NCBI GenBank assembly: GCA_000996355.1
Contig: LCAH01000001.1
Coordinates: 85,958 to 149,957 of the forward strand
DNA from: Candidatus Uhrbacteria bacterium GW2011_GWC2_41_11
GTDB lineage: Bacteria; Patescibacteriota; Patescibacteriia; UBA9934; GWF2-40-263
Reading direction: 5' to 3'
DNA length: 64,000 bases
Part shown: positions 1 to 64,000 of the stretch, one piece after another
Layout: every line of letters begins with the position of its first letter
How positions within the stretch are numbered: the stretch's first letter is position 1
Notes under the pieces: model-generated
What the model was told of the DNA's origin: nothing
Seen by the model: only the letters and a program-made list of their open reading frames with translations
Databases searched by the model: none
Made by a program: the position numbers and the translations under genes

Positions 1-1
1 A

Positions 2-184
2 CTGTATAAATTTTTTCCAGATAAAATTTTTCGATCCGTTATTCCAAGAAGTATCCGTTTGGCTGAAGCGCCTTCGTTCGGTAAAACAATTTTAGGATAC
101 GATCCGTCTTCAAAAGCAGCGAAGGCTTATGAGCGTCTCGCACGCGAATTACTTTTTCGTGAACAAAATCGTCTTTCTTTTTAA
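2..184 (+). CDS. parA: ParA/Soj partitioning ATPase, C-terminal fragment (5' end lies outside the window)
   Basis: Frame 2 reads ...RSVIPRSIRLAEAPSFGKTILGYDPSSKAAKAYERLARELLF, the conserved ParA/Soj C-terminus. Its TAA stop at 182-184 sits 2 nt before the parB ATG. Confidence 0.75.
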   Translation: MYKFFPDKIFRSVIPRSIRLAEAPSFGKTILGYDPSSKAAKAYERLARELLFREQNRLSF

Positions 185-186
185 AT

Positions 187-1050
187 ATGAAACCTGTTCT
201 TGGACGCGGACTCGGATCTCTTATTCCGCAAAAAAAAATCCTCTCTTCTCCTCCATCTCCATCGCTTAATTTGCCGGTTGGAACAATGGTTATTGACATT
301 CCTATAGAAACAATTGTTCCTAATTCACATCAGCCTCGTACCTATTTTGCCCCTGAAGAATTGAATGATCTTGTTGAATCTGTTAAAGCACATGGTATTT
401 TACTTCCGCTGGTTGTGACACGAAAAGATGATGGATATGAATTGATTGCTGGTGAACGTCGTTTGCGTGCGGCAAAACTTGCAGGTTTTTCCACTGTGCC
501 TGCATTGGTTCGAGATGCAAATGAACAACAAAAATTAGAACTGGCCTTAATTGAAAATATCCAACGTCAAGATCTCAACGTTTTGGAAGAAGCAACCGCT
601 TTTCGAACGTTCATAAATGAGTTTGATTTGACGCAGGAAGAAGTTGCGAAACGAGTAGGGAAGAGTCGATCTGTGGTGGCGAACACATTGCGTTTGCTTG
701 AACTTCCTGAGTTTATGCAACAAGCACTTCGAGAAGGAAAGATCAGTAAAAGCCATGCACGCACCCTTTTATCTGAATCAGATCCAGAAAAACAACGTGC
801 TTTGTTTGAAGCGATGATACGCGGAGAAGTGACCGTTCGTGCGGCAGAACATTCGGTGTCTGCTCATCAGCGTTCGGCTCCCGGTACAAGACGTGGAGAC
901 CCGAATCTTATTGATTATGAACGTCAGTTGCAGGAACAATTTGGAACAAAAGTTGAAATTCGCGAGCAGAAAGGAAAAGGAAACATTACATTTCATTTTT
1001 ATTCGAAAGATGATTTGAGAGAACTCTTGCGACGATTCGCAAATTTATAA
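187..1050 (+). CDS. parB: ParB/Spo0J chromosome partitioning protein
   Basis: ParB box GERRLRAAKLAGFSTVPALVRD, IENIQRQDLN and an HTH region; immediately follows the parA fragment. Confidence 0.93.
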   Translation: MKPVLGRGLGSLIPQKKILSSPPSPSLNLPVGTMVIDIPIETIVPNSHQPRTYFAPEELNDLVESVKAHGILLPLVVTRKDDGYELIAGERRLRAAKLAGFSTVPALVRDANEQQKLELALIENIQRQDLNVLEEATAFRTFINEFDLTQEEVAKRVGKSRSVVANTLRLLELPEFMQQALREGKISKSHARTLLSESDPEKQRALFEAMIRGEVTVRAAEHSVSAHQRSAPGTRRGDPNLIDYERQLQEQFGTKVEIREQKGKGNITFHFYSKDDLRELLRRFANL

Positions 1051-1053
1051 AAA

Positions 1054-1083
1054 ATCTCCCTCTGAAAACAGGGGGATTTTTTT
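1054..1083. terminator. Hairpin plus T-run between convergent parB and rel; probable bidirectional terminator
   Basis: atctccctctg-aaaa-cagggggat followed by 7 T. It lies between the parB stop (1050) and the rel stop (1082). Confidence 0.5.
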
Positions 1084-2575
1084 AGAGTTTTGTTTTTGAT
1101 TTTGGCAGGACGTTTCGAAGCCAAGCACCCATCACATGTTTTTGTTTATCTTTGATTTTTGAGCGCGCGTGTTGGGTCTTGACGAATTTTAACCAATCAG
1201 GATTTGGACCTTTACGATTTTTGTCTGTGATGATGTCTACAATATCTCCGGATTTGAGAGCAGAATCCAAGTTTACAAGTTGATTGTTTACACGGGCTGC
1301 TGTGCACTTGTTTCCAATTTCGGTGTGAATGGCAAAAGCAAAATCAATCGGAGTAGCGCCTTCCGGAAGATCAATCACGTCTCCTTGAGGAGTAAAAACA
1401 AAGATGCGATCTTTAAATGCATCTATTTTTAGCACCTCAAGTTGTTCAAGAAAATCGGATTTGCTTGCGAGTTCTTTTTGAATAACAACAAGTTCTTCCA
1501 TCCAGTGAAGATTTTTTTGTGGAGTTACTCCTGTTTCTTTATATCGCCAGTGCGCGGAAATACCATATTCCGCTAACTCATGCATTTCACGTGTGCGAAT
1601 TTGAAATTCAGCCACGTCACCATTTTCACAAAAGACACTTGTGTGCAACGATTGATATCCGTTTGGTTTTGGTTGCGCAATGTAATCTTTAATGCGGCGG
1701 GGAACTGGAACCCAATGTTGGTGAATGAATCCAAGAACTGCGTAACATTCTGCGACATCTTCTACCACAATACGGATGGCAATGAGGTCATACACTTTAC
1801 TAATGTCGTTTTGGTAGCGCTGCATTTTTTGATACAGACTATATAAACGTTTGACTCGACCGTGAATCTCTACATGAGCAAGTTTTGCATCTCGTAAAAT
1901 TTGTTCTGCCTTTTCAATAAGTTTTGTGACAGACGCGCCTTTTTCTCGAACTTTTGTTTCCATGATTTGTCGCATCCAATCAAATTCTTTTGGAAAAAGA
2001 TATTGAAATGCAAGGTCTTCAAGATCTCCTTTCATTTCGGACATGCCAAGACGATTGGCAATCGGTGCGTAAATTTCTAAAGCTTCACGAGCTGTACGTT
2101 CTTGTTTGTGAACAGGCATGGCATAGAGTGTTTGCAGATTGTGCAGACGGTCAGCAAATTTGATAAAAATAACACGCACGTCACTTGCCATTGCTAAAAA
2201 CATCTTGCGCATATTTTCAACATAACGATCCACTCCTCGATATACCACTTTTTTCAATTTGGTGACACTTTCAACAAGTGACGCAATATCATCTCCAAAA
2301 TTTTTGCGAATGTCCTCAATGTCAACCTCACTGTCTTCCGCAACATCATGCAAAAGACCTGCAGCAACGACGTTGAGGTTCAAGCCCATTTCTGCCAGTT
2401 TATATGCGACAGCCAGAGGATGAAGAATATAATCATGACCTGTCAAGCGTTTTTCTCCTTGGTGCGCTTCATTGGCTAAATGATAAGCTCGCCGGATGAG
2501 ATCAACATCCGGATTCATATAGTTTTTTTCGACTATTGAAAGCAGATCTTCAATTGTGCGGGAATTTTCTGGCAT
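1082..2575 (-). CDS. rel: Short (497 aa) bifunctional (p)ppGpp synthetase/hydrolase Rel; carries HD, synthetase and TGS domains but no C-terminal ACT/RRM region
   Basis: HD motif LHPLAVAYKLAEMGLNLNVVAAGLLHDVAED; RelA/SpoT synthetase region (GRVKRLYSLYQKMQRY, IRIVVED); TGS domain (FVFTPQGDVIDLPEGATPIDFAFAIHTEIG). The ORF ends shortly after the TGS domain. Confidence 0.9.
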   Translation of the reverse strand: MPENSRTIEDLLSIVEKNYMNPDVDLIRRAYHLANEAHQGEKRLTGHDYILHPLAVAYKLAEMGLNLNVVAAGLLHDVAEDSEVDIEDIRKNFGDDIASLVESVTKLKKVVYRGVDRYVENMRKMFLAMASDVRVIFIKFADRLHNLQTLYAMPVHKQERTAREALEIYAPIANRLGMSEMKGDLEDLAFQYLFPKEFDWMRQIMETKVREKGASVTKLIEKAEQILRDAKLAHVEIHGRVKRLYSLYQKMQRYQNDISKVYDLIAIRIVVEDVAECYAVLGFIHQHWVPVPRRIKDYIAQPKPNGYQSLHTSVFCENGDVAEFQIRTREMHELAEYGISAHWRYKETGVTPQKNLHWMEELVVIQKELASKSDFLEQLEVLKIDAFKDRIFVFTPQGDVIDLPEGATPIDFAFAIHTEIGNKCTAARVNNQLVNLDSALKSGDIVDIITDKNRKGPNPDWLKFVKTQHARSKIKDKQKHVMGAWLRNVLPKSKTKL

Positions 2576-2656
2576 AGGTGCATGATTTAGAGTAGAAGGG
2601 TTTCTCTTATCTGTAAAGATTTTTTCTTTCTTTTTCTTTTTTTGAAAAAGATTTTA

Positions 2657-2685
2657 TTGACGGAACAGAAAATTTCAGCTAAAAT
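2657..2685 (+). promoter_or_regulatory. Sigma70-like promoter for the hypothetical gene at 2712
   Basis: TTGACG, 17-nt spacer, TAAAAT. Sits in the divergent intergenic region between rel and the + strand ORF. Confidence 0.4.
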
Positions 2686-2711
2686 ATAAGTAATTTATTG
2701 AATTTTTGTGT

Positions 2712-3941
2712 ATGTCAAATCCAGAACGAGGAGGATCTCCGTCTGAAGGAGAGCGTAAATTTTTGCGTGAATCATCTGAACGTGAACGTGTTTCCAATCG
2801 AGGAGAGGTGGGAGAAAAACGAAAAGAAGGAATTGGACATGAGCAATTGATTCAGGCAGAAATTGCTCGTGCACATCGCCTTGCATCAACAAGATCAGTC
2901 AGAGAGACTGGAGATATTGTTGTTCATCCAGAAAATGGGCGTGAACAAGGGGCTCGTGCAGATGTCCTTGTTCGTGATACAACAGGTAATTTTGTTTCTC
3001 TCCAAGAGATTGTTCCAGAGGCTCAAGGAATTCAAGTTGTTTATGGACGTGAAATTGCGGTTGATCCTGATTCAAATGAGGTCACTGTTCCTGTTGATTT
3101 TCATTCATCTGATTTGCCGTATGTCATTCGTGAATTGCTTCGTGCTGGTCATCGGACAAAAGCACGAACCGGAAAAGGAGAATCTGAATTTGCCTCTGCT
3201 CTTGAGAAAGAGTGTAAAACACGAAAAGCATTAGAGGATGGTCTTGAAGAGATAATGAAAAACGTGCGAGGAATAGATATTCCAGAGTTAGAAGCACGAT
3301 ATCGTTTATTGGAAACAGAGCATGCAAAAGCAATGGGTGTTGCAGAAAAAGCTCTTGATAAATTGATGGGTGTGGGGGCGAGTGCCTACCAAGAGATGAC
3401 GAATCGTGATGTATATGAGACAGCCGGCGGAGTTGATACTTTTCGAAAAGAGCTTCGACAGCAGCTTTTAGAAAAACAATCATCTTTAGTTTTTCCGTAT
3501 GATGAAAAAGGAAACCGATTCCTTTTAGGAACACCAGCAGAAGGAGCCGAACATCTGTGGGAAATGTCGACAGCGCAGAGTCTTGGTCATATTTGGCGTG
3601 ATTCGGAAACAGCAAAACGATATCGTTTTCGGAAACGTTTAAAAATTTCTTCTGATCCAGTTAATGTTTTGAGAACATTCGGGAAAGTTGCTGTTTGGGA
3701 TACATTAAAAATAAGTTTTCGTTCTGCCGGATTCTTAGCTTTGCGTTTGATTGATGTTGTTCCTGCAAAAGCGATGCGTTGGGCAGACCATAAAGTAGAT
3801 GGGTGGCTTTACGACCAGCAGAAATATTTTGGGGAAATGATTTGGGGAAAGGGATATAAGCCAAAATGGAAAAAAGTAGAAGAACAAGATAAAGAGAATG
3901 AGGAATGGATAGAAAAGAAAACAAAGGATAATTTGAAATAA
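2712..3941 (+). CDS. Hypothetical protein (~410 aa), no recognisable domain
   Basis: Long ORF with no competing ORF. ATG at 2712; the track's TTG at 2706 is an alternative start. Own promoter upstream and a terminator downstream. Lys/Glu-rich C-terminus. Confidence 0.6.
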   Translation: MSNPERGGSPSEGERKFLRESSERERVSNRGEVGEKRKEGIGHEQLIQAEIARAHRLASTRSVRETGDIVVHPENGREQGARADVLVRDTTGNFVSLQEIVPEAQGIQVVYGREIAVDPDSNEVTVPVDFHSSDLPYVIRELLRAGHRTKARTGKGESEFASALEKECKTRKALEDGLEEIMKNVRGIDIPELEARYRLLETEHAKAMGVAEKALDKLMGVGASAYQEMTNRDVYETAGGVDTFRKELRQQLLEKQSSLVFPYDEKGNRFLLGTPAEGAEHLWEMSTAQSLGHIWRDSETAKRYRFRKRLKISSDPVNVLRTFGKVAVWDTLKISFRSAGFLALRLIDVVPAKAMRWADHKVDGWLYDQQKYFGEMIWGKGYKPKWKKVEEQDKENEEWIEKKTKDNLK

Positions 3942-3944
3942 AAC

Positions 3945-3968
3945 AAAAACCGCCGAAAGGCGGTTTTT
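3945..3968. terminator. Rho-independent terminator shared by convergent genes
   Basis: aaaaaccgcc-gaaa-ggcggttttt, a perfect GC stem with A-run and T-run on either side. Lies between the 2712 ORF stop (3941) and the topA stop (3980). Confidence 0.7.
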
Positions 3969-3979
3969 GTGAAGAAAGA

Positions 3980-6205
3980 TTATTCTTCGTTTGTGGTTTT
4001 TTCAAAGTCACATTCTTTTGAAGAACATCGGACAGATCCTTTTGCCGCAAAAACAATGAGGCTGTTGCATTTGGGACATGTTTCACCTGTTGGTTTTTGC
4101 CAAAGGGCAAATGAACAAGCAGGATATTGATTACATCCGTAAAAGGTGCGTTTTTGACGCGTGCGTTTTTCAACAAGTTCACCTTTTTTGCATACGGGGC
4201 ATGTTATTCCAATTTTTGATTCAATATTTTTGATGGTTTTGCATTCTGGATATCGTGAGCAGGAGAGAAAAGGACCAAAACGTCCATGTTTGATCACCAT
4301 GGGTGCTTGGCAGGTTGGACAAATTTCATTTGTGGTTTCCACTTCCGGCGGAGCGCCTTCTCCTTGGTCTTTGAGTGGTTTGGTATTTTTACATGTTGGA
4401 TAGTTGCTGCATGCGAGAAATTTTCCAAACCGTCCGTGCTTAATGACCATGGGTGAGTTACATTTGTCGCAACTGATATCTGTTTTTACATCATCGGGTC
4501 TGGATCGAGCAACGGTTTTTTCTTTTTCCTCAAGAGTTTGATGGAAGGGTTCGTAGAATGCTCGAATGACCGGAACCCACGGGGTTTCTCCATCTGCAAC
4601 CGCATCAAGTTTCTGTTCCATGTTTGCGGTAAATGCGTAGTCGACGATGTTCGGAAAATGTTCAACAAGAAGATCGTTGACGGTTTTTGCAATGCCTCCT
4701 GGAAAAAGTTTTTTCTGCTCATCTCGTTCCACATATCCGCGATCAATAATCGTTGCAATAGTTGGCGCATAGGTGGATGGGCGTCCAATCCCGTATTCTT
4801 CCAAGGTTTTTACAAGGGTTGCATCTGAATAGCGTGGAGGCGGTTCCGTGACATGTTCTTTGGAATCCAGTTGAACGAGGGTGAGAATATCTTCGACGAT
4901 AAGATCCGGAAGCAATGTTTCTTTTTGTTTTTCCGCGTACACTTTTAAATATCCTTCAAAACGAATCATAGAACCAGCTGTTCGAAATGCATATGGAGTA
5001 TTGGTTGCAATATCAACCGTTGTGCTTTCGAATATCGCTTCTGGAAGCTGGGTTGCGACCGCACGTCGCCATACAAGATCATAAAGACGCCAGAGACGAC
5101 GATCAAGAACATTTTGTAACTGATCTGGATGACGACGAACATCTGTTGGACGAATAGCTTCATGTGCTTCCTGAGCGCCTTTGGATTTTGTTTTGTATCG
5201 GCGAGGTTCTGGAAGGGTGAATATGTCTTTAAAATTCTCACGGATAAACGTGGTTGTTTCTTGAAGAAAGAGATCAGAAAGATTTACCGAATCTGTACGC
5301 ATGTAGGTGATAAGAGCAACGGAACCTTCTCCGGGAATTTCAACTCCTTCATATAATTTTTGTGCGAGACGCATTGTGTCTTTAGCTGTGAGACCAAGTT
5401 TTGTGTTTGCGTCTTGTTGAAGAGTGGAAGTGGAAAACGGAGGGGGAGGAGAACGACGCACGGTTTTTTGAGAAATGTTGGAAATGCGATATGTTGCTCC
5501 GTTTAATGATTGAAGAATTTGATCGGCATTTTCTTTTGATTCAATAGCAAGTTTTTCAAGACGTGTTCCGTTTTTTGTGTGGAGCTTTGCTGGAAAGTTT
5601 TTTTCGTTTTTAGAAAGGAGTGCTTCTATGGTCCAATATTCTTGAGGTTTGAAGACTTCTCGTTCGCGTTCACGTTCAACAACCAAACGTACAGCCACAG
5701 ATTGAACACGGCCAGCGGATAATCCTTTTTGAATTTTTCGCCAAAGAAAAGGAGAGAGTTCGTATCCAACTAAACGATCAAGCACACGACGTGCTTGTTG
5801 AGCGTCGACGAGATGTTGGTCAAGTGGACGCGGGTTTTCTAAAGCATGTTCAATCGCTCGTTTGGTAATTTCGTGAAAGGTAATACGTTCGAGTTTTTCC
5901 GGAGGGACTTGCAAAATTTCAGCAAGATGCCAGGAAATAGCTTCTCCTTCACGGTCTTCGTCTGTTGCAAACAGAATTTTATCTGCTTTTTTTGCCGCTT
6001 CTTTGAGGGTTTTTACCTGTTTCAGTTTTTCCCTTGGAACAATATATTTTGGTTGAAATTCATGTTCGACATCTACACCTAACGCACTTTTTGGTAAATC
6101 GCGAACATGACCAAAAGAAGAAAGAACGGTATAACCTCTTCCGAGAAATTTTCCGATGGTTTTTGCTTTCGTCGGAGACTCGACGATGACAAGATGATGA
6201 GACAT
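3980..6205 (-). CDS. topA: DNA topoisomerase I
   Basis: TOPRIM N-terminus MSHHLVIVESPTKAKTIGKFLG...GHVRDLP; catalytic core; three C-terminal C4 zinc-ribbon motifs (CDKCNSPM...C..C, CPTCQ...C..C, CPVCKKG...C). Confidence 0.95.
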   Translation of the reverse strand: MSHHLVIVESPTKAKTIGKFLGRGYTVLSSFGHVRDLPKSALGVDVEHEFQPKYIVPREKLKQVKTLKEAAKKADKILFATDEDREGEAISWHLAEILQVPPEKLERITFHEITKRAIEHALENPRPLDQHLVDAQQARRVLDRLVGYELSPFLWRKIQKGLSAGRVQSVAVRLVVEREREREVFKPQEYWTIEALLSKNEKNFPAKLHTKNGTRLEKLAIESKENADQILQSLNGATYRISNISQKTVRRSPPPPFSTSTLQQDANTKLGLTAKDTMRLAQKLYEGVEIPGEGSVALITYMRTDSVNLSDLFLQETTTFIRENFKDIFTLPEPRRYKTKSKGAQEAHEAIRPTDVRRHPDQLQNVLDRRLWRLYDLVWRRAVATQLPEAIFESTTVDIATNTPYAFRTAGSMIRFEGYLKVYAEKQKETLLPDLIVEDILTLVQLDSKEHVTEPPPRYSDATLVKTLEEYGIGRPSTYAPTIATIIDRGYVERDEQKKLFPGGIAKTVNDLLVEHFPNIVDYAFTANMEQKLDAVADGETPWVPVIRAFYEPFHQTLEEKEKTVARSRPDDVKTDISCDKCNSPMVIKHGRFGKFLACSNYPTCKNTKPLKDQGEGAPPEVETTNEICPTCQAPMVIKHGRFGPFLSCSRYPECKTIKNIESKIGITCPVCKKGELVEKRTRQKRTFYGCNQYPACSFALWQKPTGETCPKCNSLIVFAAKGSVRCSSKECDFEKTTNEE

Positions 6206-6229
6206 GTAAGGTGATAATGAGGGAACAAA

Positions 6230-6262
6230 GAGAAAACGTCAAGAATAGAACTTCCGCGTTTG
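6230..6262 (-). promoter_or_regulatory. Candidate promoter for topA with a very short or no leader
   Basis: The minus strand reads TTGACG-17 nt-CATTAT, ending about 12 nt before the topA ATG. There is no obvious SD. Confidence 0.25.
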
Positions 6263-6296
6263 GCCTATTTCGTTGTCACAAGCTCCGTTCCTCGTT

Positions 6297-7400
6297 TTAT
6301 TTTACATAGAACATTCCGCCGACGTGAGTTGTTAATCCTTTTAATTCAAGCATGGAAACAGCTGCAGTGATCACGGATGTTGGTTCTCTGATTTGACGCG
6401 CAAGTTCATCAATGTGAATGGGTTGACTTGAAAGCAATGTGTAGATTTTTTCTTCCAATGGATCTGTCCATTGAATATCAACCGGAGGAACAGGCGTAGA
6501 AGAAATATCTTTTGGTGTTGCTCCAAGAACAGAAAGGATATCTTCTGGACAAGTGACAACATGGGCTCCTGTTTTAATAAGCTCGTTTGTCCCTGTAGAT
6601 AACGGATTATAAATGGATCCTGGAACCGCAAAGACGTCGCGGCCAATATCCAAAGCTGCTTTTGCCGTAATAAGAGATCCGGATGTGATGGCCGCCTCAA
6701 TAACAACAGTGCCTTGACAAAGACCAGCAATAATACGATTGCGTAAAGGGAAATGATGACTGAGTCCGGGAGTTCCAATGGGAAATTCAGAAAGAAGGGC
6801 TCCACCCGTTTCGAGAATTTTTTCTGCGAGTGCGCGATGTCCGGCTGGATAGATGCTGTTGGCATCCAATCCAGATCCAAGAACTGCAAGAGTCATCCCA
6901 CGGACATTGGAAACAGCCTGATGGGCAAGAGCATCAATGCCGTATGCCATGCCACTCACAATTACTGTTCCGTGTATCGCAAGATATTCTGCGAGTGTTT
7001 GAACCACACGGCGACCATATTCGGTCGGATGACGTGAGCCGACAAGTGCCACGCACAATGCATCTTTTGGAGGAAGCGTTCCGCGCAAAAAAAGAAGCGC
7101 AGGAGGATCGTAGAGATGGGTGAGATTTTGTGGATAAAAAGGATCTCCAAATACAACAACCGTCACGTTGTGGCGTTCAAGTTGCTCTTTTTCTTCTTCA
7201 GGATTGAATTGGTTTCGTTTAGAAAGAAACTCATCTGTGATTCGTTCATCGATTCCGGCCAACAGAAATTCTGTTCGATGAGCAGAGAATGCAGTCTCAA
7301 ATGAAGGAAATATTTTTCGAAGCATGCTGATTCGACGTGCTCCAAATTTTGGAAATCGGGCAAGGGCAAGAAGAAATCCCAGATCTCTGCCATCGATCAT
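6297..7400 (-). CDS. dprA: DNA processing protein DprA (Smf)
   Basis: Rossmann-like DprA core GSRHPTEYGRRVVQTLAEYLAIHGTVIVSGMAYGIDALAHQAV...GGALLSEFPIGT; N-terminal SAM-like and C-terminal winged-helix regions. Confidence 0.9.
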   Translation of the reverse strand: MIDGRDLGFLLALARFPKFGARRISMLRKIFPSFETAFSAHRTEFLLAGIDERITDEFLSKRNQFNPEEEKEQLERHNVTVVVFGDPFYPQNLTHLYDPPALLFLRGTLPPKDALCVALVGSRHPTEYGRRVVQTLAEYLAIHGTVIVSGMAYGIDALAHQAVSNVRGMTLAVLGSGLDANSIYPAGHRALAEKILETGGALLSEFPIGTPGLSHHFPLRNRIIAGLCQGTVVIEAAITSGSLITAKAALDIGRDVFAVPGSIYNPLSTGTNELIKTGAHVVTCPEDILSVLGATPKDISSTPVPPVDIQWTDPLEEKIYTLLSSQPIHIDELARQIREPTSVITAAVSMLELKGLTTHVGGMFYVK

Positions 7401-7407
7401 AAAAACA

Positions 7408-7941
7408 TCAGGATATTAAAAGTTCCTCGAGTCGTAAACAGGTCTGTTTCAAAATATCTGGTAACTGGTTTTGTTCTTCTGTATTCCATGTTCCCAGAAC
7501 CCATGCATCCAGAGGAATAGCTGATCGTTCTGGACGTCCAATACCTATGCGAAGTCGTTTGATCTCGTTTGTCTTTAACTGTTCTATAATAGACTTCATT
7601 CCATTATGGCCTCCGGAAGAACCGGATGAACGAAAACGAAGCAATCCAAATGGAAGATCTGCATCATCATAGACAACAAGAATATCTTTTGGATCAATAT
7701 GCCAGAATCCAGACGTTGCTGTCACAGCTTCTCCAGAACCATTCATGAATGTAGTCGGAAGAAGGACAATAATTTTTTCTTCTTGGATTCGACATTCAGC
7801 AACGTTTGCGGAAAAGGTTCGTTTTTCTTTGAAGATCCCTTCATGATTTTTTGCGAACTGTTCCGCAGCCAAAAATCCAATATTGTGACGTGTTTTTGCA
7901 TACGCTGAACCTGGATTTCCTAAACCAACAAGGAGTTTCAT
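7408..7941 (-). CDS. pth: Peptidyl-tRNA hydrolase
   Basis: MKLLVGLGNPGSAYAKTRHNIGF N-terminus; the catalytic His/Asp context is conserved. Confidence 0.93.
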   Translation of the reverse strand: MKLLVGLGNPGSAYAKTRHNIGFLAAEQFAKNHEGIFKEKRTFSANVAECRIQEEKIIVLLPTTFMNGSGEAVTATSGFWHIDPKDILVVYDDADLPFGLLRFRSSGSSGGHNGMKSIIEQLKTNEIKRLRIGIGRPERSAIPLDAWVLGTWNTEEQNQLPDILKQTCLRLEELLIS

Positions 7942-7949
7942 AAAGAGAA

Positions 7950-9314
7950 CTAGACCGCACGAACGGTTGGAAGGCGGGCAGATACTTTAATAGGTGTTCC
8001 GGAAAGAGGAAATGATTCATGTAAACGATTTTCCAAATAACGAAGATAGCTTGGGTGAATCACATCTGTTCGTTTTGCACGAATGGTGACCGCAAAGGTG
8101 GGTGGGGCCACACCAACCTGTTTGATTCCAAGAACTTTTGGCGGTTTTGGTCCTTTGCCTTTCATAGGAAGGCGTGCGCGAGTTGCTTTGATAAAAAAGG
8201 CTTCAAGTTCTTCAAGAGGAATTTCGGTAAAACGTGCTGTTTGAACTTCATCAATCAAATGAAAAAGTTCATCCACACGTTGGCCGGTTTTTGCAGAGGT
8301 AAAAAGGACAGGTGCCCAGGTAAGAAACGGGAGTGCATTTTTGATCGCCTCAGAAAATTTTCCAATTGTGGTTGGAGTTTTGTCTGGAATAAGATCCCAT
8401 TTGTTTGCAACGACAATGACACCAATTCCTGTTTCTTGAAGGAGACCGGCAAGAATACGGTCTTGAACTCCGAATGGCTCTGATGCATCTAATACGAGCA
8501 AAGCAATATCTGCACGTTTGATGGTTTCGACAGTTCGTTCAACACCTATTGCTTCCAATCCACCTGTTTTTCTGACTTTGCCGCGTTTTCGCATTCCGGC
8601 TGTATCAATAAAGAGATAATTTTTTTCTCCTACTTCAACAAGGGTATCAACAGGTTCTCGTGTCGTGTGAGCAATTGGACTCACAATAAATCGTTCTTCC
8701 TTGAGTAATTGGTTTAAAACCGAAGACTTTCCAACATTTGGTTTTCCAATAACAGCAACACGTACCGGAGAAATCTGACTTAATTCTGCGGGAGGAATTC
8801 CATGTTTTTCCAATGATTCATACACACGATCCAACATATCGCCAAGACCGGTGCCGCGTAAGGCAGAAATAGGAATAGGTGTAGGAAGACCTCCTAAACG
8901 CCATTCACCGGATTCAGCTGCAAGGATTTGAGCAGGGGATTCAGCTTTATTTCCAACTGTGATCACTGGTTTTTTTGAGCGGCGTAAACGTTCGGCAATT
9001 TTTCGTTCTTGTGGAAGGGGAACGCCTTTGAGATCAAGAACAAATAAAATAAGATCCGCTTGTTCGATCGCGCGTTCCGTTTGTTTCATGGCATCTTGTT
9101 CAAGATCTTCCGCGTGAGGAACATCAAGACCGGCTGTATCAACGATACGAATGATTCGTCCACGCCAAAGACAATCCGCCTCATGCCGATCACGTGTGGT
9201 TCCTGGAACACGGGAAACTAATGCTTTATTTTCTTCAGCCAGACGGTTAAATAGGGTAGATTTACCAACGTTCGTTCGGCCGATAATGGCGATGGTTGGA
9301 AGATGAGGGCGCAT
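7950..9314 (-). CDS. der: Ribosome-associated GTPase Der/EngA (two GTPase domains plus a KH-like domain)
   Basis: Two P-loops (IAIIGRTNVGKSTLFNRL and VAVIGKPNVGKSSVLNQL) and DTAG motifs. Start placed at the internal ATG (MRPHLPTIAIIG) at 9314, which avoids overlap with the upstream LCP gene. The longer track ORF would start at 9407. Confidence 0.88.
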   Translation of the reverse strand: MRPHLPTIAIIGRTNVGKSTLFNRLAEENKALVSRVPGTTRDRHEADCLWRGRIIRIVDTAGLDVPHAEDLEQDAMKQTERAIEQADLILFVLDLKGVPLPQERKIAERLRRSKKPVITVGNKAESPAQILAAESGEWRLGGLPTPIPISALRGTGLGDMLDRVYESLEKHGIPPAELSQISPVRVAVIGKPNVGKSSVLNQLLKEERFIVSPIAHTTREPVDTLVEVGEKNYLFIDTAGMRKRGKVRKTGGLEAIGVERTVETIKRADIALLVLDASEPFGVQDRILAGLLQETGIGVIVVANKWDLIPDKTPTTIGKFSEAIKNALPFLTWAPVLFTSAKTGQRVDELFHLIDEVQTARFTEIPLEELEAFFIKATRARLPMKGKGPKPPKVLGIKQVGVAPPTFAVTIRAKRTDVIHPSYLRYLENRLHESFPLSGTPIKVSARLPTVRAV

Positions 9315-9318
9315 GTTA

Positions 9319-10806
9319 TTAGGTGCGGACAAGTGAAGTACTTGTTTCGCCAAGAATAATAAGGAAATCAACATTTTTTTCCGTGGTTTTTGCTTCCGTA
9401 TTTTCATTGCTTACAGAAATTTCTTTTGGAACAATGCCTTTTGCAAACATCCATCCGGAAGCAGACATAGAAATATCCGCTTTTAAAAATTCTTGAAGAA
9501 TTTTTAATTCCTCGGTTCGTTGTCCGTCTGTGAGATCATAAATAACGGTGCGAGAATATTCGCGTTCAGCTGCGTTTCCAATTTTCACCACTTCAAATCC
9601 CTGACCTTCCAGAAGTTGAGCGGTGTAGGAAGCTAAGCCTTTTGTTCCTGTTCCATTCTGAATTTCTACACGAACAAAATGGGTTTGTTTTTCCGGAGCT
9701 TTTGCAAGAACATCTTCTTTCCAAGTGGTTGAATCAAAGACATGATCCGCAAGAAGACGAAGCGGTTCCCAGTCATCATTTTTTGGAAGAAGAACAAACC
9801 CAAGCCCTTCCAGAGAAGTCGGATAGATCGGACTGTCTGGAGATGTATCCAACACATGGTTCACGATATTGTTTGAGTCGTAGTTTCGCAAAAGTTTTGC
9901 TAAACGCACCATTTCCCATAGAGAAAGATTCGTCTGAACGTGACCTTCCAACATGGTGAAAATTCCATTGATTTTTCCTGGATTGAGCCAGGTGTTCAGA
10001 CGAAACGTTTTTTCCTTTACAGCCAGAAGAATTTTTTGCTGACGTCGGCTACGGGCGAAATCTGAGCCTTCCCCATTTGTTCCATGACGGGATCTGGTAT
10101 AAATGAGAGCAGTTTTTCCATCCATGGTTTGCCATCCTTCTTTAAAGGAGATTGTTTGAATAAGATCGTCTTCTGTTGGGTATTGCGAATCAACGAAGGA
10201 ATGTTCGACAAAAACATCAACACCTCCCAAGGTATCAATCAGTTCTTGAAAAGCGTCAAAGTCCACCTTGACATAATAATGGATGTTTTGTCCAAATAGA
10301 TTGCTTAAAACTTTGCCTGTTTCCGCTGCTCCGGTTCCTGGATCATCTTTTTCCGCAAGAGCGTTGACGGAGTTGATTTTTCGCCATCCATAGCCTGGAA
10401 CAGGGACAGTTAAGTCTCGAGGGATGGAAAACATTCCAACAGAAGTGTCTGACGGGCGTACGCTGCCAAAAATAATAGTGTCTGTAAGTTCAGGACCGTC
10501 ATGTCCAGCGCCTCCCACTCCGAGTAAGAGAAAATTGATACGGTCCCCTTCTTCTCCTTTTAAGAGTTTGTCATCTGTTTGAACAAGTTCGCGGAGCGTG
10601 GAGAAGAGGGAGAGACGGGGAAATGATCCGAGACGAGCCTCACCACTCGTGGCAACTTGGTGGGAAAAAATTCCTCCAAATGAAGCAATCACGATCGAAA
10701 CAATAACAAAAAGACGGCGGAAAAAAATAAATGGCCGCGTTCCATCTGTGTCCAGTCGATATTTTTTTCGCAAGAAATCAATCTTCAAATCATCCATACG
10801 AATCAT
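9319..10806 (-). CDS. LytR-CpsA-Psr (LCP) family cell-envelope polymer transferase with C-terminal LytR_C domain
   Basis: N-terminal TM segment; LCP core INFLLLGVGGAGHDGPELTDTIIFGSVRPSDTSVGMFSIPRDL...GYGWRKINSVNA; C-terminal LytR_C-like region. Confidence 0.8.
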   Translation of the reverse strand: MIRMDDLKIDFLRKKYRLDTDGTRPFIFFRRLFVIVSIVIASFGGIFSHQVATSGEARLGSFPRLSLFSTLRELVQTDDKLLKGEEGDRINFLLLGVGGAGHDGPELTDTIIFGSVRPSDTSVGMFSIPRDLTVPVPGYGWRKINSVNALAEKDDPGTGAAETGKVLSNLFGQNIHYYVKVDFDAFQELIDTLGGVDVFVEHSFVDSQYPTEDDLIQTISFKEGWQTMDGKTALIYTRSRHGTNGEGSDFARSRRQQKILLAVKEKTFRLNTWLNPGKINGIFTMLEGHVQTNLSLWEMVRLAKLLRNYDSNNIVNHVLDTSPDSPIYPTSLEGLGFVLLPKNDDWEPLRLLADHVFDSTTWKEDVLAKAPEKQTHFVRVEIQNGTGTKGLASYTAQLLEGQGFEVVKIGNAAEREYSRTVIYDLTDGQRTEELKILQEFLKADISMSASGWMFAKGIVPKEISVSNENTEAKTTEKNVDFLIILGETSTSLVRT

Positions 10807-10921
10807 TGAGTATTATAAGGAAGAAGAAGAGGAAAAACAAGAGGAGAGTAATAAAAAAAAGACGATGTTTAAAATAAAAACCCTTTGAAAGGAAAACATT
10901 CCTACAAAGGGTTGTGTCGAT

Positions 10922-12211
10922 TTACACAAGCGGGAAATTTTTTTTGAGAAACTCCCCGAATTGTTCGACGAATTCTTCGTCATACCAATCATCCCAGGTG
11001 TACTGGGAGAGTGGTTCTATTCCACTCCTATCAAGAAAGATTTGAACATTGTCCACCCACCAATCCTTGCTTGACGAACCTATGTTATCGTCAAGAAAGA
11101 TTCCGTGGACTTGCCTGGTACCGACAATGGCGAATCCACTTGGGTAGTTGTCACTGGCATAGAGGACACTTCCTCCGTACCCATGAATCTTCAGCGCTTT
11201 GACCCAATCTTTAAAGAGAGAGGATTCGGAATAGATAAAGAAATTATACGATTTCTTTGCCTTTGGTCCAGGTATAACTGTGACACCAAAGGCACCAAGC
11301 ACCGTTTCGTCTCTGACTTTTTCAATCAGAGGGACGTCGGCGTCTTTGTAACGCTGAATGCGCTGCGCGTCTTTTATGAGACCTTGTGCCTCAATGTCCA
11401 AACACACAAGGAATTCCAGTTTTATTCCATCCGCAGCGGCTTTTTCCCGCAGCTCTGCAATGACTTGTCGAGTCTTCTCAACTTCACCGCGTCGGATATA
11501 CGTGAAAATTTCGTCCGTTTTCCAAAGCGGGGAAGGAAAGACCTCCCCTTTTTTTTCAAGAAACTGAATGAGAGTTCCACTAATTGTCGGTGTATCAGTG
11601 GAAGAGACATCGATTTCTTGTGTCCCAATAGATTCGGAGACAAAGTCAAAGACAAGTCGACAAAGATATTGCCGATCGTCTGTTCTTTTTTTGTCGACCC
11701 CTCCGAAACGAGTCCATGTCTCTTTGACAAGGATTGTCCCGTCCGCTGTTGAGAGTTCGTAGCTCGCCTGTTGAGAAGTATCTTTTCGTATGCCCCATTG
11801 CATGGAGATAAGAAGTTCGTCGCCGAGGGTCATCCCGAGATTTATTCCCGCAGGTTTCGTCTGCGAAAGATAATCACCCAGGGTCAGACCGCGGTCTTTG
11901 GGTCTTACGATACGGAGCGGTGCGCCCGCGATTGCTTCCAGCAGTTTAATTCGCGGAAGCACGGCGTCCTTCAGGTAAATGTCGAGCTCGTCATCTTTGA
12001 GACTACGGATCGTGTCGTCGAACACATCCTTTCCATGATCTCTGCGGATGATCGCGAGGAACCGGCAACTCCTGGCTTCCTCATCGCTATAGTTTAGCGA
12101 CTGCGCCTTTTCAAATGCACCATTTGGACTCATTGTTCCTGCAATCTGCAGGAGTTCTTCATGAGTCAGTGCCAATCGTGATCGAACTTTCAAATCTTCT
12201 ATATCTCTCAT
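10922..12211 (-). CDS. Hypothetical protein (429 aa) in a GC-elevated segment at the 3' side of tRNA-Val; possibly horizontally acquired
   Basis: Long ORF with SD-like caggagg 6 nt upstream of the ATG. Local GC is about 50-52% by eye against about 40-42% in flanking genes. I recognise no domain (segments such as HGYGGSVLYASDNYPSGFAIVGTRQVHGIFLDDN match nothing I know). Confidence 0.6.
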   Translation of the reverse strand: MRDIEDLKVRSRLALTHEELLQIAGTMSPNGAFEKAQSLNYSDEEARSCRFLAIIRRDHGKDVFDDTIRSLKDDELDIYLKDAVLPRIKLLEAIAGAPLRIVRPKDRGLTLGDYLSQTKPAGINLGMTLGDELLISMQWGIRKDTSQQASYELSTADGTILVKETWTRFGGVDKKRTDDRQYLCRLVFDFVSESIGTQEIDVSSTDTPTISGTLIQFLEKKGEVFPSPLWKTDEIFTYIRRGEVEKTRQVIAELREKAAADGIKLEFLVCLDIEAQGLIKDAQRIQRYKDADVPLIEKVRDETVLGAFGVTVIPGPKAKKSYNFFIYSESSLFKDWVKALKIHGYGGSVLYASDNYPSGFAIVGTRQVHGIFLDDNIGSSSKDWWVDNVQIFLDRSGIEPLSQYTWDDWYDEEFVEQFGEFLKKNFPLV

Positions 12212-12348
12212 TTCATCCTCCTGTGGCGTGCCACGTAGCGTGCCTATTTTTCGGATTGCACTCCTTTTTAAGAGAAAGGAGGTTTTTACTTATCAGAATT
12301 TAAGTATTTTGTCAATTTTTGAAAACAAAAAACATCCTCATGATGTTC

Positions 12349-12425
12349 TGGTGGACGCACCTGGATTCGAACCAGGGACCTCTGCAATGTGAATGCAGCG
12401 CTCTAACCAACTGAGCTATGCGTCC
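12349..12425 (-). tRNA. tRNA-Val (anticodon CAC)
   Basis: Reverse complement folds as a cloverleaf: acceptor GGACGCA/TGCGTCC, D-arm GCTC-AGTTGGTTA-GAGC, anticodon stem CTGCA/TGCAG with loop TTCACAT (U33, CAC, A37), T-arm CCTGG-TTCGAAT-CCAGG, and an encoded CCA. Confidence 0.9.
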
Positions 12426-12540
12426 ATGTCTGGCAGAATAGCAAAGGTTTCTTTTCTCTTCAAGAGAGAGATTGAAGACTTGTCGTGATGTTTTTTTTCT
12501 GATATTGTGACCCTATCTTAAGCCTTTTTTCATAAGGATT

Positions 12541-13158
12541 ATGTCTTTTTTTCACGGATCAGATCATACGCCGGATCAGTTCTGGCATAGAAAATTCGGA
12601 CCCGTGGTTGGGGCGGGAATTCTTTTTGTGTTGGAGATTATCCAGATTTTGGTTTTTTCCGCAGCGATTATCATTCCCATCCGATATTTTCTTATCCAGC
12701 CTTTTTATGTAAAAGGAGCATCCATGGAGCCGAATTTTTATGATCACGAATATCTTCTTATTGATGAAATCAGTTATCGATTTCGTGAACCGAAACGGGG
12801 AGATATTATTGTATTCCGTTATCCGCGGAATCCTTCTGAATTCTTTATTAAACGTGTGGTTGGTTTACCAGGAGAAACCGTCGAAATTTTGGATGGAGTT
12901 GTTACGCTCTATAATAATGAACATCCAAATGGTATTCGACTCGAGGAATCTTATTTGTCCGGTGCCTATACGCCAGGTCGTATAAAATATGTGCTTGGTT
13001 CTGATGAATATATCGTATTGGGAGACAATCGTGATGCGAGTTTGGATTCGCGCGCATTTGGTCCTGTAAAACGAGATGAATTGGTTGGACGCGTTTGGAT
13101 ACGGGGACTTCCTCTCAATCGTGCGGGAATTTTTGAAACTCCAGAGTATCCGTTGTAA
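12541..13158 (+). CDS. lepB: Signal peptidase I
   Basis: N-terminal TM segment; catalytic Ser box GASMEPNF; Lys box KRVVGLPGE; GDNRDASLDSRAFGPV motif. Confidence 0.92.
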   Translation: MSFFHGSDHTPDQFWHRKFGPVVGAGILFVLEIIQILVFSAAIIIPIRYFLIQPFYVKGASMEPNFYDHEYLLIDEISYRFREPKRGDIIVFRYPRNPSEFFIKRVVGLPGETVEILDGVVTLYNNEHPNGIRLEESYLSGAYTPGRIKYVLGSDEYIVLGDNRDASLDSRAFGPVKRDELVGRVWIRGLPLNRAGIFETPEYPL

Positions 13159-13199
13159 TTATGAAACATGAATTTCATGTTTCTTTCATTTGAGCGTTT

Positions 13200-14630
13200 A
13201 TGCCTAAAAAAGTATTTTCAATAAAAAAATCTGTGAGTTCAAAAAAAGCTCCGGAATCCGAGGAAGAATTATTTTCAGAACCTTCAGAAACAAAGAAGGC
13301 AGTTGTCAATTCTCCATCCGTTGTTCGTGCAGGAAAGAGAACCCCGGAACTCTTACGTGGATTTCGAGATATTTTACCGGACGAACAGCCTTATTGGGAT
13401 ATGGTTCGGGATGCAACGCGTTCTGTGGCTGAAGCATACAGTTTTGATCGGATTGATTTGCCGATTTTGGAACGAGAAGAATTGATTTTGCGTACGATTG
13501 GAAAACAGACGGACATTGTAGAAAAAGAGATGTATGCGTTTGAGGATCAGGGGGGAGATCGGGTTGTGTTACGTCCTGAAATGACTGCATCTGCTGTCCG
13601 AGCGTATATCAATCACGGCATGCTGAATCTATCACAGCCGGTTAAGTTATATTACATGGGTCCGAATTTTCGCTATGAACGTCCACAGGCAGGGAGATAT
13701 CGTCAACATCATCAGATCGGGTTTGAAGTGATGGGAAGTGAAGAACCTATCCTAGATGCTCAGCTTATGGTTCTCACGTTTCATTTATTGAAGGATCTTG
13801 GTATCGATACGGTCATGCATGTGAATTCCATTGGAACACTCGAATCTCGTCAGCAATATAAAACAGAATTGACTTCGTATTATCGCAGCAAGCGCAATCA
13901 GATTTGCGAAGATTGCAAACGGCGTCTTTTGAAAAATCCGTTGCGTCTTTTGGATTGTAAAGTAGAGACCTGTCAGCCGATCAAAGCGGATGCACCGCAA
14001 ATTCTTGATTGGTTGGATGAAGATTCGAAAAATCATTTCATGCACGTTCTTGAATTTTTAGATGAGGCAGGAGTGCCTTATACACTTGATTCCAGGCTGG
14101 TTCGAGGGCTGGACTATTATACGCGTACTGTTTTTGAGATTTGGGCGGCGGCGGATGAAGGGGAACGTTCACAGAATTCTTTGGGCGGCGGTGGACGCTA
14201 TGATAATCTCATTGAAATGCTTGGCGGAAGGGAGGGAACTCCGGCCTGCGGAGTAGCCCTTGGAATGGAACGAATCATCTTGGCTATGCGTGAACTTCAA
14301 GTAGAAATACCTAAACATGGAGCAGATGTTTTTTTTGCTCAGCTCGGGGATGCTGCTCGCAGGCAGGGATTGCGGCTCTTTGAAGAATGTCGACGTTCCG
14401 GTATCCGTATTCGTGAGGCATTTGGAAAAAATGCCTTGAAGACTCAATTGGAACTGGCAAATAAATGTGCCGTTCCTTATACATTGATTTTGGGGCAGAA
14501 GGAAGTCTTAGATGGAACCATTATCATTCGAGATATGGAATCGGGTGCGCAGGAGATTGCTGATGTAACAAAAATCGTTTCTCTTTTAAAAAAGAAGCTT
14601 GAACCAAAGGAAAAGGAAGAAAAAAGTTGA
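13200..14630 (+). CDS. hisS: Histidyl-tRNA synthetase with an N-terminal extension of about 45 aa that is Lys/Ser-rich
   Basis: Class II motifs: GFRDILPDE, MYAFEDQGGDRVVLRPEMTA, YYMGPNFRYERPQAGRYRQHHQIGFEV, GGGRYDNL; C-terminal anticodon-binding domain. Confidence 0.93.
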   Translation: MPKKVFSIKKSVSSKKAPESEEELFSEPSETKKAVVNSPSVVRAGKRTPELLRGFRDILPDEQPYWDMVRDATRSVAEAYSFDRIDLPILEREELILRTIGKQTDIVEKEMYAFEDQGGDRVVLRPEMTASAVRAYINHGMLNLSQPVKLYYMGPNFRYERPQAGRYRQHHQIGFEVMGSEEPILDAQLMVLTFHLLKDLGIDTVMHVNSIGTLESRQQYKTELTSYYRSKRNQICEDCKRRLLKNPLRLLDCKVETCQPIKADAPQILDWLDEDSKNHFMHVLEFLDEAGVPYTLDSRLVRGLDYYTRTVFEIWAAADEGERSQNSLGGGGRYDNLIEMLGGREGTPACGVALGMERIILAMRELQVEIPKHGADVFFAQLGDAARRQGLRLFEECRRSGIRIREAFGKNALKTQLELANKCAVPYTLILGQKEVLDGTIIIRDMESGAQEIADVTKIVSLLKKKLEPKEKEEKS

Positions 14631-14672
14631 CAACAAATTGATTTTTCAGTATCTTTTTGCCGAAAGGTTCGG

Positions 14673-14693
14673 GGTCGTTAAACGACCTATTTA
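14673..14693 (+). terminator. Weak hairpin after hisS
   Basis: ggtcgt-taa-acgacc followed by a tatttat tail. Confidence 0.3.
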
Positions 14694-14747
14694 TCCAAAA
14701 GAGATTTTTTGAAATTCTCTTTATCTAAGAAAGGAAGGTGATTATCT

Positions 14748-14999
14748 GTGCTTGATATTAAACGTCGTAAAGGAGAAAGCTTTGAAAGTATGCTCCGCCG
14801 ATTTACAAAACGGATCCAGGAAAGCGGAAAAATGCTTCAGGCAAAAAAAATTCGTTTTCATACGAAAAAGAAAAATAAGAACGCCGCTCGCAAGAGTGCA
14901 CTGCGTCGCATTGAATTGGCAACCAAGCGGGAATATCTCATCAAGACAGGTCGTCTCACCGAAGAGGATCAGCGACATCAACACCGTTCATATCGATAA
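14748..14999 (+). CDS. rpsU: 30S ribosomal protein S21
   Basis: GTG start preceded by aggaaggtg; basic 83-aa protein with LRRFTKRIQESGKMLQAKKIRFHTKKKNKNAARKSA matching S21. Confidence 0.88.
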   Translation: MLDIKRRKGESFESMLRRFTKRIQESGKMLQAKKIRFHTKKKNKNAARKSALRRIELATKREYLIKTGRLTEEDQRHQHRSYR

Positions 15000-15055
15000 G
15001 ATAAAAAGAAAAAAGGTGATGTGGCTTTGCTCGTCACCTTTTTTAAAAAAAATGT

Positions 15056-15499
15056 ATGTCTATACTTGAACGAATTCAACAGGAGACAACGGCAGCCATG
15101 AAAGAACATCGAGAGGCGGAACTTTCTACCCTTCGTCTTTTGCGTGCGGCTTTGAAGAATCGACAAATTGAATTATTGCGGGAATTGTCAGATGAGGATG
15201 TTCTTGCCATTGTGCGTTCACAAATAAAACAGATAAAAGATGCAATTGTTTCTTTTGAAGCCGGGCAGCGTGCAGATTTAATTGAGAAGGCAAAAGCGGA
15301 AATAAAAGTGTTGGAACACTATCTTCCTGCTCCTTTATCTCAAGAAGAACTTGTGACAATCGTGCGGACTGCTTTGGAAGCGGCAGGTCTTTCAAAAAAA
15401 ACAGATAAGGGAAAAGCCATGGGTATTGCCATGAAAGCGCTCGCGGGTCGTGCAGATGGAACACAAATAAAAGAGGTTGTTGAGACCTGTTTGGCCTAA
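15056..15499 (+). CDS. yqeY: GatB/YqeY domain protein
   Basis: YqeY-family sequence throughout (…LRLLRAALKNRQIE…KAKAEIKVLEHYLP…GKAMGIAMKALAGRADG). The rpsU-yqeY pairing is typical. Confidence 0.85.
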   Translation: MSILERIQQETTAAMKEHREAELSTLRLLRAALKNRQIELLRELSDEDVLAIVRSQIKQIKDAIVSFEAGQRADLIEKAKAEIKVLEHYLPAPLSQEELVTIVRTALEAAGLSKKTDKGKAMGIAMKALAGRADGTQIKEVVETCLA

Positions 15500-15501
15500 T
15501 T

Positions 15502-15744
15502 ATGATCGAGCATCTTTCTTCTATTGTGATGCAGGAATGGTTTTTTCGTTTTGTACGAGTCTTGTCTCTTTTTGCCATGATTATTTTTATTCACAGCATT
15601 TTGTTTGGAGCATTTAAACATATGAATGCTTCCGGTCGTGATGATTTGACAGGGGATGGTCGAAAATACATATTGACTGGAACACTTGGCGCGATTGCAA
15701 TGATGATGTTTTTTTTCATGGCTTCGGCTGCTCTTGCTGATTGA
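15502..15744 (+). CDS. Small 2-TM membrane protein, possibly a minimal TrbC/VirB2-like pilin-type protein
   Basis: 80 aa laid out as helix (LSLFAMIIFIHSILFGAF), a polar loop with GDG, then helix (LTGTLGAIAMMMFFFMASAALA). Starts 3 nt after the yqeY stop, directly upstream of the pilin-module proteins. Confidence 0.5.
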   Translation: MIEHLSSIVMQEWFFRFVRVLSLFAMIIFIHSILFGAFKHMNASGRDDLTGDGRKYILTGTLGAIAMMMFFFMASAALAD

Positions 15745-15845
15745 CGATTGCGGGATGTTTTTATTTCTCTGGGCATGAGAAATGATTTCGTGTACAATAA
15801 AGAAAAATTGGCTGAGGTTTCATGTTGCAGAGAGGGAACCACAAT

Positions 15846-17699
15846 ATGCGTTTACGAAAGACCGCCATGGCTCTTGGCGTATTTGTGTTTGTGGGGATTT
15901 TGATGGTGTTAGGAACAAGAGATGTTTACGCACAAATAAACAGTGCAAGCGTGAATGCTGTCGGTTCTGCTTCCGGATTGTCTACGCAGGAATTAACGAT
16001 TCTTATTGCTCGTATCATTCGGGCAGCGCTTGGTGTTCTTGGAATTGTTTTCGTTGCACTGATTGTGTATGCCGGTTATTTGTACATGATTTCATCCGGC
16101 GATCCGGTGAAAACAGCGAATGCAAAAAAAATCATCAAAAGTGCTGCGATAGGTCTTGTCATTATTTTTGCTTCGTATTCCATTGCGAGTTATGTCCTTG
16201 GAAGATTATTAGCTGCGGCCGGACTCGCAGGAACAACGACAACAACAGCTGCACCATATTCAGAACCATTATCCGGTTCTCTTGGATCTGGAATGATTGA
16301 AAATCATTACCCAGGACGCAACGCTATTGATATTCCTCGCAATACTCGAATCATGATTACATTCAAGGAACCAATGAATCCTGATTCTTTTGTAAAGGAT
16401 GATGATAAGGATCCAGCGACAACCGATGATATGAATACAGATAATCTTTTGATCTATCCAACGGATTCTGTGAATGGATCTGAAGGAGTTGAAGCAAAAG
16501 ATGTTGCATTGGCGAGTACGGCTGTTGCGGTTAGTTATACGGAAGATCTTCGTACCTTTGTTTTTGATCCTATTGATTTGTTGGGGAATGCGCTTGAAGA
16601 TACAAATTATACCGTGAAAATACAGCCAGATAGTTTGAAAGCTGATGGAACAGCAGTGTTTTCCGGAGCCTATGCAGAAGGATATGAATGGAGTTTTGAA
16701 GTTTCAACCGAAGTAGACCTCACTCCTCCAAAAGTGGTCTCTGCCATTCCTGTCTCTTCAGACAATCCATACGATCGGAATGTGACGATTCAGATCACAT
16801 TTAATGAGGCTATGGATCCCGTTGCTGTATCCGGAACCTACGATCCGAATCAAGAAAAAACATTTTCTAATATCGAAATAGTAGCCACTCCTGAGGGAGA
16901 AACGAAAAATAACGTTTATGGATCTTTTCTTATAAGTAATGGATACAAGACCGTAGAATTTACCTCGTTTGATGCATGCAGCAAGGATCCTTGCGGAGAT
17001 ACCATTTATTGTCTGCCAGCGCTTGCAAATATCGAAGTACAAGCACATGCAGCAGGTTTGAGTACCGATCCGCCTCAAGCTTCCATGATAGGTGGTTTGT
17101 TTGATGGACTAGCTGATGCGGCAGGAAATTCTCTTGATGGAGATGGAGATGGAACTGCAGAAGGTCCTGGGGTAAGTTTAGATGATTATCAATGGAATTT
17201 TCAGACATCAGACGCTATTAATGATGATGTTCCAGAAATTATTTCTTTGTCTCCGGGAATTCGAGAAGAAAATGTGGATTTGAACACACAGGTGAAAGTG
17301 ACGTTTAATATGCTTATGCAGTCATCTTCATTAAATAGTGATGCGATTCGTCTTATTCCAGATCAGGTACAGGAACTTTGGTATACTCTTTCGCAGATGT
17401 CTTTAAATAGCAACTTTCAACCAGCAAATGTAGAAGAAAACCCTGTTTATACCCAGGCAATGGTGGATCATGCTTCTTTTTGGGAGAGTGATGAAACACA
17501 GGGAATTTTTTATAATTACTATCCTGTCATTTCGAATGATGTAAAGAGCGTCTATCAGATTTGTATGTATCCATCATACGGACCGTCCAATAGTGAAAGT
17601 TTTTCCTCGTGTGCAACCACATTGCAACCGTATTGTTGTGATGGACTTCCTTCAAATAAGGCGTGTACAACAAATAAGGGAACAACCCTCGGTGATTAG
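15846..17699 (+). CDS. Secreted/surface protein (~617 aa): signal peptide, TrbC/VirB2-like pilin module, then an ectodomain
   Basis: Start set at the ATG with gagggaacc 8 nt upstream; the track ORF begins at 15822. Has a signal peptide, then LTILIARIIRAALGVLGIVFVALIVYAGYLYMISSGDPVKTANAKKIIKSAAIGLVIIFASYSIASYV (two TM helices flanking a short loop), then a Thr-rich linker and about 480 aa with no TM. Confidence 0.75.
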   Translation: MRLRKTAMALGVFVFVGILMVLGTRDVYAQINSASVNAVGSASGLSTQELTILIARIIRAALGVLGIVFVALIVYAGYLYMISSGDPVKTANAKKIIKSAAIGLVIIFASYSIASYVLGRLLAAAGLAGTTTTTAAPYSEPLSGSLGSGMIENHYPGRNAIDIPRNTRIMITFKEPMNPDSFVKDDDKDPATTDDMNTDNLLIYPTDSVNGSEGVEAKDVALASTAVAVSYTEDLRTFVFDPIDLLGNALEDTNYTVKIQPDSLKADGTAVFSGAYAEGYEWSFEVSTEVDLTPPKVVSAIPVSSDNPYDRNVTIQITFNEAMDPVAVSGTYDPNQEKTFSNIEIVATPEGETKNNVYGSFLISNGYKTVEFTSFDACSKDPCGDTIYCLPALANIEVQAHAAGLSTDPPQASMIGGLFDGLADAAGNSLDGDGDGTAEGPGVSLDDYQWNFQTSDAINDDVPEIISLSPGIREENVDLNTQVKVTFNMLMQSSSLNSDAIRLIPDQVQELWYTLSQMSLNSNFQPANVEENPVYTQAMVDHASFWESDETQGIFYNYYPVISNDVKSVYQICMYPSYGPSNSESFSSCATTLQPYCCDGLPSNKACTTNKGTTLGD

Positions 17700-17708
17700 T
17701 CACAACAC

Positions 17709-20700
17709 ATGAAAACACGTTTTTTCTTCATTTCTTGTTTCGTCATTCTTTTTTGGGGCATATCGGCTCAATGGTTTGATATTCCTCCGGCTTTGGCTCA
17801 AGCGATTCAAACAAATGAGGCATTTGGCGGAGTAGCCCCAGAGAGTTTTGCAGAAACAGCCGGATTAGCTGGAGGAGATATCACTCTTATTATTGCTCGG
17901 TTGATTCGAGTAGTTCTTGGAACGCTTGGGGTTGTAGCTGTGGCATTTGTTTTGTATGGCGGATTTTTGTGGATGACCTCGAGAGGGGAAGATCTAAAGA
18001 TAAAGAAAGCAAAGATGATCATGACAAATGCATTGATTGGTTTGATCATTGTTTTGTCATCGTTTGCTATTGCTCAATTTGTGATCAGTCGACTGTCTTC
18101 TGCAACAGGAGCAGGAACGACAACAGAAGGAACAGAAAAAACAACGTATAATGATGTGTTAGATGCGAGTGCAACTTTTGTTTTGCGTTCTGTGAATACA
18201 GAATGTGCTTCCGCGATTCGCAACCTTGAACTTCAATTTATTTTTAGTCAGAACGTTTCTGTTTCCACAGTGAATGATAGTGGAATTGTTGTTTCTCGTG
18301 CGGATGGAGATCCGGTTTCTGGTTCTTTTGAAACATCGGGAAGTCGTGTGACGTTTATTCCATCTGCAACATGCACAACTTCAGACGGAATTGAGGTTCA
18401 TTGCTTTGATGCAGAAACAGTTTATGAAGTGAATCTGAGTTCTGCTGTTTTGAAGAGTAGTTCCGGTCGTACGCTTGAATGTTCTGAAACATATCCCTGT
18501 CACCAAACATTTACGACTGGGTCTGGTTTCGATACGAAAAAACCAGATATCCAGATGACAAGTCCAGATGATGGCGGTTCAGCATATAGTGGCACAGCAG
18601 AACTTCTTCAGGCACTTACTTCTGATGATTCAGGTGTTTCTTCTCTTGAATTTTCTTTGGATGGAGATGCTGTGGATGTGGCTGGTCTCGATGAGAGTTC
18701 AGCTCTCGCCCTTGCCATGGAAAATATTTTTTATGGGGAGTGGGATACCGTTGGGTATGTCACAAATAAAATGTATCATTTTTCTGCGGAGGGATTTGAC
18801 TGCGGGGGAAATAGTGATACGTCTTCAGAAATCGATGTTGTTTTACGCGCTCCGAATTGTAACAATGATATACAGGATGCAGAAGATCCTTATTTTGAAG
18901 ACGGAGTTGACTGCGGAGGAAATCAATCAGATGAATATTATTGCGGAGCGTGTAATGGGTCCTCTTGTATAGAAAATTCTGATTGTGCTTCAGGGAGTTG
19001 TGCAGAAAACATTTGTGTCTATTCAGCTGAAATAGAAGCCATTTTTCCTGGAGACGGTGCTCCTGGAAACTTGATGACAATTTCTGGAAACGGATTTGGA
19101 AATACGCAAGGTACGATTCTTTTTCTTGGAAGTATTGATGATGATACAGATGATGTTTCTGTTGGTCCTTATACTGCTTGTGACGGAACATGGACCGATA
19201 ATCAAATTGTCATTCAACTTGATGAAAAAATGGTAAGTGGACCGGTCGAGCTCGTGACCTCGGATGGATTTCGAGATAGAACCGATGATGAAAATGGTCC
19301 ATTGATCAGCGATTTTGAAGTGAATACAACCGTACGTCCCGGGCTTTGTCGTGTGGATCCAGAGAAGGCGTCTGGAAAAGATACAGTCACGGTTCAGGGA
19401 AATAATTTTGGAGACAATCAAGGATCTTCAGTTTTGTATTTTGATACATCAACCGCTTCGAGTTATCCATCTTGGGCGTCAAATAGTTTGAAAGCGGTTG
19501 TTCCTCTTCTTGACACTGGCTCGTATGACCTCCAGTTATTTGGAGGGAATGGAGATACGCGAGAGGGTTCAAACAAGTTGATATTTAACATCAATTCAAC
19601 CTCATCAAGTTCGGAACCGCCAGTTATTAGCGATGTGGATACAGGAGTGAAGCGTTGTGAAGATGAAAAAGGTTTCATTTGTACAGATGATGCAGATTGT
19701 GTGGCTGGTATTCCTTGTGCAGAAGATAAAAATGCCGGTCCGATCAGTCAATATGTGACGATTTACGGTTCGCATTTTGGAACAACTCCTGGAACCGTAC
19801 GTTTTCGAAACCAAGATCTTGATCTTGTCGCTCTTGCAGATACAAATTTTCCAGACAGTTGTGGAGAGGATTTCTGGGACAATGACAGTATTCTTGTGAA
19901 AGTTCCGAAAATATATGATTTATCTGATGGACATGCACTGAATGTTGGTTTGCATGATCTTTGGGTTGTTCGAGGAGAAGATGGAACTGTTTCTGATCCT
20001 GTGGATTTTGAAGTGATTGAAGGAAAAGCTGGACCAAGTATTTGTGCGGTAGAACCAGACGCAGGTCCTCCAGGGACAGATGTTTCATTTTTTGGTGAAG
20101 AATTTGGGAGTGATAAAGGATCTGTTATTTTTTACGAAAATCAAAAAGTTTCTCCAGGGGCATGGTCTGATGAACAGATCTCTGGAACCATTCAAAATCC
20201 CCTTCAAGTTCCAACTCAAGCAAAAACAGGTCCAGTAAAAATTCAGGCAGATGATGGACAATATTCGAATTCTGTTTCCTTTGAAGTCGGAATGTGTGAC
20301 GTTGATTTTTCTTGTGGAAGCGGACAGGAGTGTTGTGCGGATGGAGCATGTCGAATTGAGGAAACATGTAAGGAATCTATTCCTGTTTCCCATTACGCAT
20401 ACTTTTTTTCCACAGGAGACATTCCGGAAGCTCCGGAAGTGATTATTGAATGTAGTGATACGTATATTTCTCCAACTCCATGGGAATTTTGGGAAGGAGG
20501 AACAGATGTTTGTTTGACCGCAGCCGTTGCTGCATCTTTTTCCGAACCCATGGATACAAAAACATTTACTTCTTCAACTATTTCCGTTGAAAAGTGTCTT
20601 TTAGCGAATTGTGATTCAACAACTGCTGTGGAGATGTCTCCAAAAGGAAATCCAACAAGCATGGCCGAAACATCTTTTTTCTGGGAACCAGCTCAGGATT

Positions 20701-23700
20701 TTGAGCCTGAAACACGTTATCGTATAACTGTGAAAGGTGGAGAGAATGGCGTGAAGAGTGTACAAGGAGTTGCTATGGAAAAGGATTCGCAGTGGGAATT
20801 TGTTACAGCTCCTTCTGGAAATGAATGTACGATTGGCGGAGTGTATTTGACGCCTGCAAAATTTACCGCAACAGAAAAAGAACAACGTGTTCAATATACT
20901 GTTGCGCCTATTTCAGATGAATATCAGTGTCTTCTTTTAAGTTGTACAAATCATCAATGGACATACAATAGCAGTGATCCTTCAAAGGCAGATTTTGCCG
21001 AATTTGAAAATGCTTGTTCTTTGAAAGTGGCTGTTCATAAGGAAACAAACCCTGGGGTTCCTGTGGTGATTACTTCCTGGTTGTATGATAATGGAAATTT
21101 GGGTCCAAATGATACCGCAGATTTGACAATCAATTTTACGGATCCAAAAATTATTGACTTCTGGCCTGGTTGTGATTCCGTTTGTTTAAATGCTTCTGTT
21201 TCAGCTGTCTTTAATATTGACATGAAAGATGAATTTTCTGGATTTGAAATAGGGGGAGATCACATGGTTCGTCTGTATGAATGTGAAGATCCTGGGTGTA
21301 CATCAGATGAATTAACAGAAGTCAATGATCGTTCTGTTACATATGATTTGGAAACATTCACTGTTACCATTCGTTCGAATACGGATTTGAAGACGGATAC
21401 TTCTTATCGAGTAGTTTTTTCAGGGGAATTAACATCGACCAGTGATGTTTCTCTTTCGAAATCTGCTTCTGATCTCGCCTACGGAGACGATTTTTCGTGG
21501 ATTTTTACAACAAAAGATGAAGCGTGTGCAGTCAATCGTGTGGAGGTTACTCCTGAACAAGTGACCCTTACTATTATTGGCGAACGTCAAACATTTCAAG
21601 CAACGCCGTATAGTGCTCCAGATGATTGTTCGGAAAACGGTCAGGCATTAAACGGAGATCATTATCAATGGTCTGCTTGGACCGCGGAAGATGTGGAAAA
21701 TAACGTGGAAGACGCAGATGTCGTTCAGCTCATGGTAGATGGAAAAATTCGTGTAAGCGAAACATTTCCAGCTTACTGTTCAAGTTCTTCTTGCAATACC
21801 ATTGGATCGAATACCCCGGTGGCTATTTGCGGAAATAACACGGTTCATTGTACGACCGATGCAAATTGTGTTGCGTATGGAGCAGACGCAACTTGCAATG
21901 ATTTTGGTCAATGTGTGGAACCGGGGGAAGATTGTGATGACGGAAATGTCACGGAAAATGACGGTTGTTCTTCTATTTGTCTGACAGAAGGAGTGACAGC
22001 ATGTGTATCTTTGACAGACGTTGGTTGTTGTGGGAACGGAGTGCGTGAAGGACGGGAGGAATGTGATGATAAAAACACAAAAAATGGAGACGGATGCTCA
22101 AGTGTTTGTTTAAATGAGGGAGCAAAGGCTTTGAAATATGATTGTGGAGATGGAAAAGTGGCACAAAGTGCATCAACAGGAGGAGAAGAATGTGATTGGA
22201 AAGAGGAAAATGATGTGTATGGTTGTTCTTCCAATTGTTTGAATGTTGGTTCGATTTCCAAAGAAGATCTTTATGCAATTTGTGGAAATGGGGCGCAGGA
22301 AAACGGAGAAGATTGTGATGATAAAAACACAAAAAATGGAGACGGATGTTCGTCTACTTGCCAAAATGAGGGTTCTTCGTCTTCCTATAGTTCTGTCTGC
22401 GGAAACAATAAAATAACCTGCCATAAAAATGTAGATTGTAGTTCATATGGAAGTGGAACACAGTGCAATGTATTAGGGCAATGTGTGCAAACAGGAGAGG
22501 ATTGTGATGATGGAAATATAGAGGACGGAGATGGGTGTTCTTTTAACTGTCTGTTTGAGGGTTCGAGTGTGGAATATACAAATCCGTCTATTTGCACGGA
22601 CGGAACAATTGGAACAGGTGAAGCATGTGATGCGGAAGAAGTAGGAACAGTGATTGCCGGTTTTGGAGTGGCAGAAATAACCACAGATGCTCCGGAAGAG
22701 GTTACAATAAGCGGAACAGGAACAGCATCTTCAACCGTGACAGCTACAGAAGGAACAAGTGGAGTGACTGGTTTCGCGACAGTGACACTGGAATGTTCTT
22801 GTACGTCTGATGTTTCGTGTGGGGATGCTGAGGTATATGGATGTGGAGACGCGAATTGTTGTTTTGAACGTCCGCATATTCTTCTTCCAACGACTCCAGC
22901 AAATGGAAAAACAGATGTCTGTCGCAACACAGCAGTAGCTGTTGATTTTGATCAAATCATGGATGAAACGTCTTTTAAACAGACGATTGGTGAAGGAGAA
23001 AATCAAACCGTGGAATTAAACATGTATCTAGAACTCACGGCTGTGAATGGAACAAAAATAACAGATGCAAATGCTACAACTCTTTGTCCAGCAAGTTATC
23101 ATAAGGAAGTTGCATTTGCAGATGAATTATCCAATCCACTTGTTCGAATCTGGGATTGGCTTGTTCGCGGAGTGGCAAAATTGTTCAATCATGTTTATGC
23201 AGCAGAAATATCTTGTCAGCTAGCTGTTTCATATTCCATAGAAAAAACAGATACCGGTTCCAAAGTCTATGTAAACTATGGAGAAGCTCTTCAAGCGAAC
23301 GGAACGTATCGTTTGATTGTGATGGGTGATTCGGATGATTTAGATGGAAAATCAGATGGAGTGAAAAGTACATATGGTGTTGCTCTTTTGGAAGACATAT
23401 CAACAACATTCACGGTAGGAAATGAAATTTGTGCATTGGAAGCAGTTCAAGTGACAGATGAAGGAAAAGAAATTGTGACTGAATTTGATGATGCAAGTTC
23501 CGGATTTTTTAGCGAACAAGGAGAACAACACACCCTGACAACAACCGCTTTTACTCTTCATGGTGCAAATCAGGAAGAAATTCAGGAGATTGCCGGTGTA
23601 TATGATTGGAATTGGTCTTGGGATTCGACATCTTCAGATACTGAGGCAGATAATGCTGTCTCTGTGACAAAAGCGGACACAACACAAACAACAGCTGTTG

Positions 23701-26700
23701 GCGTAGCAAATGGAAAGGAAAACGGAATAGCTATAGCAACAATTACCACAGACGTTGTGGGAAAATCTGTCGGTTCTGAGGTATCCGGCACTGTTTCTCT
23801 TACCGCATTTTTGTGTGAAAATCCTTGGCCAAATCCAGAGGAAACAATTTTTCCTTTTGCCGATACAGCAGAGGCAGGTTTTGATTTTAATTTGAGCTCT
23901 CCTTATACAAATTTTTCCTTTTCCTATTGTCGTGATATGGAAGGAAAAAATACAACACTTCCAGAGCTTCGAGTTGTTGAGACGCCTCAATCTCCTATTT
24001 CAGAAATTTATAAAGAAATTCTTTTCCTTGTTGAAGGAACGAACGATGCAGTCGGTGTTCGTGTTTTTTCCAATGAGAAGTATTTATCCCCAAATGAATG
24101 GTATAAAGATCAGGCATTTACAGGTTCACCAACATCAACACTGTTTGATGGTTATGAGGCGATTCAGGATGGAGATACCTATTATGTGGTTGCGGCGAAC
24201 CAGGATGGAGATACCATTTATCCAAATATTTATGTGATTTCGGTTAATGAAGATGCCGGAGACGAAACAAAACAGATCATGAGTCAAATTCTTAAGAACT
24301 GGTTATTCAATGCCAATAGTGATGTGGTGACCGATTTGAACGTGTGTCGTACTGGTTCAGAGTATCTTACCGATTCAGTGACGGGAGGTTTTGTTTCATG
24401 TGATTGGGATCAAGATTGTCGTCAGGTTACCTATAGTGATAGTTCCTCCGCAGTCGTTCCGGATGGATGGTGTGATGCGCAGAAAGCCAAGTTATCGAGA
24501 GATATGCGTCGTTTGACAGATATTAAAACGATAGAACAGACACTTGATTCGTATGGAGATATTCATCGGCATTGTTCAGCAACGTACAGTCAGGCATGTG
24601 GCACGGATGATGATTGTTCAGGAGATGAAATATGTCTTGCTAATGTCCCTTTAATTCAGAGCGGTTCATTTCTGCGTGCATTTACAACAAGTACCTGGCC
24701 GTCCTGGTCAGCCGTTCTTGCAAATGAACTCGGAACGTCTCTTCCGCAAGATCCAATCAATATATTTGTAAGTTGTCCGGATGGAACTCAAGAAACGTAT
24801 TGTTGGGATGGTACACAAGGAATTTTTCAGTGTCAGGAAGGGTCCCATGCATATCTCTTTCAGAGTGTTGCAGGAGAAAGTTATAATCTTTATGCTCAAC
24901 TTGAAATGGATGAAGCAGATTGGGTCTACAATATAGATGATGACGCGACAGATAATGCCAACATTTTTGTAGAGTATGCACAAAGTTCAAATCCCGATGG
25001 GTTTTATCGGGATAGTGAAATGTGTAGCGGGGTTTTGATAGGAAGTTCAGCAAGGTGTGGGGATGGAGTTTTGGCAACAACAGAAATGTGCGAAATTGGT
25101 CAATCAAAAACAAAAGAATGCGACGCAAATGGAGACGGTGATATGGATGGGACTATTTCTTTAGCATGTATCAATGATGGAGGAATATGTCGATATCAAA
25201 CATCATCTGATTCGAATCTCTCTGAATGTATTTTGTATGAATGTGGCAATGGAGTGATGGATCCGGGAGAAACGTGCGATGATGCAATTTTGAATGGGAC
25301 GTATGGTTTTTGCGATGAAAATTGTTCACTTGCAGGTGCATTTTATTGTGGGGATGGCAGTATAGCCGGAGGAGAAGAATGTGACTGTGGAAGCAATACA
25401 GACACAATGGACACCGGTTCCTGGTCATCGATTCATTGCAGTAAATCAAATGGACAATATACCACGAATCCAGATGGTGGATGTGCGTTTGACTGCACAT
25501 TTCCTGGTCCTTCATGTGGAGATGGAGAAATAAATGGCGATGAAGCGTGTGATGGGGATTATAAGTCTTGGTCTGGCAAACTCTGCGGATCCGCGGATGC
25601 GTATGTCTCTTGTGAAACGGATACTGAATGTATGGATACGGAATGCGGTGATGGTGGATCGTCGTGTCCTATGTCTTCGATTTGTGTCGGGGGAAGTAAT
25701 GCAGGTGCAGCATGTACAGATTCTTTGGATTGCAACAGTGGCGACTGTTCTGATATCACCTATCAGCTTGTTCGATATCGAAGTTGTGACGATTCCGACG
25801 CAACTCCAACGTGCACTTGGAATCAGACAACAAATCCAGGAGATTGGACGGATTGCGTAGGAGGAAATCAATATTGCGGAAATGGAGTTCAGGAAGGAAA
25901 AGAAGAATGTGATGATGGAAATACGGATAACAGTGATGCGTGTACAACTTTATGTAAAATAAATGTGTGTGGAGATGGACATTCGTATAATGGTGTTGAA
26001 ACGTGTGATGAGGGCGACCAAAATGGCGTTGTTTGTACAGCCGATTATCAAGATACTTGTGCGTACTGTACGGTCTCATGTCAATACACAGTTGTTTCAG
26101 GGGCTTATTGCGGCGATCAGGTAATTGAAGAAGAAACAGAATATTGTGATGGAACTTCTGTTTCAAAATTCTGTTTTAAACCGCATGATACTCCGGACGA
26201 ACGTGATGTGACTGGAATGTGTGAAACGGATGCAGATTGCAATGTAAACGCAGGGTATACCTGTGAAACAACAGGTGTTTGTGATGGTGGCTCTCATTTG
26301 TTTGGAAGCGGAGATACAGCGACCTATGCAGACTATAATGGTCTTCCGTGTGTAAGCGGAAGTATAGAGTTTGACGAACGTTGCGGAACAACAAATAGTG
26401 GAACAGGAACATCTGAAGGGGTGTGCGTAGCGCCTGAATGTGCCAGTTCATGTTTTTCTTCTTGTCCTTATACATACGAACAATCTTCTATCTTGATTCA
26501 GACAGAGCTTTCAAATGCAACACAACAAACATCCGCTGACCTTTATAGTTATCTCTCAGGTCAGAGTCCGGACACAGCGCTGCTTTTTTTGCCAGCATGT
26601 ACCGTTGGAACTCAGTTAATGGCTGATATTGATATGTCTGATGTCGAACCTCCGACGGTAGATATTGTATTTGTGACAGATTTGTCTGGAAGTATGACCA

Positions 26701-27965
26701 CGGTGTTGGATACAAAAACAGGAGATAACCGTATTCAAGTGACGGTTGATTCTATGACGCAGGCTATTCAGGATTTATTCGATGATTATGGAGGTAATTC
26801 AGCAAATATGCGTATCTCCACAGTGAGTTTTACTGATTATTTGTCTGATGGTGTTGATACAGATGGAGAAAACGGAATTACAGACAGTGACGGATGTATT
26901 CAAGACACAAAAGATGGTGATGCTCTTGCGTGGATTGATCATGGGCTTGGTTCATCAACGGGAGAAAATGACATGTTATACAATGCGGAAACCGGTGTGG
27001 AAACATATGTAGCACGCGCTCACGGATATACCCCTACTGCTGCCGGACTTAAATGTGCTGATAAGGTTTTACAAAATTCTGATGCTAATTATAAAGTAAT
27101 TGTTTTGTTGAGTGACGGAGAACCAACCATTAATCTTGCTGGAGTGATCAATACATCTACACCAGAATCGAATGTCCCAGAAGTTGTATCTGTGCGCGAT
27201 CAGATGATATCCAAAGGAATTCATATATTTACAGCAGCCTTAACGACAAATACAGATCTTGTCGGATACATGGCTCACTTTTCAAGTGATGTTTGCGGAA
27301 CATGTGATGCGTGTGAATCATCATGTGAAACAAGTTGTGCCTCCGAATGTTCGGGTGAAAGTGCAACAGATCAATCATGTGTTGATGACTGTGAAGCAAA
27401 TGGAGATCTGTGTCTGGAAGATTGTGCAACGGATGTAGATTGTGATGTCGATTGCGACGGTATGGTCGGATCAGCCTTGAGTGCATGTTTAGGAGCGTGT
27501 ACTTCTGCAGTTAATTGTGTAGATACGTGTGAAAAGACCATCAAGTCATGTAAGGACTTGTGTACACCGACGGATGAGGAATGTGAGGATTCTTGTGTAG
27601 ATACATGTACATCTTCATCTTGTGAAGGATCCTGTCTTTCTTACGAAGATGTTAATGATTGTAAACCAAGAGAATCAGTTGAATATGCCTATTCTGCATC
27701 TACCGCAGAAGATCTTGAAACAATGTATCAGACGATCGTGGACAGTATTCTTGGTGTGACTGTTGGATTTACAACGGATTTTGCCGGACAGACGACCTTG
27801 ACATCTGGAGTGGTTGCTGACGGAGATAATGTCATAATGCCGTTTCCAGAAGGATTTGATTGCCGCACAACTGGTGCATGGACCATTCCATTCCGAATAA
27901 GTTTTGCAGGAACAGGGGTTGTTCATATCAGTGATATTTCTTTGAATTATTGTCCGATAGATTAA
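17709..27965 (+). CDS. Giant (3418 aa) cell-surface protein: signal peptide, TrbC/VirB2-like pilin module, IPT/TIG repeats, Myxococcus-type cysteine-rich repeats, vWA domain, Cys-rich C-terminus
   Basis: Uninterrupted 10.26-kb ORF. The N-terminal module ITLIIARLIRVVLGTLGVVAVAFVLYGGFLWMTSRGEDLKIKKAKMIMTNALIGLIIVLSSFAIAQFV is paralogous to the 15846 gene. Four IPT/TIG-like units (IFPGDGAPGNLMTISGNGFG, VQGNNFG, IYGSHFG, FFGEEFG). At least eight repeats of CGNGxxExGEECDDGNxxxGDGCSxxC. A vWA with MIDAS DLSGSM...SDGEPT near the C-terminus, then a Cys-rich tail. Confidence 0.85.
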   Translation: MKTRFFFISCFVILFWGISAQWFDIPPALAQAIQTNEAFGGVAPESFAETAGLAGGDITLIIARLIRVVLGTLGVVAVAFVLYGGFLWMTSRGEDLKIKKAKMIMTNALIGLIIVLSSFAIAQFVISRLSSATGAGTTTEGTEKTTYNDVLDASATFVLRSVNTECASAIRNLELQFIFSQNVSVSTVNDSGIVVSRADGDPVSGSFETSGSRVTFIPSATCTTSDGIEVHCFDAETVYEVNLSSAVLKSSSGRTLECSETYPCHQTFTTGSGFDTKKPDIQMTSPDDGGSAYSGTAELLQALTSDDSGVSSLEFSLDGDAVDVAGLDESSALALAMENIFYGEWDTVGYVTNKMYHFSAEGFDCGGNSDTSSEIDVVLRAPNCNNDIQDAEDPYFEDGVDCGGNQSDEYYCGACNGSSCIENSDCASGSCAENICVYSAEIEAIFPGDGAPGNLMTISGNGFGNTQGTILFLGSIDDDTDDVSVGPYTACDGTWTDNQIVIQLDEKMVSGPVELVTSDGFRDRTDDENGPLISDFEVNTTVRPGLCRVDPEKASGKDTVTVQGNNFGDNQGSSVLYFDTSTASSYPSWASNSLKAVVPLLDTGSYDLQLFGGNGDTREGSNKLIFNINSTSSSSEPPVISDVDTGVKRCEDEKGFICTDDADCVAGIPCAEDKNAGPISQYVTIYGSHFGTTPGTVRFRNQDLDLVALADTNFPDSCGEDFWDNDSILVKVPKIYDLSDGHALNVGLHDLWVVRGEDGTVSDPVDFEVIEGKAGPSICAVEPDAGPPGTDVSFFGEEFGSDKGSVIFYENQKVSPGAWSDEQISGTIQNPLQVPTQAKTGPVKIQADDGQYSNSVSFEVGMCDVDFSCGSGQECCADGACRIEETCKESIPVSHYAYFFSTGDIPEAPEVIIECSDTYISPTPWEFWEGGTDVCLTAAVAASFSEPMDTKTFTSSTISVEKCLLANCDSTTAVEMSPKGNPTSMAETSFFWEPAQDFEPETRYRITVKGGENGVKSVQGVAMEKDSQWEFVTAPSGNECTIGGVYLTPAKFTATEKEQRVQYTVAPISDEYQCLLLSCTNHQWTYNSSDPSKADFAEFENACSLKVAVHKETNPGVPVVITSWLYDNGNLGPNDTADLTINFTDPKIIDFWPGCDSVCLNASVSAVFNIDMKDEFSGFEIGGDHMVRLYECEDPGCTSDELTEVNDRSVTYDLETFTVTIRSNTDLKTDTSYRVVFSGELTSTSDVSLSKSASDLAYGDDFSWIFTTKDEACAVNRVEVTPEQVTLTIIGERQTFQATPYSAPDDCSENGQALNGDHYQWSAWTAEDVENNVEDADVVQLMVDGKIRVSETFPAYCSSSSCNTIGSNTPVAICGNNTVHCTTDANCVAYGADATCNDFGQCVEPGEDCDDGNVTENDGCSSICLTEGVTACVSLTDVGCCGNGVREGREECDDKNTKNGDGCSSVCLNEGAKALKYDCGDGKVAQSASTGGEECDWKEENDVYGCSSNCLNVGSISKEDLYAICGNGAQENGEDCDDKNTKNGDGCSSTCQNEGSSSSYSSVCGNNKITCHKNVDCSSYGSGTQCNVLGQCVQTGEDCDDGNIEDGDGCSFNCLFEGSSVEYTNPSICTDGTIGTGEACDAEEVGTVIAGFGVAEITTDAPEEVTISGTGTASSTVTATEGTSGVTGFATVTLECSCTSDVSCGDAEVYGCGDANCCFERPHILLPTTPANGKTDVCRNTAVAVDFDQIMDETSFKQTIGEGENQTVELNMYLELTAVNGTKITDANATTLCPASYHKEVAFADELSNPLVRIWDWLVRGVAKLFNHVYAAEISCQLAVSYSIEKTDTGSKVYVNYGEALQANGTYRLIVMGDSDDLDGKSDGVKSTYGVALLEDISTTFTVGNEICALEAVQVTDEGKEIVTEFDDASSGFFSEQGEQHTLTTTAFTLHGANQEEIQEIAGVYDWNWSWDSTSSDTEADNAVSVTKADTTQTTAVGVANGKENGIAIATITTDVVGKSVGSEVSGTVSLTAFLCENPWPNPEETIFPFADTAEAGFDFNLSSPYTNFSFSYCRDMEGKNTTLPELRVVETPQSPISEIYKEILFLVEGTNDAVGVRVFSNEKYLSPNEWYKDQAFTGSPTSTLFDGYEAIQDGDTYYVVAANQDGDTIYPNIYVISVNEDAGDETKQIMSQILKNWLFNANSDVVTDLNVCRTGSEYLTDSVTGGFVSCDWDQDCRQVTYSDSSSAVVPDGWCDAQKAKLSRDMRRLTDIKTIEQTLDSYGDIHRHCSATYSQACGTDDDCSGDEICLANVPLIQSGSFLRAFTTSTWPSWSAVLANELGTSLPQDPINIFVSCPDGTQETYCWDGTQGIFQCQEGSHAYLFQSVAGESYNLYAQLEMDEADWVYNIDDDATDNANIFVEYAQSSNPDGFYRDSEMCSGVLIGSSARCGDGVLATTEMCEIGQSKTKECDANGDGDMDGTISLACINDGGICRYQTSSDSNLSECILYECGNGVMDPGETCDDAILNGTYGFCDENCSLAGAFYCGDGSIAGGEECDCGSNTDTMDTGSWSSIHCSKSNGQYTTNPDGGCAFDCTFPGPSCGDGEINGDEACDGDYKSWSGKLCGSADAYVSCETDTECMDTECGDGGSSCPMSSICVGGSNAGAACTDSLDCNSGDCSDITYQLVRYRSCDDSDATPTCTWNQTTNPGDWTDCVGGNQYCGNGVQEGKEECDDGNTDNSDACTTLCKINVCGDGHSYNGVETCDEGDQNGVVCTADYQDTCAYCTVSCQYTVVSGAYCGDQVIEEETEYCDGTSVSKFCFKPHDTPDERDVTGMCETDADCNVNAGYTCETTGVCDGGSHLFGSGDTATYADYNGLPCVSGSIEFDERCGTTNSGTGTSEGVCVAPECASSCFSSCPYTYEQSSILIQTELSNATQQTSADLYSYLSGQSPDTALLFLPACTVGTQLMADIDMSDVEPPTVDIVFVTDLSGSMTTVLDTKTGDNRIQVTVDSMTQAIQDLFDDYGGNSANMRISTVSFTDYLSDGVDTDGENGITDSDGCIQDTKDGDALAWIDHGLGSSTGENDMLYNAETGVETYVARAHGYTPTAAGLKCADKVLQNSDANYKVIVLLSDGEPTINLAGVINTSTPESNVPEVVSVRDQMISKGIHIFTAALTTNTDLVGYMAHFSSDVCGTCDACESSCETSCASECSGESATDQSCVDDCEANGDLCLEDCATDVDCDVDCDGMVGSALSACLGACTSAVNCVDTCEKTIKSCKDLCTPTDEECEDSCVDTCTSSSCEGSCLSYEDVNDCKPRESVEYAYSASTAEDLETMYQTIVDSILGVTVGFTTDFAGQTTLTSGVVADGDNVIMPFPEGFDCRTTGAWTIPFRISFAGTGVVHISDISLNYCPID

Positions 27966-27967
27966 AT

Positions 27968-28849
27968 ATGAATGTATTTGATGAATCTCCTTCGGAAAGA
28001 CCTCTTTTTTTCCAGAAACGTTTTTTAATGATTGCAGGAGCAATGGTTGTTTTTATTCTTCTTATTTTTTTTGTCTGGAATGTCGTCTCACATCGAAATG
28101 AAACAAAACAACAGGAAGGTCTAGTAAAACAAGCAACTGCGGAATTGGAAAAAGCGCTTGCTCTATGTCAGAAGTCAGATGATCCAACCGGTTGTGCTCA
28201 AACAAAGATAGGAGAAACAGCTATACGTATTGGAGCAGCAATCATTTGTACAAAACTCGATGGGGAGGCAAAAGATAATTGTGTTTTGGGTACGGCTCTT
28301 GAACATGGTCAGATAAAGGATTGTGATTTGATGGAAGATAAAGAAGGAAAGACTTCATGTGAGGATGCCGTGTATCAGCGTCTTGCTTACGAAGAAAATC
28401 ATTTAGACTATTGCAATAAAATGGAGAGTTCTCTTGGAAAAGATCGGTGTTTAGATGGAGTGAGTTATCAAATAGCTGTTAAACAGGGATGCGGGGAAAA
28501 AACAGGAATCGAACCATCCGTCTGCGAAGCGATTCAGACGCTTGAAAGAGTTATCGCAAGTCAGGATCCTTCTCAATGTATGAATATATTTCAAGAAAAC
28601 GATCGTTCTGTTTGTTTGGAAGCGATTGGGTCAGGGGATCGTGACCATGATGATTTAACAGGGGATCAGGAAACACGTTTCGGAACAAGTGATACGAATC
28701 CAGATACAGACGGAGATGGTCTCACAGACAAAGATGAAATAATGGTGTGGGGAACGAATCCTCTTGTGTCTGATTCGGATGGAGATCATTTTACAGATGC
28801 CGAGGAAGTTCAAGGAGGATATAATCCGCTTGGCGCAGGACGTTTATAG
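27968..28849 (+). CDS. Membrane-anchored protein with a Cys-rich region and C-terminal thrombospondin type-3-like Ca-binding repeats (paralog 1 of 3)
   Basis: ATG 3 nt after the giant gene's stop. TM helix MIAGAMVVFILLIFFVW; C-terminus DTNPDTDGDGLTDKDEIMVWGTNPLVSDSDGDHFTDAEEVQGGYNPLG. Confidence 0.7.
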   Translation: MNVFDESPSERPLFFQKRFLMIAGAMVVFILLIFFVWNVVSHRNETKQQEGLVKQATAELEKALALCQKSDDPTGCAQTKIGETAIRIGAAIICTKLDGEAKDNCVLGTALEHGQIKDCDLMEDKEGKTSCEDAVYQRLAYEENHLDYCNKMESSLGKDRCLDGVSYQIAVKQGCGEKTGIEPSVCEAIQTLERVIASQDPSQCMNIFQENDRSVCLEAIGSGDRDHDDLTGDQETRFGTSDTNPDTDGDGLTDKDEIMVWGTNPLVSDSDGDHFTDAEEVQGGYNPLGAGRL

Positions 28850-28894
28850 GAATATACTTAAAAGAGTTATTTTTTACGATTGTGTTTTCTTTTT

Positions 28895-29557
28895 ATGTTT
28901 GAGAACGTAAAAAAAGAGCCTGAGGATATTTTTGCTGGAAGCGAAGGGGCTGTCCCGACTCCACCTCCTCCTGTTGCTCTTGCGGGTCAATCTCTTTCTT
29001 CTTCTCGGGAAATTTCTTCGTCCCCCATTTCATCGGAGCAAACCAGAGAAAAACAGACATCTCATTGGTCATGGAAAATGATCGGAATAGTTGGGATGGC
29101 AATTGTCATTGTTGCTGTGGCAGGCGTATTGTCTTCTCGAATTTTAGCAAGTCGTACAAAATCGTCAGATCGCGTTCCTTCTGTGCAAACAGACGAAGAA
29201 AAGATGCAAGAATTAAAAAAAGAGACAGAAAAAATACCAAAAACAACCTCTGAACAAAATAAACCTCAAGAACAAACGTCTGTTATTTTTCCAACTCCAA
29301 TTGTTGTTCCAGAACCAGACGCAGATAAAGATGGTCTTTCTGATGCACAGGAGGCAGAAATTGGAACGAGTCCAACAAATGCAGATACAGATGGTGACGG
29401 GTTGTTTGATCAGGAAGAGGTTGCTGTTTATAAAACCAATCCTCTGAACCCTGATACGGATGGAGATACGTATTTGGATGGAAAGGAAGTATCAAGCGGA
29501 TATAATCCAAATGGTTCTGGAAAATTATTTACTGTTCCAACAGAGGTTGCCCCGTGA
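28895..29557 (+). CDS. Membrane-anchored protein with thrombospondin type-3-like repeats (paralog 2 of 3)
   Basis: ATG at 28895 (the track's TTG at 28880 is the alternative). TM IGIVGMAIVIVAVAGVL; C-terminus PDADKDGLSDAQEAEIGTSPTNADTDGDGLFDQEEVAVYKTNPLNPDTDGDTYLDGKEVSSGYNPNG. Confidence 0.7.
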   Translation: MFENVKKEPEDIFAGSEGAVPTPPPPVALAGQSLSSSREISSSPISSEQTREKQTSHWSWKMIGIVGMAIVIVAVAGVLSSRILASRTKSSDRVPSVQTDEEKMQELKKETEKIPKTTSEQNKPQEQTSVIFPTPIVVPEPDADKDGLSDAQEAEIGTSPTNADTDGDGLFDQEEVAVYKTNPLNPDTDGDTYLDGKEVSSGYNPNGSGKLFTVPTEVAP

Positions 29558-29581
29558 TAAATACACGTCTTACATAGTGTT

Positions 29582-30589
29582 ATGCCGGATCGTTCTCTAT
29601 CAGTGATTGAAACTCCGGAAGAGGTAAACAAACATTCTGTTGATCCTCTTATTTTTACGATGCCTGAAAAGTATCGGGGGCTTGCCGTTACACAAAAATC
29701 AGTTACACAAAAAACAGTTGTTCCTTTTTCAGGGTCACCTGTTGTTTCTCCACCTGCACCTGTATCTCCGAAAGCTGTTCCGTCTCCACTTTTAAAATCG
29801 AAAATGGCACGATCAACAAAGATTTTACTTATTGCTGGCGGTGTTTTCATTCTGGGAATGGGAGGAACAGGTATTTATTTTGTTTTTTTACGATCTCAAC
29901 CTGCACAACAGCAGGAAATTGTCTCTAAACCGGTTGTCAAAGAACCTATAAAACAAGAACAACCGAAGCCAGTTGTTAAAGAGGAGCCGTCAAAGGAAAA
30001 AATACCTGTTTCGCCTTTTCCGAAAGAATTACTTCCTGGTCGTGATACGGACAGTGATGGATTAACAGATGTGGAAGAAGTTGTATTTGGAACCAATAGC
30101 GGACTTCCAGATTCAGACGCTGACGGATATCTCGATGGAAATGAAGTATCGCATGGATATAATCCAAAAGGAACAGCACCGACAACATTGCTCGAATCTG
30201 GTGCTATAAAAGAATATGCCGCACCTGGAGCCGTCTATCGTTTTTTTTATCCAATTGGCTGGACAACACGAACAGGAGAAATCGATCCGTTGCAAGTCAT
30301 ATTGGTTGTTCCAAGCGGGGAAACAGTGACGGTTACATTGGCGGCAAAAAATGTCACTCAATCTCTGATAGAGTGGTACACTCAAGCGCATCCTGAACGA
30401 CCAGGAACAGATTTTGTTTCAACAACCACAAAAAAAGGATACCCATCCCTTCTTTCGAAAGATCAAATGACTGCCTATGTGGATGCAGGGACAGTTGTGG
30501 CTGCGTTTTTCTATCAATCAGGAACGAAGACGACTCTGGATTATCTCCAGACATTTCAAATGATTTTGAATAGTTTGATTTTAAGTTGA
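29582..30589 (+). CDS. Membrane-anchored protein with thrombospondin type-3-like repeats plus an extra C-terminal domain (paralog 3 of 3)
   Basis: TM ILLIAGGVFILGMGGTGIYFVF; DTDSDGLTDVEEVVFGTNSGLPDSDADGYLDGNEVSHGYNPKG; then about 140 extra residues. Confidence 0.7.
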   Translation: MPDRSLSVIETPEEVNKHSVDPLIFTMPEKYRGLAVTQKSVTQKTVVPFSGSPVVSPPAPVSPKAVPSPLLKSKMARSTKILLIAGGVFILGMGGTGIYFVFLRSQPAQQQEIVSKPVVKEPIKQEQPKPVVKEEPSKEKIPVSPFPKELLPGRDTDSDGLTDVEEVVFGTNSGLPDSDADGYLDGNEVSHGYNPKGTAPTTLLESGAIKEYAAPGAVYRFFYPIGWTTRTGEIDPLQVILVVPSGETVTVTLAAKNVTQSLIEWYTQAHPERPGTDFVSTTTKKGYPSLLSKDQMTAYVDAGTVVAAFFYQSGTKTTLDYLQTFQMILNSLILS

Positions 30590-31068
30590 ATTCTGTGAAA
30601 ATTCAGGTCGAATGGAACCAATCACGTTTACGTGGTGGTCAGTGCTTACCGCATGTGTTTATCCAGCAAATGGTGGATAAAACGGAACAATATATTCATG
30701 GGAAAGGAAATAAATTCGTTTCTGTCGCGTTTGTTTCTCCCAAGGAAATACGTCGTCTGAATCGAGATTATCGTGGAAAAGATGTCGTGACAGATGTGTT
30801 ATCTTTTCCTCTTCATACGGATGTGTTGGCTGGGGAAGTTTTGATTTGTTTTGAACAAGCAAGACTTCAGGCTCAAGAACAAGGTCATGGTATCCGCAAA
30901 GAGATTGGTATTTTATTTGTGCATGGATTGTTGCATATTTTTGGGTTTGATCATGAAACGAAACAGGATCGAAAAAAAATGTTTCTTCTTCAAACGAAAA
31001 TTCTCGCTCAGGTAGGTATTTCTTGGAAGGATCCTTTTTCTGATGCGGAAAAGACAAAAAAAATATGA
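30586..31068 (+). CDS. ybeY: rRNA maturation endoribonuclease YbeY
   Basis: DVLSFPL and the His-triad motif HGLLHIFGFDHE; 4-nt overlap with the upstream gene. Confidence 0.88.
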   Translation: MNSVKIQVEWNQSRLRGGQCLPHVFIQQMVDKTEQYIHGKGNKFVSVAFVSPKEIRRLNRDYRGKDVVTDVLSFPLHTDVLAGEVLICFEQARLQAQEQGHGIRKEIGILFVHGLLHIFGFDHETKQDRKKMFLLQTKILAQVGISWKDPFSDAEKTKKI

Positions 31069-31436
31069 TTCAATTGAGCCGTCTTTTTCAGAGTTTTTGT
31101 CATGCAATGCGTGGACTGAAAATAATCTTTCAATCCGAACAGAGTTTTCGTATTCAAGTTTTTGCTGCTTGTGTTGTTGGAATATTCCTTTTTATGTTTC
31201 CACTTTCTAGGAGTCAGACTGTTGTTATTTTGTTTTTGATGGCCTTTGTTCTCATTCTTGAAATGATTAACAGTATTTTTGAACGTTTAGTTGATGCATT
31301 TAAACCACGTATTCATCCGGTCGTTGGAGAAATAAAAGATATTATGGCAGCGACGGTACTTGTCGCATCTGTTGTCGCAGCATGTATTGGACTTGTAATT
31401 TTTGGACCTCATTTTTTTCGCTTGTTTTTGTCTTGA
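31065..31436 (+). CDS. dgkA: Diacylglycerol/undecaprenol kinase family protein
   Basis: 123-aa, 3-TM protein with LEMINSIFERLVDAF matching the DgkA signature; overlaps ybeY by 4 nt. Confidence 0.8.
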   Translation: MIQLSRLFQSFCHAMRGLKIIFQSEQSFRIQVFAACVVGIFLFMFPLSRSQTVVILFLMAFVLILEMINSIFERLVDAFKPRIHPVVGEIKDIMAATVLVASVVAACIGLVIFGPHFFRLFLS

Positions 31437-31480
31437 AATTTACGTATACTTAAAAGACAGATTCCGTTTTTTAAACGCCT

Positions 31481-32743
31481 ATGTCGGAAGACGTGATTAT
31501 TGGTTTAGATATCGGTTCACACGCGGTTCGGGTGGCTGTCGGTCAACCTGTTCCAAGCGTGGAAGGAAAGACAAACCAAATGCACATTATTGGTGCAATA
31601 GAAGTTCCATCTGAAGGGATGAGCAGAGGAAATGTCTCAAGCATCGAAGATGCAGTTTCTTCAGTTTCAAAAGTATTGGAACAAACGGAACGTCTGACTG
31701 GATTACCGCTAAGTCGTGCTTGGGTGGGAATTTCAGGTACGCATATTATTGCTCAAGAAAGCCGGGGAGTTATTGGAGTGGCAAGAAGTGATGGAGAAAT
31801 TCGTGAAGAAGATGTTGAACGTGCGATTGAGGCAGCGCGCACAGTTGCTATGCCAACTAATCATGAAATTTTGCATGTGATTCCTCGAAGTTTTACCGTT
31901 GACGGTCAGAGAGGTATCAAAGATCCTGTAGGGATGAACGCGATTCGGCTTGAGGTGGATGCCTTGATTATTCAGGGTCTTAGTTCACAAATCAAAAATT
32001 TAACAAAGTGTGTTTATCGGACAGGATTAGATATTGAGGATCTTGTTTTTTCTATTTTAGCTACGGCAGAAGCAGTGGTGACAAATAAACAAAAAGATCT
32101 GGGGGTGTGTGTAATCAATATTGGTGCTTCCACCACCAGTTTGATTATTTTTGAAGAAGGAGACGTTCTTCATACCGTTGTTCTTCCCATTGGGTCTTCC
32201 CATATTACCTCTGATCTCGCCATTGGTCTTCGAACATCTTTGGATGTGGCAGAGCAGGTTAAAATTCGATACGGTCATGCCTTGCCTGAAGAAGTTGATA
32301 AAAAAGAAGAAATCAATTTAGCTGAACTTGGAGCCCAAGATGAAGAATATGTTGGACGACGTTTTATTGCAGATATTATTGAAGCACGTGTGCAGGAAAT
32401 TTTTGAGAAAGTTGATGCAGAACTTTCAAAAGTGGAACGATCCGGCATGCTTCCGGCCGGTGTTGTCCTCACAGGCGGAGGAGCAAAATTGGCTGGGATG
32501 CTTGAAACGGCAAAACGATCCCTTCGACTCCCGACATCTCTTGGAACGCCCATTGGTGTGACTTCAGTTGTGGAACGTATGAATGATCCAGCAATGAGCA
32601 CAGCAATCGGTCTCGTATTGTGGGGATATAATATTGCATCCTCGACTGAGAGTCATCGGTTTAGTGGAGTTTTTTCAAAAGTGAAGAATGTCAAAAAGAT
32701 GGCAAGTGGTCTTGGAAAGTGGTTTAAGTCCTTGCATCCATAA
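31481..32743 (+). CDS. ftsA: Cell division protein FtsA
   Basis: Actin-fold ATPase; N-terminal VIIGLDIGSHAVRVAVG; directly upstream of ftsZ. Confidence 0.92.
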   Translation: MSEDVIIGLDIGSHAVRVAVGQPVPSVEGKTNQMHIIGAIEVPSEGMSRGNVSSIEDAVSSVSKVLEQTERLTGLPLSRAWVGISGTHIIAQESRGVIGVARSDGEIREEDVERAIEAARTVAMPTNHEILHVIPRSFTVDGQRGIKDPVGMNAIRLEVDALIIQGLSSQIKNLTKCVYRTGLDIEDLVFSILATAEAVVTNKQKDLGVCVINIGASTTSLIIFEEGDVLHTVVLPIGSSHITSDLAIGLRTSLDVAEQVKIRYGHALPEEVDKKEEINLAELGAQDEEYVGRRFIADIIEARVQEIFEKVDAELSKVERSGMLPAGVVLTGGGAKLAGMLETAKRSLRLPTSLGTPIGVTSVVERMNDPAMSTAIGLVLWGYNIASSTESHRFSGVFSKVKNVKKMASGLGKWFKSLHP

Positions 32744-32921
32744 AAGTGATTTTTTTACAAGAAGCATATACAGACCCTGGGGATGGTTTGTGTATTTTTT
32801 TATTTGACAACTTTTTTTTTGCGACCTACAGTGTATACGATTTTTGCACAGTTGAGCGTAAAATTGACGAAAAAATGTATTCAAGAGGAATAAAAAAACA
32901 AATGCTTTGAACACTTTTTGT

Positions 32922-34214
32922 ATGGCTGAAGTAAAACCCGATATTGAGACGTTCGCTAAAATTAAAGTTTGTGGAATTGGCGGAGGAGGTGGAGCTGCTA
33001 TTAACCGAATGATTACGGATAAAATTAAAAGTGTTGATTTTATTGCTATCAATACCGACATTCAGGCACTTCACCACAGTCTTGCGTCTGTGAAGATTGC
33101 GATTGGAAAGACGGTGACACGCGGACTTGGAGCAGGAATGAATCCTGATCTTGGTCGACGGGCAGCAGAAGAAAATCAAAATGAAATTCGTAATGCATTG
33201 AATGGGGCAGACATGGTCTTTTTAACTTGCGGACTCGGAGGCGGTACCGGAACAGGTGCAGTGGGTGAAGTTGCCAAACTTGCAAAAGATATTGGTGCTT
33301 TGACAGTTGCGGTTGTGACAAAACCATTTGCGTTTGAAGGTGCACAACGTCGACGCATCGCGGAAGAGGGATTTAATCAATTGATTCAATACGTCGATAC
33401 AGTGATTACAATCCCAAATGACCGTGTTCTTCAAATTATTGATAAAAAAACATCGCTTATTGATGCGTTTAATATTGTTGATGATGTTTTGCGTCAGGGT
33501 GTTCAAGGAATTTCCGAATTGATTACCATTCCTGGTTTGATTAATGTGGATTTTGCAGATGTGAAAGCTATCATGGAAAATGCCGGTTCTGCCCTTATGG
33601 GTATTGGTCGTGCCTCTGGAGAAAATCGTGCAGTGGAAGCCGCAAAACAAGCGATCGCCAGCCCATTGCTTGAACTGTCTGTAGATGGAGCCAAAGGTAT
33701 TTTGTTTACGATTACGGGAGGCCATGATCTTGGTATGCATGAAGTGGCCGAAGCTGCGAAAGTAGTGACTGGCTCTGCAGATGAAGATGCAAAAATTATT
33801 TTTGGTGCGATTATTGATGAAGATTTGAAAGAAGAAGTTCGTATCACGGTTGTGGCAACAGGTTTTGATCATCATGAACGTCGGCGCGGTTCCGGATCTG
33901 TCGAAGTCCCTGTTCAAGGGACGTGGACACCGAGTGCATTTCTTCGTGTGCGTGAAGAAGAAGAACGAAAAGAACGAATACGACCAACTATTTCTTCATC
34001 AACGCCTTTATCTTCTTCTGTATCCTCTGTATCTTCTATCTCGCTTAAACCACGACCTATTTTTGAAGAAGCCCGTCCTATTTCAACATCTCAAGCAGTT
34101 GTTCATTCTTCTCCTCCACCTTCTATGCCAAAACTTGCACCAAAAGTGCAACCACCTCCAACAGAGGAAGAGGAATTAGAGATTCCGGCATTTATTCGAA
34201 AGAAAATGATGTAA
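32922..34214 (+). CDS. ftsZ: Cell division protein FtsZ
   Basis: Tubulin signature GGGTGTGAVGEVAKLAKDIGALTVAVVTKPFAFEG; long Ser/Pro linker; conserved C-terminal peptide EELEIPAFIRKK. Start taken at ATG 32922 (the track's TTG at 32907 is the alternative). Confidence 0.93.
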   Translation: MAEVKPDIETFAKIKVCGIGGGGGAAINRMITDKIKSVDFIAINTDIQALHHSLASVKIAIGKTVTRGLGAGMNPDLGRRAAEENQNEIRNALNGADMVFLTCGLGGGTGTGAVGEVAKLAKDIGALTVAVVTKPFAFEGAQRRRIAEEGFNQLIQYVDTVITIPNDRVLQIIDKKTSLIDAFNIVDDVLRQGVQGISELITIPGLINVDFADVKAIMENAGSALMGIGRASGENRAVEAAKQAIASPLLELSVDGAKGILFTITGGHDLGMHEVAEAAKVVTGSADEDAKIIFGAIIDEDLKEEVRITVVATGFDHHERRRGSGSVEVPVQGTWTPSAFLRVREEEERKERIRPTISSSTPLSSSVSSVSSISLKPRPIFEEARPISTSQAVVHSSPPPSMPKLAPKVQPPPTEEEELEIPAFIRKKMM

Positions 34215-34233
34215 ATTATAGTCAGAATATAAA

Positions 34234-34263
34234 AATCCCTGGAATTATTTTCAGGGATTTTTA
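34234..34263 (+). terminator. Rho-independent terminator after ftsZ
   Basis: aatccctg-gaattattttc-agggatt followed by tttaat. Confidence 0.6.
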
Positions 34264-34271
34264 ATAGTGTA

Positions 34272-34300
34272 TTGTAAAAAGAAAGAGAATTTGATATATA
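34272..34300 (+). promoter_or_regulatory. Sigma70-like promoter for the trpS T-box leader
   Basis: TTGTAA, 17-nt spacer, TATATA. Confidence 0.45.
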
Positions 34301-34306
34301 TGAATT

Positions 34307-34567
34307 GTTCGTTGAAAATATATAAATTCCTTGATATGAGTCCTTTGTCAAAAAAATGACAAAGGGTTGGGCTCGTGTCGCTCGAAAGAGCAGGAAGATG
34401 TTCGCGTCAGTGAACGTTCGGTATCCTCCGTTACCATGGGATAATCGATATCTTTGAACAGGAGTCGATGAGAGATTCTTCTTTATGAAGAATAACTAAG
34501 GTGGCACCGCGAGAAAACTCGTCCTTAGCACACAACATGTTTGTGTTTTAAGAACGAGTTTTTATTT
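34307..34567 (+). promoter_or_regulatory. T-box riboswitch leader upstream of trpS
   Basis: T-box core AAGGTGGCACCGCG at 34498-34511 (one mismatch from the AGGGTGGNACCGCG consensus). Right after it comes a long terminator hairpin, AACTCGTCCTTAGCACACAAC...GTTTGTGTTTTAAGAACGAGTT plus TTTATTT, at 34516-34567. A perfect 9-bp hairpin at 34342-34365 sits in the 5' part of the leader. The ORF begins 15 nt after the terminator. Confidence 0.75.
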
Positions 34568-34581
34568 ATGTTATTTTTTGT

Positions 34582-35586
34582 ATGAACACAAAAAAGAGAG
34601 TGCTTACAGGAGATAGACCAACAGGAAAACTTCATTTAGGTCATTATGTTGGATCTCTCCAAAATCGTCTAAGACTTCAATCCGAACACGAGCAAATTTT
34701 TTGTATGATCGCTGATTTGCAGGCTCTTACAGATCACGCAGATCATCCAGAAAAAGTTCGAAAGAATGTTTTGGAAATTACCATGGATAATCTTGCTGTA
34801 GGTTTGGATCCAGATAAAACAGTATTTTTTATTCAATCCCACATTCCAGAAATTGCGGAACTTACCGTGTTGTTCATGAATTTAGTTACGCTCGCACGTC
34901 TTAAACGAAATCCAACTGTGAAGGATGAAATGAAACAAAAAGGATATGGCGAGGATGTTCCTGCTGGATTTTTGGCATACCCAATAAGTCAGGCTGCAGA
35001 TATTTTAACTTTTCATGCAAATAGTATTCCTGTTGGGGAAGATCAACTTCCTGTTCTTGAACAGACGAATGAAATTGTGACAAAGTTTAATAGTCTTTAT
35101 GGAAATCTTTTTTCAAAAATCGAACCTGTTCTCTCAACAGTTCCAAGGCTTGTTGGTGTTGATGGTGGTGCCAAGGCAGGAAAATCATTAGGAAATGCTA
35201 TTTATCTCAGTGATTCAAAAGAGGAAATCATGAGAAAGGTGATGATGATGTACACTGATCCTGATCATATTCGTATGGAGATGCCAGGAAAGATTGAAGG
35301 AAATGTTGTCTTTACCTATCTTGACGTATTTGATCCAGATAAAGAAACTATGCAGATATTAAAAACAAAATACAGTCAAGGTGGACTCGGAGATGTCGAA
35401 ATAAAATATCGTCTTGTGGATATTCTTGAAAACTTTATTGCTCCTATAAGAGAAAAAAGAATTGAGTATGAGTGTCATCCAGAGATGGTATTGCGTATTC
35501 TTGAAGAAGGAACAAATAGAGCACGTGAAATTGCAAAAGAAACAATGTGTGAAGTGAAAAAAGCAATTGGTCTTGATTATTTTTGA
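34582..35586 (+). CDS. trpS: Tryptophanyl-tRNA synthetase
   Basis: Class I HIGH region GDRPTGKLHLGHYVGSL; KMSKS-like GAKAGKSLGN; size typical of TrpRS. Confidence 0.92.
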   Translation: MNTKKRVLTGDRPTGKLHLGHYVGSLQNRLRLQSEHEQIFCMIADLQALTDHADHPEKVRKNVLEITMDNLAVGLDPDKTVFFIQSHIPEIAELTVLFMNLVTLARLKRNPTVKDEMKQKGYGEDVPAGFLAYPISQAADILTFHANSIPVGEDQLPVLEQTNEIVTKFNSLYGNLFSKIEPVLSTVPRLVGVDGGAKAGKSLGNAIYLSDSKEEIMRKVMMMYTDPDHIRMEMPGKIEGNVVFTYLDVFDPDKETMQILKTKYSQGGLGDVEIKYRLVDILENFIAPIREKRIEYECHPEMVLRILEEGTNRAREIAKETMCEVKKAIGLDYF

Positions 35587-35592
35587 AAGATT

Positions 35593-36081
35593 ATGACGTA
35601 TCATCCAACGGTTAAACAAATTATTTCTTTGCTCACCGAACATGAATGTTGGTTTACAACATTTGAACATGAGCCAACGACAACGAGTGAAGAATCAGCA
35701 AATGTTCGACCAGAATACACGCTTCATCATGGAGCAAAAGCAATGATTGTTCGGGTAAAGATATCTGAAACAAATAAAAAATATGTAATGCTTGTATTTC
35801 CAGGGGATCATAAATTTGATCGTCAAAAAGTTCAGTATTTTTTTGAGGCAAAAGATGTTCGATTGGCAACTCCTGAAGAAGTGGGTGCACAAACCGGAGG
35901 AATACAGATTGGGGGTGTTCCGCCATTTGGTCAACTTTTTGGTATGGAGGTGATTGTGGATCCATCTTTGTTAGAGAACGAACAGATGATATTTAATGCA
36001 GGAGATCGTTGTTTTTCCATTGCGATGAGGACAGCGGATTATAAAAATTTGGTTCACCCGGTTATTGCGAAAATGATATAA
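35593..36081 (+). CDS. YbaK/ProX-type aminoacyl-tRNA deacylase domain protein
   Basis: Glycine-rich GGIQIGGVPPFG and surrounding YbaK-fold pattern. Confidence 0.7.
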   Translation: MTYHPTVKQIISLLTEHECWFTTFEHEPTTTSEESANVRPEYTLHHGAKAMIVRVKISETNKKYVMLVFPGDHKFDRQKVQYFFEAKDVRLATPEEVGAQTGGIQIGGVPPFGQLFGMEVIVDPSLLENEQMIFNAGDRCFSIAMRTADYKNLVHPVIAKMI

Positions 36082-36136
36082 GTCCATTGGAAAATGAGAA
36101 TCAAATCTGGTATACTGGAATTGATTTTTTATTGAT

Positions 36137-36631
36137 ATGCGGTGTCCTGCTTGTAACCACTCTGAGACAAAAGTTGTTGATTCGCGCATGTCTGCTGATG
36201 GGGCGAGTATTCGTCGTCGTCGAGAATGTGAGGCGTGTGATTTTCGTTTTTCCACCATGGAAGAAATTGAATTACTTGATTTGGCTGTGATTAAACGTGA
36301 TGGGAGAAAGGAAGTCTATGCACGTGAAAAATTAGTACGAGGTTTAGAAAAAGCATTAGAAAAACGACCGTATGTGGCAGGAGATTTACAAAAACTTGTT
36401 CATAAAATTGAGCGAGACATTCAAAAAAAACATCACGGGGAAATGACAAGTCGAGATATTGGAGAAATAGTCATGAAACATCTGCGCGGATTTGATAAAA
36501 TTGCTTATATTCGTTTCGCGTCCGTGTACCGCTCATTTGAGGATGTACAAAAATTTGACCGCGAACTTCGAAAATTATTAGCGGGTTCCAAAAATGTTTC
36601 CAAAAGACGTGGGTTGTTATCAAAATCTTGA
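36137..36631 (+). CDS. nrdR: Transcriptional repressor NrdR
   Basis: Zn ribbon MRCPACNHSETKVVDSR...RRRECEACDFRFST followed by an ATP-cone. Confidence 0.92.
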   Translation: MRCPACNHSETKVVDSRMSADGASIRRRRECEACDFRFSTMEEIELLDLAVIKRDGRKEVYAREKLVRGLEKALEKRPYVAGDLQKLVHKIERDIQKKHHGEMTSRDIGEIVMKHLRGFDKIAYIRFASVYRSFEDVQKFDRELRKLLAGSKNVSKRRGLLSKS

Positions 36632-37872
36632 TGATTTTTATGGATGATCTTAAACAACAACGAACCATTTTATTTATTTTTCTTTCCCTCGCTGGAGTTG
36701 TTGGTCTACTTACGGGAGCTGTTGGGGGAGCGCTCTCCGTGCTTTCTCTTTCTGATTCAGCCTGGTTACGGGAAAAAATAAAATTTGAATCAACCACAGA
36801 ACAGCAAATCGTCAATCTCATGCAAGAAGAATCGGCAACGATTGATGTGGTTGAACATGTGACTCCTGCGGTTGTGAGCATTATCGTTAAAAAACGATTA
36901 AGTGATCTTCCAACAGCAACATTTCCTTTTTTAGATGATGTTTCTTTTTTCTCTTCGTCAAAAGGTTCAATCTCTGAATCGGATCCATTGGTGGAGATTG
37001 GGGGAGGAACAGGATTTTTTATTACGACTGACGGTTTGCTTGTCACAAATAGACATGTCGTGGAAGATGAAAAGGCTCAATACACCGTGATGACAAATGA
37101 TGGAAAAGAATATGTGGCTGAGATTGTCGATCTTGATCCTTTTTATGATATTGCAGTGCTCAAAGTTTTGAATCAAACATTTCCTACGGTTGTGTTCGGT
37201 CACGCAGATTCGATTCGTATCGGACAAACCGTTATTGCCATTGGAAATACCTTGTCCGAATATCGCAATACTGTCACAAAAGGTGTTGTCTCTGGTATAA
37301 ACCGCCGTGTTTCTGCGTATGATTTTACCCGAGGGGGAGAAATTATCGAGGGGGCAATTCAGACAGATGCCGCGATCAATCCAGGAAATTCCGGTGGTCC
37401 TCTTATCAATCTGAAAGGAGAAGTTATTGGGATGAATACAGCGATCAGTGCAGAAGGAGAAGGAGTCGGGTTTGCGATTCCTATTGAGGAAGTGAAACAG
37501 GTTGTCATTTCTGTGGAACGTTTTGGTCACATCGTGAGACCGTGGCTTGGGGTGCGATTTGTGATGGTGACAGAAACAATGGCAGAAGAACAACATCTTC
37601 CTGTGGATCAAGGGGCATGGCTTGTTCCAGACGAGAAAACGAGTGATCCCGCAGTGATTCCAAAAAGTCCAGCTGACATTGCAGGATTGAAAAGCGGAGA
37701 TATTATTTTGCGGGTAAACGAAAAAGAACTTGACGAAGAATATACGCTTGCAGATGCGATTCGAACACTTGAAGCTGGAGATGCTGTTATGATTACCGTT
37801 CAACGTGGAGAAGAAATATTTGATGTACAGGTGACATTGACGGAATTTATTGATGAGGAACAAAAATTATGA
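36628..37872 (+). CDS. htrA: HtrA/DegP-family serine protease with PDZ domain
   Basis: N-terminal TM; catalytic triad context TNRHVV, DIAVLKV, GNSGGPLINLKGEVIGMNTAI; C-terminal PDZ. 4-nt overlaps with nrdR and pyk. Confidence 0.9.
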   Translation: MMIFMDDLKQQRTILFIFLSLAGVVGLLTGAVGGALSVLSLSDSAWLREKIKFESTTEQQIVNLMQEESATIDVVEHVTPAVVSIIVKKRLSDLPTATFPFLDDVSFFSSSKGSISESDPLVEIGGGTGFFITTDGLLVTNRHVVEDEKAQYTVMTNDGKEYVAEIVDLDPFYDIAVLKVLNQTFPTVVFGHADSIRIGQTVIAIGNTLSEYRNTVTKGVVSGINRRVSAYDFTRGGEIIEGAIQTDAAINPGNSGGPLINLKGEVIGMNTAISAEGEGVGFAIPIEEVKQVVISVERFGHIVRPWLGVRFVMVTETMAEEQHLPVDQGAWLVPDEKTSDPAVIPKSPADIAGLKSGDIILRVNEKELDEEYTLADAIRTLEAGDAVMITVQRGEEIFDVQVTLTEFIDEEQKL

Positions 37873-39293
37873 CAAAAGAATCTTTTTCCAAAAGAACAAA
37901 AATTGTTTGCACTATTGGACCTTCCAGTCGAGATGTTACAACGTTGCGTGCCATGATTCGAGCAGGAATGAATGTGGCACGTCTGAACTTTTCTCATGGA
38001 ACTTACACGCAGCACAAAATATTGATGAGTCATATTCTGACAGCCGGAAAAAAAGAAGGAGAGCCTGTCGCGTTGCTTCAGGATTTACAGGGACCAAAAA
38101 TCCGTTTGGGTAATGTCCCAGATGAAGGAGTTATTTTGGAAACCGGAAAGACCGTGATCCTTCAAACAGAAACAGATCATTTTGTTGCAGGAGAGATTCC
38201 TGTGTTTCCTATAACCTATTCTCACTTACACAAAGATCTTTCTGTTAGTGATCGCATTTTGATTGATGACGGGTTGTTGGAGTTAAAAACGATCCGTATT
38301 TCTGATAAACGTATTCGTGCGGAAGTTGTCCATGGAGGTCGAGTCACATCGCACAAAGGAATGAATTTTCCAGACTCGACTTTGTCTATTTCTTCTTTAA
38401 CAGAAAAAGATCGAGAAGATTTAAAATTCGGTATGCAACAGGGTGTGGATTGGGTTGCTCTTTCTTTTGTGACGTCAGCAAAAGATATTGTCTTGTTGCG
38501 TCGACTGTTAAAACAAGCGGCTCGTCCAGGGCAAAAAATTCCTCACATTTTAGCAAAAATTGAGAAGCACGAAGCCATTACTCATTTTGAAGAAATTTTG
38601 CAAGAAGTAGATGGTATTATGGTTGCGCGTGGGGATCTTGGAATGGAAATTCCAGCGGAAGAAGTTCCGTTACGGCAAAAGGAAATAGTAGAACGATGTA
38701 GACAAGTGGGAAAACCAGTGATTGTTGCAACGCAGATGCTTGATTCCATGATACGTAATCCACGGCCAACACGTGCCGAGGTTTCCGATGCGGCCAATGC
38801 GGTGATTGATCATGCGGATGCGGTCATGCTCTCCGGAGAATCTGCAACTGGTTCTTATCCGGTTGAGGCCGTTGAGATACTTGCGCGTATTGCAGTGACA
38901 ACTGAATCTTCTCCTCTTGATGATCTTCCAGATTGTGAAGATGCAGATACCCCTATGTTTGAGGCTGTGATGAGTCATTTGTTTCGATTGCTTTCCGTTC
39001 ATCATTATATTCACGGGATTGTTGCGTCTCCATCCCTTACTCTTGGATGTGAACGTCTTGGAATTTCTCGACCTCAAATTCCTTTGTTTCTAGCCTCGAG
39101 TGATCCTCAAGAAGTGCGACAACTGTGTCTTCGTTGGGGAGTACGTCCATTTTTGATGAAAGAGACGTCACCAGATTTATTTGGAAAACATGCAGTTCAA
39201 CAGTTGCGGAAACTTCAACTTGTTCGTTCAGGAATGCGTATTGCTGTTGTGCATCCGGGTCCGTTTCCAGGATTTGATTTTTTAACTGTTTAA
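37869..39293 (+). CDS. pyk: Pyruvate kinase
   Basis: KIVCTIGPSSRDVTTLRAMIRAGMNVARLNFSHG; MVARGDLGMEIP; 474 aa. Confidence 0.93.
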   Translation: MTKESFSKRTKIVCTIGPSSRDVTTLRAMIRAGMNVARLNFSHGTYTQHKILMSHILTAGKKEGEPVALLQDLQGPKIRLGNVPDEGVILETGKTVILQTETDHFVAGEIPVFPITYSHLHKDLSVSDRILIDDGLLELKTIRISDKRIRAEVVHGGRVTSHKGMNFPDSTLSISSLTEKDREDLKFGMQQGVDWVALSFVTSAKDIVLLRRLLKQAARPGQKIPHILAKIEKHEAITHFEEILQEVDGIMVARGDLGMEIPAEEVPLRQKEIVERCRQVGKPVIVATQMLDSMIRNPRPTRAEVSDAANAVIDHADAVMLSGESATGSYPVEAVEILARIAVTTESSPLDDLPDCEDADTPMFEAVMSHLFRLLSVHHYIHGIVASPSLTLGCERLGISRPQIPLFLASSDPQEVRQLCLRWGVRPFLMKETSPDLFGKHAVQQLRKLQLVRSGMRIAVVHPGPFPGFDFLTV

Positions 39294-39318
39294 GAGAAGA
39301 AATTATCTTCTGCTTCCT

Positions 39319-39528
39319 ATGGATGATTCACTTCTTTTTACTGGAAAAGCACCAGAACAAATCGTGAAGGAAGCTGTTCAAATTGTTGATCGTCTTCATC
39401 AAGATTTGCGGCAAGTGGAAGAGGAACGCAGACAACGGATGTTTCAAATTATCGAGGAAGGAGAACAACGAGCTGTGGCAAAATTATGGAAACGGATCGA
39501 ACGTTTGTTTGGCCTTGTTACAAGATAA
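39319..39528 (+). CDS. Hypothetical small protein (69 aa)
   Basis: ORF only; weak translation signals; charged and helical. Confidence 0.35.
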   Translation: MDDSLLFTGKAPEQIVKEAVQIVDRLHQDLRQVEEERRQRMFQIIEEGEQRAVAKLWKRIERLFGLVTR

Positions 39529-39536
39529 TTTTTTCT

Positions 39537-40046
39537 ATGGATGAAGATATTCAAAATCAAAAAGAACAAGAAATCGAAAGAGGGGAAGTGACACAAGAAC
39601 AGGAAGCAGAAGTTCGTGCAGACTTTAAAGATACACGTGAAGCAGAAGTGTTTTATAAAAACATTTTAGAGAGAGAAAAAAAACGTGGCAGTTCTCATGA
39701 AGAAGCATCTCGTATTGCTTTACGCGAAACACTTACACAATTGTCCAAACTTATGGATCGTCGAACAATACGTGCGGTTCGATCCATCCAAACAGGTTCA
39801 GAAATTGTTTCTAGTGCCCTTAGTCGCATCCGTGAGGAAGACGCACCCGGATTGAAACATTTTACAGCTGAGACCCTTGAGGCAATGAGGCAAGCAAAGG
39901 AACGAACACAAGCAGCTAGACAACAAATAGGAGGATTGATTGAGGTTGTTTCAGGTGGCTCTGAACCAAGATCCGAAGAAACGCAAGCTGAAATGATAAA
40001 AATTCGAAAAGAAATAGAAGAAGGAAGAAAAAAAGAATCTGTTTAA
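39537..40046 (+). CDS. Hypothetical coiled-coil protein (~169 aa)
   Basis: ORF from the internal ATG 39537, after the preceding ORF's stop. Highly charged E/R/K-rich helical sequence. Confidence 0.45.
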   Translation: MDEDIQNQKEQEIERGEVTQEQEAEVRADFKDTREAEVFYKNILEREKKRGSSHEEASRIALRETLTQLSKLMDRRTIRAVRSIQTGSEIVSSALSRIREEDAPGLKHFTAETLEAMRQAKERTQAARQQIGGLIEVVSGGSEPRSEETQAEMIKIRKEIEEGRKKESV

Positions 40047-40121
40047 ATATTTCTATACGAGGGCTTGCAGGAAAAAAGACCCACTGGTATCATAATCGCC
40101 GTTCCCATTTGGGACATTCGC

Positions 40122-40199
40122 GGATCGGTGGTGTAGCCCGGTTAACACGTCTCCCTGTCACGGAGAAGATCGAGGGTTCGAATCCCTTCCGGTCCGCCA
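40122..40199 (+). tRNA. tRNA-Asp (anticodon GTC)
   Basis: Acceptor GGATCGG/CCGGTCC; D-arm GTGT-AGCCCGGTTA-ACAC; anticodon stem TCTCC/GGAGA with loop CTGTCAC (U33, GUC, A37); T-arm GAGGG-TTCGAAT-CCCTT; discriminator G; encoded CCA. Confidence 0.9.
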
Positions 40200-40392
40200 G
40201 GACTATTCAGTATCGTGCAACCCGAGTGGCTGCAAAAGATAATGGAAAGTCCAAACCCACAAAATCGCCTTAGGGGCGATTTTGTGTTTGGGGTGAGTGT
40301 AAGTTCCTTTGAAAGTGAACTGGTTTGTTTTAGTTGTTTTTCGTTTATTTCATTACCTTACCTTGGTACTCTCTTTAGCATACCTTTGAAAT

Positions 40393-41541
40393 CTACAGAC
40401 TTTTGAGCAATGAAGATTCAAAGGTCCGAACAACCTTTTGGTCTTTTGCGAAACGCTCCTCTGCTAATTGGATGAGTTTTTGAATGAGATCGACATTCGA
40501 TACGCCAGAAGCTTTCCAATTATGGTGGTAGAGGCTGCCGGGGAGTGTATTTACCTCATTCACGAATACCTGATTCGTCTTCGAGTCGATCAAAAAGTCA
40601 ACGCGAGCAATACCGGTACAGCCCAAAACTTTGTACACCGCTTTACCAAGCTTCAAGACTTCCTTGGAGAGATCTGGAGGGATGTTTGCAGGTATCTCGC
40701 TATAGTTATTATTCACGCCCGAATCAGATCCTTTCTTGCCACCCGACAGATATTTATCTTCAAAGTTGAAAAACTCAGTCTTGTTGAGTGGGCGTTCGAT
40801 GGAAGCTGGCGTCAATATATCGTTACCCATGATTGGAAGCGTGACTTCAATAAGATTCTCAACGCTTTCTTCGACGAGCACTTTATTATCATAGTGAGAT
40901 GCGACTTCGAGCGCTTGCTCTAATTCTGACCGATCCTTAACTTTTGTGATCGCAATAGAGGAGCCGAGATGTACGGGCTTCACGAAGAGAGGCCATTGTA
41001 GCACGCTGGCACGCTCTATAAAGCCCTTTCTATCCTTCTCCCAGACATTTTGTGTGAGCCACTCGTAACGCACAACTGGTAAACCAGCCGCAGACACCAC
41101 TTGCTTTGTTAAAACTTTGTCCATCGCAACTGCAGAAGCGGCCATGTCGCAGCCTACGAAAGGTACATTCGCCATGCGAAGAATACCCATCAAGCTTCCA
41201 TCTTCTCCATATGTGCCGTGCATAGCGGGAAAGACCAGATCAATGTCGATCTTTTTTGAAACCATTCCAGAGAGGACAATAGAAAATTTCTCCCCAATAG
41301 AAAGTTGGAGTGGCTTCAGCTTTGTGAACTTGTCTTGAATATCGCCCTTAAAATAGTCCATGTAGTTCATCTGCTTTTCTGAATACCAGAGCCCTTCTTT
41401 TGTAATGTAGATTGGAATTACCTCGTACTCATCTAATGTGAGAAGTGTGTCGATAATTGGAGTATGAGCGGTGATGATTGAAACATCATGCTCCGCGCTT
41501 TTTCCGCCAAAAATGACGGCAATTGTTTTTTTGTTCTTCAT
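40393..41541 (-). CDS. ddl: D-alanine--D-alanine ligase
   Basis: IAVIFGGKSAEHDVSI; VFPAMHGTYGEDGSLMGIL; ATP-grasp region ARVDFLID...VNEVNTLPG. Start set at the internal ATG (MKNKKTIAVIFGG), just downstream of the MurF-like stop. Confidence 0.9.
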   Translation of the reverse strand: MKNKKTIAVIFGGKSAEHDVSIITAHTPIIDTLLTLDEYEVIPIYITKEGLWYSEKQMNYMDYFKGDIQDKFTKLKPLQLSIGEKFSIVLSGMVSKKIDIDLVFPAMHGTYGEDGSLMGILRMANVPFVGCDMAASAVAMDKVLTKQVVSAAGLPVVRYEWLTQNVWEKDRKGFIERASVLQWPLFVKPVHLGSSIAITKVKDRSELEQALEVASHYDNKVLVEESVENLIEVTLPIMGNDILTPASIERPLNKTEFFNFEDKYLSGGKKGSDSGVNNNYSEIPANIPPDLSKEVLKLGKAVYKVLGCTGIARVDFLIDSKTNQVFVNEVNTLPGSLYHHNWKASGVSNVDLIQKLIQLAEERFAKDQKVVRTFESSLLKSL

Positions 41542-41551
41542 AGTTTTGTTA

Positions 41552-42979
41552 TTAGATATATTGATCTGGCCAGTCGTTCTGCAAGAGAACAATGTCGCCT
41601 TTTACTGTAATGCGAGGTAAGGCGGCGAACGATTTCAAGGCCTCGTCAAACCAGATAACCTCCCCTTCATATTTTTCTTCATACAGTCCTTCCTCGATGA
41701 ACGGAGTCACGGAATTTTTAACAAGTACAACTTTTTCGATTTGAGCTCTGGCTAACTCTCTCCCAATTTCACGGTGCACTTCTTCCTTCTTGGAGCCCAT
41801 TTCAACTAAGCCCGGTGTTACATAGAAGCGTCGTCCATTTAGTGATGCGAGAAATGCAATAACCGCCTTAACGCCATCTGGATTACCGTTATAGCTGTCA
41901 TCAAGCGTTGTTACGCCATTTCTATCTACGCTTGGAGCAAGACGATGATCAAAAGGCTTTGTCTTCAACGTTCCTGCACGGATATGAGAAGGGGTGGAAC
42001 CCAATCGCCTTGCAAGATCTGCGGAAAGGGCAAGAGGTCCGATCTGGTGCAGGCCCAACAGCGAGGATCGTATTTCCATCGGAACGTTGTTCTTCTCCAT
42101 AACAAACGACGTCCCAGAAAGATCTGAATGTGCGTTCTCCATGCGCCAACTGTTAACGCCTTCACGGCTATACATGATGTGGTTCGGGCGTGCATGGTCG
42201 CGAGCCAATATACTCTCACCGTTTACGTATAAAGGTTTATCGCCGAGGAAATCAGCAAGTTCATAAATTGTCTGTACCGTTTTTTCAATAGTCTTAAATT
42301 TTTGGAGATGTGCTTCGTTGATGCCGGTAATGATTCCAATATCCGGGTTGATCAATTTACATAACCTTTTTACATCGCCGGGATAGTATTCTCCCAACTC
42401 AAAGATAAGCACCTCCTCGTTGCCTCGTAACGTTTTGATAAATTTACTGATGCCAAGTGGCGTATTATAGCTATGTGGTGGGGCAGCGACTTCTTTATCT
42501 TCCGATAGGACCGTTTTCAAAATTTCGCGCATGGACGTCTTTCCGTAACTCCCGGCGATAGCAATCTTTACTCCATGATGTTCTGCGAGCTTTTTCTTTG
42601 CAAAATAAATGATGACGAATTCGATTGGTTTCTGGACAAGCAATTGAATTATTGTGAGAGGTGCAAGGATGAGGTAACTAAGTAAGATGGGGGACAAAAT
42701 AATAATCGCGGCGCCCAGTACATGCCTAAAGGGTAGATTGGTGGCGATTATGAGCCAAAGACCAGATGAAGCAATGCTAATCAATAACATCAGGCCGACA
42801 AATACAAGTAAGACCGTTTTTGCGGACCATTTTATCTGTTTACGCTTTTCAACAAAGCGAAAATCTTTGACATCATGAAGCCATGCAAGATAATCTTGCG
42901 CCTTGTATTCGCTTGCTTGGAGCATATAGACCAAAGAACGAATATATCGAGGATGGAATCTTGAAAAAAATAGCCTCAT
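41552..42979 (-). CDS. Mur ligase family protein, MurF-like (UDP-MurNAc-tripeptide--D-Ala-D-Ala ligase-like); an N-terminal ~120-aa multi-TM segment stands in place of the usual N-domain
   Basis: Mur ligase P-loop IAIAGSYGKTSMREIL; C-terminal TPGLVEMGSKKEEVHREIGRELA resembling MurF; the first ~120 aa are hydrophobic helices; 4-nt overlap with the hydrolase gene. Confidence 0.75.
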   Translation of the reverse strand: MRLFFSRFHPRYIRSLVYMLQASEYKAQDYLAWLHDVKDFRFVEKRKQIKWSAKTVLLVFVGLMLLISIASSGLWLIIATNLPFRHVLGAAIIILSPILLSYLILAPLTIIQLLVQKPIEFVIIYFAKKKLAEHHGVKIAIAGSYGKTSMREILKTVLSEDKEVAAPPHSYNTPLGISKFIKTLRGNEEVLIFELGEYYPGDVKRLCKLINPDIGIITGINEAHLQKFKTIEKTVQTIYELADFLGDKPLYVNGESILARDHARPNHIMYSREGVNSWRMENAHSDLSGTSFVMEKNNVPMEIRSSLLGLHQIGPLALSADLARRLGSTPSHIRAGTLKTKPFDHRLAPSVDRNGVTTLDDSYNGNPDGVKAVIAFLASLNGRRFYVTPGLVEMGSKKEEVHREIGRELARAQIEKVVLVKNSVTPFIEEGLYEEKYEGEVIWFDEALKSFAALPRITVKGDIVLLQNDWPDQYI

Positions 42980-43725
42980 ACAAAAGCGTTTATTAGTTTA
43001 GCTACACGCTTTGCATCAGATACAAATACAAAATGATCAGCACCCCCTATTATTTTGAGTTGGGAGTTTTGAATGCAGTTATTTAGCGTTCTCGCGTCAG
43101 CAAGTGGCGTCTGTTGATCCTGATCACCCCAGATGAGAAGCGTTGGGAGTGTGAGCTTGCTCGCATCATCCCTTAAATCTTCGCTCACGACTTTTACAAA
43201 CGTATCTTTCAAGTTACCTGCGTTGCGGTAGTCTTCACTACCTACTGTTCGTGTAGCGTAGTTTTTTAATCGTTTTCGTATCGATGCCACAGGGATGATG
43301 GAGATAGCCATCTTGCCGATCTTGATCACCAAAGAAATGCAATGATGAAAGAATGTTTTTTGCGATACGCCTGCTGCGCCAATGAGTACAAGTTTCTTCG
43401 GGAGTAAGATCGCTGTTGCTATTGCCTTTATAGCAACTCGACCTCCAAAAGAATGAGCAATAATAGTATCAATTTCAGAAATGTTGAGTTTTTTAAGAAA
43501 TGACGCGAGGAACTGAGCGTAGTCGACAACTCCCCACGGATTGGGTGGAGTTTCACTTTTTCCAAACCCCGGAAACGAAAGTGAGACGAATCTCTTATTT
43601 TTCAGCTCACGTACGAGTGGATCAAAAGAAAACGCATTACCACCCCAGCCATGGAGCAATAATACGACCGGTCCAGAACCGGTATCTTTGTATTCAGTAT
43701 CGATGTCGTCAACAATGATCTGCAT
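42976..43725 (-). CDS. Alpha/beta-fold hydrolase
   Basis: HGWGGN oxyanion region; nucleophile elbow AHSFGG; C-terminal GGADHFV region (catalytic Asp/His). Confidence 0.8.
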   Translation of the reverse strand: MQIIVDDIDTEYKDTGSGPVVLLLHGWGGNAFSFDPLVRELKNKRFVSLSFPGFGKSETPPNPWGVVDYAQFLASFLKKLNISEIDTIIAHSFGGRVAIKAIATAILLPKKLVLIGAAGVSQKTFFHHCISLVIKIGKMAISIIPVASIRKRLKNYATRTVGSEDYRNAGNLKDTFVKVVSEDLRDDASKLTLPTLLIWGDQDQQTPLADARTLNNCIQNSQLKIIGGADHFVFVSDAKRVAKLINAFV

Positions 43726-43765
43726 GTAAGCGGTCTTGATGACGACATGTGGTGACCATCAAGTT

Positions 43766-44545
43766 TTATGAATTTTCTCTGAACCGTTGCCAGATTTGTT
43801 CGAACATCCAGCGCTGTGCGCTTGCAAATTCTTTCGATCGCACGATAAAGCCAATGATCCCTGTCTTTTCGTTAAATGAGAGCATGGCAATTTTGTCGCC
43901 AAAAATATATGTCTCATTTTCAAAGGGTGCTTTCCCCTTAACGATTCGCGTTTCACGCCTGCTCGTTTTATCAGCTTTTTGGATGTTTCGGGCTTCTGGT
44001 GAATCTGTCGCAATCAGACGAAGGGTGATGTTTTGCGCGACGCGACGTTGAATAAAGGCGTCGTGATATTCTCGAGAGAACACACGATCTTCTTCTTCGA
44101 AGTTCGACATGAGAAGAAGCTCAAAGTCAGAACCGGAAAGAATATCTTCCGTAATCTGATGTAACCCTTCAATGCCGGTGAATGTCTGAAGCACAGGACG
44201 GTCGTTACGACTCCCATATTGAGCAAGGAGTTCCGGCATGGATTCTTGGATAGATTCCACCTGCCGACGCATTCGTCGGATCTCTGTTCGCAACCTAGCA
44301 ATGATTGCTTTTGGTTCACGCGTCCAAATGATCTTGCGATTGCCCATATTCTCCTCGTCCATGAGACCAAGCTCCTGAAGTTGCTGATAGGCGGCATAAG
44401 CAGACGAACGATCCATCTTTGTTGCCTTTGCAATTTGTCCTACAGAAGAACGTCCAAGTTTATAGCTGGCAAGGAAAAAAGTGATCGCGTTTGGACTTAC
44501 ACGAAGATTTTCCAAAGAAGATTTAATACTTGTGAGCTCGGCCAT
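43766..44545 (-). CDS. TrmB-family transcriptional regulator
   Basis: N-terminal wHTH (LENLRVSPNAITFFLASYKLGRSSVGQIAKATKMDRSSAYAAYQQLQELGLM). Same length and architecture as the ORF at 58082-58855. Confidence 0.7.
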   Translation of the reverse strand: MAELTSIKSSLENLRVSPNAITFFLASYKLGRSSVGQIAKATKMDRSSAYAAYQQLQELGLMDEENMGNRKIIWTREPKAIIARLRTEIRRMRRQVESIQESMPELLAQYGSRNDRPVLQTFTGIEGLHQITEDILSGSDFELLLMSNFEEEDRVFSREYHDAFIQRRVAQNITLRLIATDSPEARNIQKADKTSRRETRIVKGKAPFENETYIFGDKIAMLSFNEKTGIIGFIVRSKEFASAQRWMFEQIWQRFRENS

Positions 44546-44634
44546 ATAATAGCGTTAGGAGTTTCTTTGTAGAAATAAATCAGACGATTTCGTTATAATA
44601 CTAGAAAAACTACTGTATTTAGTGAGAAAAGTCA

Positions 44635-44653
44635 ATCTACTAGTGTAGTAGAT
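44635..44653. promoter_or_regulatory. Perfect 8-bp inverted repeat (ATCTACTA-GTG-TAGTAGAT), about 90 bp upstream of the TrmB-like gene; candidate operator
   Basis: Palindrome seen directly. On the minus strand it abuts a TTGACT -35-like hexamer. A consensus TATAAT occurs at 44594-44599 on the plus strand. Confidence 0.3.
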
Positions 44654-45010
44654 AGTTCTACAACAATATTACATGGGTTTGCGCATCCGAAATACACGGA
44701 TTTTGTAATTTTTCATTGTTGATAATCCTCCAAGAGCCTCACAACTCAAACTTCGTAAACCAGCTTACTTTTCAGGTTCCCAAGTAGGAATCGTTTTTCC
44801 GTGACGCTGCCTTCTTTGAGTAGGTACTTCGCATACTCCATGTTATTTTAGAATTCAACCCTTCCTTTTTAACTACTGTCTCATTTTATCTCAAATCTCT
44901 CAAAAAGACCCCGACCCACTCGCCTCAAATCGCCCCAAAAATAACCGTCGAAAAACCCTTGAAATACCCCTGGTTTTTTGGTTCATAACTCATGCGTCCC
45001 GCCACATAAA

Positions 45011-45033
45011 AGCGACCCACGTGGTCGTTTTTA
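45011..45033 (+). terminator. Short GC hairpin plus T-run inside a 555-bp noncoding stretch
   Basis: gcgacc-cacgt-ggtcg followed by ttttt; no annotated plus-strand gene upstream of it. Confidence 0.3.
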
Positions 45034-45100
45034 TGTTTAACCAAAGCTTTCTTTTAGATGAGCTTCATGGTACAGTTTTCTTAATTGACTTCAGTCGATT

Positions 45101-45640
45101 ATGTGTTCGATTCAACGATTTTTCCTCGGTTTAAGCCTGATGGGTGCGTTGTGTGGGTTGCTCGTCAATGCCACGCCCACTTTCGCCTGTTCTTGTGTTC
45201 GAGCGACGTCGACTGAACAGTTTAATGATGCGACGACGGTTTTTGTTGGAAGAGTAAAAAGTATTTCCGAAGATAGTAGTTCTCGATCCGTCGACTTTAA
45301 TGTGAGTGAATCGCAGAAAGGTTCGGTCGCTGAAAACGTAACCGTGACGACCGGCTTGGGCGGTGGTGATTGCGGTTTCGATTTTGAAGTAGGTCATGAG
45401 TACATGGTCTACACCCGTGGACAAGAACAGCTTAGCACGAATATCTGCGTCGGAACCTCTTTCATTGCAAGTACTCAGGACGGCAATAGAGAAGATGACG
45501 CTGCGAGCAATCCCGAAGTATCGACTATAGAGTTGGACACCGAAGATAATTCCGTCGGTTCTTTCGTTATTATCGTGCTCATTTGCTTTTGCTTAGGTGC
45601 ATTGGTGGTGTATCTAATAGGACGTAAGAAGACCAGATAG
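45101..45640 (+). CDS. Membrane-anchored extracellular TIMP/NTR-like (metalloprotease-inhibitor-like) domain protein
   Basis: Signal peptide ending ...TFA, so the mature N-terminus would begin CSC as in TIMPs. CSCVRATSTEQFNDATTVFVGRVK aligns with TIMP CSCSP..QAFCNADVVIRAK. GDCGFDFEVGHEYMVYT...STNICVGTSF aligns with TIMP SVCG...KEYLIAG...ITLCDF. A D/S-rich linker and a C-terminal TM follow (FVIIVLICFCLGALVVYLIG-RKKTR). Confidence 0.7.
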   Translation: MCSIQRFFLGLSLMGALCGLLVNATPTFACSCVRATSTEQFNDATTVFVGRVKSISEDSSSRSVDFNVSESQKGSVAENVTVTTGLGGGDCGFDFEVGHEYMVYTRGQEQLSTNICVGTSFIASTQDGNREDDAASNPEVSTIELDTEDNSVGSFVIIVLICFCLGALVVYLIGRKKTR

Positions 45641-45824
45641 TTATGGAATAAGAGTCCCTCCACATGCCTCAAAATCATCCAGACAGAAATTGCATAAACT
45701 CCTTCGAGTCCCGTCCGTTCCGTTGTAAAAAACTCAGTTCACGCTGATTTTTTTGTATAAACAACAAACCCCGCGTCGAACGACGGTTAACCCGAGTAGG
45801 GTTTGTCGTTTCGCGCAGGGTGAA

Positions 45825-46388
45825 TCAGAGTTTGGTCGGCGTGAAATCGCTCCAACGCTTTATCTCGTGGAAGGCGTTGGGTGTGATATTGGCACTCGTC
45901 GCGTCATCTTGATAGAGCACGAGCTCGTTGTTTATAAGACAAAGCAGGTCCCCCGTGTCGATCGTTACACCAGTCTGATAGATCCACCCCATGCGCGGAA
46001 TGATCGCGAGCGGTTCGGAGCGATCCGGGCAGGAGTTGATCAGTCGATCGGCCAGTCTCACGTGGGAGTCACGCCTATCCGTACGTGCTATCCAGAGCAC
46101 GTCCTTGAGCAAGCTCACCTCCAAGTTGTTGCCACTGACGTGGACGTCGTGTCCTTTTTGAGTTGCTGTGATGATGAAGAGTCCCTTCGGACTGAGACAA
46201 AAGAGCTGGTCGGACCACGGGTTGGGTTGCTGTGCCCTGTAGCCGATGGTGTAGCCCATGCCGATCTTGTTACCACAGAAGTTGTCCAGGTCGACCGAGG
46301 TGTGAAAATCGAGGTTTGGCGTCGTCTCCGTCTGCGATGGGGAACAACAACAACCGCTGATTATGATAATAAGAGCAAGAATGTACAT
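45825..46388 (-). CDS. Lipoprotein (~187 aa), hypothetical
   Basis: Start at the internal ATG giving MYILALIIIISGCCCS, a lipoprotein signal with lipobox ISGC. The antisense + strand ORF (45753-46475) has no such features. Confidence 0.55.
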   Translation of the reverse strand: MYILALIIIISGCCCSPSQTETTPNLDFHTSVDLDNFCGNKIGMGYTIGYRAQQPNPWSDQLFCLSPKGLFIITATQKGHDVHVSGNNLEVSLLKDVLWIARTDRRDSHVRLADRLINSCPDRSEPLAIIPRMGWIYQTGVTIDTGDLLCLINNELVLYQDDATSANITPNAFHEIKRWSDFTPTKL

Positions 46389-46537
46389 CACATCTCCTTT
46401 ATGGTGGGGAAGAGTATACAACGAGACTTCGTTGCCGGTTGTGCCGCAGGATTTTTTGGCAACAAAAAAAGATAACAAAAATATCGATTTTCGTCAAGAA
46501 ATTTGATTTGTGTGTCATTTATTGCTATGAGGTGTTT

Positions 46538-46864
46538 TCATTTTTTTTGAAGAAGTTTTTGGGTCACTTTCGTAGCGATTTTATTCGAGACTTGATTGAT
46601 TGGTCCGTGATGATATGGATCCATTTCTCTAAGAAGTGGGGCAATAAATTCCAATTCCAGACTTTCCATAACATGTGGGTGTCCTTTGCTCTCTATAAGT
46701 GCTTCAACAGCAATCTCGATCACCTCATCTAAGATTTTTTCCGCGTTTTCTCTCGTTCGGTTATTCTCATTTTTTCCTTCCTTTATAAAGCGATCTTTCA
46801 AATTCATAAATCGTTTCGCTGTTTGTTCTACCGAAAATTCTCCATGTCCGGATTCTCTTTCCAT
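46538..46864 (-). CDS. Hypothetical protein (108 aa)
   Basis: ORF only, helical and charged; preferred over an overlapping low-complexity + strand ORF. Confidence 0.35.
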   Translation of the reverse strand: MERESGHGEFSVEQTAKRFMNLKDRFIKEGKNENNRTRENAEKILDEVIEIAVEALIESKGHPHVMESLELEFIAPLLREMDPYHHGPINQVSNKIATKVTQKLLQKK

Positions 46865-46911
46865 ATTTTGAGAAATAAATAGTTTCTTTAGAAAAAAGAT
46901 ACCAAGTTCTG

Positions 46912-48273
46912 TTGGTTAGATCAAATTTAATGAAATGTATCTTTAAATCAAATGGAGTTTTTTCTTTTTCTTTTTCTTTCTTGTATCATAGAAGAAAAAT
47001 ATTAGATCTTTGTTTTATGCCTTCTTACGATTCTGAATTACGACGACTAGATACAGCACGCGAATTTGGACAAAGGGATTATTTTGCTGATCTTGCTTTT
47101 ATTGAGAATCTTTATATAAACACAAATATTCATCGGGAAGATCGTGCAAAACTTTTACGAGATGCTGTTCGATTTCCGATTTTTGATCAAGGTATTCATG
47201 GATCAGGAGGAATAGAAGATATAGAGAAATTTTTGAATCAATTGAATTTTTCTTCAAAAACAGCATTTATTTCTTCTCTTTCCAGAGCATTTGGAAAGAG
47301 AGTTTCAGAACGGTTATATCAGAAGTTTCTTTCGGATTTTAAACGTAGTCTGAATCGGTATTTGGAGAACTATCAACCAGATAGTTTTTTCACGGTTCGA
47401 GAATCTGATCAGGTCGAAAAGATGCAACAATATACCGAGGAGGAATTGAGGAAAGAAGTAGTAAATATTGTTCAATTCATCGAAGAAAAAAATATGCAAT
47501 ATGAGGATTTTGATTTGGTTCTTCACGATGCTCTCTTTTTTACCTGTGCATCTACAAAGAAGAGTTATGAATCAAGTCCAAATAAAAAAGCAATGGAAAT
47601 AGTTGGCTTCCTTAATAAAAAATATGGAAAGGAAAAAGTTCGATTGTATAAAGAAAACATAAAAAGAGTGTGTGCACCTGATTATCATGGGACAGATGAA
47701 GTTGAAAGAAGATTATATGAATTGTTTGCACCATTGAATAATTTAGATTCAAGAGATGTGAAGAGTGTGATTCAACAGAGTGCGATGTATTTTCAAGATG
47801 CGGGTTTACCTCGATGGAAATTTTCAGAAGAGTCATCTGTAAGAAGTTTTGTTTCTTCTGTGAAACAAATGCTGGAATATCAAATTAAAAAAGAAAAACA
47901 CGAAGAATTATTTCAAAAACTTGGTTTATTTTTTGAGACAGAATCACAAAAAGTTGAAGAAAAACAACGAATAGAAAGAATGTATAAAGTAGATTCAAAA
48001 AAGATGGTGCCAAAAGAATATCAATACGAACTATGGGATCTCGGTAAAAAACGAAGAGAGATTTTTCCATTGTTTTTTGAATTTGATGTGGAAAAATCTA
48101 TCACAATTATTTCTCAAGCGACAAGAGATGCTGGTGTTCAAAAAGAATGGCCAAGAAAGTTTGATGAACCTGTATTGCAGCAAATCATGATTTATCTCAA
48201 TGAAATGCACGGGAAGGAAGTTGTTGATCGATTTGTTTCTTCTGTGAAACAACAGTGTGAAGGTTTGAAATAA
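46912..48273 (+). CDS. Hypothetical protein (up to 453 aa; alternative start 47020), all-helical, in an AT-rich segment
   Basis: Long ORF at about 33-36% GC by eye; no recognisable domain. Confidence 0.5.
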   Translation: MVRSNLMKCIFKSNGVFSFSFSFLYHRRKILDLCFMPSYDSELRRLDTAREFGQRDYFADLAFIENLYINTNIHREDRAKLLRDAVRFPIFDQGIHGSGGIEDIEKFLNQLNFSSKTAFISSLSRAFGKRVSERLYQKFLSDFKRSLNRYLENYQPDSFFTVRESDQVEKMQQYTEEELRKEVVNIVQFIEEKNMQYEDFDLVLHDALFFTCASTKKSYESSPNKKAMEIVGFLNKKYGKEKVRLYKENIKRVCAPDYHGTDEVERRLYELFAPLNNLDSRDVKSVIQQSAMYFQDAGLPRWKFSEESSVRSFVSSVKQMLEYQIKKEKHEELFQKLGLFFETESQKVEEKQRIERMYKVDSKKMVPKEYQYELWDLGKKRREIFPLFFEFDVEKSITIISQATRDAGVQKEWPRKFDEPVLQQIMIYLNEMHGKEVVDRFVSSVKQQCEGLK

Positions 48274-48341
48274 TTTTTTATCCTTGACATTCAAGTCACG
48301 GCATGGTTTTTTTGTGGCAGGTCTTTTAAAAAGGAGAAACA

Positions 48342-49499
48342 ATGTCGCATAGGTATCATGATTTTCTGTATAGGGAAATGCATGTCTCGGATTTTATCTG
48401 GGAGCTTCTTCACACACCCCAAGTTCAACGTCTCCATGGTATTTCTCAAGATGTTCTTCCTTCAGGGTTGTTACCATGGAATATGCCAAGTCGACTTGAA
48501 CATGGGATGGGTGTCGTACGTTTGGCAACGGAAGTCATAAAAAACAATCCATCATTCGCGCCTTATGAAAATCTTCTTTTGGGCGCAGCCCTTCTTCATG
48601 ATGCGGGAAATGCATCTCTTTCTCATTTAAACGAACCTTTTTTGAAGGTCATAATGGGAAAAGACGGTGAATCATTTCTGGAAGAAATATTGCATCAATC
48701 TGAAGCTGCTGAGGTATTGAATCATTTTGGATGTTCCCCTGAGCAAGTAGTTCGATTTGTAACAGGGGAAGCGGCACCTCTTTCTCGTGTTTTGAATGGT
48801 TCAATGGATATTGATAACTTGGATAATATTCATCGATACTGGATGATTTCAAATAAGCAACCGCTTTTTGATCCAATTCTTCTTGCATCCTCTTTTCGTT
48901 TTTGTGATGGAAAATGGATGTTGGATGCAAACATGCATCCCGAATCTCGTAAATGGCAAAAAGCGCGTGAGGCTGTCTATGCAGTCATTTATGGAGAACC
49001 TCATTTGAATACAGCCAAAATGCTTGAACGTGCGATTTGGTTTGCTTTTGAGCAAGGAGAACTTTCGGAAGCGTACTTTCGCATGAATGATCAAGAGGCT
49101 GTTGAATACTTGCAATCATGTAATGAAAAAACAGCATTTCTTGCCAACCGGGTTTCTACGCGTGACCTTTATGCGCTCTGTTTTGCTTTTGAAACAACGA
49201 AACCGTCTGAGAAATTTTTGGCTCTTTCCCAAAAATGGGATGCACGCTATGAAGTGGCAGATGCGATTGCAGCACATATAAAAATGCCTCGTGAGGCAGT
49301 GTGTGTGCATCTCGGAAAGGGAAGAGACAGGCGTAAAATCGATTTACCTTTTGTTCGTGATGACGGTTCCTTTTTTATGGACAATAGTCCTCCTGAATGT
49401 TTGGAACCTATCTATCGGATAAAAGTGTATCTTGATGGAGAGGTTCATCGTCATACAATAGCAGTTCATGATATGGTCAAAACATGGATCATGTCATAA
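48342..49499 (+). CDS. HD-domain phosphohydrolase (dGTPase/SAMHD1-like superfamily)
   Basis: HD motifs RLEHGMGVVRLA and AALLHDAGNASLSH, then DIDNLD. Confidence 0.65.
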   Translation: MSHRYHDFLYREMHVSDFIWELLHTPQVQRLHGISQDVLPSGLLPWNMPSRLEHGMGVVRLATEVIKNNPSFAPYENLLLGAALLHDAGNASLSHLNEPFLKVIMGKDGESFLEEILHQSEAAEVLNHFGCSPEQVVRFVTGEAAPLSRVLNGSMDIDNLDNIHRYWMISNKQPLFDPILLASSFRFCDGKWMLDANMHPESRKWQKAREAVYAVIYGEPHLNTAKMLERAIWFAFEQGELSEAYFRMNDQEAVEYLQSCNEKTAFLANRVSTRDLYALCFAFETTKPSEKFLALSQKWDARYEVADAIAAHIKMPREAVCVHLGKGRDRRKIDLPFVRDDGSFFMDNSPPECLEPIYRIKVYLDGEVHRHTIAVHDMVKTWIMS

Positions 49500-49506
49500 G
49501 ATCTTA

Positions 49507-49533
49507 AACGAACGGAAAAGCCGTTCGTTTTTT
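49507..49533 (+). terminator. Rho-independent terminator after the HD-domain gene
   Basis: aacgaacgg-aaaag-ccgttcgtt followed by tttt. Confidence 0.6.
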
Positions 49534-49552
49534 GGTCGTCTATGTTTGGTTT

Positions 49553-50626
49553 ATGGAAACAAAATTATCCCTTCTTTCTCGCAAAGAACAATTTCAACAA
49601 TTATTTCCCTCAGAACCGTCCTATCGCTGGAAACAGATAGAAACGGCTTTTTTTGATGGACACGCAAATGGTTGGCAGGATGTTCAGACACTTCCAAAGT
49701 CTGTGCGTGAAGGTGTAGAACAAGAAATTTTATGGATGACTGTTGAAACAGAACAGGTTTACGATTCCAAACAAAGTCAAACATTTAAAGCAATATTAAA
49801 AACACGAGATGGATTATTTTTTGAAACCGTGCTCATGGAAAATCGAACAGGACAATGGACAATTTGTGTTTCTTCTCAAATTGGATGTGCGATGCGTTGT
49901 TCGTTTTGTGCGACTGGAACCATGGGATTAAAACGAAGTTTGTTGTCTGATGAGATCGTGGATCAATATCGTTTTTGGATGTCTTTTTTGAAAGCGCGTC
50001 CAGAGATATCTCAACGCATCAGTAATGTTGTGTTCATGGGGATGGGTGAGCCCATGGCAAATTATGAAAACGTCAAACAAGCGATTCGAATGTGGCTTAC
50101 GTACACCGATATTGGTTCCACACACATCACGGTTTCTACAGTCGGAATTTTGACACAACTTGATCGGTTGCTTACGGATCCGGATTGGCCGTCGGTGCGT
50201 ATTGCGATTTCTTTGCATAGTGCAAATCAAGAAAAACGTCGTGAAATCATTCCAACAACCGTTGATGATTTTTTAGTGAAACTCGCTGATTGGTCACATC
50301 GATATGCAGAGACTCTTGGCAATCGAAAGCATCATGTGACATATGAATACCTTTTGCTGAATAAAGTGAATGATGGGTTGGATGAAGCAAAAGAACTTGC
50401 TCAATTCATTCGTTCCACTTCTTCAGGAAAAATAAATGTGATTCCGTATAATCCTGTCCCGGATAAACCATTTGAACGCAGTCAGCGTGAATGTATTGAT
50501 CAATTTAAAAATATTCTTGTTTTAGCGGGACTTGATGTGACGGAACGTCGAAGTATGGGAAATGATATTGCGGCTGCCTGCGGACAATTGGTAACGACCA
50601 AAAAAAACGTTCAGGAACGATCCTGA
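49553..50626 (+). CDS. rlmN: 23S rRNA (A2503 C2) methyltransferase RlmN (radical SAM)
   Basis: Radical-SAM CAMRCSFCATG; NVVFMGMGEPMANYENV; start at the in-frame ATG downstream of the terminator (the track's TTG at 49532 lies inside the T-run). Confidence 0.9.
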   Translation: METKLSLLSRKEQFQQLFPSEPSYRWKQIETAFFDGHANGWQDVQTLPKSVREGVEQEILWMTVETEQVYDSKQSQTFKAILKTRDGLFFETVLMENRTGQWTICVSSQIGCAMRCSFCATGTMGLKRSLLSDEIVDQYRFWMSFLKARPEISQRISNVVFMGMGEPMANYENVKQAIRMWLTYTDIGSTHITVSTVGILTQLDRLLTDPDWPSVRIAISLHSANQEKRREIIPTTVDDFLVKLADWSHRYAETLGNRKHHVTYEYLLLNKVNDGLDEAKELAQFIRSTSSGKINVIPYNPVPDKPFERSQRECIDQFKNILVLAGLDVTERRSMGNDIAAACGQLVTTKKNVQERS

Positions 50627-50656
50627 ACGCAATTGTTTCATACAGTAATCATGACT

Positions 50657-51715
50657 TTATTTAGCCATACTTTCCGGAGTAATGATTCCCGCATATTCAC
50701 CATTTTTTGTCACAATGACAACAGGATTGATGGATTCGTTGAGTACATCAAACACCTGTTGAAGCGACATATCCGCATCAACCACAGAGACACGTGCTGT
50801 GATATGTTCTACAGGAAGATGTGGCTGTCTCTTTTGTTCAAGGAGAAGACGTTCAGTTGAAGCGACTCCATATGTACCATCACGGAGAAGAACAGGAAAA
50901 AGACCGATATGTGACGATGCGTCAACAATAGTCTCTGCGATCAGGCGAATCCTTGGTCCTGATGGAGAAGTCCAATGTATTTCTGATATAAGTTCAACCT
51001 GATCAAGGATATTTTGAGCCGTTCCTTTAAGAGATTCGTAAAAACTTGTAAACTCCCAGATCTTTTGTCCTTCAAAGAACATGATGTATGCGATGAATAA
51101 AAGGATATATTGTCCCAACACAAATCCGATGATTCCCATACAAACGGCCAAGAACTTGCTGATTCTGATCGTATAATAAGTCGCTTTCAGTCCGTCCATT
51201 TTTTCCATAAGGAGACCGCGCAAGATTCTTCCGCCATCCATGGGAAACAAAGGAATGAGATTAAATAATCCGATCATTATATTGATTTTCACAATCATAG
51301 CCAGAGACACAAGAAAGAAACGAAGAAAGGTTTGTTCAATCAATGTTTGAATCATCACACTTAAGATGATAGCAATGGTTACAATGAAAAAATTCACCGC
51401 AGGTCCGGCCATGGCAATCAATGTTTCTTGCCTCGGATGACTCGGAATGATTTTCATTCGCATGTGTGCGGCACATCCGAAGATATAAAACGTGATGTCA
51501 TTGGTTAAAACACCAAACCGTCTGGCTGTGAATACATGACCAAGTTCGTGCAGAAAAACAAAAAAGAAACTCACTCCGAGAAGGATAGGTGCATAGAGGA
51601 TCTCCTCATTTTCTTTGAGAAAAAGGGAGAAAATACCAATGATTGCTAAGGGGATAAAAAATGAAACATGAACAAGAATATCAAGACCAAACCAATGCCC
51701 TATTTTTACCTTCAC
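50657..51715 (-). CDS. Site-2 protease family (M50) zinc metalloprotease with tandem CBS domains
   Basis: Multi-TM; HExxH as FLHELGHVFTARRFGV; LDG-like motif PMDGGRIL; C-terminal CBS pair (VVDADMSLQQVFDVL...PVVIVTKNGEYAGIIT). Confidence 0.85.
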   Translation of the reverse strand: MKVKIGHWFGLDILVHVSFFIPLAIIGIFSLFLKENEEILYAPILLGVSFFFVFLHELGHVFTARRFGVLTNDITFYIFGCAAHMRMKIIPSHPRQETLIAMAGPAVNFFIVTIAIILSVMIQTLIEQTFLRFFLVSLAMIVKINIMIGLFNLIPLFPMDGGRILRGLLMEKMDGLKATYYTIRISKFLAVCMGIIGFVLGQYILLFIAYIMFFEGQKIWEFTSFYESLKGTAQNILDQVELISEIHWTSPSGPRIRLIAETIVDASSHIGLFPVLLRDGTYGVASTERLLLEQKRQPHLPVEHITARVSVVDADMSLQQVFDVLNESINPVVIVTKNGEYAGIITPESMAK

Positions 51716-51815
51716 GCAAAACTCCTTTTGTAAAAGAACACCCCTTCCTTTTTCTCAGAAAAAAAAGAACAGAATTGCCTGTTTTATAGGAAAAAATTGA
51801 TTTTGTCAAGAAAGG

Positions 51816-51845
51816 TTGATTTACAAAGGAACCCGAAGGTATACT
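51816..51845 (+). promoter_or_regulatory. Sigma70-like promoter; its -10 ends about 8 nt before the GT2 ATG, so the mRNA may be leaderless or have a very short leader
   Basis: TTGATT, 18-nt spacer, TATACT. Confidence 0.35.
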
Positions 51846-51853
51846 GGTTTTCT

Positions 51854-52903
51854 ATGATTCCAACGGTTTCTATCAATATCGTCGCCTGGAACAGCATGGA
51901 TCGGCTTCCGACTTTACTTGAATCCATCTTTTCTCAAACGTTTCAAAATTTTGTTGTTCGAATTGTTGATAATGGTTCCACGGATCATGTGGGTGAGTTT
52001 TTGCGCGAAAAATATCCGCAAGTGATGCTTATTCGAAATACGCGAAATCTTGGATTTTCTTGTGCTCACAATCAAGGAATTCGATACGCGATTGATAAAT
52101 GGACAGATCAATCGCTTGATGCGTGTTTTGTTCTTGTGGTGAATCCAGATGTCGTGTTTACCCCGACATTTTTAGAAGACCTTTTGCGAAATACAGAAAA
52201 TAATCCGAAGGTTGCGAGTTTTGGAGGAAAATTATTGCGTGCGTTTCCGAATCCGGAAAGTGATGATGCGTGGCGAGATATGATTCGATCTTCCATGATT
52301 GATTCAACCGGACTTCGCCCAAATCGTCGCCGGTGTGTTGCAGAACGCGGAGCAGGAGAGGAAGACACAGGACAATACGATAAAGAGACTGATATTTTTG
52401 GAGTGAGCGGAGCGCTTGTTTTATATCGAGCCTCTGCTCTTGAGGATATACGATTTGAAGAAGATGAATATTTTGATCATGATTTTTTTGCGTATCAGGA
52501 AGATATAGATTTGGCTTGGCGTTTACGCAGTTGCGGATGGTCTGCGCGATTTGTGCCTCGAGCGCTTGCATATCATGAACGAGCCATGTCTGGAAATGAA
52601 CGAGTAACTCTGTGGCAGCTTATGAAAAATCGACAGCGTAAATCGCGGTTGCGCAGTTACTATTCAACACGCAATCATTGGGTCATGCTTTTCAAAAATA
52701 TGTCTTGGTCAGATTGGGTGTTGTCTCTCCCTTGGGTGATTCCGATGGAAGCGGCTCGTTTTGTCTATGTTTGTGTGTTTGAATCTATGAATATTGGTGC
52801 ATTTGCTGAAGTTGTTTTATGGATGCCGCACATGTGGCACAAACGTAGACAGATTATGAAAAAAAGAAATGAATCAAAGACCTTGCGTGCCTGGTTTCAA
52901 TAA
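51854..52903 (+). CDS. Family 2 glycosyltransferase
   Basis: VSINIVAWNS...VVRIVDNGSTD; DxD-type region. ATG 51854 preferred over the track's TTG 51797, which reads through the promoter-like element. Confidence 0.85.
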   Translation: MIPTVSINIVAWNSMDRLPTLLESIFSQTFQNFVVRIVDNGSTDHVGEFLREKYPQVMLIRNTRNLGFSCAHNQGIRYAIDKWTDQSLDACFVLVVNPDVVFTPTFLEDLLRNTENNPKVASFGGKLLRAFPNPESDDAWRDMIRSSMIDSTGLRPNRRRCVAERGAGEEDTGQYDKETDIFGVSGALVLYRASALEDIRFEEDEYFDHDFFAYQEDIDLAWRLRSCGWSARFVPRALAYHERAMSGNERVTLWQLMKNRQRKSRLRSYYSTRNHWVMLFKNMSWSDWVLSLPWVIPMEAARFVYVCVFESMNIGAFAEVVLWMPHMWHKRRQIMKKRNESKTLRAWFQ

Positions 52904-53746
52904 GTGGATATGGATCTTTCTATTTTGATTGTTCACTATAATACCCCGCGTCTTTTGCGACAGACATTACGGAGTATTCGTCGGGCTGCTCCGCGTTTGT
53001 TTTACGAAATTTTCGTCGTTGACAACAATCCTTCCGAACGTCTTCCTGCAAGTTTGCACGCAGAATTTCCTGAAGTGCATATTTTGAAAAGCGAAAAAAA
53101 TATTGGATTTGCTTCAGGAATGAATCAGGGAATGAAAGCGGCTCATGGTCGACATTTTTTAATTTTTAATCCGGACATGATTGTTTTACCCGGATCTCTT
53201 GAACATCTCACAGCTTTTTTGGATGAACATCCATCGGTCGGAATGGTTGGTCCAAAATTATTGCATCCGGATGGCACCCTTCAATTTTCCTGTTATCGAT
53301 TCATGAAACCAATAACGATTGTATACCGACGTCTCCCACTCATTGATTGTCTTTCATGTGTTTCACGGGAATTGAAACGATATCTTATGTCTGATTGGGA
53401 TCATACATCTGTTGCGTCTGTTGATTATCTATTGGGTGCATGTCTTCTTGTGCGACGGGAAGCTGTGGAGGAAGTTGGCGGGTTTGATCCGTCTTATTTT
53501 ATGTATTTTGAGGATCAAGATTGGTGCCGGCGGTTTTGGCAGGCAGGATGGGAGGTTGTTTATCATCCAGAAATCAGCATGATCCATTATCATCGTCGGG
53601 AAACCGCAGAAGGAGGATTTTTTCGCCAACTTTTTCGTCCGCTTACACACATTCAATTGCGAAGCGCGTGGCGTTATTTTCGTAAATTTCGTGGACAGCC
53701 TTATTCCTATGAAAGAAAAAAAATTCGTTCTGAGAGTGGTGAATAG
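52904..53746 (+). CDS. Family 2 glycosyltransferase (second copy)
   Basis: LSILIVHYNTPRLL...FVVDNNPSE; GFASGMNQG; starts right after the previous stop. Confidence 0.85.
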   Translation: MDMDLSILIVHYNTPRLLRQTLRSIRRAAPRLFYEIFVVDNNPSERLPASLHAEFPEVHILKSEKNIGFASGMNQGMKAAHGRHFLIFNPDMIVLPGSLEHLTAFLDEHPSVGMVGPKLLHPDGTLQFSCYRFMKPITIVYRRLPLIDCLSCVSRELKRYLMSDWDHTSVASVDYLLGACLLVRREAVEEVGGFDPSYFMYFEDQDWCRRFWQAGWEVVYHPEISMIHYHRRETAEGGFFRQLFRPLTHIQLRSAWRYFRKFRGQPYSYERKKIRSESGE

Positions 53747-53754
53747 CAGAAATT

Positions 53755-55797
53755 TTGTGTACCATAAAGGACATGACACACAGCGTAAATTTTCTTGAAC
53801 ATCTTGAACAACCTTCTCAACAACGAACACATAAACATCGTCGTGTTTGGTTGATTGTTTTTTCTCTTCTTGGCAGCATTCTTTTTTTGGCTGTGCTTTT
53901 TTTTGTTCTTGTTTGTGGACAAGTTTTGGTTGCAGCTTTTGATGGAAAAGATCGGTTGGTAGCAGTACAAGAAGCTGTAGTTCATCAGGATTTTGAACAA
54001 GCACAACATGAACTTGTTGTTGCTCAAGAAGATTTTGATCAGGCTGAGCGCGGTTGGCAGCGTCTGCGTTGGCTTCGTTCTTTTGGGTGGGTCGGAGTTC
54101 AATGGGAGGCTGTACAGACAATGATTCATGCTGGAAATCATCTTGTGACAGCTGCAGAAGATGTCGTGAATTTTGGAGCAGAACTCATGCGATTGTCTGG
54201 TGTGACAGCGGAACAACTTTCTTCCATCCGTCCAGACATAGGGGCTGAATCAACGTACGATCAGCTTTCTGCAAAAACAAAACGTGCACTTTTACAGCGT
54301 TTAGCAGGAGGGGCTCCCGATCTTTCTGTGACAGCTGCAAAAATAGATGTTGCCCTCGCAGAACTTGATTTGCTTTTTACAAAAGATCTTGCTACGCCTC
54401 TTTCAACAGCTTTGAAAATAATGAAAGATCGCGTAGAACCTCTTGCGAATGCTGTAAAAACAGCTTCTGTATTTGCGTCTCTTATTCCTGCATACGCAGG
54501 TTTAGATCATCCGGTGAATCTGCTTGTGTTATTTGAAAATAATAATGAGTTGCGTCCAGGAGGAGGATTTATTGGAACATTCGGAGTACTCCAAATCCAA
54601 GATGGAGAAATTCGTTCGTTTGTCACAAAAGATGTTTATGCACTTGATGATCCCGCAGATCCTCAATATGAAGCAATGCCTCCGGAACCATTGCGTCGAT
54701 ACAATGCGTCGGGAGATTGGTTTTTCCGCGACAGTAATTGGTCTCCTGATTTTTCTGTTTCGGCTAGACAAGCGCTTGCAATTTTTGAACAAGAAAATCG
54801 TGTGTTACCTGAAGAGATGCGTGTTCAGTTTGGTTTCCCAGAGACATTTGATGGGGTGATTGCATTTACGCCAACGTTTGCAGCCGAGTTATTGCGATTA
54901 TTGGGACCGGTTGAAATGGGAGGACAAATTTTTACCTCAGAAAATATTGCAGAGACGTTAGAGTATCAGGTGCAGTTTGGATTTTCCAAAGCAGGTATTC
55001 CTGAACCACAGCGCAAAGATATTTTAGTCGGTCTGATTGAAAAAGTGCGTTATCGATTCATGAATCTTCCAGCCAAAGAATGGTCAAAATTTTTAGATGT
55101 TTTTTCTGAAGCGATTCAGAAAAAACACATGGCTTTTTTTCACACAGATTCAGAGATACAAGAACGTCTGATACATGCAGGGTGGGCCGGTAACATCACT
55201 CCATCAGACGGAGACCATTTGATGGTTGTGGATGCAAATCTTGCAAGTCTGAAATCAGATCCTGCGGTTCAGCGGACTATTTTTTATAGTATACGTCCAT
55301 CAAGTGATGGAGAATATGTCGCACAAGTAACGATCCGATATGAGCACAAAGGAAATTTTGATTGGAAGACAACGCGCTATCGAACCTATACACGTGTGTA
55401 TACTCCGCTTGGAAGTCGTCTTCTTCGCGCATCCGGTATGTTTATTGATGATGCACTGAAAGATCCAAACCGAAATCCAGGGTCTGTAGATATGGGAGAA
55501 GAACTTGGATTTCAAGTGTTCGGAGCATTTACATCTGTAGAACCAGGACAAACACAAGAGTTGCATTTCGAATATTTACTCCCTTCTTCGATAAAGGAGA
55601 TAATTCAAAAAAATCAGTATCATTTGAAAGTCTATAAACAGATAGGAGCTTTATCTCATGCATTGACGCTTGATCTTGATTTTGATAAAACGCTCAAACA
55701 CGCCTTGCCTGAAGAAGAAATGAAAGAATGGAATGATGATGTCTATCGATTGAACACGAAATTAGATCAAGATCGGACGTTTGAGGTGAATTTTTGA
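53755..55797 (+). CDS. Membrane-anchored extracytoplasmic protein (~680 aa) in the glycosylation cluster; possibly DUF4012-like
   Basis: N-terminal TM (LIVFSLLGSILFLAVLFFVLV); motif NNNELRPGGGFIGTFGVLQIQDGEI. The DUF4012 assignment is from memory and is weak. Confidence 0.6.
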   Translation: MCTIKDMTHSVNFLEHLEQPSQQRTHKHRRVWLIVFSLLGSILFLAVLFFVLVCGQVLVAAFDGKDRLVAVQEAVVHQDFEQAQHELVVAQEDFDQAERGWQRLRWLRSFGWVGVQWEAVQTMIHAGNHLVTAAEDVVNFGAELMRLSGVTAEQLSSIRPDIGAESTYDQLSAKTKRALLQRLAGGAPDLSVTAAKIDVALAELDLLFTKDLATPLSTALKIMKDRVEPLANAVKTASVFASLIPAYAGLDHPVNLLVLFENNNELRPGGGFIGTFGVLQIQDGEIRSFVTKDVYALDDPADPQYEAMPPEPLRRYNASGDWFFRDSNWSPDFSVSARQALAIFEQENRVLPEEMRVQFGFPETFDGVIAFTPTFAAELLRLLGPVEMGGQIFTSENIAETLEYQVQFGFSKAGIPEPQRKDILVGLIEKVRYRFMNLPAKEWSKFLDVFSEAIQKKHMAFFHTDSEIQERLIHAGWAGNITPSDGDHLMVVDANLASLKSDPAVQRTIFYSIRPSSDGEYVAQVTIRYEHKGNFDWKTTRYRTYTRVYTPLGSRLLRASGMFIDDALKDPNRNPGSVDMGEELGFQVFGAFTSVEPGQTQELHFEYLLPSSIKEIIQKNQYHLKVYKQIGALSHALTLDLDFDKTLKHALPEEEMKEWNDDVYRLNTKLDQDRTFEVNF

Positions 55798-55815
55798 AGA
55801 AAGGGAAGTATTTCT

Positions 55816-56820
55816 ATGTTTATAAAAAAAATTGGAATTGATTTGGGAACAACAACGGTTCTTGTGTATGTTCCGAAACGAGGAGTCATTATCAACGAAC
55901 CGTCTGTTGTGGCTATTTCAAAAATTGATAAAAAAGTGCTTGCGGTTGGAAGGGAGGCAAAGGATATGATTGGACGCACACCAGATACCATCGTGGCGCG
56001 TCGACCATTGAAGGATGGAGTGATTGCCGACTATCGCACAACCGAAGCCATGCTTCGTTATTTTATTAACAAGACATTAGGAGGAATTCGTATTTTTCGA
56101 CCAGAAGTGATGGTTGCTGTTCCAGGAGGCATTACCTCAACGGAACGTCGTGCTGTTATTGACGCAACTCTGACTGCTGGTGCCCGCGCTGCTTATATTA
56201 TTAAAGAGCCAATTGTGGCTGCAATCGGAGCAAATATTCCCATTGGTTCGCCGTCTGGGCACATGATTATTGATATTGGAGGAGGAACGGCTGAAATGGC
56301 TGTTATTTCTTTGGGAGGAATTGTTGCATCTGCGTCTATTCGTATTGGGGGAGTAAAATTTGATCATGCGGTTTCAGAATTCATCCGTCGCAAATATGGA
56401 TTGGCTATTGGGGAACGTACTTCTGAACAAATTAAAATTCAGATTGGTTCAGCTATGTATTTACCAGAGAAGCTTGCCATGGAAGTAAAGGGTCGTGACA
56501 TGATTACTGGTCTTCCAAAAATTATTGAGGTGACATCTGATGATGTGACCGAAGCGATTCAAGATGAATTGGAAGGAATTATTGCAACTGTGAAAGAAGT
56601 TTTACACAAAACACCACCAGAGTTATCTGCAGATGTGATGGAAAAGGGAATTATTATGTCTGGAGGATCTTCTCAGCTCCGCAATCTTGATCAACTTATT
56701 GCAGAAGCAACAGGAGTCCCAACGTATGTCGCAGAAGATCCACAATTGTGTGTGGTCAAAGGAACGGGTATTGCTCTTGAAAATTTGGATGCATATAAAC
56801 GAAGCGTATTTACGAGTTAG
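55816..56820 (+). CDS. mreB: Rod-shape-determining actin homolog MreB
   Basis: IGIDLGTTTVLVYV phosphate-1 motif; DIGGGTAEMAV; 334 aa. Confidence 0.92.
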   Translation: MFIKKIGIDLGTTTVLVYVPKRGVIINEPSVVAISKIDKKVLAVGREAKDMIGRTPDTIVARRPLKDGVIADYRTTEAMLRYFINKTLGGIRIFRPEVMVAVPGGITSTERRAVIDATLTAGARAAYIIKEPIVAAIGANIPIGSPSGHMIIDIGGGTAEMAVISLGGIVASASIRIGGVKFDHAVSEFIRRKYGLAIGERTSEQIKIQIGSAMYLPEKLAMEVKGRDMITGLPKIIEVTSDDVTEAIQDELEGIIATVKEVLHKTPPELSADVMEKGIIMSGGSSQLRNLDQLIAEATGVPTYVAEDPQLCVVKGTGIALENLDAYKRSVFTS

Positions 56821-56826
56821 AGAATT

Positions 56827-57972
56827 ATGTTTTTTGCCATTGACGCTTCGTCCGCTGCAAAACAAAAACGAACAGGTGCCGATTGGTACAGTTACCATCT
56901 CATCCAGGCACTCAAATCTCAAACACTCGAATCAGACGATCGTGTTTGTCTTTATAGCCCTTCGGCTCTTCAGGAAGAACTTGCTGTGCTTCCTCCACAA
57001 TGGGAAACACGTGTGCTGCATTGGCCTTTTTCTACTGGATGGATGCAGGGTCGCATGAGTTGGGAAATGCTGCGACGATCGCCAAATATTCTTTTTGTTC
57101 CAACCCAATCATTCCCACGTATTCATCCGCATACATTAAGCAAGCAACGCGCAACGGTTACAACTATTCATGACATTGCTTTTCACCGATTTCCTGATTT
57201 ATATGATCCAATAGAACGTAAACATCAGGAAAAAGAGGTTCGTTTTGCCATCAAGCATGCAGAAATTCTTTTAACACCTTCCGAATGGACAAAAAAAGAA
57301 CTTGCAGACGCGTATGGTGTTCCTCTTGAACAAATGGTTGTGACGCCACTTTCTCATGATGTGACACATTATCATCCGCTTGAGAGTACGGTTGTTGAGG
57401 AGGTATTACAAAAATATCGTCTGAGTCGAAAAAATTATTTTTTAAGTATTGGTCGCCTTGAACGTAAAAAAAATATTCCCTTGCTCATTCGTGCGTTTGA
57501 AATATTTAAACGATCCCGCGGAACAGGTGACCCATTTGAATTGGTGTTGATTGGAATGTCTGGATTTGGATTTGAAGAAATTCATCAAGCTGTTGATTGC
57601 TCACCATTTAAAGAGTCAATCCGTCCATTGGGATGGGTTGAAGAAGTAGACATCCCCGCCTTGATGAATGGCACATTTGCGTATGTGTTTCCAAGTCGAT
57701 ATGAAGGATTTGGAATTTCAAACGTGGAAGCCATGGCATGTGGAATTCCTCTTTTGACTTCTGATATTCCTGCACATCGGGAAGTGGTGAGAGATGCTGG
57801 ATTATTTCTTTCTCCAGATGAACCGGAAACATGGGCATCAGGTTTCCAACGTATTACCTCTGATCAAGGGTTGATTGAGGATTTGGTGCAGAAAGGAATA
57901 GTACGTGCACAATCATTTTCTTGGCAGACGACCGCACGAAAGACATGGGATGTGTTAAAAGGGCTTGTTTGA
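56827..57972 (+). CDS. Family 1 (GT4-type) glycosyltransferase
   Basis: GT-B C-terminal motif EGFGISNVEAMACGIPLLTSDIPAHREVV. Confidence 0.88.
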   Translation: MFFAIDASSAAKQKRTGADWYSYHLIQALKSQTLESDDRVCLYSPSALQEELAVLPPQWETRVLHWPFSTGWMQGRMSWEMLRRSPNILFVPTQSFPRIHPHTLSKQRATVTTIHDIAFHRFPDLYDPIERKHQEKEVRFAIKHAEILLTPSEWTKKELADAYGVPLEQMVVTPLSHDVTHYHPLESTVVEEVLQKYRLSRKNYFLSIGRLERKKNIPLLIRAFEIFKRSRGTGDPFELVLIGMSGFGFEEIHQAVDCSPFKESIRPLGWVEEVDIPALMNGTFAYVFPSRYEGFGISNVEAMACGIPLLTSDIPAHREVVRDAGLFLSPDEPETWASGFQRITSDQGLIEDLVQKGIVRAQSFSWQTTARKTWDVLKGLV

Positions 57973-58081
57973 GCTGTGGATAACAAGAAATACTCCGTTT
58001 TTCTTTCACAAGCTTGCATATTTTTCAAAGGTCGTGTATAGTGTCAAAAAATAGTGACATTCTCTTTTTTCCTTTATTTTT

Positions 58082-58855
58082 ATGGAAGAACTCATTCGCG
58101 AACTCATTCATCTTGGCCTCTCTGAAAAAGAGGGTGCTGTTTATCTTGCCTCCCTTGAATTAGGGCCAGCTGTTGTCCAAGACATTGCCAAAAAAGCGAA
58201 TGTTAATCGTGCGACTACCTACGTCATGATTGAAACTTTGGCTGCTCGTGGACTCATGAGCACGTTTGTTAAAGGAAAGAAACGTTTTTTTGCTGCAGAA
58301 TCTCCAGAACGTTTATTGACGATTGTTCGTCTTCAGCGCCGAGAATTGGAAGAAAAAGAAAAAGAAATTAGTTCTGTTTTGCCAAAACTTCACGCAGTTT
58401 ATAATATTGAAGGGGTAAAACCCCAGATTCGTTATTTGGAAGGTGCAGAAGGAATTGTTTCGGTTATGGAAGTGTTTGAAGCCATGGAAGGGGAGTTTGT
58501 GGAAATGGTTTCCATTGACGACATCGAAAATATTCGCGAACTCATTCATCATCGCGAACGTCATTTGGAAGAACTTCAAAAACGCAATGTTTCTTATCGT
58601 CTGATTGCCGTCATGAAGAATCCTGATTTTTCTAAAGTGCCAAAAATTACCGGTGGAGAAGTGCGTCTGGTTCCTGCAGAAAAATTCCCTATTCATGGAG
58701 ATTTTATTGTTCGCAACAATACGGTTTTCCTTTACTCGTTTACAAGCGCCATGCTTGGTGTTGTTCTTACAAGCAAAGAGATCGCAGACACCTTGCGTCA
58801 GATGTTTAATCTTGCCTGGGAAGGATCTGCAAATTATCCGACAGAAAAACGGTAA
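58082..58855 (+). CDS. TrmB-family transcriptional regulator (paralog of 43766-44545)
   Basis: wHTH LSEKEGAVYLASLELGPAVVQDIAKKANVNRATTYVMIETLAARGLM; 257 aa against 259 aa for the other copy. Confidence 0.7.
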   Translation: MEELIRELIHLGLSEKEGAVYLASLELGPAVVQDIAKKANVNRATTYVMIETLAARGLMSTFVKGKKRFFAAESPERLLTIVRLQRRELEEKEKEISSVLPKLHAVYNIEGVKPQIRYLEGAEGIVSVMEVFEAMEGEFVEMVSIDDIENIRELIHHRERHLEELQKRNVSYRLIAVMKNPDFSKVPKITGGEVRLVPAEKFPIHGDFIVRNNTVFLYSFTSAMLGVVLTSKEIADTLRQMFNLAWEGSANYPTEKR

Positions 58856-58877
58856 AAAATTTTTTCGTCATTTCAAA

Positions 58878-58903
58878 AAAGACCTCCTAATAGGGGTCTT
58901 TTA
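58878..58903. terminator. Bidirectional rho-independent terminator
   Basis: aagacctcc-taata-ggggtctt followed by ttag; lies between convergent genes. Confidence 0.55.
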
Positions 58904-59131
58904 GTTTAGAAGGTTGTAACGCGATCGAGGTCTCGGTGGAGGAGACCAATTCGGATCAATGAACGGTAGAAACGGCGGACCCTTTGGTTCATTCGGTGTG
59001 ACCGGAACGATTTGTGGTTGTGGAACGTCCCAGATCGTCGGTCTTTGCGGTAAAGGTTCCTCATTGGGTTCCGCTGGTTTTCCAAACGGATATTCTTCAA
59101 ACCCATCTTGGCGAATGATTATAACCGCCAT
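58901..59131 (-). CDS. Small Pro-rich hypothetical protein (76 aa)
   Basis: Strong SD aaggag about 8 nt upstream of the ATG on the minus strand; Pro-rich (PPFLPFIDPNWSPPPRPR). Confidence 0.5.
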   Translation of the reverse strand: MAVIIIRQDGFEEYPFGKPAEPNEEPLPQRPTIWDVPQPQIVPVTPNEPKGPPFLPFIDPNWSPPPRPRSRYNLLN

Positions 59132-59280
59132 GATTCTTTCTCCTTCTACGTTTTCTACCTTCTACGAAAATATCACATCTTCTCTCTAACAAACTTGCAG
59201 ACATTTGTCCATGAATAAATAAATTCGTGGCCACATGTCTGCGCCGAACGGATGAATTCCGTTTGGCGAGAGTGTGTTAC

Positions 59281-59679
59281 TTATTTGCGAAGACCGCGCG
59301 CGAACAAATTCCATTCGCGCTCTACGTCGGTTGTGCCGCCATCCATTCGGACATATTTGGCAGCAGCTAAACCTGCTGGAGCCTTGCCACCCTCAAACAT
59401 GACCGGAAGAAGTTTGACAGGACGACCCTGTCTCTGACAACCGATCACTTCTATCCAGGCATTCGACACCCCTTCCTTTGTGTATGGAAGGAGGAAGAAT
59501 TTTATTCCTTGATCCAAATATTCCTGAATATTCCACAAGACGTGGATTTCACCAGGCTGACTTTCATGAGTCTGAATTTCGACTTCCGGAATTCGTGTCC
59601 GGAGTTCGGACAAAAATCGATCAACCTCGGGATTTTGTCCCGAAATATTTAGAACAAGGATTTTCATTTTTTGCTCCAA
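59281..59679 (-). CDS. Hypothetical cytoplasmic protein (132 aa) in a GC-elevated islet
   Basis: SD tggag 7 nt upstream; MKILVLNISG...HVLWN... suggests an alpha/beta fold (speculative). Confidence 0.5.
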   Translation of the reverse strand: MEQKMKILVLNISGQNPEVDRFLSELRTRIPEVEIQTHESQPGEIHVLWNIQEYLDQGIKFFLLPYTKEGVSNAWIEVIGCQRQGRPVKLLPVMFEGGKAPAGLAAAKYVRMDGGTTDVEREWNLFARGLRK

Positions 59680-59763
59680 AGTTTGCAGTCACCCAGTGGC
59701 GAACATTCACCACCGTGTGTCTGCGTTGAAGAAAAGATTCTTCAACGGAAGATGTTTTTGGTC

Positions 59764-60138
59764 TTACGGCATCCAGATGCCGTACCGCCGTCGGTAGTTG
59801 AGCTGGCGGTATATGTATCGGATTCCGCGGCCAAATCCCTGAAGCAGGGGTCGAAACATATTCCGCCAAAACCATCGACGGCTGGCCTCGAGAATGTGCC
59901 AGAGAGCCACGATTGGCTTCCGAACACACCATTTGAACCACCACTGAGCGCGGTGATCGAAATGGAGTGTGGGGATTTTTGCCCCAACAATCTCGAAGAT
60001 CATTCCCACACCAACAGGCAGTACCACAAATACCATGAATGTGGTGCAAAGCCAGGCAGTGATTCCGCCAGAAAATGGTTTGGTGATGAGTAACTCTGCC
60101 GCGCCCAAAAGCATCTGGGCGAGGTCGTCGATTGGCAT
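59764..60138 (-). CDS. Small membrane protein (124 aa), first gene of a two-gene minus-strand unit
   Basis: Perfect SD aaaggagg 7 nt upstream of the ATG; hydrophobic helices (ITAWLCTTFMVFVVLPVGVGMIFEIVG); Trp/Arg-rich C-terminus. Preferred over the overlapping + strand ORFs. Confidence 0.55.
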   Translation of the reverse strand: MPIDDLAQMLLGAAELLITKPFSGGITAWLCTTFMVFVVLPVGVGMIFEIVGAKIPTLHFDHRAQWWFKWCVRKPIVALWHILEASRRWFWRNMFRPLLQGFGRGIRYIYRQLNYRRRYGIWMP

Positions 60139-60301
60139 TTAAGCCTCCTTTGCCGCAAACGGAGCGGCATTTACTCCATTTTTTTTAAAAACAGATGTAT
60201 TTAATTTAGCAAAAAATAAGCTTTTTGTCAATTAGTTTAAACAATTTGTTTAAGAATGGTGAAAAAGACTTTAGAGACCGATATATGTTATACTTCTGCA
60301 T

Positions 60302-61270
60302 ATGTCGTCTGTTTCAGAATCGTCAACTATTTCCGTGATTGGCCAAGAGCGAGTTATTGCATTTTTGGAGCGTGCGGCTGCGGCGGATCGATTATCTCAT
60401 GCCTATCTTTTTGTTGGTCCAGAAGGAGTGGGAAAAACAACGGTCATTCATTGGTTTTTACAAACGCTTTTTCCAGAAGGGCTTGCTCATCCAGATATTT
60501 CTTTTGTTCGTCGGCTTTCAGATGAAAAAACAGGAAAAATAAAATCTGCCATTACAGTTGAACAGATTCGTACATTGCGTGAACGTCTTGGAATGAGTGC
60601 ATTTCTTGGCGGATACAAAGCGGCTGTGATCGAAGAAGCAGATGTATTGAATCTGGAAGCATCAAATGCCTTATTAAAACTATTGGAAGAACCAACAGTA
60701 AAAACGATTTTAATGTTACGTGCGACTTCTCCAGAACAATTACTTCCAACCCTTGTTTCTCGTTGCCAGATTCTTCGATGTCCCTTTGTTTCAGAACAGA
60801 AAATGATTCATGGATTAGAAATACGGGGGATTCATTCTGAAGAAGCAAAAAAAATGGCACGAATTTCTCATGGCTGTCCTGGACGTGCATTTCGTTTTTT
60901 GGAAAATCCAGAGGAACGTATACAAGAAGAAAAAACATGCGCAAATTTGATGGCTCTTTTGCAAAAACCATTGAGTGAACGTTTGGTATTGGCAGCGGAA
61001 CAGGTTCCAAAAGAGGAAGCGAATCGAATAGAATCTCTTCTTCATTTGTTGAATATATGGGAATGGATGTTACGAGATCTCTTTCTTATTTCTTCTGGAA
61101 TAGAAAAAAATTATGCTGAATTTTTTGGAGAAATATTCGTGTCTCTTGCAAAAAGCCGTTCGCCAAATCAATGGAGTCGTATCTTGAAAGTTTTGCGAAA
61201 AATTCGAATAGATTTTTCTTCCCATGTGAATCCTCAACTAGCTATCGAACATTTGTTCCTTTCTTTTTAA
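60302..61270 (+). CDS. holB: DNA polymerase III delta' subunit
   Basis: AAA+ fold with HAYLFVGPEGVGKTT and AAVIEEADVLNLEASNALLKLLEEP. Confidence 0.85.
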   Translation: MSSVSESSTISVIGQERVIAFLERAAAADRLSHAYLFVGPEGVGKTTVIHWFLQTLFPEGLAHPDISFVRRLSDEKTGKIKSAITVEQIRTLRERLGMSAFLGGYKAAVIEEADVLNLEASNALLKLLEEPTVKTILMLRATSPEQLLPTLVSRCQILRCPFVSEQKMIHGLEIRGIHSEEAKKMARISHGCPGRAFRFLENPEERIQEEKTCANLMALLQKPLSERLVLAAEQVPKEEANRIESLLHLLNIWEWMLRDLFLISSGIEKNYAEFFGEIFVSLAKSRSPNQWSRILKVLRKIRIDFSSHVNPQLAIEHLFLSF

Positions 61271-61280
61271 TGTTTATTTT

Positions 61281-62348
61281 ATGCAAATAACACGTTTTTG
61301 GATCATTCCTCTTCTGGCTTTTTTTCTTTTTTCTGGTGCGGGATGTTTAAATCTTGGAGGAACAAAGTCACAGCAAGGTGTAAAGGATGGAGGGGTATAC
61401 AAATCCATTGATGGAGCTGCAAAGTGGTCACAATCGGTTGCATTTCCGTCTGCGAAAGGAGTTGGAAGTGTTGGAACGACCGATGTCTTGACGATGACTT
61501 TTGATCCATCAGATACGAAAACGTTATACATGGGAACAAAAGAAAATGGTCTTTTATTTAGTTATGATAACGGAGTTTCTTGGCAATATCCTGGAGATAG
61601 TCAGTTGAAGGAAGGAGGTGTGCGATCTATTGCTGTTGATCCAGCAGATATTTGTACCGTCTATGCAGTCAGTGGAACACGATTGTATAAAACAGAAACA
61701 TGTAGTCGGCGTTTTCAAAGTGTGTATCAAGAGGCGCGTTCCGGAGTAAGTCCGCGTCGTGTTGCTCTTGATTGGTATCAGTCTGATACAGTTTATCTTG
61801 GTCTTTCAAATGGAGATATTTTGAAAAGTACTGATCGTGGAGTAACTTGGTTAACATTATTTACCGTAAAAGGAGAAGTGACTCAGTTGGTTGTGAGTCA
61901 TAAAGACAGTCGAATTCTTCTGGTAGGAACAGGTGGTGGTTTGTTTAAAAGTGTTGATGCTGGAGTGACTTGGACAAAAATGGAAGAAGCATTGAAACCA
62001 TTCAAAGAAGGAGAAGATATTTTTTCCCTTGTTCAAAGCGAAGATGGTTCCATAATTTTAGCAGCGACGAAGTATGGGTTGCTTCGCTCAAAAGATGTAG
62101 GAGATAGTTGGGAAGCGGTGAAATTAGTGACAGCTCCAGGACAAGTTATTGTTCGTGCTGTTGCCATGAATCCGACAGATCCACAAACTATTTATTACGC
62201 AACGTCTTCCACTTTTTATACATCCATTGATAGTGGAGTGACTTGGAAAACACAAAAACTTCCAAGTTCACGTTCAGCCTCCATACTCCTTGTGAATCCA
62301 GAACATCCAGAGGTCATATATTTGGGTGTTACAAAGATTGAGAAATAA
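61281..62348 (+). CDS. Lipoprotein with BNR/Asp-box repeats (predicted beta-propeller)
   Basis: Lipoprotein signal LLAFFLFSGAGC; at least seven S-x-D-x-G-x-T-W-type repeats (SIDGAAKWS, SYDNGVSWQ, STDRGVTWL, SVDAGVTWT, SKDVGDSWE, SIDSGVTWK). Confidence 0.75.
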   Translation: MQITRFWIIPLLAFFLFSGAGCLNLGGTKSQQGVKDGGVYKSIDGAAKWSQSVAFPSAKGVGSVGTTDVLTMTFDPSDTKTLYMGTKENGLLFSYDNGVSWQYPGDSQLKEGGVRSIAVDPADICTVYAVSGTRLYKTETCSRRFQSVYQEARSGVSPRRVALDWYQSDTVYLGLSNGDILKSTDRGVTWLTLFTVKGEVTQLVVSHKDSRILLVGTGGGLFKSVDAGVTWTKMEEALKPFKEGEDIFSLVQSEDGSIILAATKYGLLRSKDVGDSWEAVKLVTAPGQVIVRAVAMNPTDPQTIYYATSSTFYTSIDSGVTWKTQKLPSSRSASILLVNPEHPEVIYLGVTKIEK

Positions 62349-62366
62349 AATATTTTTTACCTGTTT

Positions 62367-62921
62367 ATGTCTGTGATGTTAACTCAATACAAACCGGAAT
62401 TTGAAGCGGTGATCGAACATATGCGTGGAGAACTTGTTCAGATGCGTACTGGGCGTGCGACCCCTGCCATTGTCGAAGATCTTATGGTGGAAGCATATGG
62501 CGCACCTATGACCATCAAAGGAACTGCTTCGGTCAATGTGGCTGATGCCAAAACATTGGTGATCGAACCATGGGATAAAGGGCTTTTGAAAGCGATTGAA
62601 AAAGCGATTCAAGAATCCAATATTGGAATCAATCCAGTGGTTGACGGAAAAGTTGTGCGCTTAGTGATGCCACCGATGACAGAAGAGAGTCGCAAACAGC
62701 TTGTCAAAGTGATGAAAGAAAAATTAGAACAAGCTCGTGTGAGTCTTCGTGGGGTACGGGAAAAAGCACGCGAGGAAGTGGTTGGAATGGAAAAAGAAAA
62801 AGAAATAGGCGAAGATGAAAAATTTCGTCTGTTTGAAGAAATCGACAAGATGACAAAAGAATACGTTCAAAAAGTGGAGGACACCGGCCATCAAAAAGAA
62901 GAAGAAATTATGACGGTTTGA
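62367..62921 (+). CDS. frr: Ribosome recycling factor
   Basis: Full-length RRF pattern (…EHMRGELVQMRTGRATPAIVEDLMVEAYGAPMTIK…VVRLVMPPMTEESRKQL…). Confidence 0.92.
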   Translation: MSVMLTQYKPEFEAVIEHMRGELVQMRTGRATPAIVEDLMVEAYGAPMTIKGTASVNVADAKTLVIEPWDKGLLKAIEKAIQESNIGINPVVDGKVVRLVMPPMTEESRKQLVKVMKEKLEQARVSLRGVREKAREEVVGMEKEKEIGEDEKFRLFEEIDKMTKEYVQKVEDTGHQKEEEIMTV

Positions 62922-62922
62922 T

Positions 62923-64000
62923 ATGGCAGAAACTTCCATGGAACAGCTTGTCTCTTTGTGTAAACGGCGAGGATTTGTCTTTCCTTCGTCTGAAATTTAT
63001 GGTGGATTCGCGGCGATTTATGATTATGGACATTATGGAGCTTTATTGAAAAATAATATTCGTGACGCTTGGTGGAAACACATGGTGCAGTGGCGCGAAG
63101 ACATATTAGGGCTTGATTCTGCTATCTTCATGCATCCAACGACTTGGGTTGCTTCCGGACATGTGGGAAGTTTTGATGACCCACAAATTGATTGTCGAAC
63201 ATGTAAAAATCGATTTCGCGCTGATCATGTTTTGGAATCGTATGGGATTGAAGCAGATAAGGTTCCGATTGAGACCATCAATGCAGAACTTGAGCGATTA
63301 CGTCATGAAAAAAAATTGGTGTGTCAGGTATGTGGATCAAAAGATCTGACGTCCGCTAAACAGTTTTCTTTGATGGTTAAATCGAATCTTGGTTCACCTA
63401 CAAATGAATTGTCTGAGGAAAATGTTGTATACTTGCGTCCGGAAACATGTGGAGGTATTTATTTGCAGTACAAAAATACCATGGATGCACTTCATCCAAA
63501 ATTACCGTTTGGCATGGCACAGATTGGAAAAGCATTTCGCAATGAAATCGTTGCAAGACAGTTTGTATTTCGTACGCGAGAATTTGAACAAATGGAAATG
63601 CAATATTTTCACCATCCATCCATGACAAAAGCGTTGTACGAAAATTGGAGAGCAACACGATGGGAATGGTATAAAGCGATCGGAGTTCCTGAACAAAAGA
63701 TTCGATGGCACAAACATGAGAAACTCGCGCATTACGCATCCGAGGCCCATGATATTGAATATAATTTTGCTTCTTTGGGAGGGTTTAAGGAAATTGAAGG
63801 CGTTCATGCACGAGGAGATTGGGATTTGGCTCAACACGCAAAATTTTCTGGAGCTGATCTTTCCTATTTTGAAGAAACGACAAAAGAACGGTTTGTTCCG
63901 CATATTGTGGAGACATCTGTTGGGCTTAATCGTCTCTTTTTGATGTGTATAGATTTAGCATATACAGAAGAAGATGTAGATGGAGAGACGCGTGTGGTAT
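62923..64000 (+). CDS. glyQS: Glycyl-tRNA synthetase (dimeric GlyQS type), N-terminal ~359 aa; the gene continues past the window end
   Basis: Not in the ORF track because there is no stop in the window. Translation from ATG 62923 gives MAETSMEQLVSLCKRRGFVFPSSEIYGGFAAIYDYGHYG...FRNEIVARQFVFRTREFEQMEMQYF... Confidence 0.88.
   Translation, partial: MAETSMEQLVSLCKRRGFVFPSSEIYGGFAAIYDYGHYGALLKNNIRDAWWKHMVQWREDILGLDSAIFMHPTTWVASGHVGSFDDPQIDCRTCKNRFRADHVLESYGIEADKVPIETINAELERLRHEKKLVCQVCGSKDLTSAKQFSLMVKSNLGSPTNELSEENVVYLRPETCGGIYLQYKNTMDALHPKLPFGMAQIGKAFRNEIVARQFVFRTREFEQMEMQYFHHPSMTKALYENWRATRWEWYKAIGVPEQKIRWHKHEKLAHYASEAHDIEYNFASLGGFKEIEGVHARGDWDLAQHAKFSGADLSYFEETTKERFVPHIVETSVGLNRLFLMCIDLAYTEEDVDGETRVV

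What the first reader, a model, noticed from the sequence alone, without database searches (positions are those of the whole stretch)
27968..30589. Three tandem paralogous membrane proteins with thrombospondin type-3-like repeats and a shared (S/Q)xGYNPxG C-terminal motif
All three have one TM helix and a low-complexity spacer. They then carry 2-3 copies of a D-x-D-x-D-G-x-x-D-x-x-E Ca-binding-type repeat, ending in GGYNPLG, SGYNPNG or HGYNPKG. The third adds a ~140-aa C-terminal domain. They follow the giant adhesin directly and run in the same orientation, so they are probably co-transcribed. Ca-binding TSP3 repeats are typical of matrix and OmpA-like proteins. Their role here is unknown; they may tether or process the giant protein.
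Basis: partly seen in the sequence, partly recalled or inferred. Interest (0 to 1): 0.55.

Follow-up and report, generated by a model that had tools for sequence, protein, structure and literature searches.

The report
Calcium-binding membrane proteins beside giant adhesin
Three small single-pass membrane proteins of an uncultured ultra-small bacterium (Candidatus Uhrbacteria) carry calcium-binding repeats on the outside of the cell; two of them form a conserved, uncharacterised pair that sits between a giant surface protein gene and the cell-division genes ftsA and ftsZ, so they are probably parts of that surface structure.

Summary
Genes A (27968-28849), B (28895-29557) and C (29582-30589) each encode one TM helix and 2-3 bacterial TSP3 repeats. 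Pfam PF18884 scores are A 40.6, B 49.2 and C 22.1 bits (cut-off 25). The repeat is a 12-residue EF-hand-type DxDxDGxxDxxE loop plus a short helix.

Three corrections apply:
- Similarity between the three is confined to the ~50-70 aa TSP3 module.
- A has a 12-cysteine structured domain, not a low-complexity spacer.
- "GYNPxG" is not a separate motif. It is the modified second half of the last repeat and caps the module.

C's extra domain has a PsbP/Mog1-like fold. B and C each carry a near-invariant cytoplasmic motif: B has MF..EPEDIF, C has h-x-T-M-P-x-x-F/Y.

Synteny is very strong. The order is pilin-fusion, giant pilin-fusion, [A], B, C, ybeY, dgkA, ftsA, ftsZ. It holds in about 55 of 63 species-level loci, and in 32/32 metagenome loci found from the giant's tail. 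The conserved unit is the B-C pair; A is lineage-specific.

The most likely role is as calcium-stiffened, membrane-anchored accessory subunits of the giant surface protein. This is inferred, not shown. An FtsA-linked adaptor role is not excluded. The repeat is known; the architecture and locus are uncharacterised.

The parts
27968..28849 (+). Gene A: 293 aa bitopic membrane protein (short N-tail, TM, Cys-rich domain, 3 TSP3 repeats; ends exactly at GYNPLGAGRL)
   Evidence: ORF; Pfam TSP3_bac 40.6 bits; full-length orthologs of 267-299 aa; alignment A3. The public annotation is truncated to 172 aa (P0121).
28022..28078 (+). A: transmembrane segment (residues 19-37)
   Evidence: Kyte-Doolittle 19-residue mean of 2.88
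28169..28615 (+). A: cysteine-rich ectodomain (residues 68-216, six C-x7-11-C pairs)
   Evidence: 9 invariant Cys in alignment A3; no Pfam or NCBIfam family
28637..28846 (+). A: TSP3 module (residues 224-293; first repeat degenerate) with cap GYNPLGAGRL
28895..29557 (+). Gene B: 220 aa bitopic membrane protein (cytoplasmic motif, Pro-rich tail, TM, low-complexity spacer, 3 TSP3 repeats, cap)
   Evidence: ORF; Pfam 49.2 bits; alignment A2 of 46 orthologs; AlphaFold model
28895..28936 (+). B: conserved cytoplasmic N-terminal motif MFENVKKEPEDIFA
   Evidence: M1, F2, D11 and F13 invariant, P9 >=90% in A2; an EDIF-like motif in 51 of 67 B-position ORFs
29072..29152 (+). B: transmembrane helix (residues 60-86)
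29318..29527 (+). B: three TSP3 repeats plus cap GYNPNGSGKL (residues 142-211)
   Evidence: pLDDT >93, three loop-plus-short-helix units; matches Staphylococcus Bap 7c7u by sequence at E 3e-5 and by structure at rmsd 0.6 A over 44 columns
29582..30589 (+). Gene C: 335 aa bitopic membrane protein (cytoplasmic motif, Pro-rich tail, TM, P/K/E spacer, 2 TSP3 repeats, PsbP-like domain)
   Evidence: ORF; 131 homologs, P0001 100% identical from Ca. Uhrbacteria GW2011_GWF2_41_16; alignment A1; model
29645..29680 (+). C: conserved cytoplasmic motif LIFTMPEKYRGL (h-x-T/V-M/I-P-x-x-F/Y)
   Evidence: P28 invariant and M27 >=90% in A1; the regex found the motif in 61 of 67 C-position ORFs; 5 of the 6 misses carry a close variant and the sixth is a truncated locus
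29810..29893 (+). C: transmembrane helix (residues 77-104)
30044..30190 (+). C: two TSP3 repeats plus cap HGYNPKGTAPTTL (residues 155-203)
   Evidence: D155, D157, D159, E165, E166, D177, D179, D181 and D185 invariant; Y193 and P195 >=90%; pLDDT >95
30191..30586 (+). C: C-terminal PsbP/Mog1-like alpha-beta domain (residues 204-335)
   Evidence: pLDDT 88-98; Foldseek PDB hits to BT_1490, CyanoP, PsbP, Mog1 and Tsi3, E 1.6e-5 to 1e-3, TM(target) up to 0.57
17709..27965 (+). Context: giant 3418 aa surface protein (N-terminal T4SS_pilin-type hairpin anchor, TIG/Big_5 domains, Cys-rich repeats, C-terminal VWA with an intact MIDAS sequence D-L-S-G-S at residue 2991)
15822..17699 (+). Context: 625 aa T4SS_pilin + Big_5 fusion protein
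   Evidence: conserved upstream of the giant gene in relatives
30586..31436 (+). Context: ybeY (30586-31068, overlaps the C stop by 4 bp) and dgkA (31065-31436)
31481..34214 (+). Context: ftsA (31481-32743) and ftsZ (32907-34214)
32766..32795 (+). First convincing intergenic terminator-like hairpin downstream of the cluster (after ftsA)
   Evidence: 11-pair stem followed by TTTTTTATTT

Best explanation
A, B and C are single-pass (N-in, C-out) membrane proteins of a Patescibacteria (Ca. Uhrbacteria) cell envelope.

Outside the membrane each displays a small, very acidic module of 2-3 bacterial TSP3 repeats. Each repeat is a 12-residue EF-hand-type loop (D1-x-D3-x-D5-G6-x-x-D9-x-x-E12) followed by a short helix. 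A Patescibacteria-type cap, G-Y-N-P-x-G-x-G-K/R-L, closes the module. Each repeat probably binds one Ca2+, which would stiffen the module.

B and C are an old, conserved pair. Each has its own invariant short cytoplasmic motif. C, and in some lineages also B, ends in a PsbP/Mog1-like protein-binding domain. A is a lineage-specific third member with a disulfide-type ectodomain.

The pair is almost always encoded directly after, and probably co-transcribed with, a giant surface protein anchored by a T4SS-pilin-like hairpin. The most likely role is therefore as accessory subunits at the membrane-proximal base of that protein. They would form a calcium-rigidified pedestal that holds or organises the giant protein at the cell surface, with the cytoplasmic motifs giving it an intracellular contact.

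Shown: the architecture, the repeat family, the fold of C's domain, the motifs and the gene linkage. Inferred: topology, Ca2+ binding, any physical contact with the giant protein, and any partner of the cytoplasmic motifs.
For: Repeat family and anatomy:
- Pfam PF18884 matches.
- The loop positions 1, 3, 5, 6, 9 and 12 fit the EF-hand consensus and are invariant across orthologs.
- Models are confident for the modules, pLDDT >93.
- The closest solved relative is the calcium-sensing tandem motif of Staphylococcus Bap. Sequence E is 3e-5; structure rmsd is 0.6 A over 44 columns at 52% identity. In Bap these motifs bind Ca2+ and stabilise the fold (PMC7785521).

Extracellular location: A has 9 invariant cysteines. 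The flanks of C's TM carry 4 positive charges on the N side and 1 on the C side (from the sequence).

C domain fold: PsbP/Mog1-like.

Linkage to the giant gene:
- Giant-homologous sequence lies upstream in 49 of 53 B-C loci. In at least two of the other four (L057, L065) large divergent ORFs lie there.
- Starting instead from the giant's C-terminal 459 aa, A follows in 32/32 loci, B in 27/27 and C in 21/21 where the contig continues.
- In L052, L062, L063 and L065, ybeY-dgkA are displaced and clpP-secDF intervene. In L039, mreC-pbp2 follow instead. In all five the pair stays attached to the giant gene(s).

Co-transcription: the gaps are 2, 45 and 24 bp with no terminator-like site.
Against: - No direct evidence of contact between these proteins and the giant protein.
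- The giant's C-terminal half is variable. VWA is found only in the Uhrbacteria-type giants; others have Ig, lectin or fn3 domains. Any conserved contact would have to be with its N-terminal region.
- One locus (L082, Falkowbacteria) keeps B-C between yqeY and ybeY with no giant gene.
- B-like and A-like proteins also occur alone in unrelated contexts (L068, L079, L083).
- The same TM-plus-two-TSP3-repeat module precedes other ectodomains in Saccharibacteria and other groups. The module itself is therefore generic.
- Linkage to ybeY-dgkA-ftsA-ftsZ is about as strong as linkage to the giant gene.
- Small streamlined genomes can keep gene order without functional coupling.
Confidence: 0.45

Rival explanations
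1. B and C are division- or morphogenesis-linked bitopic adaptors, working like FtsN or PilN/PilO. Their short conserved cytoplasmic peptides would bind the actin-like FtsA encoded three genes downstream. Their ectodomains would contact the wall or surface layer. The giant gene would be only a neighbour.
For: - FtsA lies within 3 kb in 52 of 57 loci and ybeY is adjacent in 54 of 59.
- In L039 the pair is followed by MreC and a PBP2-type transpeptidase.
- L082 keeps B-C next to ybeY-ftsA without a giant gene.
- The architecture is that of FtsN and PilN: a conserved motif in a disordered cytoplasmic N-tail, then a TM, a linker and an ectodomain. Both of those bind the IA-IC cleft of FtsA/PilM through their N-tails (PMC7613929).
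- C's motif (I-H/F-T/V-M/I-P) resembles the PilN N-terminal motif as I recall it. I could not confirm this in a paper.
- The window's FtsA has the SHS2/1C domain and also scores on PilM_2.
Against: - No binding test was possible.
- In four loci 7-9 kb of unrelated genes separate C from ftsA while the giant gene stays adjacent.
- There is no SPOR, POTRA or other known divisome ectodomain.
- ybeY and dgkA are housekeeping genes whose adjacency is ancestral in many bacteria (own knowledge). The position near ftsAZ may therefore be inherited gene order.
Confidence: 0.15
2. They are generic envelope proteins. The TM + spacer + TSP3 module would be a common Patescibacteria way of holding an ectodomain at a fixed distance in the wall or S-layer through Ca2+. 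The conserved position next to the giant gene and ftsAZ would reflect frozen gene order, not a shared machine.
For: - The same module follows a TM helix in unrelated proteins of Saccharibacteria, Azambacteria, Portnoybacteria and Yanofskybacteria.
- Stand-alone B-like and A-like paralogs exist.
- TSP3 repeats sit next to the peptidoglycan-binding OmpA_C domain in Bacteroidota relatives.
- 51,220 library proteins match the profile, mostly through the repeats.
Against: - A generic spacer does not explain the family-specific invariant cytoplasmic motifs of B and C.
- The B-C pairing itself is conserved across sequence identities down to about 25%.
- The pair moves together with the giant gene when the downstream genes change.
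Confidence: 0.25
3. The TSP3 modules are specific docking elements. They would be either dockerin-like plugs for a cohesin-like domain, or acidic ligands for the MIDAS site of the giant protein's VWA domain. The second idea follows what is proposed for the COMP-like domain of Myxococcus CglD with the VWA adhesin CglB.
For: - The giant protein has a VWA domain with an intact MIDAS sequence.
- NCBIfam gives repeat-level hits to CglD and MtsD.
- The CglD preprint proposes COMP-domain to VWA contacts and Ca2+ dependence (10.1101/2023.10.19.562135).
- Dockerins are also paired Ca2+ loop-helix repeats (own knowledge).
Against: - A Foldseek search of the B model against PDB returns only Bap and weak binary-toxin Ca2+ domains, and no dockerin.
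- No Dockerin_1 Pfam hit.
- VWA is undetectable in the giants of many lineages that keep B-C.
- The CglD/MtsD scores (12-32 bits) are far below the family cut-offs of 350-800 bits.
Confidence: 0.05
4. They process or mature the giant protein, for example by cleavage or covalent attachment.
For: Only gene adjacency.
Against: No catalytic domain or motif appears in Pfam, NCBIfam or the fold search. The conserved residues are Ca2+-loop residues and short linear motifs.
Confidence: 0.03

Closest known systems
Bacterial TSP3 repeat proteins (Pfam PF18884), e.g. Bacteroidota OmpA-family proteins with TSP3 repeats before OmpA_C
   Same: Same 22-23 residue repeat, DxDxDGLxDxxE....T(D/N)Pxxx. Identity is 55-67% over the repeat region.
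   Different: The proteins here have no beta-barrel or lipoprotein signal and no OmpA_C domain. They have an N-terminal signal-anchor TM instead, only 2-3 repeats, and a different terminal cap: GYNPxGxGKL versus MGTDPLDPNDP in the OmpA proteins. The host is a Patescibacteria cell, generally regarded as lacking an outer membrane (own knowledge). The repeats contain no cysteine, unlike the disulfide-dependent OmpA TSP3 repeats named in the title of Dai et al. 2017 (seen only as a citation).
Staphylococcus Bap region B tandem Ca2+-binding motifs (PDB 7C7U, 7C7R)
   Same: This is the closest solved structure. Sequence E is 3e-5. The structural match is 44 columns at rmsd 0.6 A and 52% identity. 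In Bap these DxDxDG motifs sense Ca2+ and stabilise the fold (PMC7785521).
   Different: Bap is a >2000 aa sortase-type surface protein that forms amyloid-like aggregates. Only the ~45-residue Ca2+ motif pair is shared.
Eukaryotic thrombospondin/COMP type 3 repeats (Pfam PF02412)
   Same: Asp-rich DxDxDG Ca2+-binding repeats in extracellular proteins. In C the repeats directly precede a globular domain, as the type 3 repeats precede the C-terminal domain in thrombospondins (own knowledge).
   Different: No PF02412 match at E<=1. No disulfide-forming cysteines in the repeats. The repeat has regular EF-hand-like 12-residue spacing.
PsbP / Mog1 / DUF1795-type domains (CyanoP 2XB3, PsbP 1V2B, BT_1490 3HLZ, Mog1 1EQ6, Tsi3)
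   Same: The C-terminal domain of C has this alpha-beta sandwich fold. The matched structures include known protein-binding proteins, such as the Ran-binding protein Mog1 and the Tse3-neutralising immunity protein Tsi3 (descriptions).
   Different: Sequence identity is only 9-16%. No Pfam PsbP hit; NCBIfam PSII_PsbP scores 13 bits against a cut-off of 60. The domain is fused to TSP3 repeats and a membrane anchor. There is no link to photosynthesis.
FtsN and PilN (bitopic proteins whose cytoplasmic N-tails bind FtsA / PilM)
   Same: A short conserved motif in a disordered cytoplasmic N-tail, then one TM, a linker and an ectodomain. The genes lie close to an FtsA gene. B and C form an adjacent paralogous pair, as PilN/PilO do (PMC7613929; own knowledge for PilO).
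   Different: No sequence or fold similarity. No SPOR or ferredoxin-like ectodomain. Binding to FtsA is untested.
Myxococcus CglD / MtsD TSP3-repeat surface proteins
   Same: Ca2+-binding TSP3/COMP-like repeats on surface proteins that act together with a VWA-domain adhesin.
   Different: Only repeat-level similarity: 12-32 bits against cut-offs of 350-800. CglD is a 1130 aa lipoprotein that itself contains the VWA domain.

Membership tests
Bacterial TSP3 repeat (Pfam PF18884 TSP3_bac) | Profile match at or above the gathering score (25 bits) | tested here: met
   A 40.6 and B 49.2 bits. C scores 22.1 bits, just below, but many C orthologs carry precomputed PF18884 hits.
Bacterial TSP3 repeat (Pfam PF18884 TSP3_bac) | DxDxDG loop with acidic residues at positions 9 and 12, repeated every 22-23 residues | tested here: met
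   The loop residues are invariant in 45-46 orthologs.
Bacterial TSP3 repeat (Pfam PF18884 TSP3_bac) | Ca2+ binding | not testable with these tools
   Inferred from the motif and from Bap.
Eukaryotic thrombospondin type 3 repeat (Pfam PF02412 TSP_3) | Profile match | tested here: not met
   No PF02412 hit at E<=1 for any of the three proteins.
Eukaryotic thrombospondin type 3 repeat (Pfam PF02412 TSP_3) | Disulfide-bonded cysteines within the repeats | tested here: not met
   No Cys in any repeat (sequences).
OmpA-like TSP3 proteins | C-terminal OmpA_C (PF00691) peptidoglycan-binding domain | tested here: not met
   No PF00691 hit in A, B or C. It is present in the Bacteroidota hits.
Dockerin | Dockerin_1 profile match or dockerin fold match | tested here: not met
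   No Pfam hit. A Foldseek search of the B model found no dockerin at E<=10.
PsbP/Mog1 fold superfamily (C-terminal domain of C) | Fold similarity to solved members | tested here: met
   Foldseek probability 1.00, E 1.6e-5 to 1e-3, TM(target) 0.34-0.57 over 146-178 columns. The model is confident.
PsbP/Mog1 fold superfamily (C-terminal domain of C) | Sequence-profile membership in PsbP | tested here: not met
   No Pfam hit. NCBIfam PSII_PsbP gives E 0.054 and 13.1 bits against a cut-off of 60.
FtsN/PilN-type FtsA/PilM-binding bitopic proteins | Conserved cytoplasmic N-terminal peptide followed by a single TM | tested here: met
   This is an architectural resemblance only.
FtsN/PilN-type FtsA/PilM-binding bitopic proteins | Binding of the peptide to the IA-IC cleft of FtsA/PilM | not testable with these tools
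   No complex prediction was available. The precedent is in PMC7613929.
FtsN/PilN-type FtsA/PilM-binding bitopic proteins | SPOR domain (FtsN) or ferredoxin-like PilN/PilO ectodomain | tested here: not met
   The ectodomains are TSP3 repeats and a PsbP-like fold.

The most novel reading that the evidence does not exclude
B and C form a transmembrane adaptor pair found across several Patescibacteria lineages (records titled Uhrbacteria, Falkowbacteria, Buchananbacteria, Kerfeldbacteria and relatives). In this reading their invariant cytoplasmic peptides (MF..EPEDIF and h-x-T-M-P-x-x-F/Y) dock onto the actin-like FtsA, or onto MreB-associated machinery. Their calcium-stiffened ectodomains hold the giant pilin-anchored surface protein. 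Placement of the host-contact or adhesion structure would then be coupled to the cell-division cytoskeleton. This would be an integrin- or PilMNO-like inside-out link in ultra-small bacteria.
Probability: 0.12. Interest if true: 0.7.

Novelty: new variant of a known kind. Interest (0 to 1): 0.45.

Why it matters
Patescibacteria are thought to live attached to other cells, yet how their surface structures are built and anchored is almost unknown. This locus gives a concrete, widely conserved candidate: one or two proteins anchored by a T4SS-pilin-like hairpin plus a pair of small Ca2+-binding bitopic proteins. It is conserved down to about 25% identity and physically linked to ftsA and ftsZ.

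The work also defines two uncharacterised protein families (B and C) with diagnostic motifs, and a capped '2-3 x TSP3' domain. These could be turned into profiles for annotation.

It further shows that the public gene calls for A and B are N-terminally truncated. As a result the membrane anchor of A and the cytoplasmic motif of B are missing from databases.

If the cytoplasmic motifs prove to bind FtsA, this would be a new type of link between the divisome and a surface adhesin.

Tried and rejected
- Eukaryotic TSP_3 profile PF02412: no hit. The bacterial profile PF18884 is the right family.
- Dockerin-like reading: no dockerin in Pfam or in the Foldseek search of the B model.
- VWA-MIDAS ligand reading: an iterative HMM built from the window's VWA found it in only 19 of the upstream giants. 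Pfam on ten distant giant tails found Ig, lectin, CarboxypepD_reg and fn3 domains but no VWA.
- FtsQ/DivIB-like reading for C, considered because of its position upstream of ftsA: the ectodomain is PsbP-like, not POTRA.
- Promoter scan: no more sites than in shuffled sequence, so uninformative.
- Literature: no paper in the library links thrombospondin-type repeats to Patescibacteria proteins. The only hits concern Omnitrophota giant proteins. The recalled PilN 'INLLP' motif could not be confirmed by search.
- First metagenome scan attempt: the 14-sequence alignment was too diverse. It was repeated with 7 sequences.
- tRNA and Rfam scans of the window: only two tRNAs, nothing in the cluster.
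- The profile search of the representative library is dominated by huge multi-TSP3 proteins. It gives only a lower bound of about 70 clusters for the C family.

Full report
**Source and context.** Protein C is 100% identical to a hypothetical protein of Candidatus Uhrbacteria bacterium GW2011_GWF2_41_16. The window is therefore from a Patescibacteria (CPR) genome of about 41% G+C. The surroundings are housekeeping genes: parB, relA/spoT, topA, dprA, pth, der, an LCP-family gene, lepB and hisS. Then come yqeY, a 625 aa T4SS_pilin + Big_5 fusion (15822-17699) and a 3418 aa giant protein (17709-27965). The giant has a T4SS_pilin-type N-terminus, TIG/Big_5 domains, Cys-rich repeats and a C-terminal VWA. 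The three genes of the finding follow. After them come ybeY, dgkA, ftsA and ftsZ, then a class I Trp/Tyr-type tRNA synthetase gene, nrdR, htrA and pyk.

The three ORFs are A 27968-28849 (293 aa), B 28895-29557 (220 aa) and C 29582-30589 (335 aa).
- Each has a single strongly hydrophobic segment: A 19-37, B 62-80, C 81-99. These are modelled as helices in B and C.
- The pattern D.D.DG..D..E occurs five times in the six-frame translation of the whole window. GYNPxG occurs three times. All occurrences lie in these genes.
- Pfam assigns the repeats to PF18884 (bacterial TSP3 repeat), with A 40.6, B 49.2 and C 22.1 bits against a cut-off of 25. The eukaryotic PF02412 gave no hit at E<=1.

**Corrections to the description.**
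- Pairwise similarity is restricted to the repeat module: A-B 56% over 70 aa, B-C 47% over 77 aa, A-C 54% over 46 aa. The genes are paralogous at the domain level only.
- A has no low-complexity spacer. Between the TM and the repeats lie about 150 residues with twelve cysteines in six C-x7-11-C pairs. Nine are invariant among nine full-length homologs. This indicates a disulfide-bonded, hence extracytoplasmic, domain.
- GYNPxG is not an independent C-terminal signal. Internal repeats read DxDxDGLxDxxE(v)xxxxT(N/D)Pxxx. The last repeat reads DxDxDx(Y/F)xDGxEVxxGYNPxGxG(K/R)L. The motif is therefore the modified second half of the terminal repeat.
- In the models the motif forms a small hairpin. 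There are beta-bridges at Y203 and about residue 210 in B, and at Y193 and about residue 202 in C.
- A ends exactly after the motif. B ends 5-10 residues later. C continues into another domain. B-like proteins with two modules repeat the cap after each module.
- Bacteroidota OmpA-type TSP3 proteins end their arrays differently, with MGTDPLDPNDP.

**What the module is.** The loop residues at positions 1, 3, 5, 6 (Gly), 9 and 12 (Glu) follow the EF-hand loop consensus. They are invariant in 45 C orthologs and 46 B orthologs. Each loop is followed by a short helix, and the module is predicted with pLDDT >93.
- The only solved relatives found are the tandem Ca2+ motifs of Staphylococcus Bap region B (7C7U, 7C7R). 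Sequence E is 3e-5. The structural match has rmsd 0.6 A over 44 columns at 52% identity.
- There are also weak matches to the Ca2+ domain of binary toxins.
- In Bap these motifs mediate the response to Ca2+ and stabilise the fold (PMC7785521).
- No dockerin was matched.
- Ca2+ binding by A, B and C is thus a well-founded inference, not a result.

**The extra domain of C.** With a 45-sequence alignment, residues 150-335 are modelled at pLDDT about 90-98. A Foldseek search against PDB returns BT_1490, cyanobacterial and plant PsbP, Mog1 and Tsi3. E-values run from 1.6e-5 to 1e-3, with TM-scores normalised to the target up to 0.57. This is the PsbP/Mog1-type alpha-beta sandwich, and several of the matched proteins are protein-binding proteins. 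Sequence profiles do not place it in PsbP.

B and C each have a disordered, proline-rich cytoplasmic N-tail that carries a family-specific short motif.
- B starts M-F-(D/E) and has (E/P)-P-E-D-I-F. M1, F2, D11 and F13 are invariant. An EDIF-like motif is present in 51 of 67 B-position ORFs.
- C has h-x-(T/V)-(M/I)-P-x-x-(F/Y). P28 is invariant and M27 is >=90% conserved. The regex found this motif in 61 of 67 C-position ORFs. Five of the six misses carry a close variant, and the sixth is a truncated locus.
- Neither motif occurs anywhere else in the window.
- Public gene calls start A at residue 122 (P0121, 172 aa, named 'Fibronectin type III domain protein'). They start B at residue 62 (P0164, 159 aa). 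The anchor of A and the motif of B are therefore lost.

**Synteny, forward direction.** Starting from C, look-ups of diverged orthologs (25-49% identity) all gave the same order: giant pilin-fusion, one or two small TSP3 genes, C, ybeY, dgkA, ftsA, ftsZ, nrdR. A scan of one genome per species returned 80 loci. Their record titles include Uhrbacteria, Falkowbacteria, Buchananbacteria, Kerfeldbacteria and unclassified Patescibacteria. Among 84 non-duplicate loci, 63 carry an adjacent B-C pair:

| Feature | Count |
|---|---|
| ybeY adjacent | 54 of 59 |
| ftsA within 3 kb | 52 of 57 |
| Sequence homologous to the window's giant gene upstream | 49 of 53 |
| Clusters with two TSP3 genes | 33 loci |
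| Clusters with three TSP3 genes | 23 loci |

In at least two of the remaining four loci (L057, L065) large divergent ORFs lie upstream. The core is therefore B-C, and A is a lineage-specific addition.

**Synteny, reverse direction.** Starting from the giant's C-terminal 459 residues, 32 metagenome loci were found at 28-47% identity. Wherever the contig continues, an A-type gene follows the giant in 32/32, B in 27/27, C in 21/21 and ybeY in 19/19. The smaller pilin-fusion precedes the giant. That criterion is clearly not met.

**Which neighbour matters.**
- In L052, L062, L063 and L065 the giant is split into two ORFs and ybeY-dgkA are gone. In L063, clpP, secD, secF and a Wzy_C/TPR gene lie between C and ftsA-ftsZ, yet B-C stay directly after the giant ORFs.
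- In L039 the pair follows the giant and is followed by mreC and a PBP2-type gene.
- Conversely, L082 has yqeY, a 180 aa gene, B, C, ybeY and ftsA with no giant.
- That makes roughly two independent events favouring linkage to the giant and one favouring linkage to the ybeY-ftsA side. This is suggestive, not decisive.
- The giant's tail is variable. VWA with an intact MIDAS sequence (D2991-L-S-G-S) occurs in the window and in about 19-22 related giants. It is absent from ten distant tails tested. A TSP3-VWA contact therefore cannot be the conserved function.

**Transcription.** The gaps are 2 bp (giant-A), 45 bp (A-B) and 24 bp (B-C). C/ybeY and ybeY/dgkA each overlap by 4 bp. No terminator-like hairpin lies in these gaps. 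The first good intergenic one is after ftsA, at 32766-32795. Promoter-like matches were no more frequent than in shuffled sequence. One long transcription unit is plausible but unproven.

**Breadth of the module.** The TM + short spacer + two-repeat TSP3 module (ending G-(Y/H/F)-(N/D)-P) also precedes unrelated ectodomains in proteins from records titled Saccharibacteria, Azambacteria, Portnoybacteria and Yanofskybacteria. B-like ('MFENV...') and A-like proteins also occur alone in housekeeping contexts. In L024, L026, L028 and L034 the B-position protein ends in the same C-terminal sequence pattern as C's PsbP-like domain, and in L028 that region also gave a tblastn hit. This supports B and C as ancient paralogs. 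The C-family profile finds at least about 70 full-length cluster representatives at 50% identity. It also finds tens of thousands of proteins that share only the repeats.

**Interpretation.** The best-supported reading (confidence about 0.45) is as follows. A, B and C are N-in/C-out envelope proteins. Their Ca2+-stiffened TSP3 modules, together with C's PsbP-like binding domain and A's disulfide domain, act as accessory subunits at the base of the giant pilin-anchored surface protein.

The rivals are:
- an FtsN/PilN-like adaptor role toward FtsA (0.15; precedent in PMC7613929);
- a generic envelope spacer with inherited gene order (0.25);
- a specific dockerin- or MIDAS-ligand role (0.05);
- a processing role (0.03).

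I found no description of these families or of this locus in the searchable literature. The Patescibacteria T4SS paper covers VirB2-like pilins but not these genes.

**Verdict.** The repeat is a known kind. The capped module, the two motif-bearing bitopic families and the conserved locus are an uncharacterised variant of moderate interest.

Noticed in passing
window 17709-27965; L052, L062, L063, L065: The 3418 aa giant gene corresponds to two separate large ORFs in some relatives. The second ORF starts with a signal peptide followed by 'DAIAVRVxxNP'. In the window that sequence is internal ('NDAVGVRVFSNEKY', around residue 2000). The window's giant therefore looks like a fusion, or the relatives' genes like a split, of two proteins.
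   Followed up: partly
window 26679-26693 (giant residues 2991-2995): The giant protein's C-terminal VWA domain has an intact MIDAS sequence (D-L-S-G-S, later T and D). The VWA tail is found only in the Uhrbacteria-type giants. Other lineages have Ig, lectin, CarboxypepD_reg or fn3 tails.
   Followed up: yes
window 27968-28330 and 28895-29077: Public gene calls truncate A to 172 aa (P0121, named 'Fibronectin type III domain protein') and B to 159 aa (P0164). This removes the TM anchor of A and the conserved cytoplasmic motif of B. Ortholog alignments support the longer starts.
   Followed up: yes
L010-L012, L019, L020, L025 and many others: Many species-representative MAGs carrying this typical Patescibacteria locus are titled 'uncultured Gammaproteobacteria bacterium' (TPA_asm records). 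This is almost certainly a taxonomic mislabel.
   Followed up: no
L039 8613-14103: In this relative the B-C pair is followed by MreC, an MreD-sized membrane protein and a PBP2-type transpeptidase instead of ybeY-dgkA-ftsA. Its C protein carries both an 'VQDIF' and an 'IYVMPEKF' motif in one N-tail.
   Followed up: partly
L024, L026, L028, L034 (B-position genes of 374-412 aa): In this lineage the B-type protein (EPEDIF motif) ends in the same C-terminal sequence pattern as C's PsbP-like domain. In L028 that region also gave a tblastn hit to C's domain. Both members of the pair therefore appear to have the globular ectodomain.
   Followed up: partly
L068 9308-10144; L079 9377-10153: Stand-alone B-like paralogs ('MFENV...', Asn/Thr-rich spacer, two TSP3 repeats plus cap) sit after a ~240-250 aa gene that looks like rsmE by eye (not profile-checked), in a housekeeping context with no giant gene. 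L079 is from the same contig as L057, which has the canonical locus.
   Followed up: partly
window 2706-3941, 10922-12211 (-), 39486-40046, 43766-44545 (-), 45101-45640, 45753-46475, 46912-48273: Seven sizeable ORFs have no Pfam family at E<=1e-4. They were not examined further.
   Followed up: no
window 15056-15499 and 30586-31436: The whole pilin-fusion/TSP3 block sits between yqeY and ybeY-dgkA. As I recall, these genes lie in one housekeeping neighbourhood in Firmicutes. If so, the block looks like an insertion into an ancestral gene order (plus own knowledge; not tested).
   Followed up: no

Follow-up and report, generated by a model that had tools for sequence, protein, structure and literature searches.

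An ordinary Patescibacteria D-Ala-D-Ala precursor operon with deviant codon usage next to tRNA-Asp in an Uhrbacteria genome

We analyzed a 64,000-nucleotide stretch (the window) of the genome of Candidatus Uhrbacteria bacterium GW2011_GWC2_41_11, in which a block of six genes occupies positions 40200–46480. Five of the six are minus-strand genes, whereas long runs of plus-strand genes border the block on both sides, as a preliminary description had stated. That description also listed a Ddl, a MurF-type ligase, a hydrolase, a TrmB-like regulator, a TIMP-like protein, and a lipoprotein, and this inventory was confirmed by domain, profile, and structure matches. The block and its edges contain the following features:

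40122–40199, plus strand: tRNA-Asp (GTC), called by ARAGORN (Rfam tRNA, 64.4 bits)
40249–40291, unstranded: predicted hairpin separating the convergently oriented tRNA-Asp and ddl genes (–22.5 kcal/mol, z = –5.2)
40393–41541, minus strand: ddl, DdlA-type D-alanine--D-alanine ligase, 382 aa (Pfam Dala_Dala_lig_N and Dala_Dala_lig_C)
41552–42979, minus strand: murF variant, 475 aa (Pfam Mur_ligase_M and Mur_ligase_C only)
42976–43725, minus strand: alpha/beta-fold serine hydrolase, 249 aa (Pfam Abhydrolase_1 and Abhydrolase_6)
43766–44545, minus strand: TrmB-like winged-helix regulator, 259 aa (weak Pfam TrmB match, E = 0.005, below cut-off)
44546–44670, minus strand: conserved putative promoter/operator (identity to relatives L092 and L094)
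44671–45100, unstranded: 430-bp non-coding spacer, unique to this genome (largest ORF 39 aa)
45101–45640, plus strand: secreted NTR/TIMP-fold protein, 179 aa (sequence, and Foldseek of the AF2 model)
45703–45723, plus strand: degenerate sequence that may repeat the tRNA-Asp 3' end in direct orientation (17/20 match to 40177–40197; intergenic)
45750–45812, minus strand: terminator-like predicted hairpin after the lipoprotein stop (–29.4 kcal/mol, z = –4.4)
45825–46388, minus strand: small lipoprotein, 187 aa, lipobox IISGC (homologs, position of the ribosome-binding site)

Four of the minus-strand genes form a single self-contained cassette, which runs from about 44670 down to 40393 in the order promoter/operator, TrmB-like regulator, hydrolase, MurF, DdlA-type Ddl, and strong hairpin. 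The hairpin at 40249–40291, which none of 200 shuffles matched in folding energy, is likely a bidirectional terminator. The hydrolase and murF reading frames share 4 nt (ATGA), at the stop of the former and the start of the latter, which makes translational coupling, and thereby co-expression, probable; the hydrolase is directly upstream of murF in 79/80 loci. Ser92, Asp203, and His231 of the hydrolase, together with the oxyanion-hole residues G26-W27, are at least 95% conserved among 74 orthologs, and retention of this catalytic triad suggests an active enzyme. Among solved structures, generic esterases and perhydrolases are nearest to it.

The MurF variant departs from the canonical architecture at its N-terminus. 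Residues 1–135 replace the usual N-terminal domain with a conserved all-helical module that includes a two-helix membrane hairpin at about residues 53–103 (hydropathy maxima at 56–74 and 87–105); the Mur-ligase central and then C-terminal domains come next. The TIGR01143 murF model aligned over model positions 61–403 only, and the part that can be aligned to PDB MurF structures begins at residue about 115–138. The AF2 model has a pLDDT of 86.5, and its ten best Foldseek matches are all MurF structures. A motif in the N-terminal module shows no variation among 20 homologs drawn from many phyla, across which full-length MurF proteins with this module share about 60% identity. The true start of ddl is at MKNKK, the listed ORF holding an in-frame TTG upstream of it. 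Judging from family membership, Ddl would produce D-Ala-D-Ala, and MurF would join it to the muramyl-tripeptide precursor. The two-helix hairpin, as seen in sequence and structure model, anchors MurF at the membrane, where it presumably hands its product to MraY.

The TrmB-like gene heads the cassette. Its product is paralogous over its full length (E = 3e-22) to a protein encoded at 58082–58855, for which a Pfam TrmB match is recorded, and is 83–86% identical, with equal spacing, in relatives L092 and L094/L012. The adjoining 44546–44670 region contains TGTAG/CTACA half-sites (TGTTGTAG...CTACTACA, CAGTAG, TTCTACAAA) and a TTGAC box. Pairwise identity of this region to L092 and L094 is 56–71%, as opposed to 21–34% further upstream, and 66 columns are invariant in all three genomes, between which four-fold synonymous sites are near saturation. 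These TGTAG/CTACA sites, which precede the regulator's own gene, are its probable binding targets. Three relatives, related at the family level by sequence, likewise have the cassette completed by this regulator and by about 125 nt of DNA upstream of it, in three unrelated genomic contexts. The spacer at 44671–45100 gave no Rfam match at E ≤ 1, and holds a predicted strong hairpin at 45004–45036 (–18 kcal/mol, z = –5.3).

Beyond the spacer, the 179-aa protein starts with a signal peptide, continues with a C-x-C motif and a beta core, and ends in a membrane anchor (transmembrane segment 155–173). The C-x-C is kept in every aligned homolog that spans the region, and GGGDCGFDF...Y...LST.IC is likewise conserved. 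With a core pLDDT of about 80, the AF2 model retrieved the PCOLCE NTR domain (best match, E = 2.4e-4), TIMP-2, TIMP-1 (target-normalised TM 0.55), C345C, meteorin, and agrin NtA by Foldseek, which upholds the original TIMP-like identification. The gene showed no linkage to murF elsewhere. The minus-strand lipoprotein call also stands: there are 22 representative homologs, several of them full-length and collinear with lipoboxes of their own and one annotated as Patescibacteria, and AAGGAG lies 8 nt upstream of the ATG. Public gene calls missed this gene and annotated an antisense 240-aa ORF at 45753–46475 (plus strand) instead; the hairpin at 45750–45812 overlaps the supposed TTG start of that ORF, which is most likely a shadow ORF.

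Next, we considered what the cassette does. Hydrolase, MurF, and Ddl occur in identical order and strand in 69/80 Patescibacteria species genomes, typically 0–25 bp apart and always with the helical module in the membrane-anchored MurF; in the other 11, most loci are cut by contig ends. The trio is near-universal in Patescibacteria and hence not special to this genome. The preliminary description had raised the possibility of a cell-wall-precursor modification module akin to D-Ala-D-X resistance clusters, that is, one with a regulator of its own that would give precursors a different, D-Ala-D-X ending. Such a reading draws on the co-occurrence of Ddl-family and MurF-family ligases, a hydrolase, and a dedicated regulator, apart from other dcw genes (the window contains no other mur genes). 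However, Ddl scores 324 bits against NCBIfam NF002528 (cut-off 262) but only 160–251 bits against the Van-type models, including those for D-Ala-D-Lac and D-Ala-D-Ser ligases, whose cut-offs are 495–775. It retains the omega-loop Lys-Tyr, and its top PDB matches are DdlA enzymes. Moreover, the block has no homologs of VanH, VanX, VanY, VanT, or VanRS, and the presence of the trio in nearly every Patescibacteria genome sampled marks it as the default pathway. We therefore regard a Van-like module as very improbable. Judged by sequence, the core of the block is the clade's ordinary D-Ala-D-Ala precursor operon and no resistance-type module; a housekeeping murF-ddl pair, the alternative offered in the same description, is the functional option that the evidence backs.

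What sets this copy apart is its composition. The block is the highest-GC 6.3-kb stretch within the window and deviates more than any other part of it in codon usage and in tetranucleotide content (rank 1/116 on two tetranucleotide measures). GC is 0.445 in 40200–46480 versus 0.413 over the remainder of the window; 500-bp windows range from 0.38 to 0.49 between 40.25 and 46.0 kb, and reach 0.51–0.54 only at 45.75–46.5 kb. The GC rise first described is thus real, but its size was overstated (44.5% versus 41.3%, not 47–55%). The excess is confined to codon position 3, GC1 and GC2 not being raised: GC3 of the block genes is 0.39–0.49 (ddl, 0.488; NTR/TIMP-fold gene, 0.472), against a background of 0.30 ± 0.05, with gene-wise z = +2 to +4 relative to 39 background genes. 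The lipoprotein gene is the strongest outlier (GC 0.54, GC3 0.69, z = +8). Between the four-gene unit and the background, RSCU correlates at r = 0.64, while random four-gene background sets gave r = 0.94 ± 0.02 (minimum 0.83), and the anomaly persists under a same-strand control. The limits 40200–46480 were accurately drawn; the flanking genes hyp186 (GC3 0.225) and hyp108 (0.312) are at background and the tRNA-Asp 3' end forms the left edge. In 65 other genomes, GC3 of the trio minus that of its flanks averages –0.004 (sd 0.045), none exceeding +0.10, whereas the value here is +0.15; the GC3 excess is therefore not intrinsic to these genes. Collectively, the compositional shift is real and lies at synonymous sites, and the cassette and two small envelope-protein genes have a codon usage foreign to the low-GC genome around them.

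The location is also variable. Gene order in the left flank, which runs from the TSP3 genes to pyruvate kinase, is shared by 38 relatives, and this synteny stops at pyruvate kinase/tRNA-Asp. The operon lies within 10 kb after pyruvate kinase in 0/38 relatives, all of these empty-site genomes being distant (pyruvate kinase ≤62% identical), and the stretch 3' of pyruvate kinase is variable in all relatives compared. In many of them tRNA-Asp is found 0.1–5 kb after pyruvate kinase, in either orientation. As for the suspected horizontal origin, composition deviates and the position next to tRNA-Asp is conserved in no relative, whereas the nearest homologs come from the same radiation (MurF identity plateaus at about 60% across it) and internal operon order is kept. 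Any donor would thus be a related higher-GC Patescibacterium and no outside lineage. Housekeeping GC3 ranges from 0.25 to 0.91 across the clade (median 0.49) and from 0.62 to 0.80 in the four closest relatives, and the closest lineage, L093, has the trio at 88–90% nucleotide identity with equal GC3. We consider lateral replacement from a higher-GC relative probable, if only a little better than even. The cargo speaks against it: the operon is an essential housekeeping one, so that any transfer must have either displaced the resident copy or added a second.

Several other origins were weighed against lateral replacement. A vertically inherited, long-resident operon, whose GC3 arose from local mutation or repair bias, biased gene conversion, or synonymous selection, would fit an operon that is universal and essential in the clade and has no mobility gene, in genomes where synteny decays fast and tRNA adjacency is common. 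Furthermore, the L093 trio equals the block in GC at four-fold sites at a synonymous distance of 0.2–0.4, so the composition could be maintained. Nevertheless, the trio matches its flanks in those 65 other genomes, and the deviation spans unrelated neighbors on both strands (the 179-aa protein and the lipoprotein), stops sharply at both ends, and survives the same-strand control. FtsZ (GC3 0.27) and ribosome recycling factor (0.38), well-expressed housekeeping genes in the window, show no such excess. Vertical descent is possible but rather unlikely.

We think it more doubtful still that an integrase inserted an island (40200–45723) at the tRNA-Asp 3' end and was then lost, with 45703–45723 as a decayed attR and the lipoprotein gene, with its distinct and much higher GC3, as a separate later arrival. 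The block does start exactly at the tRNA 3' end. An exact-pattern search found no repeat of that end, in line with the preliminary description, but the best local alignment of tRNA-Asp to 40.2–49 kb (8.8 kb) is the degenerate, direct, intergenic match at 45703–45723. This match reached P = 0.04 in a restricted test (3' 45 nt, same strand), but in the unrestricted one it lost significance and fell within the shuffle range. Neither the block nor its immediate surroundings contain an integrase, transposase, or phage gene, and there is no integrase elsewhere in the window and no remnant of one in the window region, which bears out the reported absence of an integrase; the cargo is a core operon and no accessory gene set. 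In addition, tRNA adjacency is weak evidence here, since these genomes are compact and a tRNA lies within 400 bp of about 10% of their operon starts (17.6% for the trio versus 9.7% of other operon starts). A chimeric assembly of two related populations might be suspected in a metagenome-assembled genome whose composition shifts sharply at both block ends. Both junctions, however, recur at >99.9% identity in independent samples and assemblers (ENA, JGI, NCBI, Logan; contigs up to 157 kb), and such an artifact is the least probable of the explanations considered.

Taken together, we favor, with confidence somewhat above even, a standard cassette on DNA that probably entered from related, higher-GC Uhrbacteria. 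Entry would most likely have been by recombination, with the incoming cassette probably replacing or relocating the resident copy, and the cassette and the NTR/TIMP-fold and lipoprotein genes now fill the variable region 3' of tRNA-Asp. Should the L093 genome prove to be low-GC as well, the anomaly would be a long-standing feature that has been kept up, and no recent import.

The genes and strand pattern listed in the preliminary description of the GC-elevated block (40200-46480) were borne out by gene and domain calls, as follows:

40122-40199, tRNA-Asp(GTC), from tRNA gene calls
40393-41541, minus strand, Ddl, from D-Ala-D-Ala ligase profiles and DdlA structure matches
41552-42979, minus strand, MurF-type ligase with Mur-ligase central and C-terminal domains only
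42976-43725, minus strand, alpha/beta serine hydrolase, overlapping the murF start by 4 nt
43766-44545, minus strand, TrmB-like regulator of 259 aa, from paralogy and a weak Pfam match
45101-45640, plus strand, NTR/TIMP-like protein of 179 aa (sec179)
45825-46388, minus strand, lipoprotein, from its lipobox (IISGC), 22 homologs and a Shine-Dalgarno sequence

The MurF-type ligase lacks the canonical N-terminal domain, which contacts the UDP-MurNAc part of the substrate. It matched Mur_ligase_M (E = 7.7e-24) and Mur_ligase_C (E = 7.9e-10) in Pfam, and its P-loop, GSYGKTS, was invariant in 20 homologs. The nearest Mur ligase was MurF by profile (TIGR01143 murF, 189 bits; murD, 42; murC, 36), by PDB sequence search and by fold, the ten best Foldseek matches all being MurF. 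The TIGR01143 score missed the trusted cut-off of 288.6 and covered model positions 61-403 only, a shortfall consistent with a missing N-terminal domain. Likewise, PDB MurF structures aligned to the protein only from residue 115-138 or so. Compared with canonical MurF (Thermotoga maritima 3zl8, E. coli 1gg4, P. aeruginosa 4cvk-4cvm), the protein keeps the central ATP-binding domain with its GxxGKT P-loop and the C-terminal domain, and its gene adjoins ddl, but the N-terminal domain is swapped for about 135 conserved residues. This stretch is made up of a conserved motif, a hydrophobic hairpin of two helices (about 53-103) and a connector helix; the structure model (pLDDT 86.5) shows it entirely as helix, including a membrane hairpin.

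Homologs that match it in length and share the N-terminal module are about 60% identical and come from genomes labelled Uhr-, Sung-, Levy-, Kaiser- and Liptonbacteria, Nanosyncoccaceae and others; in the 80 genomes sampled, which represent many lineages, MurF is anchored in the membrane and has no canonical N-terminal domain. A full-text literature search found no published description of this architecture or of the hydrolase-paired operon. Such a negative is no proof of novelty, and the membrane-anchored MurF with its obligate hydrolase partner may be an undescribed variant. MurT of MurT-GatD (S. aureus 6gs2, 7q8e) is also homologous to Mur ligases and lacks the canonical N-terminal UDP-substrate domain, and it appeared among the Foldseek matches, where MurF structures scored far better (E about 1e-22 vs 1e-15). 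MurT, however, has no membrane hairpin, and its partner is a glutaminase, not a serine hydrolase. The substrate of MurT is a membrane-bound, lipid-linked precursor. The likeness is an analogy and no evidence of function.

Of 80 species-representative Patescibacteria genomes, 69 had the hydrolase, MurF and Ddl genes (the trio) in this order and on a single strand, with gaps typically of 0-25 bp; only about two of the other 11 loci were not cut by contig ends, as read from coordinates. Ser92, Asp203, His231 and the oxyanion motif of the hydrolase were at least 95% conserved among 74 orthologs, and its nearest solved relatives were generic esterases. Nearly all of the 80 genomes pair MurF with a catalytically intact hydrolase. 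The conservation of the trio argues that it is the default D-Ala-D-Ala pathway of the clade and not an accessory module.

Ddl passed both curated D-Ala-D-Ala ligase cut-offs (NF002528, 324 bits against 262; TIGR01205, 275 against 246), which, together with the clade-wide trio, favors one of the two readings offered in the preliminary description, that of a housekeeping murF-ddl pair. Its best alignments were to DdlA structures (PDB 7u56, 3q1k, 3i12), and the omega-loop Lys-Tyr, which has a role in ligase specificity, is kept ('FEDKYL' aligned to 'YDTKYI' of the DdlA structures); we take this Tyr to be Tyr216 in E. coli DdlB numbering. The protein is a full-length ATP-grasp ligase like other DdlA-type enzymes, and nothing notable sets it apart from them beyond the GC3-rich codon usage of its gene. 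The other reading, a Van-like module, was not upheld. Van clusters (VanHAX, VanC/E/G) also combine a Ddl-family ligase, a dedicated regulator and a hydrolase apart from the dcw cluster. However, the ligase here fell far below the Van-type cut-offs (VanG, 251 bits against 495; generic D-Ala-D-Lac, 211 against 550; VanA, 166 against 775), and VanX/VanY is a zinc peptidase whereas the hydrolase is an alpha/beta serine hydrolase. The block also has no dehydrogenase, racemase or two-component system, and no VanH, VanX, VanY, VanT or VanRS was found among its proteins or neighbors. Moreover, Van clusters are accessory, whereas this arrangement is all but universal in the clade. By profile scores and gene content, the block is assigned to the murF-ddl pathway and not to the Van-type clusters.

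The regulator scored 17 bits in a direct Pfam TrmB match, under the 25.6 cut-off. A window protein at 58 kb, to which it is paralogous over the full length (E = 3e-22), has a recorded Pfam TrmB match, and this gives a tentative TrmB-like assignment by transitivity. A PDB sequence search with the regulator gave no meaningful match. The closest operons, by MurF identity, are those of the relatives L093 (89%), L092 (76%) and L094/L012 (75%). The contig of L093 is short and holds the three enzyme genes only; in L092 and L094/L012, where upstream DNA is available, a regulator gene 83-86% identical stands at the same spacing. About 125 nt upstream of this gene are 56-71% identical in pairwise comparison of the window with L092 and L094, against 21-34% farther upstream; at four-fold sites, comparison of the same genomes comes close to saturation. 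The conserved stretch carries TGTAG/CTACA half-sites and a TTGAC box. In promoter and terminator consensus scans, promoters were no commoner than in shuffled sequence; strong hairpins lie 3' of ddl and of the lipoprotein gene. The neighbors of the cassette (regulator, hydrolase, MurF, Ddl) differ entirely from genome to genome. Between the cassette and sec179, a 430-bp non-coding spacer (44671-45100) interrupts an otherwise compact genome and holds a hairpin with a perfect 14-bp stem (45004-45036). The region at 44.55-45.1 kb had no RNA family match and a longest ORF of 39 aa, and the spacer had no homology in relatives.

Homologs of sec179 are few. Every aligned homolog spanning the region has Cys-x-Cys after the signal peptide, and the protein has two further conserved Cys and a C-terminal membrane anchor. 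Its top Foldseek matches were almost all NTR/TIMP modules (best E = 2.4e-4, target-normalized TM up to 0.55), obtained with a model of moderate confidence (beta core about 80, overall 59). Like the modules of TIMP-1, TIMP-2, PCOLCE NTR and complement C345C, sec179 combines Cys-x-Cys after a predicted signal peptide with a predicted beta core. It differs in its modest TM-scores and its C-terminal anchor, and it had no Pfam or NCBIfam match, TIMP included, at E <= 0.01. We regard sec179 as a predicted NTR fold. No linkage of its homologs to murF was found elsewhere. As for the lipoprotein, several of its homologs are collinear and have a lipobox, and one is annotated as Patescibacteria; among seven retrieved, five have a lipobox (VGC, TAC, LAGC or VTGC) and the other two an N-terminal anchor. 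Public annotations of the window genome call a 240-aa ORF on the plus strand (45753-46475) in place of this gene. We rejected that ORF as a real gene on two grounds, the homologs of the minus-strand ORF and a terminator hairpin lying across the plus-strand start; most likely, it is an antisense shadow of the lipoprotein gene. Homologs of sec179 or of the lipoprotein were absent from about 2 Mb of related loci.

The GC content of the block is 0.445, compared with 0.413 elsewhere in the window, and the block ranks highest among 6.3-kb stretches. The 47-55% estimated by hand in the preliminary description was too high, 0.51-0.54 being reached only at 45.75-46.5 kb. The compositional deviation of the block was confirmed by tetranucleotide content, in which it ranked first of 116 on two measures. 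The excess is carried by codon position 3 alone, GC1 and GC2 not being raised. GC3 was 0.49 in Ddl, 0.44 in both MurF and the regulator, 0.39 in the hydrolase, 0.47 in sec179 and 0.69 in the lipoprotein, against a background of 0.297 +/- 0.048 (39 genes of the window); hyp186 and hyp108, the genes flanking the block, were background-like. The RSCU of the four-gene unit correlated with the background at r = 0.64 (null 0.94 +/- 0.02).

Several causes of this anomaly were rejected. Amino-acid constraint in conserved enzymes does not account for a rise in GC3 alone. Nor is the excess intrinsic to the trio genes: trio GC3 minus flank GC3 averaged -0.004 (sd 0.045) in 65 other genomes, with none above +0.10, compared with +0.15 in the window genome, hence the anomaly is specific to the latter. 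A lagging-strand effect disagrees with the GC3 of other minus-strand genes (0.27-0.34) and with the high value of sec179 on the plus strand, and a same-strand control left the anomaly standing. A structured RNA behind the peak at 45.75-46.5 kb had no Rfam match, and the region codes for the lipoprotein, which has homologs. Lastly, both block junctions were reproduced in independent assemblies, which rules out an assembly chimera. The window matched contigs of Candidatus Uhrbacteria bacterium GW2011_GWF2_41_16 and of several groundwater metagenomes; strain contigs (L001-L011) were >99.9% identical to the window and uninformative for comparison.

Other parts of the window also deviate in composition. 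An orphan 429-aa gene (10922-12211, minus strand; GC3 0.47), directly 3' of tRNA-Val (12349-12425, minus strand), was the sole other strong GC3 outlier among 45 tabulated genes; a search for a repeat of the tRNA-Val end gave nothing significant (P = 0.08). In a further islet at 58900-60200 (GC 0.47-0.54), the minus strand carries three small genes (76-128 aa) without Pfam matches; the GC3 of ORFs in the islet goes up to 0.44-0.63, and one resembles a membrane protein. Bordering the block, 46500-48300 deviates the opposite way, being very AT-rich (GC 0.31-0.34). It contains two orphan genes (108 aa and about 418 aa), and a 21-nt sequence recurs in it without mismatch, in direct orientation, at 47848 and 48232.

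The left flank of the block (TSP3, hyp335, YbeY, FtsA, FtsZ, NrdR, HtrA and pyruvate kinase) is syntenic in 38 relatives, in many of which tRNA-Asp follows the pyruvate kinase gene. None of the 38 has Ddl, MurF, the hydrolase or the right-flank genes of the window within 10 kb after pyruvate kinase, in a comparison with distant relatives whose region after pyruvate kinase is variable throughout. In housekeeping genes of these relatives, GC3 runs from 0.25 to 0.91 (median 0.49; 0.62-0.80 in the four closest by FtsA), so DNA from almost any of them would be GC3-rich in the low-GC window genome. For one clade this range, seen among genomes with giant-protein-to-pyruvate-kinase synteny (L175, L176, L180 and others), is unusually wide. 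Within the left flank, a TrpRS and a YbaK-type editing-domain gene (34582-36081, plus strand; GC3 0.23-0.27, the low end for the window) stand between ftsZ and nrdR; neither was detected in the related loci that were mapped, and in most of those nrdR comes directly after ftsZ.

From these data, we judge it somewhat probable that the cassette and its two neighbors entered by recombination from higher-GC relatives. The main rival, in which the operon descended vertically under a local, unexplained bias at synonymous sites, appears rather unlikely to us. The L093 trio, 88-90% identical to the window at the nucleotide level, has the same GC at four-fold sites. The closest FtsZ in the protein database is at most 86% identical; this hints at incongruence, a hint limited by the incompleteness of the MAGs. 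FtsZ searches and contig look-ups led to GCA_964581945.1, GCA_016209325.1 and GCA_964373615.1 and did not reach housekeeping genes of the closest-operon genomes, and MurF pairwise identities plateau at about 60%, too level to resolve placement.

Like tRNA-associated genomic islands, the block starts where a tRNA gene ends (3'), is deviant in both composition and codon usage, is inverted in strand relative to its surroundings and is absent from the site in relatives. Unlike them, it has no integrase and no convincing direct repeat, and what it carries is an essential core operon that comes with a conserved regulatory region of its own. Among proteins tested at 39.5-48.3 kb and in precomputed locus Pfam calls, no integrase, mobility or phage gene was matched in Pfam, NCBIfam or PHROG, in agreement with the preliminary description; a PHROG search of the orphan neighbors gave no matches either. 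As for a repeat of the tRNA end, of which the preliminary description saw none, a pattern search allowing up to 3 mismatches found nothing; the best match in 40.2-49 kb was between the tRNA 3' end and 45703-45723 (17/20, direct, intergenic), with P = 0.04 in a restricted test and no significance in an unrestricted one. Of 68 loci with the trio, 12 have a tRNA no more than 400 bp upstream of it, compared with 9.7% of other operon starts; ten of the 12 are co-oriented, and six tRNA identities are represented. This adjacency gave P = 6e-7 against a per-base null and, without regard to the relatedness of loci, P = 0.045 against other operon starts (about twofold). As evidence for integration, it is weak. 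In the 75% relative (L094 13840-14373 and 16866-17786; L012 tRNA-His and tRNA-Arg at 14553-14763), a 177-aa ORF downstream of ddl in L094 (GC 0.62, GC3 0.74), two tRNAs and a tyrosine integrase all lie downstream within 1.3-5 kb; the cassette is therefore near a variable tRNA-associated region there too.

We propose that Ddl, going by its family membership, would supply D-Ala-D-Ala, and that the membrane-tethered MurF would add it to the muramyl-tripeptide near MraY; the adjacency of ddl and murF in the 69 loci is supporting context for such an activity. The hydrolase may act together with MurF on some substrate, and the TrmB-like protein may autoregulate through the TGTAG/CTACA sites. It is conceivable, though distinctly unlikely in our estimate, that in Patescibacteria as a whole the last cytoplasmic step of peptidoglycan-precursor synthesis differs from that of textbook bacteria. 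Such a reading builds on the exchange of a substrate-recognition domain for a membrane module and on constant co-expression with an active serine hydrolase, with a membrane-tethered MurF-hydrolase complex that would pass its product straight to MraY. In a more radical version, the acceptor of MurF would be other than free UDP-MurNAc-tripeptide, perhaps lipid-linked by analogy with MurT, and the hydrolase would perform an unrecognized step of the pathway.

If the transfer is true, exchange between related Patescibacteria extends even to essential genes of the cell wall, and it is their wide range of base composition that lets such events be seen. As a local matter the island question is an ordinary one, and the clade-wide MurF architecture matters more. 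Patescibacteria are tiny, host-dependent bacteria whose envelope has hardly been studied; of the few pathways that they have kept, peptidoglycan synthesis is one. The hydrolase is a conserved gene that is probably part of an essential pathway, and the MurF architecture with its paired hydrolase offers a testable way into how these bacteria build their wall.

What the first reader, a model, noticed from the sequence alone, without database searches (positions are those of the whole stretch)
41552..42979. MurF-like ligase whose N-domain is replaced by about 120 aa of transmembrane helices
The protein has a Mur-ligase P-loop (GSYGKTS) and a MurF-like C-terminal motif (TPGLVEMG). Canonical MurF begins with a soluble UDP-binding N-domain. 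Here the first ~120 residues are hydrophobic helices instead (LLVFVGLMLLISIASSGLWLIIATNLPF..., AIIILSPILLSYLILAPLTIIQLL). A membrane-tethered MurF-type enzyme co-transcribed with ddl is unusual. One explanation is that it acts on a membrane-proximal substrate. Another is that its first domain is simply an uncharacterised membrane variant.
Basis: partly seen in the sequence, partly recalled or inferred. Interest (0 to 1): 0.55.

Follow-up and report, generated by a model that had tools for sequence, protein, structure and literature searches.

The report
Membrane-anchored MurF-type ligase of Patescibacteria
This gene encodes a cell-wall ligase of the MurF type whose usual nucleotide-binding head is replaced by a conserved short motif plus two membrane helices; the design recurs across the ultra-small Patescibacteria, always fused in an operon with a hydrolase and the D-Ala-D-Ala ligase, and seems never to have been described.

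Summary
ORF 41552-42979(-) encodes a 475-aa Mur ligase whose closest relatives by sequence and by fold are MurF enzymes. The match starts only at residue ~115-137, so the UDP-binding N-domain is absent. It is replaced by a basic, highly conserved cytosolic motif (aa 1-54, "SRYxPRYxRSLVYMLQASEY...") and a two-helix membrane hairpin (aa ~55-114).

This is not an oddity of one genome. At least 562 species-representative genomes carry it, and the 80 best matches are all Patescibacteria MAGs or MAGs with doubtful labels. In every locus with enough sequence the order is α/β-hydrolase, then this ligase, then ddl. The hydrolase stop and the ligase start overlap by 4 nt (ATGA) in 50 of 77 loci.

The enzyme departs from MurF at catalytic and substrate elements. 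Ile replaces the carbamylated Lys. Its C-terminus is QNDWPDQY instead of KGSR. It scores below the TIGR01143 cut-off.

Other Patescibacteria also carry a second, soluble MurF-type ligase that lacks the N-domain too. It lies after ftsI or next to ddl, and in three loci it sits beside the triad.

Most likely this is a membrane-tethered D-Ala-D-Ala-adding enzyme that works with the hydrolase. Its acceptor could be UDP-linked or lipid-linked; that is unresolved. I rate it a new variant of a known kind.

The parts
42976..43725 (-). α/β-hydrolase gene (249 aa) that is translationally coupled to the ligase. It has a Ser92-Asp203-His231 triad (GHSFGG motif).
   Evidence: Pfam Abhydrolase_1/6. The triad is invariant in 73 orthologues. 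The gene is present upstream of the ligase in every one of the 80 related loci with enough sequence. Its stop overlaps the ligase start by 4 nt in 50 of 77 loci. The closest solved structures are generic esterases and arylesterases.
41552..42979 (-). Membrane-anchored MurF-type ligase (475 aa plus stop codon), called TM-MurF in this report.
42818..42979 (-). aa 1-54: conserved basic cytosolic motif of four short helices. Y18, Q21, E24, Y25, W33, F40, E44, R46 and K54 are invariant.
   Evidence: Alignments A1 and A2. Conservation is 0.73, with K+R 11.8 against D+E 4.5. No Pfam family matches. In 1.84 billion representative proteins the motif is found only at the N-terminus of such ligases.
42743..42817 (-). 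aa 55-79: transmembrane helix 1.
   Evidence: Family mean Kyte-Doolittle hydrophobicity is 2.23, with almost no charged residues. AF2 places a helix at 53-79.
42638..42742 (-). aa 80-114: a short outer loop (~8 residues) and transmembrane helix 2. P97 and Y102 are nearly invariant.
   Evidence: The AF2 helices at 85-133 run without a break into the linker that leads to the P-loop strand.
41990..42637 (-). aa 115-330: linker helix and central ATP-binding domain. The P-loop GSYGKTS lies at 42533-42553. Other elements are ELGE 194-197, NEAH 221-224, and Ile238 at the carbamyl-Lys position.
   Evidence: Pfam Mur_ligase_M. Alignments to the MurF enzymes of T. maritima and E. coli. Residue counts.
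41555..41989 (-). aa 331-475: C-terminal domain, with HR 345-346, DDSYNGNP 360-367, TPGLVEMG 388-395 and the invariant tail QNDWPDQY 467-474.
   Evidence: Pfam Mur_ligase_C..
40393..41541 (-). D-alanine--D-alanine ligase gene (382 aa counted from the ATG at 41541).
   Evidence: NCBIfam NF002528 scores 324 bits, above its cut-off of 262. The gene call gives 382 aa and a 10-nt gap. The gene lies downstream of the ligase in related loci. The ω-loop reads 'EDKYLSG', with Tyr as in D-Ala-D-Ala-forming enzymes (read from the sequence; the link between that residue and specificity is my own knowledge).
43766..44545 (-). TrmB-like HTH protein (259 aa) 40 nt upstream on the same strand. It may be a local regulator and is not part of the conserved triad.
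   Evidence: Weak Pfam TrmB and IclR HTH hits. Conserved at this position only in the closest relative, L005.

Best explanation
The gene encodes a real, lineage-wide membrane-anchored ligase of the MurF type.

Shown:
- A MurF-like ATP-binding domain and C-terminal domain.
- No UDP-binding N-domain.
- In its place, a conserved basic 54-residue motif and a two-helix hairpin.
- A fixed operon of α/β-hydrolase, ligase and ddl.

Inferred:
- The hairpin sits N-in/C-in, so both the N-terminal motif and the catalytic domains are cytoplasmic. The long helix that continues from TM2 holds them at the inner face of the membrane.
- The enzyme uses ATP to activate the terminal carboxylate of a muramyl-tripeptide precursor. 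It then joins to it the D-Ala-D-Ala made by the Ddl encoded just downstream. That is MurF chemistry, carried out at the membrane next to MraY and the lipid carrier.
- The conserved N-terminal motif takes over the substrate-head or partner-docking role of the lost N-domain.
- The translationally coupled Ser-Asp-His hydrolase works with the ligase as one unit.
- In lineages like this Uhrbacteria genome, where I saw no other MurF-type gene, it is probably the enzyme that completes the pentapeptide.

Whether the acceptor is UDP-MurNAc-tripeptide or a lipid-linked or nucleotide-free muropeptide is not decided by my data.
For: Family assignment. The best family is TIGR01143 murF (1.5e-55), far ahead of murD, murC and murE. 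All top PDB sequence hits are MurF, led by 3zl8 at 7e-29. The top 10 Foldseek hits of a confident AF2 model are MurF (pLDDT 90.4, pTM 0.85).

Catalytic elements. P-loop, ELGE, H224, HR345-346 and DDSYNGNP are invariant in 73 homologues.

Topology. K+R averages 11.8 in the N-flank, 0.5 in the loop and 5.0 in the C-flank.

The N-terminal motif is as conserved as the catalytic core (0.73 against 0.76-0.79), whereas the TM helices are conserved only in composition.

Operon. ddl follows the ligase, and the hydrolase precedes it, in every one of 80 species-representative loci with enough sequence. The ATGA overlap occurs in 50 of 77 loci. Pairwise identities of the three genes co-vary (r 0.61-0.67).

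No other Mur ligase was found in the 64-kb window or within ±10 kb of its ends.

A published table for ten MAGs of Patescibacterium gen. nov., whose reference genome is labelled ABY1, counts one K01929 murF each, beside murC, murD and murE (PMC11809585). That Uhrbacteria belong to the same class is my own knowledge.

P0200 carries the same N-module on a different MurF body, next to ddl, at the position of the Saccharibacteria ddl-murF locus. This shows that the module goes with MurF-type enzymes.
Against: Three related loci carry a second MurF-type gene right beside the triad (L081, L048, L013). The two paralogues are therefore not simply redundant.

The second family keeps the canonical elements. 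Lys is present in 95 of 120 members, and K-G/A-S-R/Q/H and GDMxELG are kept. This family has instead Ile or Val in 73 of 73 members, QNDW and TPGLVEMG. Its TIGR01143 score of 188.9 is below the cut-off of 288.6 and below the paralogue's 227-251.

The role of the hydrolase is unexplained. No experiment exists. I could not inspect model coordinates to see where the N-terminal motif packs.
Confidence: 0.5

Rival explanations
1. It is a neofunctionalised two-component enzyme. The soluble paralogue without an N-domain is the true MurF. This ligase and its coupled α/β-hydrolase form a MurT/GatD-like pair that modifies or repairs a membrane-bound precursor. One possible cycle: the hydrolase trims a lipid-linked or salvaged stem peptide, and the ligase re-extends it with D-Ala-D-Ala.
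For: Both paralogues occur in one cluster with a single ddl in L081 and L048. Catalytic and substrate elements are altered in this family only. The overlap with a hydrolase that has an invariant triad is strict. There is a membrane hairpin and no UDP-binding domain. From my own knowledge, MurT likewise lacks the N-domain, acts on lipid II and pairs with an enzyme encoded by an adjacent gene. MurT structures do appear among the fold matches, though weakly (TM-score 0.37-0.48).
Against: How often the two paralogues co-occur across genomes is unknown. No second MurF-type gene was seen near this locus, and published counts give one murF per MAG in ten Patescibacterium MAGs, whose reference genome is labelled ABY1. 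The soluble paralogue lacks the N-domain too, so that loss does not mark a lipid substrate. No GatD-like partner is present.
Confidence: 0.3
2. It is an ordinary MurF with an inert tether. It uses UDP-MurNAc-tripeptide exactly as canonical MurF does, and the hairpin merely localises it. The hydrolase is an unrelated neighbour.
For: The sequence and fold are MurF-like and the gene is linked to ddl. Public records name it MurF.
Against: An inert tether would not need a 54-residue cytosolic motif as conserved as the active site. The carbamyl-Lys position and the C-terminal motif are changed. The ATGA coupling to the hydrolase holds in 50 of 77 species. The score is below the curated MurF cut-off.
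Confidence: 0.12
3. It is not a peptidoglycan enzyme. It would be a Mur-family amide ligase that builds another product at the membrane, for example a polymer in the manner of PgsB/CapB or cyanophycin synthetase.
For: It has an N-terminal membrane anchor, as PgsB has (own knowledge). It departs from the MurF catalytic signature.
Against: No PgsB/CapB or cyanophycin-synthetase model appears among its NCBIfam hits, whereas the MurF models dominate. There are no PgsC/PgsA-like neighbours. Linkage to ddl is universal.
Confidence: 0.06
4. It is an annotation artefact. The true start would lie downstream of the hydrophobic stretch, or the hydrophobicity would be a misjudgement.
For: Some gene callers start homologues at Met19, for example P0006 at 457 aa.
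Against: Even Met19 lies upstream of both helices. Conservation starts at residue ~5 in 73 sequences. The next in-frame ATG after the hairpin, M150, lies inside the P-loop region.
Confidence: 0.01

Closest known systems
Canonical MurF (UDP-MurNAc-tripeptide--D-Ala-D-Ala ligase; TIGR01143, EC 6.3.2.10; e.g. PDB 1gg4, 3zl8, 4cvm)
   Same: It shares the central ATP-binding domain (P-loop, ELGE, His) and the C-terminal domain (HR, DDxYNxNP). These are the best sequence and fold matches. It is linked to ddl, as in the Firmicutes ddl-murF operon (that arrangement is my own knowledge).
   Different: There is no UDP-binding N-domain. In its place are a novel 54-aa motif and a TM hairpin. Ile replaces the carbamylated Lys, and an invariant Glu sits in NEAH. 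The C-terminus is QNDWPDQY instead of KGSRxxxxE, and GxMxELG is TPGLVEMG. It scores below the curated cut-off. It is always preceded by an α/β-hydrolase gene.
Soluble MurF-type ligase of Patescibacteria without an N-domain (called 'type-2' here; 410-450 aa; P0271-P0485)
   Same: It is the closest paralogue: the type-2 HMM scores this family at 113-172 bits. It also lacks the N-domain. It is sometimes in the same gene cluster and also next to ddl (L171, L048).
   Different: It has no membrane hairpin and no YMLQ motif; its P-loop starts at residue ~32. It keeps Lys, KGS(R/Q/H) and GDMxELG. It carries an extra ~25-residue insertion with a partly hydrophobic stretch after the P-loop region. It lies after mraZ-rsmH-ftsL-ftsI (L085, L086).
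MurT/GatD (lipid II isoglutaminyl synthase)
   Same: It is a Mur-ligase-family enzyme without the UDP-binding N-domain. It acts on a membrane-bound precursor and pairs with a second enzyme encoded by an adjacent gene (own knowledge). The fold is related.
   Different: MurT has a DUF1727-type C-domain and a glutaminase partner, and no TM helices. The match is weak (Foldseek TM-score 0.37-0.48). Neither MurT nor GatD was found here.
PgsB/CapB (poly-γ-glutamate synthetase subunit)
   Same: It is a Mur-ligase-family ATPase with an N-terminal membrane anchor (own knowledge).
   Different: No sequence-family match was found. PgsB has a single N-terminal helix, a different C-terminal part and PgsC/PgsA partners, and it has no ddl linkage.
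Natural Mur chimeras (MurE-MurF, MurC-Ddl, MurD-FtsW, MraY-MurG; PMC10214165)
   Same: They are precedents for physically coupling steps of the Mur pathway, including fusion of a Mur ligase to a membrane protein (MurD-FtsW).
   Different: That survey lists no membrane-anchored MurF. Here the added module is not another pathway enzyme but a small novel motif plus a hairpin.

Membership tests
Mur ligase superfamily (Pfam Mur_ligase_M + Mur_ligase_C) | Both Pfam domains score above their gathering thresholds | tested here: met
   PF08245 scores 85.2 bits (cut-off 24) and PF02875 scores 40.1 bits (cut-off 28.4).
MurF (TIGR01143 / EC 6.3.2.10) | Score reaches the curated family cut-off | tested here: not met
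   188.9 bits against a cut-off of 288.6; the equivalog models score 85-138 bits against cut-offs of 544-1023.
MurF (TIGR01143 / EC 6.3.2.10) | [quoted passage not shown] | tested here: not met
   The profile match starts at position 61 of 418, which is query residue 123. PDB and Foldseek alignments cover only ~355-365 columns. Residues 1-122 are a novel motif plus two TM helices.
MurF (TIGR01143 / EC 6.3.2.10) | ATP-binding signature: P-loop GxxGKT/S, Mg-binding Glu, His, DDxYNxNP | tested here: met
   GSYGKTS, ELGE, H224 and DDSYNGNP are invariant in 73 members.
MurF (TIGR01143 / EC 6.3.2.10) | Carbamylated lysine (E. coli K202). That it is functionally required is my own knowledge (Dementin et al. 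2001). | tested here: not met
   The aligned position is Ile in 69 and Val in 4 of 73 members. The soluble paralogue keeps Lys in 95 of 120.
MurF (TIGR01143 / EC 6.3.2.10) | C-terminal KGSR-type motif and GxMxELG | tested here: not met
   The family has an invariant QNDW and TPGLVEMG instead. The profile match ends at position 403 of 418. The canonical E. coli tail is quoted from memory; the type-2 family shows the motif in 120 of 120 members.
MurF (TIGR01143 / EC 6.3.2.10) | Catalyses addition of D-Ala-D-Ala to UDP-MurNAc-tripeptide | not testable with these tools
   Only indirect evidence is available: universal linkage to a bona fide ddl.
MurT (lipid II isoglutaminyl synthase subunit) | MurT family model match and a GatD glutaminase partner | tested here: not met
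   No MurT model appears among the NCBIfam hits of this protein. The fold match is weak. The neighbour is an α/β-hydrolase, not a GATase.
PgsB/CapB and cyanophycin synthetase | Family model match | tested here: not met
   Neither is among the 13 NCBIfam families hit at E<=0.01.
D-alanine--D-alanine ligase (the downstream gene) | Score reaches the curated cut-off | tested here: met
   NF002528 scores 324.3 bits (cut-off 262) and TIGR01205 scores 274.9 bits (cut-off 245.65).

The most novel reading that the evidence does not exclude
The ligase and its overlapping α/β-hydrolase form a two-component enzyme that acts on a lipid-linked or salvaged, nucleotide-free muropeptide rather than on UDP-MurNAc-tripeptide. 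Patescibacteria would then complete or repair the D-Ala-D-Ala end of the stem peptide after the precursor has reached the membrane. That would be a step outside the textbook order of peptidoglycan synthesis. It would fit with both MurF-type families of this phylum having discarded the UDP-binding domain.
Probability: 0.2. Interest if true: 0.85.

Novelty: new variant of a known kind. Interest (0 to 1): 0.6.

Why it matters
MurF performs the last cytoplasmic step of peptidoglycan precursor synthesis and is an antibiotic target. Its three-domain, soluble, UDP-binding design is treated as universal.

This work points to a large bacterial lineage that carries a membrane-inserted MurF-type enzyme. 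That enzyme has a new conserved N-terminal module, an altered catalytic signature and an obligate hydrolase partner. The lineage's other MurF-type ligase lacks the UDP-binding domain too.

If the inference holds, the end of the Mur pathway in these ultra-small, host-dependent bacteria is organised differently. It may run at the membrane, or on salvaged or lipid-bound intermediates. That bears on how they build walls with minimal metabolism. It also supplies a defined three-gene module to test in the few genetically tractable Saccharibacteria.

It also matters for annotation. Both families are currently labelled simply 'MurF' or 'Mur ligase family protein'.

Tried and rejected
Literature. Four full-text searches found no description of a membrane-anchored MurF or of two MurF paralogues in Patescibacteria; the last was swamped by the muscle protein MuRF. 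The lipocone paper, the LBCA/dcw paper and the Saccharibacteria genetics preprint held nothing relevant.

The N-terminal module. A Pfam scan of the N-terminal 136 aa at E<=10 gave only noise.

Second murF in this genome.
- phmmer and HMM scans of the window found none.
- The 10 kb beyond each window end held none.
- I scanned metagenomes with the SEDS protein found just left of the window. The scan returned 80 related loci (about 1 Mb) with no Mur ligase at all, and it missed this organism's own contig. This was a poor use of that scan.
- I tried to match the longest-contig lengths between the hit lists of the two families, to prove they share a contig. No matches appeared, because only the top 120 hits are listed.

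Promoter and terminator scans were at chance level.

Rejected interpretations.
- CapB/PgsB, cyanophycin synthetase, MurT and Mpl membership: no family match.
- A downstream start codon.
- Horizontal spread of a cassette as the reason for the high identity. Identities of the three genes co-vary, and the type-2 family is only modestly less conserved (46% against 53% mean pairwise identity). I built no proper tree.
Full report
**1. What is there**

The ORF 41552..42979 on the minus strand encodes 475 aa from an ATG. Pfam places Mur_ligase_M at residues 141-313 and Mur_ligase_C at 351-466, and nothing before residue 141.

Among NCBIfam models, TIGR01143 (murF) is by far the best, at 1.5e-55 and 188.9 bits. 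However, it aligns only profile positions 61-403 to residues 123-466, and it stays below the curated cut-off of 288.6. The murD, murC and murE models score 20-42 bits.

All strong PDB sequence matches are MurF enzymes: T. maritima 3zl8 at 7e-29, E. coli 1gg4 and P. aeruginosa 4cvk. Their alignments start at query residues 115-139.

An AlphaFold2 model built from 73 homologues is confident (mean pLDDT 90.4, pTM 0.85). Its ten best Foldseek matches in the PDB are MurF structures, aligned over ~355-369 columns. That span corresponds to the central and C-terminal domains only.

The protein is therefore of the MurF type, and the canonical N-domain is absent.

**2. The N-terminus**

Kyte-Doolittle windows identify two strongly hydrophobic segments, at about 55-80 and 87-115. 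The model has long helices at 53-79 and 85-133. The second helix runs straight into the strand that carries the P-loop.

The first 54 residues are not hydrophobic. They are basic and form four short helices.

Conservation across 73 homologues (major-residue fraction):

| Region | Conservation |
|---|---|
| aa 1-54 stretch | 0.73 |
| TM1 | 0.40 |
| Loop | 0.35 |
| TM2 | 0.53 |
| Catalytic domains | 0.76-0.79 |

Y18, Q21, E24, Y25, W33, F40, E44, R46 and K54 are invariant.

Charge distribution is K+R 11.8 before TM1, 0.5 in the ~8-residue loop and 5.0 after TM2. This fits an N-in/C-in hairpin with everything else in the cytoplasm, which an ATP-dependent ligase requires (inference).

The upstream start is genuine. 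Conservation begins at about residue 5, and the ATG overlaps the stop of the upstream gene.

The module matches no Pfam family. A profile of residues 1-124 was searched against 1.84 billion representative proteins. It found 195 clusters, always at the very N-terminus of a protein. Hits were either ~458-501 aa long or shorter sequences, which are probably fragments. Of the 46 full-length hits, 45 have a ligase body of this family with the C-terminal Q-N-D-(W/L)-x-D-x-Y tail.

**3. It is a family with a fixed operon**

The window protein is identical to records from Candidatus Uhrbacteria MAGs (KKR84893.1 and others). More than 120 database clusters match at 57-91% identity over the full length. 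They are named from Uhr-, Sung-, Levy-, Kaiser- and Liptonbacteria and from Nanosyncoccaceae.

The best 80 are all Patescibacteria MAGs or MAGs with doubtful labels.

In all 80 loci, wherever the contig allows, the order is α/β-hydrolase, ligase, ddl. The hydrolase stop and the ligase start overlap by 4 nt (ATGA) in 50 of 77 loci, and they overlap in some form in 59 of 77. The distance to ddl varies from -26 to about 2,500 nt.

The hydrolase keeps an invariant Ser92-Asp203-His231 triad. It resembles only generic esterases.

The downstream gene is a bona fide Ddl: 324 bits against a cut-off of 262.

Mean pairwise identities among species representatives are 53% for the ligase, 62% for Ddl and 48% for the hydrolase. 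The three values co-vary (r 0.61-0.67), as expected for co-inherited genes.

**4. Departures from MurF beyond the N-domain**

I aligned this family with the E. coli and T. maritima MurF segments printed. The differences are:

- The position of the lysine that is carbamylated in MurD, MurE and MurF is Ile in 69 and Val in 4 of 73 members. This is E. coli K202. That it is functionally required is my own knowledge of Dementin et al. 2001.
- The family has an invariant Glu two residues before the catalytic-site His (NEAH).
- GxMxELG is replaced by TPGLVEMG.
- The protein ends in an invariant QNDWPDQY, where MurF has K-G-S-R.

The P-loop, ELGE, H224, H345-R346 and DDSYNGNP are all invariant. An active ATP-dependent ligase is therefore expected (inference).

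**5. A second MurF-type family in the same phylum**

Three of the 80 loci carry another Mur ligase next to the triad:

- L081: type-2, hydrolase, TM-ligase, ddl.
- L048: hydrolase, TM-ligase, ddl, type-2.
- L013: ftsI, a truncated type-2, hydrolase, TM-ligase, ddl.

These proteins score higher on TIGR01143 than the window protein (227, 251 and 160 bits). They also lack the N-domain: their P-loop begins at a median of residue 32.

The family is large. In one search 7,962 of 8,000 candidates scored E<=1e-10, and in another 3,338 scored E<=1e-20. HMMs separate it cleanly from the TM family.

It keeps the canonical elements. The Lys is present in 95 of 120 members, and in 113 of 120 within ±4 columns. 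K-G/A-S-R/Q/H is kept in all 120, and GDMxELG is kept.

Its genomic context varies:

- mraZ-rsmH-ftsL-ftsI-type2 in L085 and L086.
- ddl-type2 with a 4-nt overlap in L171, a 644-kb Saccharibacteria contig.
- Alone in L170.

One protein, P0200 (545 aa, on an 851-kb contig), joins the YMLQ-plus-hairpin module to a type-2-like body. It scores 295 bits on the type-2 HMM against 93 on the TM-family HMM. It lies beside a ddl in the same LeuRS-NusB-NUDIX-RNase III neighbourhood as the Saccharibacteria type-2 gene. The N-module is therefore a separable unit that travels with MurF-type ligases.

**6. Does this genome have the second paralogue?**

I could not settle this. No other Mur ligase lies in the 64-kb window or within 10 kb of either end.

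A published KEGG table for ten MAGs of Patescibacterium gen. nov., whose reference genome is labelled ABY1, lists one K01929 (murF) per MAG, beside one each of murA-E (PMC11809585, Table S6). That Uhrbacteria belong to the same class is my own knowledge. IMG labels both families as this same enzyme, so this hints at a single MurF-type gene in that class. It is indirect evidence only.

**7. Interpretation**

The best-supported reading is a membrane-tethered D-Ala-D-Ala-adding enzyme. It has MurF-type ATP and C-terminal domains, and it is universally linked to Ddl. The cytosolic motif and hairpin replace the UDP-binding domain and hold the active site at the membrane. A hydrolase partner is made in fixed proportion through translational coupling.

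Shown:
- The architecture, conservation, synteny and coupling.
- The altered residues.
- The existence of the paralogue.

Inferred:
- The topology.
- The use of D-Ala-D-Ala.
- The identity of the acceptor.
- Physical partnership with the hydrolase.

The main rival is that the soluble paralogue is the real MurF. On that view this ligase plus the hydrolase would be a MurT/GatD-like pair that acts on a lipid-linked or salvaged muropeptide. Co-occurrence of both paralogues around a single ddl, the changed catalytic elements and the strict coupling all favour that view. The lack of a demonstrated second gene here and the single-murF counts in the ten Patescibacterium MAGs argue against it as a general rule.

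A plain MurF with an inert anchor does not explain the conserved aa 1-54 motif, the residue changes or the hydrolase. A product unrelated to peptidoglycan is unlikely, given the ddl linkage and the absence of any PgsB or cyanophycin-synthetase signal.

**8. Comparison and novelty**

A survey of natural Mur chimeras lists MurE-MurF, MurC-Ddl, MurC-MurB, MurG-MurC, MurD-FtsW and MraY-MurG. It describes the N-domain as the part that binds the UDP-MurNAc-peptide precursor, and it mentions no membrane-anchored MurF (PMC10214165). My other searches found no description either.

The proteins are present in public databases under the names 'MurF', 'Mur ligase family protein' or 'hypothetical protein'. 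I therefore classify this as a new variant of a known kind. It is a MurF-derived family that fails several defining MurF features, has a novel N-terminal module and sits in a conserved three-gene unit.

I rate the interest as moderate to high. The finding is not an artefact. A cell-wall specialist would be surprised by it. It also yields a directly testable question: which acceptor does the enzyme use, and what does the hydrolase do?

Noticed in passing
L085:10001-11239, L086:10001-11233, L171:10001-11287, L048:4589-5842, L081:1419-2705: The second, soluble MurF-type family of Patescibacteria ('type-2', 410-450 aa) also lacks the whole UDP-binding N-domain; its P-loop starts at residue ~32. 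It also carries a ~25-residue insertion after the P-loop region with a partly hydrophobic stretch (e.g. 'FFWPKIIIKSLGHLIF'). So no MurF-type ligase seen in this phylum has the canonical N-domain.
   Followed up: partly
L087:8001-9638 (protein P0200): A single chimera joins the YMLQ motif and two TM helices to a type-2-like MurF body. It lies next to a short-type ddl, at the position of the Saccharibacteria ddl-murF locus, on an 851-kb contig.
   Followed up: partly
window 40393-41592 (-): The ORF finder gives ddl a TTG start at 41592 that would overlap the ligase by 41 nt. The conserved start is the ATG at 41541 (382 aa), 10 nt after the ligase stop.
   Followed up: yes
window 15822-29557 (+): A giant 3,418-aa ORF (17709-27965) has an N-terminal T4SS-pilin-like segment and Big_5 and TIG Ig-like domains. 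It is preceded by a 625-aa protein of similar make-up and followed by two proteins with bacterial TSP3 repeats. This is probably a surface or adhesion gene block.
   Followed up: partly
window 43766-44545 (-) and 58082-58855 (+): Two ~258-aa TrmB-like HTH proteins. The first lies directly upstream of the hydrolase-ligase-ddl operon. It is conserved there only in the closest relative (L005).
   Followed up: partly
window 9319-10806 (-), 31481-34214 (+), 51797-57972 (+): Other envelope and division genes in the window: a LytR-CpsA-Psr protein; ftsA and ftsZ; and two GT2 glycosyltransferases, a DUF4012 protein, mreB and a GT4 glycosyltransferase. A SEDS (FtsW/RodA) gene lies ~10 kb left of the window start (L088:74-1204). 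No MurA-E, MraY or MurG was recognised in the window.
   Followed up: partly
window 45101-45640 (+): A 179-aa ORF with no family match has a hydrophobic N-terminus with Cys residues and a hydrophobic C-terminal segment followed by RKKTR. It may be a small anchored surface protein.
   Followed up: no
loci L005, L008, L017, L018, L021, L027, L034, L040, L067: Several MAG records that carry the triad are titled Gammaproteobacteria, Bdellovibrionales, Pseudomonadales or Bacteroidetes. Their loci look like the other Patescibacteria loci, so the record taxonomy is probably wrong.
   Followed up: no
L070:6807-7781: One locus has a second, weaker ddl-like ORF (E 2e-28) about 2 kb upstream of the triad, in addition to the triad's own ddl.
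   Followed up: no
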